A DNA stretch of 54,297 bases, filler included, from Basidiobolus ranarum (lineage: Eukaryota), in assembly GCA_040143965.1 (NCBI GenBank). It is 3 parts of 3 records of this genome, joined end to end, with 100 filler letters (N's around TTAATTAATTAA, not from the genome) between each part and the next. Parts side by side here need not be neighbours in the genome. Positions count along the whole stretch, not along the records: positions 36,348 to 54,297 come from JASJQH010000286.1; 2 more parts are not named here. One strand, 5' to 3'. Below, in pieces: positions 1 to 54,297 of this stretch. The notes beneath the pieces are model-generated. The model was not told where the DNA came from. It ran no database searches and saw nothing but the letters and a program-made list of their open reading frames with translations. The position numbers were made by a program, and so were the translations under genes. Numbering within the stretch: position 1 is the first letter of the stretch; every line of letters starts with the position of its first letter.

Positions 1-13
1 GTCATAAAAATAG

Positions 14-701
14 ATGCACCAAGATTTTAGTAATCATATGTATGAGATTTTCACTCATTTTCGAGGGAAGTCTGCCACCTCCATTACAACAGAGCTTTGT
101 GACAGGGCCTTACATCCTCTATTGAACTACCTCGACAAAAATCTGGGAAATCTTTACGAAAATCTCTACGACAAAAGCTGGAATTCGGTGGTCAAGGAAT
201 TATGGGATGACCTCCTTGATATCTATGAAACTATGATCTTCCCTCCTTTGGGCACGAATCGAAATCCTTTGAGCGAAACGGAGTTGCAGGTGGAGTTAAA
301 GTGCTTGGAGGTAACATTGGATCTTTTGATTATCAACTAATACCACTCTACTGACGTGATTCATTTTGTCGCTTGCGCAGCTTACTAAGGTATTCTTTAA
401 TGGTGGAAGTACAGAAAGTGGAGTGAGCATCAAAGAGTTGGAAAATGAAAGGTATCAGCAACTTATACTGACAGAAAAGCTGTTCCACATGTCTACAGAG
501 GAGCTGATTGATAGCTTCCGTGCACATACAAATCAACTCTATACGGATAGAATGAACCATGACCATAAGGGACCGGAGAAAGCAATATTTATCACGATTT
601 ATCACATTTTGCGTGTCCTTCAAATGATACATAAGGAATTCAATGAGAAATTCGTCATGAAACAGATGGAAATGATTGCTTTCCCCAGTACTCAAAGTTA
701 A
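14..701 (+). CDS. Munc13-homology (MHD2/MUN) domain protein, 3' end only (exons 14-310, 381-701)
   Basis: The spliced translation 'ALHPLLNYLDKNLGNLYENL...VVKELWDDLL...IFPP...LTKVFFNGG..GVSIKELE...LFHMSTEELI' follows the Munc13 MHD2 pattern. Intron 311-380 runs GTAAC...CTGAC...GCAG. TAG at 11-13 is a likely acceptor, so the gene starts upstream of the window. Confidence 0.8.
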
Positions 702-935
702 CCTAGTGAACAGACATGCACTAAGTAGCATCTTACATTCGCGTATACTCTCTCTTGACGGGCTTCCCATACACTACGATACCCCCTCTTTACTTCAACA
801 TCTTTAGCAGTTTACCTGATTAAAAGCCCAAATAATTTAGCTTCTAATTCTGTATCAATATATATATACATTGATACGATGTTGTTTGAAAATTGCCTAG
901 AGCTATTCTTCACCTCTGGAATAAAATTAGGTTTA

Positions 936-2732
936 TTAACGTAGTTTTTTCAAAGAAGTAAGAATAGATTTTTTGAGGAAGGTGGTGGAGTTTTCGGTCA
1001 CTCTAGTAACAAAGTCGACATCGCCCTTGATTTCTGAAGGAAAATTCTTTACAATTAAAAGGATTAGCGTAGCGTACTTGGATGAACTCTTGAAATCTGA
1101 GAAATTCTCCTCTAGTATATGCAACAGATCTATCAACAAATGCCGCTTGAACGGTGCTTTGGAAGTCAGAATAGTGTGAATTACACTTATGGTGTAATCA
1201 TTCCAGTGAATGATTTCACTTTGTGCTTCACTACTACTTATTCCTGTGGATCGCTTCGACAGAATTCTAAAAATAAAACAATGATGAGCTTGTGAATGTT
1301 AACAATTTCGAATTAGTTAATCAACATACTGTAGAAAGTACACCAAGGATGGCTTATCAAGCGACTCTTTAATGGTACGATTTATGATATCCGCTTGAAA
1401 TTTTCCTTGGAGGAATATATCTCTCAGTAACGAGTAAAGTAGTGTACGAAGCTCAAGGTGTCCCCTAGCTGTGGCAAGTAAGAAATCATGAAATACCTGG
1501 TGAGGATTTGGTCAAAAGTGGTGAAAGTAAACCTTCGATAGCTGCTTTAGGGTTCGCTTTTGTAGTTGAAAATATGGTGCTCAATAGAATTCTTGATGGT
1601 GCGGTATCTAGTTGAACCACCTATAAAATCGAACACTTTTAAAACCCGTGTAATTCCTTTCGTTAAAAATATCTATAGTGACCTTTTCCAACAACGACGC
1701 ACGATAAAATATCACCAAATTTTGGAAAGATATGGTGTCACAATCAAGTATGGTACTCATTATTTCGGCGAGCGTTTCATCAGAGAGTGATCCGAACGAT
1801 ACCTTCTGGCATAAATTGTAAACCTACGTAAAATATCAGTCGATATGAGTACTCATTACTTTCGAAAAGTGGAAAAATCCAAAGGATAACAGATATTACT
1901 GAGTTTTGTGGAAGTCGTATTAGCTCATTAAAGGTGTCCAAGAAGGAATCTGTTTTCATATGTCCCTCCAGCAAAGGCTGAAACTGAGTTACTAAAGTAG
2001 TCTCGAATGCTGAATGATTTTCTTCAACACGCATAATATCCGAGGCTGAACTTTCATTGCTTGGTGAAGCAGTAGCTACTTGAGAAGAAAAGGTCAATAA
2101 ATAGATCCAGCCATGTATTCTTGATTCTTACGGTATACCAGGCATAATTTCATCGACCCCGATGCGGCGTTTCTTTAAAGTTCGAATGAGATCAATAGAT
2201 ACGTTCTCTATAGTTAAGGCATGTGTACACAAGGTATATAAAAATTGGAAATCTACAACGTAGTGTATGTGCACCAAAGGATATATATTCGGCTGGTCCT
2301 TCGTTCAGTTGTTTAATGTAGCTTCTTCCTACATTGAATAGTTTCAACACTTAGTAGTTCACTTAGGAGCATAATAGGCTATTACAACCACTAACTATTC
2401 TTTGCTCCAGAAAGAAAACTCTCAATGGTCGAGGTACAATGAAACTCATCTCCAAAAGTAGTTGATAAACGAGTTTTCAGCTTCGATATAACGTTATCCC
2501 CATCGGACCACATAAAAGCTATAAAGGTAATTTAGTGCAGCACATCTTGGTTTTTCACCTTTCGTGCATGTTGTTTATTTTTTAGATACTAATCTTTATT
2601 TGGTCAGGATAGATACTCATTACAGATCTTGATATTGGTTGAACTTGCTGGCCAGCATAAATATTAATCCAATAATTCAATAAGTTGCATAAATTTAATT
2701 AAATACATACAGCCAGGTAAACTTACATCCAT
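936..2732 (-). CDS. FANCE: Fanconi anemia group E (FANCE) C-terminal-domain protein, multi-exon; 5' end approximate
   Basis: Spliced exons read 'LLEK|VVQLDTAPSRILLSTIFSTTKANPKAAIEGLLSPLL', 'QADIINRTIKESL', 'IHWNDYTISVIHTIL' and 'SSKYATLILLIVKNF...STTFLKKSILTSLKKLR*'. These parallel human FANCE 'ASRLL..AL', 'QTELL', 'LPWKEETFLVLQSLL', 'SMAYAKLML', 'NTTFLRKSLKAALKHL' (recalled). Candidate ATG-GAT|GTAAGT at 2732. Confidence 0.75.
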
Positions 2733-3031
2733 CTTGGCAATTGATTCTGGGTGCGATTAGAAAGCCTCGATAGACAATTGGTGGAATCAATCAATCATCA
2801 TTAGGATTGCAAGGATCTTGATAGATTGCTTATTCTAGATCATCTAATGATAAAAGAGAAGTGAAGCTCTTCTAGTAAATATTCATGATAATCGAAATTG
2901 TTTTGATAATCGTCGTATATGGGTGGCGTATGAATACAAACTAAACCCACCACATGTAGCACAACTCTTTACGGCGTACTATATTTTTCAATAGTATATA
3001 CGTACAACGAACCTACCTCTCCAGTTTAAGC

Positions 3032-4056
3032 ATGCAGAGCATTAAGGTGCTCAAAAACACCGTCCGGAAGGACATACGTACAAAAATGAAAACCTTTCCC
3101 AAAACTTCAATACTTGAGCAAAGTAAATATAGCCTTGAGTTTGTTCATTTTGAACGTTCCTAAGAATTAATCTTTCTTACTACGGATGGGTGGGGGTACT
3201 TTATTTTCAACTTTTAGCGAATATCATACGAACGAAAGTATTGGAGTTAGAAGAACTTCGTAAGAGTTCAAGAATCGGAATCTACCTTAGTTTACCAACA
3301 GAAGTGTCCACTACCGAACTTTTGAGAGAACTTTTTGAACAAAGTAAGTGTAGATAAATGTCAAGGAGTTTTTGGGGTAATACTTTGCCACCTCTTGTAT
3401 ACATAACTTGGATTATGGAATTTCAGATAAAAATTGTTACGTACCTCGATGGGGAAATAATCACATGGATATGGTTAAGTTAGTCTCTTGGTCTGATTAC
3501 AAAGGTTTGCCAGTCAACTCATGGGGAATCCCGGAACCGATCCACGAAGAAAAACGAATTAATGGTAAAGAGTTCATCCCTTTGGCAAATCAATTAAGTA
3601 TCTTAGGATAACCTCCTTTTACATATGTATGTAGCGTTTGAAGAAGGCGGATTGGACTTGCTGATATTACCAGGTAAATTTCGACTCTAGAAATTCAGTT
3701 GACCCACCGTTCATGGTGATATTCCCTTTTCTAGGCCTTGCATTCGATAGATTTGGTAATAGATTAGGCCGTGGTAAAGGGTAAGTCTATATTTAAAAAT
3801 CAAAGAATGGTTGAGAGTTTAATCATTGCTCAATGTTTATTCATCGTATAGCTACTATGACCGTTATTTGAATAATTATGAAACTTTGGGGAGATCTTTT
3901 GACGAAGATACCATATTCAAGAAGCCTTTCCTGGTAGGGCTAGCACTGAACGAGCAAATATCAGAAGAACCTTTACCTACGGATATGTTTGATAATCAGG
4001 TCGATTTAGTAATCACCTCGAAGAAGATTCTAGCTAGACAACCTAAAGCTTTATGA
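3032..4056 (+). CDS. FAU1: 5-formyltetrahydrofolate cyclo-ligase (methenyl-THF synthetase), multi-exon
   Basis: N-terminus 'MQSIKVLKNTVRKDIRTKMK', then 'CYVPRW', 'NSWGIPEP', '[31 protein letters not shown]', 'LVGLALNEQI...D..VDLVIT', which are the MTHFS signature motifs. Canonical GT-AG introns. Confidence 0.93.
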
Positions 4057-4425
4057 GCCCCAAGAACCACCTGTGCCTCTACAAACTAAAACATCTTGTA
4101 TTGAATAAACTTAGGTGGTTGCATAAATCAATTGCACACGATTGTATATTAGTAACTTTATCAAGAATTTGCTATGTACAAATAGAATACGTTGAAAGAG
4201 AAGGGTGATGAGAGGATGCCGACCAGTGTTGTTCCTAAAGATGCTAGTGAAAATATTGAGAGCAGATGCATGTATGGGTGTACTGATTAAAGAAACATTG
4301 GGATGGAAGCAATGTAGTACTTCATAGATGGATTAATCGGATAAACAATTAGGACTTGAGGCCATGATAATAGGTTGATCGGCGGGTTCTTGATTTGGTT
4401 GGACTCGTTCTCGACTACTTCTAAT

Positions 4426-7400
4426 CTATATAGAGTGGATACGTTTGGATTGTTCATTGGAAACATGTAGCTGCCGCGACTGTTGCTCATTTTCGCATTG
4501 AATCTGATTCAACAATTCTGTAGCTCTTGCTGAGAGTGGATCGGTGTCTGCAGGAGAATGTGTGATAGTACTCGAATCCATATCATCGCAGAGAACCGTG
4601 GTCAGTCTGGGTACTACTGACCGCTTCTTCTCCCGACGTTTGCTTAATTTCTTGTGATCACGCAAGGATTCCAGTAGATTATCCATGACTCCTTTGTTAT
4701 CACTGTCATCATCAGTTGTGGTAGAAATATCAACATCGTACACCGTACGCCTAGCGACTTTCCTTTGATTCTCCTTCTTCAACTCTATCTCTTGTTGTCT
4801 TTCACGTCGTTTTTCCAAAATGACCTTCTTCTCTTTTTCAATTTGATTGTCTTTAATGGCGTTGTTGAATGAGCTCAAAAAGTTCTCGAATATATTGAAG
4901 AAGTGCTCGGACGTGATGGTGTCAGCATTCTCTCCGTAGAATGTAGCAGTGTCTTTGAATATCATTTTTGCGTTGTTCAGTTTTTCTTCAAGAGAGTCAA
5001 GACTGACTCTGGCCTCTGAAAAGAATTTCTCCATCTCCATTACAAAGGGGTCAGATTCATCGGAAGAAGTCGTTGTTTCCTCCTCCGAGGTCGATATGCC
5101 CAGGTTTTGAGTCAATTCACCGAGATCTTTTTTCAATGAATATATCATATCACTGATCTCATTGAAGGAGGCTAAATTTGCAGTATGAGTTTTAGTGGTG
5201 GAACTAAATAGTGACAGGTGTAAGTGTTGATATTTACCTTTGCTTGCAGCCTCAACTAACCCTATAACTTCCTTGATCTGTAGCAACTCTGGGAACTTTC
5301 TTTCGACTAGTCTCGTTAAGAAATGCAGTAATGTGGTGGAGTCGCTGTTTGCACGAATATCACCCAGCTGATATATAAGGGCAATAAAGTTAATAAGCAT
5401 TCAAGCAAAATAATGTGGTTGGCTTCATCTTACCCTATTGAGACTTTGGATTTTGAATCCTTTGGCGTTGCCTCGGAAATCTTTGGCATTCATGAAGTTA
5501 CCAATAACGAGGATCAACTGGGATATTGGGTAGATAGATGAACAGCACTAAGTACATGATTTGTATATGACGAAAGAATTGCTTAGGTACTCACCTGGAA
5601 AAGCTTTGCTAGGTGCTGATTGGATTTCAAGGTATCACAGCCTTGAGTGATGTTGTCCAGACTCTGTCATATCATGAATACAGTTAGAAAGAGCAAACAA
5701 ACCATGTAAATACATCAGACTGACCTTTTCCATCTCAAAGGCTTTTTCGTTAAATGTCAACTTCATGTAGACTGCCTTGAGTTTTTCCTCGAAGCGGTCG
5801 ATTTTAAGGGTCTATATTGTGAAAAAGATCAGTTACGTGTGGTTGATAGTTCCTTAACTTCTCGCTTGTTTGAACCTGAATTAACTCACCTCAATAAGAA
5901 TCGTCTCAGCTCTGCCCAATTCTTTACCCTCGCTCGTTTCAACATACGTTTCAAGGAGCTTAGTCTAGATGATTTTCAAATTGTGAGCATGCTATCGGAC
6001 GGAAATCCCCTGACTTGAATAAATACCTCTTGCTCAGTGGGAAGACACTTCATGAAGTTCTCTAAGAGATCCTCTGATATAATCGTTGAATCCATACTCA
6101 GAAAAGCATCACATATTTCTTTAGGGGTCATATGCTTTAAACTGCTCAACATAATATCTAAAGCCAAATACATTGACCATTTAGTTACCTTCCATTATAG
6201 ATGAAATTCATTGAAATTACTAACCAATCTGATATGAGCGTTTACTATTTAGTATATGAATCTGCTTTGGAATTTGCTTTTTTGGATCAAACGTTGGCAC
6301 CAAGTATTTGCTTTTAACTGCGAATCTATCCTCCAATTCCTCAAAGATTCCGTCTTTGTCTAGTTGTTCACTAAGCGCTTCAACGTTTAATTGCTTTTGG
6401 TTCTCTTTCCACAAGGTACTTTCTACGGCATATTCCGGTAGTTTCTCCCAGTTGAACTTTTTAACTGGCTTCTGAGGTGTACGATTGGTGTTCTTTTCCA
6501 ATGCTAAAAGTACAAACAGGAGGTTAGTGACCATTGCAGTGACTCTGTGGATTCTAAACCATGTTACCTAATGGGGCTGGTGGGGGTGGCGGCGGTATTC
6601 CATCCTTCTTGAGGTTCTCTAATTGATCTTGGAAAGAGTATGATGTATTGACTTGACTATCGTACATACTGAACGAGTCAATCGTAGGTGTTCTTGGATA
6701 TTGATCAGAAAGTACGGAAGAGCTAGATCTAGCGATGGAACTTGTGCGAAATCTGGATAAACGGGAACTAAATAGATCCTCATCCTCCGAATCAGAGGAT
6801 AATTCCCCCACGGCGAAGACGGTGGATAATTTTTCATGTACTTGTACTATATCCGTAGAAATAATCTGCTCCACTACGGTATCGAGCATCCGATAGTAGT
6901 TGTTCCTAATAACAAGATATGTTAATATATTTCATGGCTCTAGGGATCTGCATGCTTTCGTTTACGAGGTAGGGTTCGTAAATTTCTGGCATCAACATTG
7001 TTGAATTGGTAGTGTACCTTGATTTCTGATCTCTCTGTGCATGTAGTAGATGATTCAGGATCGATAGGAATGGTTTGTGTCCTTTAGTTCTTTCAACTGG
7101 TCTGAAGGTGGCCACAAACAGATCACGTGGGTTGATACCGCACCAATTAAAGGAGTCTGAGCACATATCTGCGTAATCATTCTCTTCTCCGGATTCGAAC
7201 CTTTTCAGTTGGTAATCCACGGTAGAACTTCCGAATTTTTTGGCCTTGTGAATGACGGAGCGGACTCCGGAGGCGATCATGTGCAAACGTGTGGTCACTC
7301 GGATATCAATATCCTCACAAGTGTCGATCAAACTATTCATGAAAATGAAGTTCGATACCTTTGGGATGCAAGAGTATCAGTATGAGGTAAGCTTGAGCAG

Positions 7401-8684
7401 TAAATACGCAGATTGAGGCTTGAACTTACTAGGTATTCATAAAAATGATGGTCTGAGGAGATCTTGTCGTACTTGTTGCAGTCTACCTCCGAGTCGTTGT
7501 TGCCCCTCCAGATGTCGAGGGTGAAGTGCCTAAGCCAAACTTCATAAATATATTCGTACTGTCTCATCTCCTGGATATTCTTCATGGCCTGGATCACATG
7601 TTGTCTACCAGTAGGTATATTCAGGTAGCATATAAATGTAAGAATGTCAGTGGCAATCTTTCGCACTCCTAATGAAGGTGATTCCAGAGCAAATGTAATA
7701 TCGGTGATACATTTCGGGTCGATCAGCACGCTTTTGGCACCCACCTATTTTGGCCAAGGAGAGATATGGTTAGTTTATCCATCAAACACGATAAAAATAA
7801 ATATTGCCAAATCGACAAATCTATATAAAGAATATTCGGATTGGGTAATATCGATAGACTAACCTTCGTATTTAGAATGGATTTAATGCACTTCATGATT
7901 TCATATTCTATAGATAAATCAATCATACTCCTAAATATAGAAATCCCAGGGGACCAGTTAGAGATAGTTCGAGATAGGCGCAGATGGTAAAAATATCTAG
8001 GTTACAATAGGCGCAAGAACTTAACATAGATCTGATGAAGGCGCTCACCTGTTCAATTTGTTACACGAGTTAAAAATCGCTTCAGTAAGATATCGTAGCC
8101 CTTTGAGTTCCACAAACTGGCGCACCCAACTACACAGATCACTACATGTTAGCTGGGAACTATTGGAACCATAGTGAACAATTCTTCACAACGCAAACGC
8201 ATATGCTGCGATGGTCATATCAACAAACCTTATAGATTGTGTCGAGAGTGAAACGTTCAATGACTTGTAATCATTTGCGGTTAATATTTTATCGCTAGCC
8301 TCACTCAGTTTTCGTACATAGTATTCGGGGAATTTCTTGCTGAATTTGTGATATCTTTTGACTAAAAACTGTAGAGAAGAAACACTGGCAAGTTAGTATA
8401 CGGCCAATCGGGGTCTCAATATAAATAAATAGCCTTTATATTGTACGCACAGTAGAACTGGAAGTCTCTCTTTTTTTCTGGTTTTTTATCATGATGCGTT
8501 TCTGTTCGTCTGGTAAGGCTCTTAAAGGCCCTCTTTTGCTTTCGTCTATGCCCATATTGTCCTATAATCATGATTAGCGTTTGTATTGAGAAATGGGGTC
8601 AATGCCTAGGCTCGAGGTTGCTTCAATACCGACCATTAGGCTTTCGAACATGAAAGCTATCTTTTCTTGGTTATTGCTCACCAT
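4426..8684 (-). CDS. Diaphanous-related formin (GBD/FH3 - minimal FH1 - FH2 - DAD), many exons
   Basis: GBD start 'FESLMDNMGIDESKRGPLRALPDEQK', 'EYEIMKCIKSILNTK'; FH1 'GIPPPPPPAP'; FH2 'KKFNWEKL', 'IGNFMN...GNAKGFKI', 'TTLLHFL', 'TATFYGE', 'FFNIFENF'; DAD 'GVMDNLLESLR' followed by basic 'KRREKKR'. Confidence 0.93.
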
Positions 8685-11600
8685 AGTGGCGATGTGCTGA
8701 GTTTGTTGGATATCACGATGAGGTAAGGGTGGTAGGGTGTAGGGAATGCAGCAAGGGTTGCGGGGGAATCAGTAAGAGATTGAAGAGCAGAGTTGATGGT
8801 GCAATGATGGTGAAATGATGGTATATAATTATCGAGAGAAAGGAAGACTATTAATTAGACTCGTTCCCTTGGTCAACTTATATAGATCCGATTCCCATGG
8901 AGAGTATATTCGAAAAAAAGATGCATCAGAAGTTTAAGCGTTTCTTTTCAAGGTAAAACCAATGATATTCGATGGAAGGAACGAAGCAATGATCAGCTAT
9001 CAAGTGCCCAATAAATGTATGAATCTCTACAATATACATATATGGAAGGTGGATTGACCAATGAATCTCATGAAACAGGCGTCTGTGACTTTGAATGATG
9101 GACTGAATCTGTCACTAAGATCAAAATGTCACCCCGAAATGATATCAGCAGAAGCAATCCTCACATTTGATTGCTAAACATGATTGCGATCATTCGTATC
9201 GGCCATCCCTAGCATCCATCACCCGCGACTATGCATAATGAGATCTAGAGCGGAGGGTAAGAATGACGAAGCGTAGCTTGGAAGTATTTGCAGATCGCAT
9301 TTGAGTATGCAGGACATGGGTGCAAGTCGAAGACGTTCAGTGAAGCTGAAGCTACGATCTCTCGGTGGAGAGCTGTCTAGATTTGGAACCAACGTGCGCT
9401 AATCACCAGCGGTTAAATCGTGATACATGTGGGGACTTCTTTGCGCTAGCAAATCCAATCTCACTTGGAGGATCGCATAATCTCGCCCAATTTCATCCGC
9501 AAGTAAGGATCATGCCTGAGTATGCACTGGGCGATCTGGATCCCGGTTGATGGATTCCGTGTTTACTGTAACTCGTCTGCTGATGGGGTCGACATCTCTA
9601 ACCCAGCGAGATTTTGAAGCCTTTTCAAAGCTAGAGATTGAAGTTTCTGATCTGGCGAAGTTCATGTACATCACGGTTCTGTTTACTACATACAAATCCA
9701 GTCCAAGCTAACCGTTTGTGATCCAAATCCTGATTTAACTGACGCCTCCTCAAATCCTTCCCTCTTTCCTGGGGCCGTAAGGGAATAGGGGAGCTGGAAT
9801 TATGGGAGCTTTCTACTGCGCAATGTGATCTGGCTCTACAGAGCATCGTGTGGCTTGGTGAGCACATATAATCGATGTCTGTTTGTAATCCATCAGTAGC
9901 CTACAAAATGCGTCGTGCCAACATAGAAGAATGCTCACGAGTCCCATTCTTTGTTTACTTCTCCCTGAAACCAAACCAAGAGCTATCATTTGTGTGAAAA
10001 TAAGTTCTCTTGAATGTTTCTTCGTGCTACTTCCCACCTCGTTTTCCATTGATTTTGCTTGAAACCAGTTATCACTCTGTGTATCGGCTACCCTGAAGCT
10101 AATTTCATTCATTTCATCTGATCCACGTTGGGTGAATTATTCACACATCCTTGAATGGAGCTTAGTCAATAATCCCCCCTCGATTAATCCTGAGATTTGC
10201 CATTGTTTCTAACTAGTTTCAAATATTTACGCATTGGATTCGGCCAACTTCCCATTTAACCTATTCTGTCCACCCAGTTATACGTATCATGACTCCCGCG
10301 AATACCATTGTGTCATTGTCTAGAAACAATGAGTGCTCTCTGTGAACACTTCATCACACGAAGCAAGGTGTTTCAACTAGCGATAGAATGTAATTCTTCG
10401 TACAAGAGCTCTCCCCTAGAGCCTTTAATCAGGAGAATCATATCAGTGTTGAAATGAGGCCGAAGCTTGTAGAATCCAGCTCTGAGCACATGCTTTCCCT
10501 AGTTTATTCATTTGGACAATTTGCTTAGCTACTTAGCGCTGGATTTCATGAGCCAAATATGGAAACAAAACACTTGATAGCTGGCAAGACGTATAATAGC
10601 CCAGAAAGTGGAGCAGATTAAATTTGATTATCATGGAAACTATTCAGATTTGTATCTATTACTCTGAACTCTGGGTCGGAGCTAGTTTGTGATACTAGTC
10701 AATCCTGGTCATTTATACTCGAGATTTGAAGGATTTACGTATCGTTTCTGTATCTAGTTTAAACGCTGAATTCATTTGAGTAAGTTTCTCTAGACACTGG
10801 TTTGTGCTGCGTTTGCATAATGGTGGGCGGGGTATGTAAAGCATATCTGTATGTTGTAGGATGCGATACAAGTCCTAGTGATGAAGCGTGCATGAGGATT
10901 GATCATTCTAACATCCAGAACTGGGGGATGTTTTGTGTATGTAGTAGAGTTTACTTACTACAAGGTAGTGTTGTCGCAAGTGATCATGATACATCCTCCC
11001 AGAGTCAGTAAGGATATATCGGTTAGATATCAGCTCAAATATATGTGAAACGATGTCCAAATCCATTGATATTGTTACTATGTTAGTGGTGCAATTCTGA
11101 TTTGCGATTATAATACATATTTGGGAAGAGCATGATGTCTAGATTCTTTGAAAGAAATGTATGCCTAGCGTTTTCTTATTATATGCAATACATTTCTACT
11201 TTTGTTGGAGCCTAAGAAACACAATGTCTTAGGCATATGGTTAAGGAGCGTAGATAAATAGGCCAAAGGGTAGAATCGGGTTGTATTGAGATTCATCCTG
11301 TCTCTAATTCCTACATAGATATATATCTCGTAAGCAATAGATACATGCGACTGCGTTGGTTCACTTGTTATGCTTAATTGATACCCAGTCCGTATACTTT
11401 AGACCCATCATTGATGTAAATTCACCATAGATATTATTTTCCAGGATTAAAAACGTTCGAAGAGCATGCAGAATATATTGTATCAATATTCTTTCTGCAA
11501 TTGACAGAGATGTTCCATTGAAGCCTCTTTGGAGGAATCCATTTTTGCACATAAGAAAACGTTGATAAAAACTCTTTAACTGCATGAGACAAAGAAACAG

Positions 11601-13123
11601 CTCAGTCCATTGACTTGGAACTATTTGGTCAAGTCAAGATAGAAATAAGTAACTTAAGATAGGGACGAACAGAGATCTAAATTATGGAAAAAGTTTCCAT
11701 GTGCTGACTTGGGTAGGTGAAGTAATCAGTGAAATGTGTTTCGATTGACTTGCATAGTAGAGTTTGAGTAGGTAAAAATGGTACATTGTACAGTAAGAGT
11801 CCTAAACATGGGAAGATATTTACATATCTAAAGGATTCATTAGGAGTTATTTGTACTTCTTAATAACAAGACGAACTAGGCATTGTCAGGAAATTGTTAG
11901 TCAAATAACTGACCCCCTCAGTATTAATAAGAATAAACATCAAAGGCTAAACATGCAGACACCAATGTTTGACAATATGGTGACAGCAAATTGGGCCAGC
12001 CTAGCAGTGTGTAGTACTATGTAGGGCTTAGGACTAATCATCAACTAGTCAAGCTGGTAATTGTAACAAAATATGCACAACAATTCATTGCTACTGGAGT
12101 AAATTAAATAGTTGTTTCAAGCAGTACACAATATTCGATTTCCGCTCCAACTCATATTCATAGACATGTTGAGAATATAGATACATTTTGAAATGGTTTC
12201 TTCAGTTGCAAAGGATCTCATATGAGCGTACACAGTTAACTATTAATCTTATCTATCTGGGTGAATTTAGGAGAAAACATTGCAAGTACAATGGGATGAT
12301 GCAGTGTGGTAGCTGTTATTCCATGACCTGCGAGTAAGTAATTGTAAAGAAATTCGGTGGGACCCTGTATGGCACTGGGTCCTCCTGTAAAGGTTGGCAA
12401 ATATCTTACTAATATGGCAGTACTGACTTTGAGAGTAGAAGCTTTGGCAGAGCTGGGTGACAAAATAGGGTCGGAGTAAACTCTAGCTAATCGCTAATTA
12501 TACATGAGATACGGAGAATCGGAAGGACGCAATAAAAAGATACTTTAATATTCACTTGAATACATAACTTGTTGAACGGATGTATAAGAACCATTCACTC
12601 ATCACTCTGAACAATAACCGCTACCAGGTAAGGATCTCCGCTTCATGGGAACTTTTGACCAAATCAAGTAATTCCATTACATCATCTAAATTGACTCTGG
12701 TACGTGTGCGAATGTACCAGATCCTGGATCCCTCCAAATAGTCGCATAAGGGCCACGAATCTGATTCAGAAAGTTCTCATTGCTTTGATGTTCAATTGGC
12801 TAGGCGGAGGGAACCGGGACGTTAACAGAGGTGGTTTGTGATTCATAACGAAGTGATGCCTCTAGGTCATTCTGCTATTAGTACTGAGGCTGATAGGAGA
12901 TATTTGTATAGGTGAACTAGGCTAATTACAAGTATTATGTTTTAGAAGAGCTGGGTATACATGTGCATTGAAGTGTAGAGGTTGCAGGGTTAACTAAGAC
13001 AATTAAGGGGCTTTGTTGCATGGGAGTCTAAACAAGATGAGCACAGGAATCGGGATAAATTCCAATGTTAGCACGGATATTAACCAGTTATGGTATTAGT
13101 ATAACGCTGCGAAACTCTTTGTT

Positions 13124-13944
13124 TCAATGAATTTTTAGAAGATGTGGCTCAGAACAGTGATGTTCAGAAAGGTCGCTGGATTCCGGTTGGCCACGCGCTT
13201 CTGATAGGAGCTCCCGATAAGGTGTAGCAATTTGATATGCGATACTGGCTTTAATGACTGCTGTAGCTCCAGTTAGAATGATTTCGCCAATCTTTTGATG
13301 AAGTTGGTACTGTTGATCTATCTCTAAAGATCTTTCAACTCCCATCTTGCCCAACTTCCAAGCCTTTTCACGAATTCCATATTTCTGGTTGAATGCTCTT
13401 ATTTTACTCAATGCAAAATTAAATATGGATTTGATAGCGTCTGGGATGGGTGATTGTTTTATGGCGACAGCTAAGTTGATAGCAGTCTGAATGACTTTAT
13501 CAGAGATGGTGCTCGTTGGCTCAACCTTTTCCTCAAGATCTATATGGTTATGCGCTAAATACTCCTTGATTTTTTGTGCTATGTATTTCTTACGTTCTGT
13601 ATCATCTTGAACTGGAAGGGATAAGAGTCCGAGTTAGTATACCTGTTGAATGGTGTGGCAATGAAAGTAGCTGGAGATTTACTTGGCATAGCGCTCAATA
13701 AACTCTCTAGAGCTTTAAGATAAAGACATAGTGCTTCATCGCGTCTACCTAACTGCTCTTGCTCAACAGCACGAACTGAAAGTATGATGGCTTGGTCCAC
13801 TTGGGTCGAAGATATTGTGTTTTCAAAAGATTTCTCAATTAACTCTACTATACTACTTTGAGAAGCTGAATCTTTGACTTTGGGGAAGCGCAGAGGCCAA
13901 GTGATGTAATTTAGGAAGCTGGTGCACTTTTGTAGTAAAGACAT
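13124..13944 (-). CDS. MIT-domain protein (2 exons; intron 13612-13682)
   Basis: 'VDQAIILSVRAVEQEQLGRRDEALCLYLKALESLL...DTERKKYIAQKIKEYL' is a typical MIT three-helix pattern. Splicing GTAAAT...CTAAC...CCAG joins the two ORFs in frame. Confidence 0.8.
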
Positions 13945-15627
13945 ATTGAGCGGCTCAAGAGTTGGTGCAAGTGAAACGTGAGGAAATAGGTGAATAGTGC
14001 TTCGATAGAGGCTAGTTGGTCTTAGCAGAGCGAAGTGATGATGATAAGCATTACCTCAAGACCCCGATTCATTTATATACATTAGATACGGCAATCTTGG
14101 TGGGTTTTAGTGTCTATAAGTATGATTGGATGTTAGCTGGTAGTTCCAGGAGAGGTTAGGTCTACATGTAATACTTCTAGACAAAATCATGATAACGGCA
14201 TTCGTTGAGATACGGTTCCAAGCGTTGGCGAATTCTCCCATAATATACAGCATATAGCGTTCCAATCTGATCCAATTTGGAACTCCCACGTGTCAAAATA
14301 GAGCCCATCAGATGGCTTTGTACGACATCTGAGCATCCGTAAATGCCAGGCAATGAAAAGCACAGTATTGCTCACTCTAAGGAATGCAATTCAGCCGACG
14401 CTATGGAGCGTGATGGTATTCAAGCTACTTCAAAAATCGAACTCATTTGCTGCTCACATGTCGATGAGGCAGCTATTGCACCCGTTTCTCTCCAAACACT
14501 ATAAAGTCACATGTAGTGGTACTGCTTCCCCACACTGTCCGATCAGCTTAAAGAGACAGACATTATTCAACTGTTAGTCAAATTCAGGGACCAATCCTCT
14601 CTGGATTAAAATCTAGTAAATCTGTCTAGTATCATAATCGGTGTCCCTCGCCTTCCTAGAGCACTGTAGCGGTATTTGTCTGAGAATTCGAGGAAATATC
14701 AAGATATATTAGTCAGTTCAACATGGAGCTGGAACAAGTTGAAGGTTACAATCCTGTGGAATGAAAAATGCCAAAGTTTACATGTAAAATGGCCGTCAGA
14801 AATAGTGTTTATTTTCAAATATCAAAGATCCTCCGATTTCATACAGAAGAGTCATTTATTCACCAATATAGTCAGTTATTATGAGTATTCTAGTAACAGA
14901 TATGATTGCACTTGACTCTCAGCAAATCCCTGAAGAGAATACGTGAGTGTGACTACAGGTACAAAATTAGGTATCTAAAGAGTTCTATGGCCAGTGTATT
15001 GTCACTCTTCTCTTAACATGTGAATCCAGACGTTCTCAAACTATCGCAAAGAGGATATAGAAGCATACAATGCAGATTGCTTATGGTCAATGTATCATAA
15101 ACAGCTCCTCTACTGTACAGGATACCAATCACCAATTGCTGTTGGGATAGGTGTATGTCTGAGGGATAAACAGCTTGCAAATAATCTGTGGAGTATATCC
15201 ACGAATAGGAATGCTTCCATCCTGTTCAGAGACATGGCATTAATAATCAGATAATTTATTCTTACGAGCTAGGATTTCCCACAAGTTCTGCATGATATGA
15301 GCAGCGCTGAAACGTATGCGTAGCTTCGTACTAGCACTGCTCCTCGCTCTATTTCTAAGCCATTCCAGATTGAAGTGTTACATAAAGTTCTTACTCTGCT
15401 CTCAAAAAACAAATGGAATCTTGTATAGCTTGGCGCTTCGCATCACTATAGGCAATTTTATTCTATAATGTGGATTTAGAAAATGCATATCATTTGTGTT
15501 TATCGTTTGAATTCTTCAGGTTTATTGGTAGTAACAAAGGTCAAAGTAGGTATAATCAAATTCATGGCTGTGCCTGTGATATCATTCCTATCAGCCTTGA
15601 ACGACTTTGGCAATAAAAATGTTGCTA

Positions 15628-16296
15628 TCAACGGAGCTCCGCAATCAATAAGGCATCTGTTACAGAAATATCTTTCTGGATTGGGTGTTCTAACTTAACC
15701 TCGACCAGCTTTGATATATACTTCTCTCTCTCTCCTTCAATGTAGGCCTTGTATTCTGGCACACCAGGGAATAATATGTTATCAGCAACTACAAAAGCTC
15801 CGGGATGAAGCCACTGTAACTCCTCGATAATCTTGAGATCTTGAACGTAAACATCTTTCCAATGATCGATAAATGCAAAGTCCACTTTATCAATGGCGTA
15901 TTTCTTCAAGAAGTCTTGACTGGTGGTTCGAAATTCCCCGATTATAATGGTGACCTTGGAAGATAAACCCGCTTGATCAATCACTTTTTGAGCCGTCTTC
16001 GCATATTCTGGGTTCAATTCGAAGGAGTAATAATGTCCTTTGGTGGGTAACTGGTTGGCAAATCGAACTGCGCTATATCCCAAATAGCCACCTAATTCTA
16101 TCATCACCTGTACTGGCTTTTGGTTGATTAAATCATCTATCACCTTACCTTTCTGACTTCCAATGTGCATCATTAGGTGCGTTGATGCGAATTCATCGAT
16201 GGCCGAGATGACGCTACGGGCATCACCGGTATTGGAGTTAGAAAGGACAAAGTCGAGGTACTCTTGAGTATCTATTTCGGTGTAAGAAGGGCTCAT
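15628..16296 (-). CDS. COMT: Catechol O-methyltransferase-like SAM-dependent methyltransferase, single exon
   Basis: 'MMHIGSQKG', SAM motif 'IELGGYLGYSA', metal/catalytic motifs 'FIDHWKDVY' and 'VVADNILFPG'. Confidence 0.9.
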   Translation of the reverse strand: MSPSYTEIDTQEYLDFVLSNSNTGDARSVISAIDEFASTHLMMHIGSQKGKVIDDLINQKPVQVMIELGGYLGYSAVRFANQLPTKGHYYSFELNPEYAKTAQKVIDQAGLSSKVTIIIGEFRTTSQDFLKKYAIDKVDFAFIDHWKDVYVQDLKIIEELQWLHPGAFVVADNILFPGVPEYKAYIEGEREKYISKLVEVKLEHPIQKDISVTDALLIAELR

Positions 16297-17068
16297 GATA
16301 GTGGAGGAGATTTGTGTGTTAGCTATTTGGCATATCTGACGAGTATTTATAGCATTCGTGCCAAGAATCAGGAATCCGGAACACTGTATAGTTTCTCAGG
16401 ATTACTAACTTCAGGGAGTCCTCATTGTGTGACATATAGGGTCACTTAGAAGTACACGACTAATATAAACTGTACAACTAAAGTCTTGAACAGCATACTG
16501 CGGTTGCGGTAGAGTATATGATACATGAGCGGACTTATCCACAGTGTCAAGTAATTTGAAATGTTCGGGATAAAATGCACATATATGGTAACGGAGAAGC
16601 GTGTGACTTCAAATCTGATATATGATTCAATAATCAGATAAGGGATATACCTACCTCCCAGTCTCCAATATGATAATTGATACCTCACATTCATCGAACT
16701 CGTAAATGTGTGCCCAGGCCGTGCTTATCACCGAGTAAGTGTTCCATCCAAAAGGTATAATGCATCCGCTTACTAATAGCTTGAAACACTCATAGCCAGT
16801 CATTGGCTCTATGTTGACACGTCACCCTCATAGGTAACCAAAGTGATGATTATGAGATACCACAGCTAAGATCTGATTAAGTTACCATGCACATTTATCA
16901 GATTCTCTAGAGATCCAGTTAGAATTCACTATTTTATTCACTTTCAATCAATTACAATCAGTGAAATGTCAACTGCTTCGTCGATTAATTAGATTTGGAA
17001 AGATTTAACATGCTGAACAAATGATGAATCTTGACTACTACAGATACTGAAAATCTAGCTCTGCTGCT

Positions 17069-18119
17069 TTAGATCCTAATACGATCACTCTCATTTGGAC
17101 AATAGACTTCCAAGTTTGGATCGAAAGTCCATATTTTACGACGTTGTTCAAAGGGAATCCAAAAATTGTTCCACAATCCTTTGGCAATATAAGCATGGGT
17201 CTTGCGACTGTAGAGAGGAGACATGTTAGTGCAAACTCGAGATTTTAGATTATGTTTCTACAAACCTGGGATGGAAGCAGTCAATGTTGGAAAGATGGTC
17301 AATGGGAAGACTTGAAACATCAATGTCGAGTGGGTGAAGGGTCAGGGCAAAGGTGTCGCTTGGTTGACTCTTGTAATCGAGATAAATCTTATTAAGTCTC
17401 TGATTGAAGGCGACGGCGCGATTATCCATATCCTTTCGTGACTCCTCTCCAAGCTTACCGCCAAGTAGAGCACATGGGCATTCAATGTTGAGATGTGGTA
17501 AACCTTTGATCTTTTGACTGCAATCAAAAGCAGATGAAGCTGGGCTTAGCACTTTTCACCAATGAAAGAAGTACATACATCCTATTTGTGAAAACTTACC
17601 AATATGGATCACTCTTGGTTTTTGCCCAAGTCTGACTTACATTGAAGACTCCACCTATTTAAATGAGAAATGGTTGAGCAAAACTCCCAATAAAACACTT
17701 TTCTGATATTGTATGTGTACCTAGACTGACAACTACTTTCGGAATTGCCTTTCTAACACGCTCGATAGCTGCACGAATGTTCTTCTCGTAAGCATCGGGG
17801 CCAGAAAATTGGAAAGCATCTAAGCATGCTTGGCACATATCATTACTACCCAATTGTAAAGTGAGCAATTTCCAATCGTTTTGAATATCAATTCCAGGGT
17901 AATTTTTAATACGTTTTAATAAGTAATCTACTTCCGTATCAAGATTGGTGGACAAGGCACCTGTCTGTGCTGCGTTAAGATTGTCTTGTTCAGGTCTATA
18001 TTGGAATGGAGGGCAGAGTGGACCTATCACCAAGATATGGCATACCAATCCAGCCGAAGTTAGTGTCTAAAGACTGTATGAAAAGTCAAAAAGTTACTTA
18101 CCGTAACATAACTCTACTA
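17069..18119 (-). CDS. Phospholipase B1-like SGNH/GDSL lipase, 5'-truncated by the contig end
   Basis: 'LNAAQTGA', 'NDWKLLTLQLGSNDMC', 'IECPC', and catalytic 'IDCFHP', typical of PLB1-type GDSL repeats. The last exon ends 'VYCPNESDRIRI*'. Confidence 0.85.
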
Positions 18120-18219
18120 NNNNNNNNNNNNNNNNNNNNNNNNNNNNNNNNNNNNNNNNNNNNTTAATTAATTAANNNNNNNNNNNNNNNNNNNNNNNNN
18201 NNNNNNNNNNNNNNNNNNN
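18120..18219. other. Artificial contig linker / assembly gap
   Basis: 100 nt of N with a central TTAATTAATTAA (stop codons in all six frames). Genes on both sides are cut mid-CDS. Confidence 0.97.
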
Positions 18220-21200
18220 AATCGGAAATTTTAAATGCATTTTTGAATTCCCTGTGTGCTAACAACAACGAATATCAAGAGGCATTGTTTCCCGACAAAG
18301 ATGATCTCTTCTTGAGTGACTATTGTGAGAACGATTACAAATATTCTGAAGCTCATCGTGGTAAACCCTGTGGACATGTGTTTAGGAGGGGTGAGGCCAT
18401 TTACTGGTGCAGGTAGGCTTTTAATCAAATCCTGCGTATAACAAACTGTTCTTTGAAGTCTATAATTGCTTATCAACTTTTATGACATCGATATGCAGAA
18501 CTTGTGGTTTAGATGATACTTGCGTATTGTGCTCAAGATGCTTTCAGGCCACAGATCATCAAGATCATGACACCAATTTTTCCATCAATTCTGGCTCAGG
18601 TGGTTGCTGCGATTGTGGAGATTTCGAAGCTTGGAAAATCCCTTTGCGTTGTGTATATCACTCGCCAGATTACGAATCTTCTGACGATAAATCTTCCACT
18701 GAATCAGAGGTTGATGCAAATCAAGGAATACCGGAAGATCTGTTGATTTCAATGCGTGAAACAATCGCCACAGTTCTCGATTTTATATTAGAGACCTGCT
18801 TGCTGTCCCCAACAAGATGGCACGAGCAAGTGTTCGATCTTGAGAGTATCAGAAGGGAAGCTTTGACATCCGGTGTCTATATTTCTCCTGAGGAAGTGGA
18901 GCAAACCACGTACGCATGTATACTTTGGAATGATGAATCTCACAATTTTGATGAAGTAATTGCTCAAATCCGGGAGGCTACTGGGGGTTCAACTAGAGAA
19001 GCCACAAAGATTGCCAATAAGGCTAACAGTCATGTAAGTTTTATTTCGAATTCTACTCCGTCAATGCTCTGATAAACTTATTGTTATTGAATGTAGGGGC
19101 GTGCAATAGTTGAAATATCTACTGATGTTGAGCGTTTAATCCATATTGCTACATCATTGTTCTCTATTGGTTTGCATGTTACCATTCGATCTGGACGAGA
19201 TACATTCCGTGAAGAAGTTACCGGTATGTTGATAGATTGGCTAAAAGAGCTTTGTTCGGCTCGGCGTGGTGAGATTACCAGTGCCTATCATGGTAAAGTT
19301 TCCGATTCTCTAATCCAAATCGTTGGGGATGAACTTGGTGAGACGTGGAGAAATCAACCTGTCAATATCAAAGAAATATTGGGAATATCAACGTTTATCT
19401 CTGAAGAGATTGTACGATTTGATCAATTACTATTGTATGATGCGTGTCTATGGAAGGAGGCAAAGGTCACTTTAAGGGAATTTTATGTTTCTTTATTCGC
19501 CAATGCTCCAGAATTAAAGAAGTTTATTGGTAAAGTTATCGATATTTCATCTCAAAAAGTATAATTTGCTAATTCTAACATACTGGATATCGTTTTAGCA
19601 TCCAGATTTGCCATCACTTACACTAAGCTTTGTGAGAATTTTCTAATTAATGACCAGGAGCTTGAAGAGTCGATCATGCTGTTTACCGTCCAAATTTTCA
19701 CTGTTCCTACGCTGTCTGCAATGCTAGTACGCGAATATAGTTTCATTACCACAATGTTGGTTATATTACGCTCGTATTTCCTGCGAGGTGAAATTCTTCC
19801 ACAGGAAGCGATAGACACTGTCGGTGCTTTAGTAGATTGTGAATCTGCAGCTATGAGTAGTCGCAAATATTTTCATATATTTGATGATTTCAGATATTTA
19901 ACATGCTCAGAGAATGTGAAATCAATCGTACCCCACGAGCCGCTGTTTCTATCACAATATATCGAATTTGTCTCTATCTTTCAGGGCATGAATCCTATCA
20001 AACGATACGTCAATCAACATATCGAATTTGAAACCCAAGTTGCTGAGAATGCTATGAATGCCACGCTATATTTGGCCGAACTGAACAGGCACTTTGCAGG
20101 ATGCTATGGAAACGACGGGAAAATGCTAGGTGATGCAATACTTCGAATTGTCGGCCAGATATCTTTCTGGATGAATTTCACCAGACCTGGGGAATTTGTC
20201 TATTCTCCACCAAGCTTCAAGTCAGAAAGGGGAATCACCATTATTGACTACCAGGTTCACAGCCAATTTGTTTCGTTCCATCATCCGTTACATTGGTTTT
20301 TTGGGCACTTGCTAGAAAACATTGAATGTTTGCAAGAGGAAACCCTAAGGAAATATAGTTGGAAGTCACTATTTGATTTGTTTAAAAGCGGAACTTTGGT
20401 CGAAGAAGCCCCGGATGAGGGCACCAAGCGTCTATTAATGATATTCGATCATCCCATTAGAGGTAAGGCGATTTCTACGCTGAGTATATTCAAGTGATAT
20501 TCTAAACCCTTATAAAAAATGTGTCTAGTATGCGCCCTTCTGGCACAAATCAGGGCTGGTATATGGGTTAGAAATGGATTTGAAATCAAGGATCAGGTAT
20601 AGGCCATTTATATGTAAATATCATACGAAGTTAAAATACCATAGCTACAGGTTGTACTAATGCCATCAATTTGTAGGCCGAGCAATATTTAGATCCATCC
20701 TTGAGAGAGAACACTTTTGATCTGGATTTGCTGATCGTTCAAGCTGCTTTTTCAGTCCTTGCCCCTGAACAGATCATTTTAACGATATTAGACAGATACG
20801 CATTACTCGATTGGTTCAATGGAAATTTGAATTCAACCTTGTACGATAAACCACAAATGTCAGTAATGATTGAGGAGTTGCTTCATCTATTCATAATCTG
20901 CATTGGTGAGCGTTTTATCATCGCAAAGGCATCGATGAGAGAAAGAGTTATGAGAGAAATTATTCACGGATGCGTACGACCTATTGCTTATTCTGAATTG
21001 ACAGAGCGTATCTCGGAGCGTCTCACGGAATATGAGGCCTTTGACGAAATCCTCAAGCAAGTTACACATTTCAGACCTCCCGATGGTGTTTCTGATCATG
21101 GCCTATATGAACTTGAACCTGAATACTACGATAAGATTGATCCTTATTTCATTCATTATACTCGTCAGGATCGAGACGAGGCTGAGGAGATACTGAAGAA

Positions 21201-23937
21201 ACGAGCTAACAGCGAAAGTATTCTACATGTTCCCACATTGCTCTCACTAGACGATACTCCTTTCTCTGGTTTGTCCAATGTAATCGAGTCCCGCGTTTTC
21301 TATTAAATGAATACACGAAGCCTTCACTACGCTTTGCAATTAGGCGAGGGAAGTATTTCTATCGTGGACGAAGCTCTACATCTACTCATAATGATAGTGA
21401 ACTCGGATAACTGTGAAGTCGACAAGAAACTCGCCAGCTATTCAGTATGCGAGCTAAAGATTGGTAGCGGTACTGCTGAGGAAATGGAGAAGACTTCATT
21501 AATCGAGCTACTTCTACAATTCTCTAACTTGAAGAAATTTTCTGAATCTCATCGTAAAGCGAAGTTCATTTTACAGAAACTTGAAAATTCGGGGGATGAA
21601 TCGGTTATCCGTGCTATCGCTCAATACGGAGTGAATGAAAATGAGGAGAACGAATTAACCTCAAAAACCAACTTTCGAAAGCAAACAGCTAGAGATTCTC
21701 AAGCGCGCATCATGAGTCAGTTTGCTCAAGCACAACAGCAATTTCTCGAGCATAACAAAGGGATATATGATGATATGGATGTAGATGATGTTGATGAAGA
21801 TGAACTAACTCCCGCTAAATCCAAAAAACAACGTTTATGGGAGAATCCCTCGGGTCCTTGTATTGTTTGTCAAGAAGAGTTGGATCAGAACAGTTGGTAT
21901 GGAATGGTCGGATTTGTTCAACTTTCTAACACTGTTAGGTATACTCCAATGGACAATGACAAGATCATACGAGAGCTATTCTATCATGTTGATTCGCTTG
22001 ATAAGCCACTTAGCGACGACACTTCTGGTAACGCTGAGAGATTTCAAGACAATCCTTTTAAATCCTATCGTGAAGGTATCCACGCATCTTCTTGTGGCCA
22101 CTTAATGCACCAGCATTGCTTTGAAAATTATATTTCATCTCAGTCAGCTGGACACTCACGATCAGTTCAAAAGGAATTCCTTTGTCCTTTATGTAAATCC
22201 CTCGGCAACATATTAATACCAATAACCCAGTATGATGAGCAAATATTCGAGGATTACAAATCCGATGCGGAATTCGAGCTCTGGATTAAAAATTCCTTTA
22301 TTCCTTCATTGACAAAATCTCACAAAAGCGTGACTAGAAGTGAGGCTCCACCTTCTGACACCAGCTCTTTGAACAAGGAGGCTTCGGAAGATCCAATCGA
22401 ACTTTATGATAATATGATTAGTACGGTCGAAAAGATTTGTTCAGAATCCTCAGGAGAGCATCTTAAAGAACTGAGTTCACCGGAGATGCTTATAGAGGTG
22501 CTATCTAGCACTATAACATGCATAGAAATATCACATCGCGGCGCGGCGAGTAAAAATTTCAATCATTTAAGTGAGTCTTTATTACATCGTATCGATCAGC
22601 CTACCTGGACTATACTACGCGTATTATCCGAAGCCATCGTCCAAGTGAACTCGTCCAAATCACCTGGAGAATCTTATGTTGATCAAAGCCTGGCGAATAT
22701 CGTTGATAGATTACTTGCATTTCGATGGGAGGATGATGATCCGAAGCTGGAACATCTTGATCCTATCCTGAATGACGATCCATTTGCTCTACTTGTTGGG
22801 TTATCCAAGTTCATTGTTCCACATCACAAATTGGACCTTTTCTACCTCATACGAGTCATTTACCTACTTCAGGTGACTAGAGTGGTAATTGCTACTTGGG
22901 AAGCTGTGATTTTACGTGATAGCGATTCGTTCGATGATAAATACTCACAGGTGGATGGGGCGTCTCAAGAGCCCGAAATACCATCTGAGCAAAAGTTTAT
23001 CGGCCAAGTCCTTACATTATCAGGGAAATCCGAAGCTCAAATCGCTGCCTTTTTTTCCATCGTAGGCCAGCCAGTTTTAAGCTCATTCGTCCGCATATCT
23101 TGTCTTCCTCTGCTAAGAAAATCACTTATCTTATTTCAAGCATGCTTTGGGTTCGTTCCTCCCTACGCCCAAGCAGAAAACGAGCTAGATGAAGATGATG
23201 GGGAGTTTGAACGTTTATGTAGATACTTCCGAATCCCCGATATGTCCAAATCTTGTCGAATGAATAACATGATTGAAGGATGGTGCAAGCATATAGCTTT
23301 CCAGTGCCAAGATGGCCGATCCAAAATACGATTACAATTCCCTGGGCTGTATGAGTTAGTTAAGTTGCCCGGTACGCTTGACATTCTTGTCCAGGAAAGC
23401 ACTGTAACAACCTGCTCCAACTGTCGAAAAATACCTGAATATCCAGCGCTATGTTTGTTATGTGGTAGAATTCTATGTTATCAAAGCTCCTGCTGTTCTA
23501 TCGACCAAGTAGGCGAATGTTATCGACACATAAAAAAGTAAGTACTCACCATCCATGCAAAGCCGCCGCACTATACACATGTTTAACGGCACTTCTTGTT
23601 TATTTAGTTGTGGCAAAACCGTAGGCATCTTTATGTTAATCAATCAGAGCATCATTGCGTTGTTGTATGGGTCTAGTGGATGTGTTTTGGATGCGCCCTA
23701 TCTTGATGTACATGGTGAAGTAGATCCTGGTTTAATGTAAGTCATCATTTAATGTTTGTTCAAGTTTTACGGAGTGAATTCTCAAACACTTCATTATCTA
23801 GCCGTGGTCGCCCCCTATTCCTTAACCAACGCCGCTATGACGAGTTAAGAAGAATATGGCTTTCGCATACTGTACCTTCCTATATTGCACGTAGAGAGGA
23901 ACAGTATTACGAAATTTCTTGGTGGAGCACACTGTAG
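18220..23937 (+). CDS. UBR1: N-end-rule E3 ubiquitin ligase UBR1/UBR2 (N-recognin), 5'-truncated, in-frame TAA at 21304-21306
   Basis: UBR box 'CGHVFRRGEAIYWCR|TCGLDDTCVLCSRCF...GGCCDCGD.EAW', ClpS-like 'ILWNDESHNFDEVI', 'VSFHHPLHWF', 'GIWVRNG', RING 'CIVCQE...SSCGHLMHQHC...EFLCPLCKSLGN', and C-terminal 'PALCLLCG...APYLDVHGEVD...RGRPLFL'. Confidence 0.95.
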
Positions 23938-25444
23938 AATCCTCCAAATCAGTATCGTCACGGCAAATGATTTTATTTTTTATCATGAAATGTTTTATTA
24001 GCAAATTCTCAGATTGGTCGTTTTTTTATCTCATGTAAATTCCCCTGCTTTAACCTGCTCTATGAACGATCACAATTTTTGAGTCAACTCCTGATGATTT
24101 ATTAGCGAACATAATCAAAATATAGAGCCTCAATGGATTAATCAAACATCATTTTTTGAGTGTGGCATCAATGAACCACGACACACTTAACTGTGTGAAG
24201 CTATAGAAGCTTAAATAAATGAAAATCTTAGTGAAACCCCTCTGCGCTCTTTAGAGCACCCATGGCTTGGTGGACGATTCATGGCACCCAGTCAAAGGAA
24301 GGAAACCAATTAGTATTAGACATACCTACAGTAGCAAGCCATCCTTTGGCGGAAAGGGCGGCGCTTTTCCTCTGAGGGCATAGAATCCAGCCTTCGGCCC
24401 CACTGTACAGAATAGAGTCATTGTCAACCACCTGAACTCCATGCTCGATCAGCACTTACCAATGACGGTCTGCAGCACTTGGGTTGCACAGGTCATACAT
24501 TTAGCCACCATCGCTTACCAGATAATGTGTGTTAATTAGTGATGTCGGGATTGCATTCTCAAGATTTGGGATATTGCCAAATCAACACTCAGCCAAATGA
24601 ATTTAGTTTCAGTTGGTGCAACTGGGGAAATCAATCAAAGCATTGCAATCTCTTCATCCCAAAACTCTCTTCGAATGACAATCTTAGATAAGCATTTCAG
24701 TGTATTTCCAAGTGCTGCATCATAATCTCCAAACCCCACAACTAATTATTAGTGATGCTTCTTCATTGTCACATCCCCATGGTGATTATTGCACGTCGTA
24801 CCTTCTACTCATTGCTGGCTGTTGTTCGTTTCATTGTTACATACATGTTGGCAGATTTATTTATCACCGATAATCCCGGTCGATCCTGGTATCACTCATC
24901 TTTGGAAGAGTCTACATTTGGCGTATGCATCATCACTTGTCGATGCAAAATTCCCGATGAAATTGTTCCAGGATATTTATTTCATTCTTTTGTATTGCAT
25001 AATGATCATAATGTGGATTCTTAAAGTGCACTTAATATTATGGTGAATTAAGATCTTTCTGTGCGGATACCTTATTTTACTCTTAGCCATCCTTTCAAAC
25101 CTCTTGATACAATCTGGGCATCACCTGAATTGTGCCAACCCCTTGAACCGACCTCTGCTTTGTTCGTTTGCCATCACACATCCTTCATCTCTTCATAAGC
25201 CCTCAAATCATCTAACTCTCCCTTTCCATCTACCACGGTCGTGGGCCAGAACAACCTGATCTTATCGATATAAAAAATACTGTCTCCCTCTATTCTCTGA
25301 AACCAGTACTTTCAGAATATACTAGGATCTTTTGACTGTTTGTCGATATTTTAGATACCAAGCAAAACTTTCTTATTTGAAGCCTCTACATTATCCTTGC
25401 ATTTATTTTCGTATAGACTTTGCTTATTTTTCTATCTCCTACCA

Positions 25445-27244
25445 ATGGCCCACACATCGAGCAGCTCACATTCCTCAAGTTCTGGACCAACGATTATTGG
25501 GGACCAGTTCAAAATTGGAAAAAAGATAGGTGAAGGAAGTTTTGGTGTCATTTATGAAGGTATTTTAACTTTGGTAAAACAACTTGTTTCTTCCGATAAA
25601 TACTTAATGCTTTCTTTCTAGGTGTTCATATTGCCAAGAACCAAACTGTGGCCATTAAATTTGTATCTTTTTTTGATAAATAGATGTTTATATATATATA
25701 TATATATATCAAGTGGGGTGAGGATTTTGGAAACATTGATTCCTTAACTATAGCGCCATTAAGGAACCTCGAAAAAGTGATGCTCCTCAACTGCGTGATG
25801 AGTACAGGACATACAAGATTCTCGCAGGAACTCGTAAGGCTCTTTATTAATAGATTCCAAGTTTTATCTCTTCTAATGTTCATTTCTCACGTCAGCTGGA
25901 GTTCCTTGTGCATACTATTTTGGTCAAGAAGGGATGCATAATTTCATGGTAATCGATTTACTTGGCCCCAGTCTGGAAGACTTGTTTGAAATGTGTCGTA
26001 GAAAATTCAGCGTCAAGTCGGTTGCCATGTTGGCTAAACAAATGGTTAGCGTGACGAGTTAAACACTCTTTTTACATTTCGCATAGTTAACCCAGACTTC
26101 AATACTACCCTTGAATATATAGCTGACTAGAGTAGAAGCGGTTCATGATCACCATTTGATTTATCGAGATATCAAGCCTGACAATTTTTTAACTGGCCGA
26201 CTAAATACCAAACAATGCAATATGGTTTACCTGATTGATTTCGGAATGGCTAAGCAGTATCGTGACCCGAAGACCAGACAGCATATTCCATACAGAGAGC
26301 GAAAGAGTCTAAGCGGAACTGCTCGTTATATGAGCATCAATACCCATCTTGGTCGAGGTGAGCAGTATTTACACGATTATTGCTGGATTATTCATCTGTT
26401 AAGCTATTGAACTTTATTGTAGAGCAATCACGTCGTGATGACTTAGAATCCCTTGGACATGTATTCTTCTATTTTCTACGCGGATCTCTCCCTTGGCAAG
26501 GTTTGAAGGCAGCTACAAACAAACAGAAATACGAAAGAATCGGCGAAAAGAAGCAAACCACCCCGGTTAAGGAACTGTGTGAAGGCTTTCCAGGTATGTG
26601 ACACCAACACATTTCGAAACCACCTCATTCTTGATTGTGACCAACTAACGAATCTGTGTGTAGATGAATTCGCTACCTACTTAACCCATGTTCGTAAACT
26701 TGGCTTTGAGGAGACGCCCAATTACAACTATCTCGGGGGACTCTTCGACAAAGTTCTGTTGAAACTTGGTCAACAGGATGATGGCATATACGATTGGATG
26801 CTTCTTGATGGAAGTAGACGAATCGAAGTTAGTAATCTCACAAATACTGTATCTGTATTAGTTCCCATCTGATAACCATCATTCGTTTTCAAATAGAATG
26901 TTAAAGAATCAAACTTGAAGCCATTGGATCCTACACGTATGACTACCCGAGCTACCACCTCCCAACGCTATAGTGGCCATCCTCACCAATCACCTCGCTA
27001 CAGCACTGATACTCCACGCACGGCTGGAAACCGAGGCAACAACCACTCCACCCACATCTCACAACCTGAGAATGTGCTTTCGACTAATCCAAACCTACAA
27101 AAGTCAGCGTATCCTCTAAACAACAATGCCCCACCATCCATCCCTGCACCTCCTCAGCCGACCCCTCACACTCGAGACTCGGAGGAGAAGAAGGGAGTAT
27201 TTGGACATATTGCGGATATCCTAACCTGTCGTACTTGTAGCTAG
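25445..27244 (+). CDS. CK1: Casein kinase I, Yck/Cki (gamma-like) type, multi-exon
   Basis: '[12 protein letters not shown]', '[23 protein letters not shown]', '[10 protein letters not shown]', 'DFGMAK', '[25 protein letters not shown]', 'LPWQGLKA'; low-complexity tail ending 'LTCRTCS*'. Confidence 0.96.
25689..25709. repeat. (TA)n microsatellite within a CK1 intron
   Basis: About 10 perfect TA units. Confidence 0.9.
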
Positions 27245-28380
27245 ACTTACTATAATGCGAATGGTTCATCCGGCATCCCTGCTGTCATCATAGCTATCAT
27301 CATCGCAGCTTTAGAAACTCATACTAAAGAATCTACAGTTTGCACGAGTACCTTTTTCCACTTTATTCCGATCACCCTTCATTATTTTTTTCGACATCTA
27401 TTGTCTCGATTTTCTTTCCATCTTGTGTACAGATAGAGGTCTTCAAAAGCCCTAATGTCCGAGTTTAAACAAGACGGTGCCTAATTTCTCACCATCTTTC
27501 ATTTTTAATACTCCAAAGAAACATTGTCTCTATCGCACCTCTCTCCCCCACACTTCATCAAGGAATTTTTTTGAAACTATCGACCATGTTACTTGCACCC
27601 CTCATACACATTCCCTTTTACTATACACGCATATATATATATTGTGGCTTTGATTTCGACATGTTTTTGTCAACTAATCATGGGTTCGTGACCTTATTCT
27701 CCTTATGATTCAACCCTTTTTATTAAAGAAAGTATGCCAGCTCTGAATCGCTTCGATCTAACCCACCCCAATCCAACCGGATACCCGACCCTATGGAGCA
27801 CTCATCAATAGAATATCTATAATGTATGATTTAATTACAGTTGTATACGTAGCTATATATATCCTATTCTGATTCAGAGCCATTCAAATCATCGATAGGC
27901 GAATGATGGCTGAGAACGCTTCGTAGCAATTTAGCGCCGTGCATCACATAGGAACAGTCTCCAGCGGCAGCTACTATATTTGAGTGAAGCAATTTGCTCA
28001 TATTAAGAAGAGCATATATCTTCATGTTACATTAAACTCACTTTTGATTAACTCACCTTAATATTGCTTTCTAAATTGGAAAGACTAAAAATAGGGAATT
28101 ACCAAATATAGTGACCATATTATGTTTAGCTTCCCTAAATCAACACAAAAATTGGGTCCAGCGATATCCTTAAACCAGATTAAGCTTTTCTTATATTGAA
28201 TTTTCAAATTTTCAACCGGAATTTTTCTGATTTTTTCCTTTATACACAAGGGGGGGGGATTTTTTTGTTGAGAGATAATTACTATTCCTTGCTTTCTTAC
28301 TTTCCTTTTCATACTTTTTGTCCTCACATACAAGTCTTCCTTCAAATAATTCTATTAAGTTAAAAGATAAATCCTCTGTT

Positions 28381-29277
28381 ATGCGTTTCTGTTCTAAAAT
28401 CTCGGCTACTTTATTGGTTGCTGTGTTGTTGACCACTGGTGTTGTTGGTCAGAACGCTAATCCAAGCCCTAGTGCTAGTGGCGCTGGGAATACCTCCCCT
28501 TCCCCTAGTGGTGGTGGGAATGCTACTCCTTCTAGCAGTGCTGGAGGTAACTCAACCCCTACTGGCACCCCTTCTGGTTCGACTGCCGCCAACCCTTCCG
28601 GCACCAATACCCCCACCCCTTCTGGCGCTGCTGGCAATAATACAACTACACCCGCTACTCCAGATGGCAACAATACCACCACACCTAACTCGAACACATG
28701 TACTGGCTTCCCAAATCCCTCTAATCCTGTTTTAACACTTTGTTCACCAGCCAAGATATGGGATAATGCTCTTAATACCCAAGGCAGGTATCTGATCTCG
28801 AATACTGATGAAGTGAAGTTTCAGTGGGTTCTTCAAAAAGTTACAGTTCTACCTCAAGTCCTCACTTTCCGACTGACAGTCCCTTCAGTGACTAACAAGG
28901 CATTTGTTGCCAACGTCTCAGGATCTGAAACTGTATATATTTGGAAAACTAAAGACTGGGATCAAACCTCTTACCCATTGAAGGAAGGAAGTGGCTATGT
29001 TATGGAAATTACTGATGCTGATGCCGAAGCTGCCAATGCAAATACCACCGGTAGAATGACTAGAACCAGCTTCAGCTTCTCTATTTACACCAAAATCGGG
29101 AATAAACGTAAGTTTTGTTTTGTTATCAATGAGTGATAAATAGAAAATATACTAATTGATTTCCAACCAAAATAATCAGCCGTTGATCCAAACTCTTTAA
29201 ACGCAGCTCCCTCTCAAACGCCTACCATAGCCTTCGTCACGATGCTTCTCAGCAGTTTCTTAATATTGGGACAGTAA
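28381..29277 (+). CDS. Secreted, probably GPI-anchored Ser/Thr/Pro/Gly-rich surface protein (intron 29108-29179)
   Basis: Signal peptide 'MRFCSKISATLLVAVLLTTGVVG|QN', an S/T/P/G-rich stalk, a beta-rich domain ('YLISNTDEVKFQWVL...YIWKTKDW...GYVMEITD', DUF7137-like by impression only), and a last exon 'NSLNAAPSQTPTIAFVTMLLSSFLILGQ*' typical of a GPI signal. Confidence 0.8.
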
Positions 29278-32200
29278 TTATAATTGAATCAGACCTTTGG
29301 GCTATTGTTGATGAAATAATACACCTGTTGAGCATCTATCATATTGGCCTACCTAAATTCAGTGATTACTCCGACAGTCAGAAACATCTTTATCTTTTTG
29401 AAATTAACATACCCATGGGAAGTAAGCAAAGCTTACCTGAATCTATCATCACCCATTCATATCTATTGTTACCAACTGTTTATTGTAGTCTATCCATGTT
29501 AAAAAATCCATACCCCACTCCACTCCCCTCCATCCTAGTCTCCTTCGGATGACATCAAATAAATGAATTTCTCTAGTTTCAAATCAAATCGCTTACCACC
29601 TCATAGCGAATCTACTGGAACCATTCATTTATCGATCAATTACAATGGAATGCTTATATATATTATATTGGAGAGAAGATTCTTTGGATTTCATCACTTT
29701 TTACGCAAACGGATGATGAAATCAAGCTAGATTCTATTGGGTAATTCAAATGATGAAACATGTCCACATTGATCCCCAAGAAAAAAATTCAAGGTGAATT
29801 CACCTGTACATCTGCTGACTGTTAGTGATTTATTAAGACCATCAAGTAAAGAAATGGCACTTTTATATCGGGAGATTCTGTCATGTAGGGCTCATCTATA
29901 TGGCTTACACTTGGCAACGGTTTCAGGGAGAATGGTGTTCGAATGATCAGTAGTTAGATGGTCATTTCTCTTTGCAAAGTCAAGTGTTCATCAATTGATT
30001 AAATACCCTAGTTCATGGCCTAGTTCATTGTATGTCTTCTTCAGATCTGATGAAAGGGTTTGCATGGCTTCACTTTTGCATTGCCTGGCGTAGCGTGATC
30101 CTGTCGGAGTAATACTCTTTTTGAAGCGCTTGATACCTAGTTTGGCATCTCTATTGAGGATCCAGTGTGACCTTGACACGACGGAATGGAATGATATGTG
30201 TATGTGATGATCAGTATAGTTTATAGTAAGCAGTAACGTCATCTCAGGCTCCATCGAGAGTCGGTGAAGGCAGCAGCCATTTGAAGAATCTTGATACTAT
30301 CTTGAATATTCCAAATCATTGCGTGATGTGCTGATAACATACCATCTCTTACATCGATGGTTGAGAGAGTTGAACATCCAATGTTTCATTTCTCTTCACA
30401 TTTGTTATGGAAATTGTAACTGTCTGTGATGGAACTTTCCTCATGTTCTGTAGGTATCCATGGAAATACTAGAATACCGATACCATATCCAGAAACATTC
30501 TCGATTTAAGCAAGCTACAATAGAGTGACCGCATCCAGACCATTCTCAACATCGAATGATTGGTAGTGAGACTAGAGATTAGAAATCGAAACACTTGACC
30601 ATTAGCGTTAGTGATAGTAATTCAGTTGTTTCAATCATCTGGAAAGATAATTCTGCCGAAATTCCATGGTGACCAACTATACCTCTCTATATTTATGCAA
30701 GTTGATGTTATCTTCTTAGTTTAATGCTGAAATAGGGATGTTGATGACTTCAATTCTTAGTATTATATTATATATGCAAGTTAATATTATGCTCAAATCG
30801 ATCATGAATGAATCTTTATTTACCACTGATGTTCAATAATTCTAATTTTCTCAGAGTATCAATATTGAATGCATTTGTTCAATAGATTCTACAAAGTATA
30901 CATTCCAGTTTCAAATCCCAATATCTAGGACAGTCAATACCTTGTGTGGGATCTGCCTCAATACAATTATCTCCAATAAGCAATGTCAATCTTTTTCAAA
31001 TAGTGAATGTGGTAATTTCAAGCTTTCAAGATAGCTATCATATAGAAAATAGTCAATATGAAAAGTTGAAATATTAGACATATTACTTGCTGATACTACT
31101 GGTTAAAACATTTTTGGATATCGCAGCTCACTAATTGATTTTCAATTCTATAAACAGTGCTCGATAATCATAAATATACATGTTATCCATTATCTGAAAG
31201 TAGGCATATTTAGTGGCTAGCTAATCCATTGTTAATCACCTATATAGTCATATATAGCTTAGTATTTAGTTATCCTATATTGAACTAAGGTATCACCCAC
31301 TATTCTCAATTGGAACTTAATTAGAATATTTTTGCCAACTCAGAAGTTCTCAGATATATAGATTTTTCAAACTTGAGCTAGAAGCCCCAAACTCTGCACA
31401 TATGTTCCTGGGACCTTGTTTAACACACTCAACTCAATTTTTGTTTACCCCTTGACAAAACTATAAATGTGAACTTTCAACTCATTAAATCAATGAGTGA
31501 AAACCACCAATTTCTCTAGTTCTTCAATCCACTTCAAACAGGCTCTCAAATACTTTACCATATATTACCACAAGTAGTGGTTATAAGATTAGATACTACT
31601 TTGATAGAGTTAAGTATGTTGTAGAATGGGTGAGCATTGTGGGCAGCTTTGGTAAAGTATATTTTATCTCAACTCTATTCTGTATACTGAATCCCTCAAC
31701 AATACTGAACACTTTTTATGATACTAAATAACTATATATCCTCACAAATTTACATATCCAATAACACTTAACAAGTAATGGCCTTATATTCAGAACATTT
31801 ATGAAGGCTCCCTTGAGGTAATAATCTTGGAGCTTCTATTTTAATTATTGTAATAAATTCAACATCTTGAACACATATATAACATGTACCTCAGAGATGG
31901 TTTTCAAAAATATTTCATTCAATCCAAATGCAACTTGTAATTCCTTGATCAGATGAGGAATTGCTATAATACCTGTATTTCAGTCATCCCTAGTGTAGCA
32001 GCAGATAATATTGTATCACATAGGTCTAGGAATAGTTTGGTCCAAAATGAAGTTCCAAATACTAAATAATTAACTTTCACTATTATACCTCATCAAAATA
32101 GACCTTTAATGTTTTGAATATGCTGTTGTGTCAAGGCAAATAAATAGATGGAATGATTTTTGCTTTACTGTTTACTTGTACTATGAGCATATATAGATAT

Positions 32201-32490
32201 ACTACTAGCAAAAACAGCAGAATTATATGGACTCTATATCTTTGCCACTTTAGACCAGAGTGGCAAAGATATAGTACATACATTTCACATTATTACATAC
32301 ATATTTTACTTCAACTAAATGATATAGAGTTTATTTTTGAGAGATGTAATTGAACTAATGGAAAATTACAGTACATTAGGAAGATTCATAACAACAACTA
32401 AAGTCTAATAGGGTAATTATGTATAGAATCATTAACTGAGATTACGTATTGTTGAGATATGAATCCAATGGGTTCTGGTTGTAATGTGGT

Positions 32491-33394
32491 TCATGCTTTC
32501 TTTGTATGACTACCAGTAAATCCACCACCACGTCCAAACCACCCGCCTGTTCTAGCTCCTCTTCCAAAACTGATATTTTTTGGAATACGAAGCTTGTTCA
32601 TAGATGAAGTTAGTTCTACAACATCCATTTCGTCAGAATCATCAATTCTAGTGTCATGCTTAATAGGAGACTTTTCGGAATTCCGTACGATATCCATGGG
32701 ATCCGTTTGCTTAGTACTCTTCGAAGATTTCCATCGTTTAGCTAGACCAGTCTGTACAATGCGAAAGTTGAAACTTTTTGGGTATTTATGCTTTTCAATT
32801 AAATGTAATTTTCGTTTTCTTGGCTCGGAGAATTTACGTTCACAACCCATAACGAAGCAACGATACTACATTGATGCAAAAGTTCGCTGAAAAATTTAGT
32901 TCTATGTATAAATGGAGTAATTGTTGACTAGTTTTCTTGTTTCGTACCAATTTCTCTCCACGTTCTAGTCGAATTTTAAATATAGAATCGTGTCGCTCTT
33001 CTATATGCAATTCAAGCCAGCGTGAACTTGGGAATGTTTTTGAACAATCGTGACATACATGCTTGTGTGTAGCCTCGTAATGGGCTTCATAAGCAGCATT
33101 GTTTGGATAGATTATTCGACCAGTACAGGGAGAAGTATGACAAGCCAATGTTAACGAAGCTTCCCTATTATTATTAAGTGAACATTTAGTATACAAAGAA
33201 AGTGATTCTCCCTCCCAATTAACTGAAGAATTTTTTTACTTTGATAACTGAGCTACAGTTCTCTGGACTTCGTTGTCAGGAATACGGGCATGTTTAGTCA
33301 ACCAATATCCTCTAGCTTCAAGATTGCCTTCGACAAAGAAATTGTCCTCTGGGGCGAGTTTACGTCTCTTAGGTATATATATATTAAGGGACAT
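32491..33394 (-). CDS. ZNF511: ZNF511-like C2H2 zinc-finger protein (2 exons)
   Basis: 'PKRRKLAPEDNFFVEGN', 'YEAHYEATHKHVCHDCSKTFPSSRWLELHIEERHDSIF', 'YRCFVMGCERKFSEPRKRKLHLIEKHKYPKSFNF', 'IPKNISFGRG', matching the ZNF511 family layout. Confidence 0.85.
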
Positions 33395-34845
33395 GAATAA
33401 ACCGTACTTGACGAAAAATTGGGTACCTGAGTCTGTTTATTGTGTACATAATCAGCACAGAAATCACAATGGATCGACTATTGATCGATCTAGAGGGAAT
33501 TCGTTTCCATTCGGATACGATTCATCATAAAATATATTCCGGTATCTGACCGAAAGTTCGCATATTGACTGCCGAAACATAGATTGGATATTTTAATCGG
33601 CTTACGTATGCAATATGGAAATTCTACAATACTTGAAAGCATGTTCACCAGATCTGATTACGGGCTAAATTTACACTTCCAAAATAGAATGGGATTTCAA
33701 GAAATCAATCCGGTTGAATCGAATAGGAACCAATGGATCGGACATGTGGAGAATTGGGAGGATGCGGTGCTGTTGTCAGCCAACAACTACAGTATATGGT
33801 ATCATGCAAATGAGTATTTGTAGAATTCCGAGTCCACTACTATTGATGGTAGCAGATGCGCAATGCAGTGCTTATCCTTGGCCAACTTTAAATCGGATGG
33901 GTACTTACATTAACTAAACAATGAACGAGAATGGGTTTCAATCTATGCTTTCGGTGGCATAAAGATCAATCTTTGAGTTAAATCGGAATGTCGTATATGA
34001 ATGGAATCTCCTCACTACCCGTGTCCCCAACGCTAGGTGAAACCCGCCCACACTCTAACCTCGATACTTTGCGCTTGATTGATGGAAGCCAACATTTTTA
34101 AGCTTAACTCATCAATGCGTTATATTGCTAAAGACATCAACCTATCGGTGCTTTAGACACGCTGGTCAAGAACAACAAGCAGGCGAGGTGATGTCACTAG
34201 CTAACACTTATTTGATTATGTACTTATCAATCCATATCGCTTTGCTCACGTTCTCAATTATGAGATGAACGAATGGAAACTGTATAAGCTAATGCATGTT
34301 ATCCTTCTCCAAATTCTTGATAATAAATAATGCTATTTATGGTGTAATTATGCAGAATACAGAGTTTATTATTGAGCGATTTCTACATGTTCCTGGGTTT
34401 TTCCGCGGTGGATTGCAATTTGGCCGGTTTGATGACGAACAGTTGGCAACCTCCAATACTGATGTAAAGTGCTCGAGCTTACCATCAGATTACGACGAAC
34501 ACATAAGCATCGTGAGGTGTTCCGTACGGCTTCCAACAAATCATCGAGATTCAGCTAACTGGCAGACATTATCGAGTGTATTGACTACTATATTGGAAAT
34601 AATACAAATAAAGAATGATGGAAATGTTGAACATGCTTTTTGTTGATAAATTTACAAGATAATACAAAACGAATTTTTGAAATTTGAGTGATGATAGAAA
34701 ATAAAAAATTAATTTTGAACGAGACAATTGAAGGGGATTAAGGTTTCTACGGTAGGAAGGTTGTATACATTGAACCAATAATACTTCTTATTGTTCCTTT
34801 CTTCAACTCTACACACGAGTCTTCGGTAATAAGAGGTTGTCCATT

Positions 34846-36247
34846 TTAGAATATCTGACCAACAACCCAAAGATATGTAACTACCCAAAGGGCGAGGGCA
34901 GGTGCGGCAAAAAGATAAGAGTATAATAGCAGTTGAGCCATTTCGTCTTCACAATTGCCCACGGCTTGACAGATGTTCATAAGATTGACGGCTGTAGGGC
35001 CACTGCCAAGAAGCATCATAACCATAACAAACACTGGATCACTACCAAGTGCGAAGAACTTATGAGTGAGCAGCACCACACCGATGGAAACGAGGGGCAT
35101 AAGTACCATTCGTTGTATGACAATAGTCCAAATAACTTTCTTGAAAGCTGCTCTACCAGAGAGTCCATATAATTGAGCTCCTAAACAAAGAAGAATCAAC
35201 GGGATAGAGGCATTACCACAGGTATCGATGGCTCGCATGACAGGGCGAAGAACAGGAGCTGGACCGAACAACAGACCTTTAAGGAAAGGTATCAGTCCAA
35301 CAAATAACCCGATGAAGGTTGCACAGAGGGGAGGGTTGAACACCTTGGCAATAGAAGTAAACCATGACTTGATCTTGATTTTCCAACTTTCAGAACGACT
35401 AGGTCCTGGGATGTGGCCTAATAAGCTACTTCCTTCGGAAATTTGCTCATTAGGGAGTAACTCTTCACCGGAATGGCTGTCTCCAGAAGAGCTACCATAG
35501 TCGGAATATAGGGAAGGAGGTCTACTTGATTTTCCAGTCTTTTCAACGGGCATCGTTATGACGCTACCGTCGGGGCTATGAACAATGCTAGTGTAAACGA
35601 CCTCTTCTTTAGGGGCGTTCAGAAGTTTGAAACCGTAACTGAATCGAAGAAAATTGCCGAGTATAGCAAAAATCACGATATATGATATTCCTCTAGCTTG
35701 TACATCCTCTGGAGTGTCTTTGTCACCCCAAAAGAGCATTTTGACAGCTACACTGCTCGCCAAGCTTTGAATTAACGGAATAGGCAAGCTGTTAGTATTG
35801 GGAAACATACTCGCTGCCATGGAGAAGTTGGACTGCGCCTTGTTAAATTTGAACAGGTATGCGCAGATTTGAGATACGAGTACGGAGACGATAGTGAAAA
35901 TCAAGGCGTACGTTGGGATCGGCCAGAATGTTAAAAAGACGGTCGGAGAGACCGCTGAGGCAACATTAGAGAAGAGAAGACATGGTGTGAGAAAGTTGAG
36001 ATTTAAATTGGAGATGGACTATGATGAAAACATGTGATTAGTAAACATTCGGTGATAGAATAGAATGCATATGTACTAACCTTTTGCAAGCTCTTCGTCA
36101 GAATGCCCTTTTTAGATAAGTAGATGCCTACACCACAAGTGACAGCAATTTGAAGAATCGCCTAATGAACGGACAAATGCTGTTAGTTACGTTGTATTGT
36201 TATTAATATAGGCTAGAAGATGCTTCTATACCTCACCACTGGCTTTG
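34846..36247 (-). CDS. PIN-LIKES / auxin-efflux-carrier family (Mem_trans) transporter, 5'-truncated
   Basis: 'NLNFLTPCLLFSNV', 'FPNTNSLPIPLIQSL', 'RGISY', 'FNPPLCA', 'GNASIPLILLCLGAQL', 'DPVF...GPTAVNL'; two hydrophobic bundles separated by a hydrophilic loop. Confidence 0.9.
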
Positions 36248-36347
36248 NNNNNNNNNNNNNNNNNNNNNNNNNNNNNNNNNNNNNNNNNNNNTTAATTAAT
36301 TAANNNNNNNNNNNNNNNNNNNNNNNNNNNNNNNNNNNNNNNNNNNN
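36248..36347. other. Artificial contig linker / assembly gap
   Basis: Same 100-nt N/TTAATTAATTAA cassette as at 18120. Confidence 0.97.
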
Positions 36348-36765
36348 AGAGGATTCAGCAAACTATATTGATATTGTCACAAATGATCAAGCTGCTGGTA
36401 CTAATGATATGTCCTCCACTCCACGCGTCAGTTTACACTCAATATCTAAGGATCAATGCGACTCGATATGCACCAAGGATACAGCAGTGGAATGTTCCAG
36501 TTGTACGAGTCTTAAATGTGAAGTAGCAGCTTTGAGAAAGACGATTGAGTATTGCAGATACTTAATAGAGAATTCAGTATACTATATTGATATTCTCGCA
36601 AATGACCAAGAGGCTTGTACTATCGATATATCACAGTCTTTAATACCCTTTTTCGCCGTGCCTATCTCACTAGAAAATAACTTACTTGGTTTATGGGCAA
36701 GTTCTGACCCCAATATATATTCTTATTTCTGCCCATATCCTTCATCTATGGACGATAATGAATGA
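36348..36765 (+). CDS. HSF-array family copy A, C-terminal part only (5' end lost in the gap)
   Basis: 'SSTPRVSLHSIS...CDSIC...ECSSC..LKCEVAALRKTIEY...YIDIL.NDQEACTIDISQSLIP' is closely similar to exon 3 of the intact HSF copy at 39909-40847. Confidence 0.75.
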
Positions 36766-37021
36766 TTTCCTTATACTTGCCACCCTTTCGCACCAATTTA
36801 TTGCAGATAAACCAAGTCACTCGTAACGAGGCGGTTCTGTATGAGGATTGTCCTCATCACATTTGTTCATAGTACATGCTCTATAGACACTAACAGAATA
36901 AGCCAATTTGTCCGCGGAACTAGATGTTATTTGTAATTGCGTTTATAGCTATCATGACCAAGTACTTGTCCTGATCCTCTTTTTATGGCCATTTACTATA
37001 ATTATATGATATAAAATATAA

Positions 37022-37340
37022 AGAAACAATTGGTTTTGAGTAACAGGTCCTTAGTAGAGAATTCCATAAATTATATTGATATTCTCACAAATGGCCAATA
37101 AGCGTGTACTATTGATATCCTTCATCTATGGACATTATAGGATGGTTTCCTATAAATGGCAGTAATTGATGGATATTACTTTGAAGTACACTTACCACTC
37201 TTTCGCACCACTTTAGTGCAGATCAGCCGAATCACCAATTGAAAACGGCTTTATCATATTTATTAATAGATCATGGTCTATTTTATTGGTGATAAAAAGT
37301 TGTGCACGGAACTAGATATTATTAGTAAAGAGGTGGAATA
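37022..37340 (+). pseudogene. Degenerate 3' fragment of an HSF-array gene plus 3' flank
   Basis: 'gagaattccataaattatattgatattctcacaaatggccaa-TAA-gcgtgtactattgatat' matches 40626-40690 with a stop and an internal deletion. The downstream 'aaatggcagtaatt' and 'aactagat..agtaaaga' match 40832-41060. Confidence 0.75.
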
Positions 37341-39316
37341 AGTTGCTGCGAATTGTATATATATATATTGATATATGCTATTAATGCAATTCAACTGGTT
37401 TATATGAAGTAGATTGCGTGTATACATATGTAGAGAGTGTGTGGGTGAGAGTTGTGTATATAATAAAGAAATAGCAATACGAATCATCTACATTGGAATA
37501 TTGCCGGATGTTGCTTTGTAGTTGACATGTTAGAGGTCTCACTGAGGCATGACCGAGTGTAAACATTGTGTAGATCTATATCTCTTCGATACTACTTGTA
37601 AAGCATGTCATCATTTGATCTTGGAGAGAGTGCTAAGGCTTAATAATGACAAACCCTGCATCTCAAACTTGAGCAATACACAAGGTATATTTCAATGAAT
37701 CTTACCATATGAATGTGGAAGTTTGTGATATTAGTACCTGCACTTTATTCTTGGAAATGACAAACAGCTACATAATATCATGCAACATGAGTTGCATTGC
37801 TAGACTCTATAGTTAATGGAAGTGATACTGTTTAGAGTCAATATATTTAATCTTCAGCGAGTAAAGTGTTTAAGGTTCCAACATCAAGTGGCATTATGAA
37901 ACAACTTGACCAAAATCTGACTGGTAGTGAATCCAAGATGATTAAATTTATGGTATGTACTCTGTTTAAACAGGATACATAGTAGCATATTCATTGTAGA
38001 TACTTATGTTGCTATGAAAGACAAGCATTTAAATTTTCATATAAATGGTAAAGATGGAAGTGACAAATAGCATCAAGTTAAAAAGATATGACTAAATCAT
38101 TTACTCAATACAAAAGCACATTCCTTATCCACTCTCATCTTAAGAAAGCATATGAGGACTGGAGAAATAAATCAACACTATGCCAATCATATGAATGTTA
38201 CAATCAATCCATCTAGTCATAATAAAAATGGTGCTGACTGAAACTGGAGGAGAAAATACGTATTATCAAAAAACTCAACAATATCAGATAGCTGACTCAA
38301 ATGAACCAATCGGGTTTACTACATGATGCTACTTGAAGCCTACTTTCTAAGACACTGTCCAAGTATGTATATTTCGGGACTTGCTGGATCAGTATCAAGA
38401 CAATGCTTCAAATGGTGACTGTTGTTATCACTAACCAAGATCAATGAACAGATCATGGTTTAAGTCGCAGCCAAAAGAGATTATCATATTCAAACAGTTT
38501 CGCCCAAATCTTAAAAAGAGAAGAAAGTAGATAATTACAATCGTAGACTACTCGCTAAAGTAAGGCTAGTACTGCCGCGCAAAGTGTTGGCAGATAGCTC
38601 CCGTTGATAACCCGCACTGCAAGAGTTGAATAGATATGAAACATGTGTCTATTGAGCGAAATGCGACTGAGCACTTAAATCTCAAAGTAGCAATTCTAGC
38701 ACTTAAATTCCTCAATCTTCTTCCCAGATCTCATACTTCCCCGACAACCGGTTAGTGATAAGAGTATTAGATTTATCACTCAGCTAATAATCACTCCGCC
38801 AATTCGCTATACTTGAATACTGGTATGACAATCTTCTTCATTCCCATTGGAGGATCTTATTTGTGAATGGACCGTTGAATTTACGAAATTCAGGCTTAGT
38901 CAACTCTAAAAACGGCGAAGCCTATAGTAGTTATATATAGCCCGCATGGTCCAAGGTCCAAGTTTAATCACCAGAAGTTCACATTCACATTTCCATGCTA
39001 TATGGGTAACCAATAGAATACAACGCGACAATACAACAGTCTCATAATCAACCCTGACCTTGACCAATGCTGTCAGTGAAACATAATTGCCTAGTTTACG
39101 CTTTACTTTAATATGATCTGCTTGAAAGCTCAGAGTCGGTTATTTAGCATAGTGAGGAATTAACTCGAGTTGGTTCTACAATTGAGTATAAAGATATGGC
39201 CTAATAAGTGCAGTATTACAGATGAAAAATGTTTCGGCGAATGTAAACAAAGTTTTTGTCACTCAAAAGAGAGTAAAGATCTCACTTTTCTTTCCCCGTT
39301 ATTGTAACATATACAC

Positions 39317-39500
39317 TGGACTTGTTCCCAATGATAGTGCCAGATTGTGCTGTATATATCATATTGGATAAAGTATTCTAAAATTTATGCGGCACAATTT
39401 GGCACTATCCAGCACCCTCTGGCATGATCAATTTCATTCATAATTACTATAATATATTGAGCCAAGGGCCGATAAATCCTGGCACAATGGAACAAGTCCA
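39317..39500. repeat. 184-bp element with terminal inverted repeats and nested hairpins (MITE/foldback-like)
   Basis: TGGACTTGTTCC (39317-39328) and GGAACAAGTCCA (39489-39500) form a perfect 12-bp inverted repeat. Internal 20-bp inverted repeat at 39333-39352 / 39390-39409. Confidence 0.6.
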
Positions 39501-39908
39501 CTACAACTGGTGCGAGTGTCATAGTGAGCATCTAATGTAGGTGTCCCATATCCATGTAAAGTAAATATGAAATTGGGAGTAGGGCCGTCCTTAAACTCAA
39601 CCCATATCTAGTATATGATCAAAATTTTTGGGTAAAACCTTTGCTAATGGATTTTCTTACCTAAACGGTAATACCCAAATGGTAATCATACAGAGGGGAA
39701 TCAATATTGTGGCTGTTGCTCCATTTGCGATAGATCACACTCTTCATTGTGTTAATGTTGCATTCAATACAAAAGAGTAATTCAAGAAATGAATCAGTGT
39801 GAAGGAAAACAGCAGAAAGGAGTTCACAAAATATATCCATTCAAGAGGAAAGTATAAAATGGGTGGTCTTCCTCGTTAGTACAAGCATGGTCATTACCAA
39901 TCTCAAAA

Positions 39909-40847
39909 ATGTCAGGTAAACATGGTATTCGCATGCCTTCCTTTGTGTTAAATCTTGTAAAGTAATGCTATCTCTCTCTTCTTCTCTTTTATTATTGAAA
40001 TTAGTCTTTATTAACATGAATAATTCTGTAGAATCCTTTCTGAACCAAACTATTCCCACATAATAGCCTGGGAGTGGTCAGGCATCAGCTTTATCATTAA
40101 GGATTCAATCGAATTTGCCTCCAAAGTACTTCCCCAATACTACGAGACTAGTAAATTAGCTTCATTCACTCGTCAACTCAATGTAAATCTTTGGAGATAA
40201 ATACATACAACAAAATATTAGTAATCAATTCTTTTGAATAGAATTACGGATTTGACAGAGTTACTGACCGGCGAAGAACGAACCAAAGCGGTATTACATC
40301 ATGGATAAGTTATTCACATCAATATTTCAAACGAGATCAACCGAATTCTCTTCATCTTGTTCAACGCCTATCGGGTCCATACTCTAGAGTGAGAAACCAG
40401 GCCTCAACTCTAGCTGAAAATGAAGACATCAGGACGAAATTACTACATTCGCCACTGTCATCAGTATTATCCTCTACTCCACGGGTCAGTTTACACTCAA
40501 TATCTCCAAAAGAATGTGAATCAATATGCACCAGGAATATAGCAGTGGACTGTTTGAGTTGTATAACTCTTAAACGTGAAGTAGCAACTTTGGGCAAGAC
40601 GATTGAGTATTATAAGTCACTAATAGAGAATTCAGCAACGTATATTGACATTCTTACAAATGGCCAAGAAGCTTGTACTATTGATATATCACAATCTTTA
40701 ATCCCTTCTTTTGCCATGCCTATCTCACTAGAAGAGGTCTCGCTAAGTTCATGGACTAACTATGATTGCGATGCATATTCTCATATTTACTCATATCCTT
40801 CACCTATGTGCGCTATTCAATTGTTTCCTAAAAATGGCAGTAATTAA
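39909..40847 (+). CDS. HSF-type DNA-binding-domain transcription factor, copy B (exons 39909-39961, 40032-40182, 40242-40847)
   Basis: Spliced: 'MSGKHGIRMPSFVLNLVK|ILSEPNYSHIIAWEWSGISFIIKDSIEFASKVLPQYYETSKLASFTRQLN|NYGFDRVTDRRRT...YSHQYFKRDQPNSLHLVQR', a complete HSF winged-helix signature. TATAAAA near 39853. Confidence 0.9.
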
Positions 40848-41866
40848 TGAATATTATTACAAAGTTTTTAAAAGTATTTTCCACCCTTGGGAACCAATTA
40901 GTGCCGATTCAGCTAACAGTTGAACCAACTTGATTAGCCGGGTCACCGTAGATGCGGTGGATCTGTTTGTAAAGCGTATTTCTGGTACATCATAGCTTAT
41001 AATTGTAATGAAATAAAAGAATTTATGCATGAAACTAGATGTTGTCAGTAAAGAAGTGGAAGTAGTAATTATGAATTGTACATATAATATTCACGTTGCT
41101 ATCTTTATTATTTACATCAACAACTTCTTCATCTGTATATCGACTTACCGCCTATAACTCAAGATGAAATGGAACTAAAAATTACAACAAATTCGATATA
41201 TGATTGTTTGAAGTGCTCCATACTATTGATCTGGAATGAAGGGGCATTACTGTATTCTATATATTCCATTGCTTTGTACCAAAGAAGGTAACGTTAGATC
41301 AAACTCTTACCCTTCGATACAGGTAAGTCACGATAACAACAAACAAATCAAATAGAACAATGGTGACTATAGAAGTTTCACTGAATAGTATATGTATAGA
41401 CTCTACTGTGCAGTTAGTACACAGGTCAGGTTAGAAAAATCCGGCAATTCTTGGATTCACATACGCTTACGTGATAAAACAATAATATGAAGATGAAATG
41501 ATTCTTTTTTGAATTGTATTTTCAAACACATCAGTAATTTCATCTAATTATGAGCCAATCTCAGTCTAGATAATGGAACAATCTGTGTGACCAGTCATAG
41601 CTGAGCATATATCCATTAGATCTGTATTCCATCTAATGTCATGATCGTCATGAACTATATAGATTCTATGGCTCGGATATGAAACAACAAATTGATACAA
41701 TCAGATTACGCGATATTGTTTCATATTACTGAGTGAAATATGGATAGAAACAACATACAAGACAGACTATCTCAATCATATGCCGAGTCTTTAGTTTAGT
41801 TCGGTTGACTTTCGATTATAAATAGAGAATGGCGCCATCATGTGAGATATGTTAGAGTGCATACAT

Positions 41867-42750
41867 TTGTTGAAAAAATTTGGCAGTAATCATATACCAT
41901 CTTTGTGCTGAATTTTTATGAGTATATATATATATATTACTATTCGCCTACCACAGCCTGCTCAAGCACTACATTTACCCATCCTTTTTCTAACTTGACT
42001 AATTGTGTAGAATCCTTTCTGAACCAAGATAAGATAACTTGGGAACGGTCAGGCATCCTATTTATCAAGAACTCGATAAATTTCGCCTCTGAAGTGCTAC
42101 TCCAATATTAGTAGTAAGTTAACTTCATTCTCTTACCAACTGAATAAATTTGTTGATCAGGTAGCGATATAACAATAGCTCCAGCAGATACATTACTTTC
42201 ACCATATTTTCATAACATTAGTGTCTAAGCAGAGAAGCGATACCCTCTCGATCATCTATTCATATCGACATTTTAAGCGACACAAGCCGGACTCTCTTTA
42301 TCCCTTTCAACGAATGTCTGGTAGGTACGAGAGTCCAATATCTAGTTCAAGAAGTATTTCCATCATTACTTTCACCAAGTCAATCCACATTTTGGTTCAT
42401 CAATCTACAATTAACATTTCTATCCTAAAGTGAATCCAATTGCACGAATGATTCAGTAAGTGATTGTTCGAGCGGTGCACTCCGCAAACAGGAAATAGTG
42501 ACTTTGAGCAAAATGATTGAGTATTACAAATCCTTATTAAATGAACTATTAATAGTGGGTGAGCCAGAGAAAGTTCCGGAAATTATTACTCTTGTTCCCA
42601 CCAATAGCCAAGATATTGACATGTTGCTATCCACAGGCTCCTCCACTGTATCTTTTTATCTTTGAGGTATCAGATTTATGTGAGTATTTCCACCCCAGGA
42701 TTAAACTTTCTCACTGCTCCCACCTTTCTACCACAGCAGTTGCTGTATGA
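41867..42750 (+). pseudogene. HSF-array copy C, pseudogene
   Basis: ATG changed to TTG, a 1-nt deletion in the 'IPSFVL' codons, deletions and stops in exon 2 ('caatattagtagtaag'), and a lost intron-2 donor. Remnants 'WERSGI.FIKNSINFASEVL', 'IIYSYRHFKRHKPDSL' and 'KQEIVTLSKMIEYYK' are still readable. Confidence 0.85.
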
Positions 42751-43507
42751 CAATTACTGTAATGGTTTCTAATTAAAGGTTACTATGAGTAAGATGGTAC
42801 GAATATATAAAGCCATAATCATATGAAATCAAAGTACGCAGCTGATTTGAGAAACACAATTTGGCATCATATATATATATTGACATATTAACAGAACATT
42901 CAAGTTTCTGAGGTTTAATTTCATGCATAGAAATATTTGAACTCAAGCAGCCAAGTATATGACATTTATCAACTATAAGCGAATATCTTGGCTACATTTC
43001 AGTGTCTTTATCCACCTCTTGGTGTAGCCTTCGAGCCAGCTTACTATCCTGAGTTGCATGATATTCATACACATGTAATTAATTATTCTCGCTTGATCCG
43101 CTTTTTTCCTCAACTTTTAATTATCTTGTTGATTCTTCGAGCTTCTATTACCATATTGGACGCAACTTTCGTGCACGGTGATGGACACTGAAGTAGATGA
43201 CTCGGGTATCCATGGATCAGATTTCTGGATCGGATACAAAAATGAAGTATAATGACGTATTTGGCGAACCATGTCAATGCAACTGAATCATTATCATCTA
43301 CATAAAACCATTTGAACGTGAAGAGCTTAATTGGCTCAGGGTAGATTGAAATAAACCAAAAAGATAGAATCAGGTTTACTTATTATATTGCTATAACTAA
43401 CGCACAGATTGTGCTTCAAATATGTAGGGATGGTGATTGGATGTGATTGCAGAGAAATAGATTTTGTATACACACGAGAATTCAAAAAGGAAGAAGCGTT
43501 AGGGTTA

Positions 43508-45154
43508 TTAAAGACGACTAGATAATTTACGGCCTTTCTTAGGTGAGAGAGCGAGAGCATTCTCAACTTCATTTTGAGTACTCGTTACTAAATACCCTAT
43601 ACGATATTTCTTCAGTCTGTTATGTGCATTAGTTGAATGAACCGATACAAAGTCTTCGGTACAATCACCCCCAGCGTTGATAATGATACTATCAGCCCCT
43701 CCAGGGTGAAGCTTAATGAAATCTGTCACGTTATAAACTCCCTCTTTAACGATAATCCAGCAATCGTCAGGCTTATTGTGCTTATTGACTTCTTCCTGAG
43801 TATAGGCTTTACCAACCTTTGGAGTAGTTTTAATTGAAGGTTCTGAACCCTGCTTATCTTTCTTTGGAACCATCCAACCACTTGCGATATTTGCAGTAAG
43901 GCAAGGATGTTCAAATCGATAGTTCATTTCACCATTCGAATTCTCCTCAAGGTTTACCTTTAACCTAAAATAAGCGTTGTTCATTTGACCCAGGATATTC
44001 CAAGTGATATTGACGGGTTGAGTATTTAAAGTAGAATCCCAAGCACGAACAATAATCTCTTTGCATTGAAGTAGCTTCTTCAGTGGAAGATCATATGACC
44101 ATATTGCCCAAGCCCAGTACTTCTTGGTGATAGGGGAGGGAATTTGCTGATCTATATTACATAAAATCCAAGTCTTGCCATCGTCCAGAGATAACTCAAC
44201 ACGAGTAATCCTATTACCACTTCCAGTGTAAGCATAACCACAGCATTTGAAAGATTCCTGAGAAACAGGAACTATCTGGCCTTCTTCTGGATATGCGAAA
44301 GCGGAGTTGATGTTCATTGGATTAATGATGTAGCTAGGGTTTTGCCACCATTTATCTCTAATGGCTTCTTCAGGTTCAACATGGGATGGAATAATACGAT
44401 TATCGTAAATATGATACCAATTATCCGATTCGGTTTTAGAGACAAATATTCTCTTCACCCACTTGACCATACGACCACCAATAATTCCCGGTAAGAGAAG
44501 CCTTACTGGAAAACCGTGATCTGGAGGTAGCAGTTCTCCATTCATTTCATATGACATAAGTACCTCATTACGCGGGTCCATAATGTATTGGTAACTAACA
44601 CTAGTTGCATAAATTCCATTTGGAAGCATTTCGGCACCTTCAAAGTGGACATGCCAGTCCTCCTCATCCTCCTTTGGGATTCGGACTCCACAGGCTAACA
44701 ACAAGTCACGTAGCATGACACCACCAAATACGGCTGTAGAGACGCCAGCAGATCCCCAATTAAAACCTTTAGATTGTTTAAAAAGATTGACTTCTCTGCG
44801 ACGGTTGCCAGCACAAGGAAATGTGACGGGGAATTGTCTCTTGGGGAAAGCAGCTAATTCGTCCATAGAAAAGATTCTAGGATTATCAACCAAGCCTGTG
44901 ATTTCCAGGGTATGGGTATCCCAATCGAGTTTGGGGACAAGACCATGGTTACGTACATAAAAGAGAGAGTTGGGAGTAAGGTAACCCTCATCGTATAGAC
45001 GAGATGGTGAGGGTTCAGCGTTTAGAGGATGCTTTCCAGTAAGCCTAATTAGGCCAGGATTTCTCTTGATCCAATTATCTGGGGTGTGTTCATCGCGTTT
45101 ATCATATATTCTTTCATTGTCAGCAGCAAATTTTGGTAGATTGTTGTAAATCAT
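43508..45154 (-). CDS. niaD: Eukaryotic nitrate reductase-like protein: Moco + dimerisation + cytochrome b5 domains, no FAD/NAD(P)H domain; intronless
   Basis: 'DKRDEHTPDNWIKRNPGLIRLTGKHPLNAEP', 'FYVRNHG', Mo-ligand 'CAGNRR', 'GFNWG', 'PDHGFPVR', 'IGGRMVKW', 'YHIYDNR', 'GYAYTGSG.RITRVE', 'VRAWD', b5 'HPGG...VHS'. The ORF ends 7 aa after 'ALSPKK'. Confidence 0.92.
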   Translation of the reverse strand: MIYNNLPKFAADNERIYDKRDEHTPDNWIKRNPGLIRLTGKHPLNAEPSPSRLYDEGYLTPNSLFYVRNHGLVPKLDWDTHTLEITGLVDNPRIFSMDELAAFPKRQFPVTFPCAGNRRREVNLFKQSKGFNWGSAGVSTAVFGGVMLRDLLLACGVRIPKEDEEDWHVHFEGAEMLPNGIYATSVSYQYIMDPRNEVLMSYEMNGELLPPDHGFPVRLLLPGIIGGRMVKWVKRIFVSKTESDNWYHIYDNRIIPSHVEPEEAIRDKWWQNPSYIINPMNINSAFAYPEEGQIVPVSQESFKCCGYAYTGSGNRITRVELSLDDGKTWILCNIDQQIPSPITKKYWAWAIWSYDLPLKKLLQCKEIIVRAWDSTLNTQPVNITWNILGQMNNAYFRLKVNLEENSNGEMNYRFEHPCLTANIASGWMVPKKDKQGSEPSIKTTPKVGKAYTQEEVNKHNKPDDCWIIVKEGVYNVTDFIKLHPGGADSIIINAGGDCTEDFVSVHSTNAHNRLKKYRIGYLVTSTQNEVENALALSPKKGRKLSSRL

Positions 45155-46125
45155 TATGTATGCGTTGGTGTACTACTCTATAAAGCTGAGGTGTTCATAG
45201 TGGCGCTTAAGTACTCCTACTCGGTGCTGAAACATTTTCTGATTCCTTTGCTCTCCCCCACAGAAATAATATCCACAGTCCATTATGCAACATCTGTCGC
45301 CACGATCCAAGCCTCCTGAAATCCAGCATCAAAGATTTTATTTTAATTGGCTTAAATCTTCCATTGTTTTTACCAATCGGACAATAATGGCAATTTTTCG
45401 ATCACTTTCGACAGTTCTCGCCTATTCTGGGTATATCGCAGTCTAGGCACGTGTATAATCCAAGGTTTAACCTCAGGTTTCCATAGCTTCAAAGGAATAA
45501 TTCTCTCTTTCCAAGGACCGCAAGTCTATAGTAGGCTCTGGTATCCAGTATCGTTTTATACTGATTCAATGAAGCGTTTCATTAGATGATTTGAATATGG
45601 TGGATGTTCTTAATCCCTTTTACACCAAAGAAACGCTAGAACAGTATATATACTCCTTATGAAGAATCCACTTTTGGGGTGATTATTAATCATGACTCAA
45701 TAAGGCTACTTGCTATTGGGTGCTGGTGAGGCAATCTAGCATCGGCTAGGTTTCATATGGATGTGAATACAAGCCGATCTGGGATCAGTAATAACACGAT
45801 CAAGTCTGGAAGTTACAAGCAAACGATCAGGGTGATGATTTGCCCTGAGGCTTGTAGATCCAAATTAAAGAGTTACTGATAAATTACTCATCTTTCCAGC
45901 AGTGTCAGTGATGGCAACTGGATCTACCTCCTCATAGCTGTTTACGGAGGAGATAATATCAGAATCACGAAATGGGTAATAAAAATACTACAAAAACTGG
46001 TGACTGCGATCAAATTCTAATTCCCTTCCCCATAGCACCATTTACAAATATCCCTACTGATTAAGCCTGATTAAATTTAGTCAGTACAAATAAGACTGGC
46101 CGCACCATGGCGGACAACACATAAA

Positions 46126-47074
46126 ATGCTTGAAGGTTATATCGGTAAGCTTAGTATGCGTATACCTTCCTTTGTTCTAAATCTTTACAGGTACAACGCT
46201 CCTTCCTATCCCACTACCACATAACTTCTCTACTAACTTGGTTAATTCTATAGAATACTTTCTGAACCAAAATACTCAGATATGATAGCTTGGGAGCGGT
46301 CAGGCACCAGGTTTATCATCAAAGATACTCTCTCCTTTGCCTCCAAAGTACTTCCCAAATACTACGAGACTAGCAAATTCACTTCATTCTCTCGTCAATT
46401 AAATGTAACTGATGCCTATTAGAGTTATTAAGGAAGTAGCAATATATTAATCTTTGCAATAGATATATGGCTTCCATCGAATTTCGGACCGACGAAGGAC
46501 CAAACAGAGTAGTGAGGCATCTACAATCATTTATTCACACCAACACTTTAAACGAGACCATCCTGACTCCCTTCATCTCATTCAACGTATGGTGGGTCCA
46601 TATTCCCAAGCAAGGACTAGATATTCAATTCAAGAAGCTAACACTAAACCGGCCTTACCTCTCTCGTTGCCTTCACCAATCTCACCAGTGTTACCCTCAT
46701 TTTCAGCCATCAACTTACAGCCAATATCTCAACATGAGTGTGAGTCAAAACGTACGAATGCTCCAGTAGATGCTTGCTCAAATTGTGCGATACTCAAACA
46801 AGAAATGATAGCTTTGAGTAAGTTGATTGAGTATTACAAGTTCTTAGTAAGCGAACCATTCATACTGGGCAGTATGAAGCTAAAAAAGACTACAGTAGGC
46901 CATGACCATGCTCCCACTACTAACCAATATACGGATGTGTTGTCTGCGCCTTGTGCCATCCCTTTATCAAGTTGCACTTTGTCAAATTTCAATACGGATA
47001 TTCATTCTAATAATTATGCTAATCTTTTGGCTTTAGAAGATATTTCACTATTCCCAAATGTTGCCTATCTTTAA
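46126..47074 (+). CDS. HSF-type DNA-binding-domain transcription factor, copy D (exons 46126-46190, 46254-46404, 46463-47074)
   Basis: Spliced: 'MLEGYIGKLSMRIPSFVLNLYR|ILSEPKYSDMIAWERSGTRFIIKDTLSFASKVLPKYYETSKFTSFSRQLN|IYGFHRISDRRRTK...YSHQHFKRDHPDSLHLIQR...CSNCAILKQEMIALSKLIEYYK'. Confidence 0.92.
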
Positions 47075-47821
47075 TAGACTCTTAAATACCATTGGATGAA
47101 GATTCGTATCATTATTCTTATGAAAGCTATTAGTAAATCCAGACTGGATAGGTTTGTTTTCTGATGGGTTGTCCAACTTCAAAGTGATAGTTATAGCAAT
47201 GATATGATGCAATCGTAGTACGCAGCTGGGTTGGACCACAACTTGGTTGGGGGAGGGGGAAGGTAAAATCACATAAACCTCTTCCTTGTTAATCCTAACT
47301 CTTAGACATTCCTGAATACCTCCACACCAGCTCCCTAGACATTCATAAGGGTTAATTAGCATAATGTTATCAGGTTAGTATCAAATCCCAACCAAAGGGA
47401 GTGATTTTGGAACATACTTGGGTTCAAGCTATTCAGTTGAGTAATTAGTGAGATGGAAAATGCCGAACTAAAACAAGATTTACGCAAACAAAAATCTTAC
47501 ATTTAAGATTCCTTTCACAGAAAAGTGATCGCCCTGGGGAATGTAGATCTAAATTTGATCTCGAATCGATTTTCAGAGTAGAGAAATGTCACTTTCCATA
47601 TGGATGATGTGTTGGGTGGGTTTTATCAACTAGTTTTTTGAGATACAAATAATACAAATAGGTGATAAACTATATCCAAAAAGTCCAATTGCAGTATAAG
47701 TGAAACCATCTACATATATTGCTACAATAAAAATAGTTCAGCGCGCATAAATCCCATGTAATATTTCCTGTAATACTACGCCCATGTTCACAAATCATTT
47801 GATTCGGTGCACTTTAACTAT

Positions 47822-47830
47822 TATATATAA
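47822..47830 (+). promoter_or_regulatory. Putative TATA box of HSF copy E
   Basis: TATATATAA about 40 nt upstream of the ATG at 47868. Copy B has TATAAAA at a similar distance. Confidence 0.4.
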
Positions 47831-47867
47831 GGTTAGCTGCTAGCGCGACATAGTAAAGTATATTACA

Positions 47868-48843
47868 ATGTTGAAAGGATCTGCTAGTAAACTTGATATT
47901 CGTATACCTTCCTTTGTGCTGGATCTTTACAAGTAAGCTTTATTTCCTCACGTTGTATCCTCTTCTACACTTCAATATTGTGCACTAGTGGCTTCAAGAG
48001 TGTCTTTACTAAGTTCATACAACTTGTAGAATACTCTTAGAAGAGAAATACTCTGACATGATAGCCTGGGAGTTGTCAGGCAGCAGGTTTATCATTAAAA
48101 ATCCAAGTCTTTTCGCTTCTAAAGTGCTTCCTCAGTACTACAAAACTAATAAATTTGCCTCATTCGCTCGTCAATTAAACGTAAGTTGCAAGCTGTAATA
48201 GTTGTCGCTAATGAAATGATATTAATGCTTCCAACAGATATATGGTTTCCATCGCGTTTCTGACCGACGAAGGACCAAACAAAATCATACTGCTTCAATA
48301 ATTATCTACTCACACCAATATTTCAAGCGAAGTCAGCCAAACTCTCTTCATCTCATCCAACGTACGACGAGTTCCTATATCAAAACTAGAGTCAAATATT
48401 CAACTCCAGAGGTAGACACTACCAGCAAGTCAGCGTCTGCTCCTTCACCCCCTTTATCGCCAGTATTTCCATCATTCTCAGTCATCAACACACAACTAAT
48501 ACCTGGTAATGAGAGCAGAGTACCTAGCATAGCAGAGCCAATAGGCCACTGTTCGAATTGCAAAACACTTGAACAAGAAATGGCGACTTTAAGTAATATG
48601 ATTCAGTATTATATATCAGTATTGAATGGGTCTGAAAATGCGACAGTAATACACACTCCTGTTTCCACTAATTATCAAAATATGTGGCCTATGGAGATAC
48701 AACCATCTCTTATCTTATCGCCATCTTCCACCAACTTCTCCATCGAAGAGCTTTTGCCAAGTTCATGTATTGATTTTGATTTTGTTCCTTGTAACTACAC
48801 ACCTTTTACTAATGACAGATATACTACTGCTTTCAAATATTGA
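47868..48843 (+). CDS. HSF-type DNA-binding-domain transcription factor, copy E (exons 47868-47932, 48030-48180, 48238-48843)
   Basis: Spliced: 'MLKGSASKLDIRIPSFVLDLYK|ILLEEKYSDMIAWELSGSRFIIKNPSLFASKVLPQYYKTNKFASFARQLN|IYGFHRVSDRRRTK...YSHQYFKRSQPNSLHLIQR...CSNCKTLEQEMATLSNMIQYY'. Confidence 0.92.
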
Positions 48844-51800
48844 ATAATTGTAATAATAAACGTGCGAACTTTTGTGAAGTAATCATTACGAAGCATATGT
48901 AAAATCATCGCACCAGAGTATCTAATTAAATTACTTTTTGTGGATTATGTCCTAAATCCTACTCCCTAGTGCACGGATATTGAAAGATTAACGATCGGAT
49001 ATTAATATGAATTTCTCCAACTCTACTAAATGTTACGCGTTTGTGCACACATGTTGAGGCCAACCTTTTCTATTCTTAGTCTATTATAAGAAATGGGGGG
49101 GTGATATCATCTAGATTGGATCCATATATATACAGATCGTATTAAGAATCAGTGATTTCGGATTTCAAGGGATTTTTGAATGATTTCGTAGCATCAGTCT
49201 CAGCAAGGGCAATGGCCATGTTTCAACCGGGTTGCAAACGTATTCTTCAATCTAGTTTCATCGAAGAGTCCATTTAGTACAGAAACCAATTACACAAGTT
49301 GCTACTCTGGACCTTTGACTGTTACATCGAGTTAAGTAAGGGATCAGATCCAGCTACAGCTACATAGGAAATTAGAGCAGATATAGCAATAGCGGATGTA
49401 CACGCTAATTTGCAGTTTTAACTGAGTAATCAAGTGTGCTAAAGGTTGACCAAGAAATTGATGAACTTGTAAGGAAGTTTAAAGCAACAATAGCATACCT
49501 ATTATTGTTATTCTCAATTGCTTTATCACTACCTGCAACATGCTAAAATGGTTCAATATGCTTGAAGCCAATCCAGTAATACATCTCCAGATTTGTTGCT
49601 AGATACTGGTACTATCATTTTATGCTAATGCTTCAAAATATCGGAAAAATATCCTCTTCTCTATCGAATGCTTCCAGGTCAATTTTCATCATTTGTTTTT
49701 CTTGGCTATTAACAATTCCTCATAATATCTCATTTATTCACAATATCTTAAAACCAGATTATATTAATAGCTTGATTTTCGCAACTGGATTCAACTAAAC
49801 ATCAAATGTAGCAATAATCAGCATTCTGCCACTAGCTATTCAGAAAGAGTTCTTATACTAAAGTATGATTATATATGTATGGTTATAGATAGTGCTACAT
49901 AGACCATTTGTAAGTATCACAAGTGTTTCGCATTAACTTGAATCTGTGGTATATTCTAGAATCGTTGAATATAAATCCAGAATCATCTAATTATGTTGCA
50001 GCTGGGCTTTACGTAGATCATATTGTGGAATTATCAAGCGCCAGATGTAGGATCAAACTCCCCAGTCTGAAGTATCTGTAAAGTTAGTTTGCCTTGTTCA
50101 AATAGATTTATGGTTTCTACTAAATATTTTCCCGAGGAATGGCTAAACTTTTTAGCACTGACAAATATCTTTTCACATGAACATCCCCGATGACATCAAC
50201 CAGTTTCCTACTATCTCATTCAATATATGTCCCTCTCCTACTATTGCTTGCTCTGGAAGAGTGGTCTTTTGCGTAAGATATTATCCGGATATCTACGTTT
50301 TGTTATGCATATCCTTATCCTTCATCAGTGGCAAATATATATTCAAATAAATATGCACCGGAGTTGTAGTAATATCAGTGTAAGTCATCGCGACTCTGAA
50401 TCGAGAGTTGCCGATGCTCGCGTTGTCTTGATTGCGTAGATTTTGTTACATTAGGTACATTACCAGTATATACAACTCGTTTATTAAATATCATAAAAGC
50501 AGGTTTGAATGTTTAACCACTACGGTATGGCCAGGTAAATATCAAATGACAAGCAATACTCTATATAATTCTATATACTGGACGACAGTTTGTGTTGCTT
50601 GAATAGACCAGGTACCCTCAGGTAAACTTGAAATTTTTGTACTTCCTTTCGTACCACCATCATCTGAATCTACTTCCAATTCCCATAAAGCCAAAATGTG
50701 CCAAGAGGCAATACATAGCCATTGGTTTTAGTTCTTCAGTCAATAAAATTAAAAAGTATAATAATTTAGTATTACATTAAACTAGGATAAACCATTCATA
50801 GTGATTAGTATATAGTGACTAGTATAATATACAGAGGGTGATTTTTGTTATCCAACTTTTTTCATCAATTAACGTGATTGATAATTATTCCTCGTTGAGC
50901 TTTTACTTACTAGTAACTAATGAGATAACTCTGCTTTTGGAGATGTTGTTTCCGGCCTTGTTTTTCATTAGTCTTTACTTACTAATAACTGATAGGATGT
51001 CTCTACTTGTAACTCAAAGCCGCTTTCGTTATTATTCTACTTGATAATAGGGACTTCATATTAGATGTAGACTAAATGAGACATCATCTAGGAAGCAAGT
51101 TAATCCAAGTAAATATTATCTTTCTTTGTATTAGCAACAGTCTTAATTTTCCTATCAAATATGAGCTAAGCGTTAGTGGTAAAACATCTCATACTTTTGG
51201 TAGCACGTGCCATTATCGCACCCAAGTATAACAGTAGTACTGAAATAAACAAGCAATAAACGCAAACACCAGTACAGTATTTCAGTATTGCAAGTCTAAA
51301 CTGGATAGACATATATCGCACTTAGTATGATATACAAAAGGGTATCTTTAACTAGGTACATTGTTTCGATCAATTGGCAAGATTCCTGGCCTAGTTATTC
51401 TTTTACCTTGGTGATATATTATCCTTATCTAATTTCTAAAATTCCTGTCATTTTAATGACAATAACATTCGAAATTGTTTCTCAGTATTTCATTGCAATG
51501 CTACTATATTATCTTAGATGACATCATTCACTTTAGTCACGATAGTGAACGCCTTGGTTTCAACACGAATGATTCGATGGAAACAGTCCTAAGAGCTAAT
51601 GGGGCACTATGAGCAAATCTGAGTCGAGAGGCAGACTTAAGGTTAACACCATACTCCGGTGAATCATAGAAATTGGGGCCGGAAATTGGAGCATAATGGG
51701 TCTTCTGGTCATAACGTACATCTTGTTTCCCTCAAATTATTGTTATTGTAGTGCAACTAATAGAAAACTGTTGTACTACTATGCATATGTACTATCCTTT

Positions 51801-52235
51801 TCTAGGCTTGAAACTATCAATTGGATTTTTATTGAGTGGATGTCTCTGGTCGTAAATCAAAGCAACTTTTGTCTATACGTGCAATTCACTAATTTAAAAG
51901 TTACTGTCACTATAATTCTACTGGTCCATAATTTTTTTAATTTAGGCCCATTGAAGCAATATCTAAGAAGTACATTTAGTTAAGTAAATAAGATTCTTCT
52001 TGGTGTTAGTATCAACGATTATTTTCATATCAAGATGAGCTGTGAGTAGTAGCCAAATTGGATGATTTTGGTTACATGTGTGCTTTACATCAACTAAGTA
52101 ATAACCACCTCAAGTCATCGTATTTACATGTGAACGGTAATGGTGTAGTAAGTATCATTTTTATATACAAACGATAATAGACTAGAAATATGTATAAATA
52201 TCTCGCAGAAAGTTTAGAGAAGATATGTGTATGAA

Positions 52236-52410
52236 TGCTCCCCTTCCCCTCATCCTTTCAGCACGCATTTTTTGTCAACTTTCGGTCATCAGTACACGAG
52301 CAAAACGGATAGTCCTGAAGAGTCAACATCTTTGATAGATATACACTCTGGATAAGAAATGATGAGTAAAAACATTGAGTATTATTGTTCACGTCTAATG
52401 AATCTCCTAC
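52236..52410 (+). pseudogene. Highly decayed HSF-array exon-3 relic
   Basis: 'tcggtcatcagtacacga' resembles copy E 'tcagtcatcaacacacaa'. 'actctggataagaaatgatgagtaaaaacattgagtattat' resembles 'acacttgaacaagaaatg...agtaatatgattcagtattat'. Frameshifted. Confidence 0.45.
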
Positions 52411-54127
52411 ATCCAATTATTTCCATTGAGGGGAGCTTTCATCACCTTTTTTCTGTGGAATTGCATTCATCAAGTTGAGTTATTAACTTTCATTTTCAGA
52501 ATTCTTCATTCAAATTATTCACGATTTTTGACAATGGCAGGTTTGCTAGTATTTTGAATGTTTAATGACTGGATGAAAAGAAGGACTTTCGCTGAACCAA
52601 TACTCTGATATTAACCTACTCAATTAAATTTATATACTTGTAGCTAATTGATTTTGTAATTGCGCGGCTCCTTTCGTGAGTAGTCTTTCCAATTGGTCAT
52701 GCCTTGTAAATGTGTTGATAAAAACTGTACTGAAGAGGAGCTTGCTCAGTTAATGGGTTTATCTTCAAGAGCCCAATCAGCTTTTCCTTTAAAGTACTTT
52801 CTTCATGCCCCACCAGTAGTCGCGAATACACATATGTTGGTAAGTAAATTTCGTCTTTGCAAGCAATCACATAATAACTCATCTACCAACAGTATTTTAG
52901 GCAATTAATTGATATATATCAGTAGAATCCTCGTTTTCACCTAGCAACACAGAACTAACATCTTTGTTTGACATTTCGTCTAATTCGGATATTATTCTCA
53001 ATCTCTCTTTACCGTTTTAGTTGCTGTTCTACCTCAACGTTAGATATCCCACGGATTTTTATGTAGCTTTGAATAGAATTGAGGTATACACATATCAATT
53101 CTAAGAATATTACTACTAATAATTCTTGCAGTACTTGCCAGTGAATCCATCATGTTAATAGTCTTCTACATCACTAATAAAGGATCATTAATATTGATGG
53201 TTATAATAGGTTACTTCAATTGTAGTGCATGACTAAACTATTCAGTGTGAAATTAGAAACAGCATTAATGATAGTTAGTTACCCTAAGTAGCGCATAATC
53301 AAAGCTAAATATGTCAAGTGGTCCTATTATGAAGCATAGAATCCTATAGAAGAAAAAGCTTCAGGCCAAGTATTGAGAAATTCATGTAAGTAATCATAGT
53401 TGTGGAGGTTTCAATCTGAGTGTAGCATTATTGATACTTATTAACTTTCTTACACTTAGCTTGTTTACTCATACAATCAGTGCAATAAAATTGTACCAAA
53501 CAATCTCATTCAAGTGAAGTAAATAATCCTTTTGGATGCTAAGAAACAAGTTTATCAGTCACAATACAACCAATTTTGTATCAAAAGTGTTTCCGCAGCT
53601 ATACAAGACTGATTAAATTGGTCTCATTCTCTGGTAGTCACAGTTGTAATAATTATAGTATTAGCATAATATATTCTGACCAATGAAAGACTGCACAAAA
53701 TCAATACCTCAATGAATGCCTATTCACACTATTATTGACTAACCAAGCTCTTGCAGTATTGAATAGATACTCTAGAATTAACAGAACATCCTCTTTTATA
53801 GAGAGTATTTCTTTCATCTTGTCTATTGATGGACAGTTTGGTTTCTATAACTTGCAGTAGATTACACCATCAAACATGGCTAAAATCTTCATATCTACTA
53901 CCATGTAAACCAAAAGAGTTCCTATAAGGGCTATATTTCTGTTGAGAATTCTCAGGGAGAATGGAAGTGAAATGGATTATGATAAGAAAGTAAGTTTTCA
54001 CTTGTTGGATTATTAGTTGGAACTTTGGTATTTATACTTCTATCAGAAATACCATAAGCTAATTATGTGTGTGGGGTCATGATGAAAAACATGTCAGAAT
54101 ACTGTGTACAAAGTTTGGGGGCTTTAG

Positions 54128-54297
54128 GACAACTTTGAAATTTCTACTAAACCGTTGCTACTTTCCTCTTCGCTTCCATTCTTGTTCCCCTCAGTGGGAT
54201 TCTCATATCCACTTATCAACACGCAATCAACATCTCAAGACGAATACGAACCGTCTTACACAGAAATACCATCATACCCCTGTTCCAATTGCGAGGT
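54128..54297 (+). pseudogene. HSF-array exon-3-like fragment running off the window end (no DBD exons seen upstream)
   Basis: Open frame 'TKPLLLSSSLPFLFPSVGFSYPLINTQSTSQDEYEPSYTEIPSYPCSNCE' aligns with copy D 'TKPALPLSLPSPISPVLPSFSAINLQPISQHECESKRTNAPVDACSNCA'. Confidence 0.6.

Follow-up and report, generated by a model that had tools for sequence, protein, structure and literature searches.

The window (the whole stretch of DNA that was analysed, 54,297 nt with filler) comes from Basidiobolus ranarum assembly GCA_040143965.1, and its positions 36,348–54,297 correspond to JASJQH010000286.1. On the minus strand of this part (45154–43508) lies a gene, P0001, for a nitrate reductase (NR) paralogue without an FAD module. 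Its reading frame is unbroken for 548 aa, ends in ALALSPKKGRKLSSRL and is followed by a second TAA; the plus-strand frame is rich in stops. The features of the locus are as follows:

43508–45154, minus strand: coding sequence of the FAD-less NR paralogue P0001, 548 aa, intronless (ORF reading, Pfam)
44414–44947, minus strand: molybdopterin-binding domain, residues 70–247 (PF00174, E = 1e-52)
44813–44815, minus strand: Mo-ligand Cys114 (alignment to CAGNRR of 2BIH)
44399–44401, minus strand: Asn252 of the D-N-R motif, NR type (D-Y-K there in the genome's own sulfite oxidase)
43949–44332, minus strand: dimerisation domain, residues 275–402 (Pfam; 118/128 identical to the full-length paralogue L002)
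43820–43885, minus strand: hinge 1, residues 424–445 (low model confidence; 8/22 identical to L002)
43589–43801, minus strand: cytochrome b5 domain, residues 452–522 (His483/His506; net charge −2 vs. −8 in L002)
43520–43588, minus strand: shortened hinge 2 and remnant of the FAD-module start (QNEVENALALSPKKGRKL, from QNEIDSAVALSPKEYRKF), with no secondary structure in the model
43511–43546, minus strand: PTS1 dodecamer SPKKGRKLSSRL (SRL at 43511–43519; four basic residues upstream)
43505–43510, minus strand: tandem stops TAA TAA (sequence)
41490–43507, minus strand: 3′ flank without FAD-module sequence (~74% identical to, and collinear with, the broken sister on contig C1170)
40005–48843, plus strand: tandem HSF-like genes around P0001 (~40005–40847, 41990–42700, 46227–47074 and 48025–48843)

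This NR-HSF neighbourhood was found again on contigs C1170, C1774 and C1352.

Pfam recognised three domains in P0001 (Oxidored_molyb, 70–247; Mo-co_dimer, 275–402; Cyt-b5, 452–522) and no others. The protein retains the Mo ligand Cys114, the dimerisation domain, a C-terminal b5 domain with both heme ligands (His483 and His506), and an NR-type active site (D251-N252-R253 and L388), with Leu388-Gly-Gln390 at the site where sulfite oxidase has Arg-Gly-Val. The ORF, the Pfam domains and the ligand residues bear out the initial annotation, which had described an unbroken 548-aa frame with these domains and left the strand unstated. The AlphaFold model has a mean pLDDT of 86.9 and its top fold match is the Pichia NR fragment 2BIH (E = 6e-49), which is also the top PDB match by sequence; P0001 most likely adopts a Moco-dimer-heme fold. 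All Basidiobolus NRs seen share Gln390 (LGQMNN) at a site that is Met in most NRs, and since Gln replaces the usual Met across this clade, its nitrate activity is an assumption. The FAD/NAD(P)H (cb5R) module of NRs is missing from the chain; P0001 is therefore unable to use NAD(P)H by itself, and must receive electrons from another protein.

With the FAD module of the nearest full-length paralogue as query, tblastn returned only noise across the whole window (best E = 2.5), and pairing each GT of the final 200 nt of coding sequence with each downstream AG on the contig lengthened the frame by no more than 89 codons, all non-FAD. These results agree with the earlier report that no FAD-domain sequence lies downstream and, at the level of sequence, rule out cryptic splicing onto an FAD exon on this contig, a possibility raised at the same time. 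The contig continues for ~7.1 kb beyond the P0001 stop to the next N gap at 36304–36347. Contig C1170, which was assembled separately, runs collinear with positions 40121–46096 of the window and carries the identical junction; a misassembly at 43.5 kb, also raised earlier, is thus very unlikely, and we discarded it on this ground. As first described, the window holds neither a nitrite reductase nor NRT2. A genome-wide check, which the initial annotation had proposed, found four full-length NRs and, on another contig, a nitrite reductase. NRT2 was not found in the genome either with TIGR00886 (best 56.5 bits; cut-off 311.7) or with an algal NRT2, a result that does not prove its absence.

P0001 is 82% identical to L002 and is its sister in the tree (support 98/95), inside a Basidiobolus clade (100/100), indicating that it descends from within the NR family. 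It is 61–72% identical to the B. meristosporus NRs (P0002–P0005). A shared end point in related species, which had been suggested as a check, was not seen in these proteins: all those returned were full-length, so the short form appears to be lineage-restricted within Basidiobolus. A sister copy on C1170 has the same truncation and is broken by 10 frameshifts and 5 stops; among NR copies in the repeated NR-HSF blocks, those on C1170 and C1352 are both broken. Because a three-taxon dN/dS model was degenerate (free-ratio omega >1000 on L002), we used a four-taxon codon model (P0001, the C1170 sister, L002 and L003; 521 codons), in which omega was 0.082 on the P0001 branch (dS 0.146), 0.656 on the sister and 0.12 in the background, and omega = 1 was rejected (p = 5e-6). 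Private codon changes (synonymous/non-synonymous) numbered 21/5 in P0001 vs. 23/60 in the sister (Fisher p = 2e-6). P0001 has been under purifying selection since its split from the broken sister and is not decaying. The earlier proposal of a recently truncated duplicate is therefore half right: P0001 did arise from a full-length NR by duplication and truncation, but neither decay nor neutral evolution fits the low omega.

The C-terminus of P0001, KKGRKLSSRL followed by the stop, is a peroxisomal targeting (PTS1) sequence that the initial annotation had overlooked. The PTS1 consensus is a C-terminal [SAC][KRH][LM] with basic residues upstream; SPKKGRKLSSRL has both the tripeptide and the basic context, and the tail is unstructured in the AlphaFold model and would therefore be exposed. 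Among 11,386 stop-terminated frames in the analysed DNA, 34 end in a canonical PTS1 (~0.3%) and two (~0.02%) also have at least three upstream basic residues. None of 273 full-length NRs ends in a PTS1, compared with 13 of the 47 FAD-less proteins whose b5 domain is complete (9 canonical) and 1 of 60 proteins cut inside b5. Most FAD-less Dikarya-type matches end within b5, at what looks like an intron; taken to be artefacts of gene calling, they provided this last set as a control. The genome has Pex14-like genes (Pex14_N matches), encodes MoaC, and has other enzymes ending in QSKL, RPKL, NVRL and NTKL; no canonical PTS1 was seen at 3 of 5 acyl-CoA oxidase loci or at the 4 uricase loci read, the latter, chosen as a PTS1 positive control, ending in IARR. 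Plant sulfite oxidase is a precedent for a peroxisomal Moco enzyme (PMC6321594). From the tail sequence, we infer that P0001 is imported into peroxisomes.

Arbuscular mycorrhizal fungi, Rhizophagus irregularis and Gigaspora among them, have the same FAD-less architecture. Among 12 Glomeromycota proteins listed, all 10 complete ones end in SKL, AKL, AKM, PKL or AKI (e.g., R. irregularis CAB4490758.1, 534 aa; G. margarita KAF0431048.1; F. caledonium CAG8680850.1) and the two labelled partial lack such ends; PKL and AKI are non-canonical tripeptides. Like P0001, these proteins have three domains, a similar length, a PTS1-like end and a b5 domain of low acidity; they stop ~10 residues past b5, whereas P0001 keeps ~25, including the remnant of the FAD-module start. 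Three metagenome contigs (GC 0.32–0.34) also have an SKL-stop end and no FAD sequence, and an ESM Atlas cluster of 119 members, commonest in Mucoromycota, shares the FAD-less architecture. A single clade of all PTS1 short forms was rejected (p-AU 3e-38), placing the Glomeromycota forms and P0001 in separate origins; the Glomeromycota forms as one clade gave an AU p of 0.30 and, being kin, count as one or two events. The FAD-less PTS1 design appears to have at least three independent origins, judging from a careful tree of 29 of 61 rows (LG+G4, no mixture model); the 32 rows excluded from it had long branches, were redundant or artefactual, or lacked a PTS1. FAD-less NRs without PTS1 are known too (Bryopsis P0206 and relatives, and P0202). 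Both short and full-length NRs occur in Basidiobolus, Rhizophagus, Funneliformis, Glomus, Acaulospora and Entrophospora; in the lists of the best 120 matches and among the cluster members listed, no full-length NR was assigned to Gigaspora, Scutellospora, Dentiscutata, Cetraspora, Racocetra or Diversispora, which falls short of proving its absence there.

The b5 domain of the short forms is less acidic, with a mean net charge of −0.5 in 12 PTS1 short forms vs. −5.75 in 208 full-length NRs; the mean of 27 full-length NRs of early-diverging fungi is −7.4. The shift is present in each independent origin; one short form, P0130, keeps an acidic b5 (−6). Compared with L002, P0001 has lost acidic b5 residues through E482L, E515K, D475N and E521Y; residues of this kind are used for docking cb5R. 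Since P0130 is acidic and the Moco and dimerisation domains of P0001 are also less acidic (−4 vs. −9 in L002), the shift may reflect relaxed constraint.

Regarding the electron donor, the genome has several cb5R genes, and its 13 PF00970 matches comprise 4 in full-length NRs and 9 in other reductases, with no stand-alone NR-type FAD module among them. The earlier idea of a split NR fed by a separate b5 reductase thus holds in that an outside donor is needed, and finds no dedicated partner among these matches. No cb5R-like protein with a readable C-terminus carries a canonical PTS1. Of the candidate donors seen, the strongest is the only flavocytochrome b2-like protein of the genome (b5 plus FMN hydroxy-acid dehydrogenase, no presequence, ending in QSKL), linked to P0001 by predicted co-targeting only; by redox potentials, heme-to-heme transfer from flavocytochrome b2 may be uphill. 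A peroxisomal PTS1 cytochrome b2 acting with lactate had no match in the open-access literature searched.

Among known systems, the eukaryotic NAD(P)H:NR of Pichia angusta (2BIH/2BII) shares with P0001 the Moco-dimer-b5 order, the Cys, the D-N-R motif and the heme His pair; P0001 differs from canonical NR in having no FAD/NAD(P)H module, a PTS1 end and a less acidic b5. CS-pNR of Creolimax and Sphaeroforma likewise has the first three NR domains without the canonical FAD module and is a proposed working nitrate reductase, an example of how the NR module can be driven by a different electron source (Ocana-Pallares et al., 2019; PMC6400420). It is a nitrate-cluster gene with a fused nitrite reductase piece as donor, whereas P0001, with three Pfam domains only, has nothing fused and an added PTS1; the strings "peroxis" and "truncat" do not occur in the main text of PMC6400420. 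A foraminiferal Moco protein without FAD/NAD(P)H domains is a proposed NR whose electron source is likewise in doubt; it is annotated as a sulfite oxidase (sulfite oxidase/putative NR), with no PTS1 mentioned in the passages that concern it (PMC8153729), whereas P0001 derives directly from a full-length NR. Plant peroxisomal sulfite oxidase (1OGP) and its animal counterpart (1SOX) share the Moco/dimer fold of P0001. The plant enzyme has no heme and no b5 domain; the animal one comprises the three domain types of P0001 in a different order, with b5 at the N-terminus. The sulfite-binding Arg and Tyr are missing in P0001 (chicken sulfite oxidase reads WNLRGV). A sulfite oxidase identity was ruled out by the active-site residues (WNILGQ, DNR) and the C-terminal b5. 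NR is mentioned in PMC9244630 solely as a promoter and within a reference. No description of a peroxisomal or truncated NR of the P0001/Glomeromycota type was found in the open-access literature searched, so an earlier mention may exist in subscription journals or supplements, e.g., of AM-fungal genome papers.

In the explanation that we favour, a duplicate of a full-length Basidiobolus NR would have lost its FAD/NAD(P)H module just past hinge 2, gained a C-terminal PTS1 and then been kept by purifying selection. Once expressed, P0001 would be imported into the peroxisome and reduce nitrate to nitrite at its Mo centre; its heme would be reduced in trans by a separate peroxisomal redox enzyme, so that peroxisomal metabolism would use nitrate as a substrate or as an electron sink, and the full-length cytosolic NRs would carry out assimilation. 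Taken as a whole, the balance of probability tips slightly towards this peroxisomal nitrate-reducing module with a separately fed heme.

The targeting evidence would serve equally well for a peroxisomal enzyme, its heme fed by a separate donor, whose main product is NO, made by one-electron nitrite reduction for signalling, a role that the initial annotation had raised, or for nitrosative chemistry. Assimilation is already served by the four full-length NRs and the nitrite reductase, and Moco enzymes (mARC, NR) do reduce nitrite to NO, but the same source has millimolar nitrate strongly inhibiting NO production by NR and algal NO synthesis needing a diaphorase module, which P0001 lacks (PMC6321594). 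The active-site residues also equal those of the full-length paralogue, and the presence of only short forms among the Gigasporaceae and Diversispora matches listed suggests a core nitrate-reducing role there; we regard an NO-producing enzyme as unlikely. Piggyback import of oligomers into peroxisomes is established, and the PTS1 short form could instead be a carrier subunit that heterodimerises with full-length NR, giving peroxisomes an NADH:nitrate reductase with which to reoxidise the NADH from beta-oxidation. Its dimerisation domain is the part best conserved with L002 (118/128), and six genera have both forms; however, a pure carrier needs no catalytic site or heme ligands kept at an omega of 0.08, and no full-length NR was seen among the matches listed for the six other genera named above, making a carrier rather improbable.

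A peroxisomal Moco enzyme neofunctionalised for another substrate (a sulfite-oxidase-like oxidase or an N-oxide/oxyanion reductase) would suit the domain content, which is that of animal sulfite oxidase in another order, the sulfite oxidase cluster that is the second ESM Atlas match, and the peroxisomal plant sulfite oxidase (PMC6321594). Yet P0001 reads WNILGQ without the sulfite-oxidase Arg (wild-type WNLRGV), Asn replaces Tyr, the Moco domain is 225/260 identical to L002, and the genome already has a sulfite oxidase (DYK, WNFRGV, end NTKL), so that we give another substrate little chance. PDB sulfite oxidase mutants of altered activity read WNLMGV and WNLMGM, and Y343N/R472M variants had no match in the open-access literature searched. 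Equally hard to sustain, and if anything slightly less probable, is a cytosolic split NR fed by an ordinary cb5R or by the diaphorase of full-length NR, with SRL incidental or a weak dual-targeting signal: green algae and others have FAD-less NRs that lack a PTS1 (b5 charge −11 to −12) and several cb5R genes are present, but the chance rates of a PTS1 given above are low, the signal has arisen in three or more lineages independently, and the P0001 b5 has lost the four acidic residues. Least probable of all, to the point of being barely credible, is that P0001 is a decaying duplicate or an assembly artefact; the assembly is fragmented (13,754 contigs) and P0001 lies within a repeated NR-HSF block of which two other copies are broken, but omega is 0.08 after the truncation, the frame stayed intact while the sister gathered 15 lesions, and the junction is identical on an independent contig.

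The usual view of eukaryotic NR is of a cytosolic, self-sufficient NAD(P)H enzyme; claims in the 1970s of NR in plant microbodies were later not upheld. Should P0001 be a peroxisomal nitrate-reducing module, repeated loss of the electron-input module together with a peroxisomal address would imply that fungal peroxisomes harbour an electron chain and a nitrogen-oxide chemistry not yet described. P0001 is a recent, independent replicate of the short form and, with full-length L002 (82%) and a broken sibling in one genome, makes a clean set in which to find the function-creating changes. Since the Glomeromycota short forms carry the database label "nitrate reductase [NADPH]" though unable to bind NADPH, expression data on these genes may be misread. 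We tentatively suggest, as a possibility short of an expectation, that early-diverging fungi repeatedly evolved a peroxisomal, diaphorase-free NR that couples peroxisomal oxidation to nitrate/nitrite reduction, and that this may be the sole NR in Gigasporaceae and Diversispora; hydroxy-acid oxidation via the SKL-tagged flavocytochrome b2 and reoxidation of beta-oxidation equivalents are examples of such oxidation. If so, the first step of nitrate use in Gigasporaceae and Diversispora would be sited in peroxisomes; the short form occurs widely among arbuscular mycorrhizal fungi, and the way these fungi handle nitrate is important for plant nutrition.

The 548-aa open reading frame at 43508..45154, which the initial annotation had placed correctly and which lies on the minus strand, encodes a nitrate reductase (NR) paralogue, P0001. 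A Pfam scan bore out the Moco (Oxidored_molyb, residues 70-247), dimerisation (Mo-co_dimer, residues 275-402) and b5 (Cyt-b5, residues 452-522) domains claimed for it, and found no FAD or NAD domain in the protein. The claims that no FAD-domain sequence lies downstream and that cryptic splicing adds little were likewise upheld: tblastn of the whole window gave a best E of 2.5, and any GT-AG join extends the frame by at most 89 codons. Confidence in the AlphaFold model (mean pLDDT 86.9; 54-row alignment) is low in hinge 1 and the final 25 residues and nowhere else; the structure it most resembles in fold is 2BIH, a nitrate-reducing fragment from Pichia. P0001 is a nitrate reductase by descent; it is without the family's defining FAD module, and so noncanonical.

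Looking, as the initial annotation had proposed, for related genes elsewhere in the host genome, we found an NAD(P)H-type nitrite reductase and four full-length NRs, each with its own FAD module: L002 on contig C1774 (82% identity to P0001), L003 on C550 (68%), and those on C6923 and C163 (41-44%). The genome also encodes MoaC and sulfite oxidase. Although the host genome has these NRs and a nitrite reductase, two queries found no NRT2 nitrate transporter in it, and no nitrate gene cluster was seen around C7498, C550 or C1774. The closest database matches to P0001 are four Basidiobolus meristosporus NRs (61-72% identity); the same end point, to be sought in related species, did not appear there, as the B. 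meristosporus NRs among the matches listed are all full-length. Basidiobolus has many NR paralogues (L002-L005, P0002-P0005), and in every member of its intronless NR group a Gln stands at the position of the Met of other NRs (LGQMNN). The dimer domain is very divergent in L004 and L005, in which nitrate reduction may be absent.

The window joins three contigs across N gaps at 18120-18219 and 36248-36347, with the following features besides P0001:

4426-7744, minus: formin-like gene (by eye)
15628-16395, minus: O-methyltransferase (Pfam)
18425-23541, plus: UBR1-like E3 ligase (by eye)
28279-29136, plus: DUF7137 protein
34846-36018, minus: membrane transport protein PF03547 (auxin-efflux-carrier-like), 390-aa open frame (Pfam)
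36348-48843: at least four tandem HSF-like genes with very divergent C-termini; fragments at 36.4-37.2 kb

The O-methyltransferase, UBR1-like, formin-like and DUF7137 genes are ordinary and lie on other contigs than P0001. The P0001 gene sits within the array of HSF-like genes, and three other contigs also have an NR next to an HSF-like gene, indicating that the block was duplicated several times. HSF genes would seem to have expanded greatly, as C1170, C1352 and C1774 carry similar arrays. On C1352, a heavily decayed NR pseudogene (L051) that still has FAD-module remnants adjoins an HSF-like gene.

A broken NR copy that shares both the truncation and the 3' flank lies on contig C1170, which is collinear with window 40121-46096, so the truncation is older than that duplication and a misassembly at the window gene, one of the conditions raised initially, is not borne out. 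The proposal of a truncated duplicate stood, but the gene is under purifying selection rather than decaying. Since the split, the sister copy has acquired 10 frameshifts and five in-register stops, and the window copy none. A codon model of four taxa and 521 codons (426 with sister data) estimated omega at 0.082 for the window branch, where dS was 0.146, at 0.656 for the sister and at 0.12 for the remaining branches. A value of omega=1 was rejected for the window branch (p=5e-6); for the sister it was not rejected (p=0.12). No difference between the window branch and the background was seen (p=0.39). Private synonymous/non-synonymous codon changes numbered 21/5 in the window copy and 23/60 in the sister; at the amino-acid level the window copy has eight private replacements.

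Alignment to L002, where the FAD module starts as QNEIDSAVALSPKEYRKFPLIE and the corresponding window sequence is QNEVENALALSPKKGRKLSSRL followed by the stop, indicates that the P0001 tail is the remodelled start of the lost FAD module. Four basic residues stand ahead of its C-terminal SRL, which fits the canonical consensus of a peroxisomal targeting signal (PTS1). We examined 11,386 distinct stop-terminated frames, a set that takes in P0001 itself and real genes: a canonical PTS1 closes 34 of them, and two also have the basic context. At this position the sister copy reads, from the alignment, KGDKVPNCPQ and a stop; the PTS1 may have been either lost in the sister or gained by the window copy after the split.

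Across 446 retrieved proteins, a PTS1 end was present in 0/273 full-length NRs, 1/60 proteins cut inside b5, 0/66 others, and 13 (9 canonical, P0001 counted) of 47 FAD-less proteins with complete b5, a class that takes in fragments and mis-predicted plant models. All 10 complete proteins among 12 FAD-less ones from Glomeromycota end in SKL, AKL, AKM, PKL or AKI, and the other two, labelled partial, end at FYI; the Rhizophagus irregularis short form (534 aa) ends KRPKL. Further cluster members end in SKL, PKL or AKL in 17/19 Glomeromycota rows and 7/11 rows of another set, the exceptions being partial models, b5-cut models, a fragment or differently ended models. An ESM Atlas cluster of 119 members has the Moco-dimer-b5 architecture, commonest in Mucoromycota, and P0199 (SSSKL) and the distant P0423 (PNAKL) share the FAD-less PTS1-ended design. 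Three of 34 metagenome loci are low-GC contigs in which b5, SKL and a stop are followed by AT-rich sequence with no FAD match. Among the matches listed, Rhizophagus, Funneliformis, Glomus, Acaulospora and Entrophospora have both NR forms, Ambispora and Paraglomus full-length forms only, and Gigasporaceae and Diversispora short forms only, absence from a ranked list not being proof. FAD-less NRs without PTS1 also occur, in Bryopsis (P0206) and relatives and as P0202. Six such proteins (P0206, P0201, P0204, P0202, P0213 and P0322) end directly after the b5 domain and may represent a separate way of splitting NR; they come from Bryopsis, two relatives and eukaryotes that are unplaced. A green-algal metagenome contig (L065:1160-8846), read by eye, carries a nitrate cluster of a formate/nitrite transporter-like ORF, an RWP-RK-like regulator, a full-length NR and NRT2.

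Both trees pair the window gene with L002 as sisters within a fully supported Basidiobolus clade. A single clade of all 11 short rows was rejected (p-AU 3e-38); a single clade of the nine Glomeromycota short rows was not rejected (p 0.30), although the free tree splits them in two. The starred branches force at least three changes, in Basidiobolus, Glomeromycota and the P0199 lineage, the last unsure in position owing to its long branch.

Mean b5 net charge was -0.5 (range -6 to +4) in 12 PTS1 short forms, whose relatedness makes them about three contrasts rather than twelve. Full-length NRs were more acidic, averaging -5.75 over 208 proteins and -7.4 over 27 from early-diverging fungi; P0001 stands at -2 and L002 at -8. 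Asp/Glu precedes HPGG in 177/208 full-length versus 2/12 short forms, and Arg/Lys stands seven residues after the second His in 7/12 short versus 8/208 full-length forms; I513R is private to the window branch. Algal FAD-less forms without PTS1 have strongly acidic b5 domains (-11 to -12). The shift is consistent with the FAD module no longer being docked and possibly with a new partner, but relaxed constraint would account for it as well.

The P0001 active site is NR-like, with D251-N252-R253 as in Pichia NR and WNILGQ, compared with WNLRGV in wild-type sulfite oxidase and WNLMGV or WNLMGM in PDB altered-activity mutants; these positions switch specificity. The sulfite oxidase job is already filled, since the host sulfite oxidase (L016/L017, C140), an intron-containing gene with no b5 match in the ORFs read, keeps DYK, WNFRGV and an NTKL end. 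Its terminal QQSNTKL is a possible non-canonical PTS1, as in a plant-like peroxisomal sulfite oxidase.

Since P0001 has no FAD module, its heme must be reduced in trans. Readable C-termini of cytochrome b5 reductase-like proteins were VFKF, IFKF, VYKF, VHKF, VYRL, ITVL and ITVL; of two others, one is cut by a contig end and one is a domain in a larger gene. The sole flavocytochrome b2-like gene found in the host (L054:1405-2956, minus, C6950; b5 and FMN_dh, one intron) encodes a protein with no mitochondrial presequence that ends MQPKQSKL, a candidate peroxisomal electron donor. Flavocytochrome b2-type enzymes normally hand electrons heme-to-heme to basic cytochrome c. Peroxisomes are not known to contain cytochrome c, so that a b5 domain of lower acidity located alongside the donor would be a plausible acceptor; electrons would then pass from the flavocytochrome b2 heme to the P0001 b5 heme within the peroxisome. 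Uricase is strongly expanded in the host (45 PF01014 matches, two domains per gene, well over ten genes), with several genes paired head-to-head or tail-to-tail; none at the four loci read has a canonical PTS1, all ending TATIARR. The reptile or amphibian gut is rich in uric acid, and the expansion may be linked to life there.

An ichthyosporean NR (CS-pNR) has a nitrite-reductase piece in place of the FAD module (PMC6400420), whereas in P0001 nothing is fused in its place; the main text of that paper contains no 'peroxis', 'truncat', 'Basidiobolus' or 'Rhizophagus'. Among Moco enzymes, the sulfite oxidase of plants is described as peroxisomal, and NR as having a role in NO (PMC6321594); a FAD-less foraminiferal candidate has also been discussed (PMC8153729). 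Searches of the open-access literature turned up no account of a fungal NR that is peroxisomal or FAD-less. P0001 is, with good probability, a functional, peroxisome-directed, FAD-less enzyme; as its specific mechanism, we lean slightly towards nitrate reduction fed in trans.
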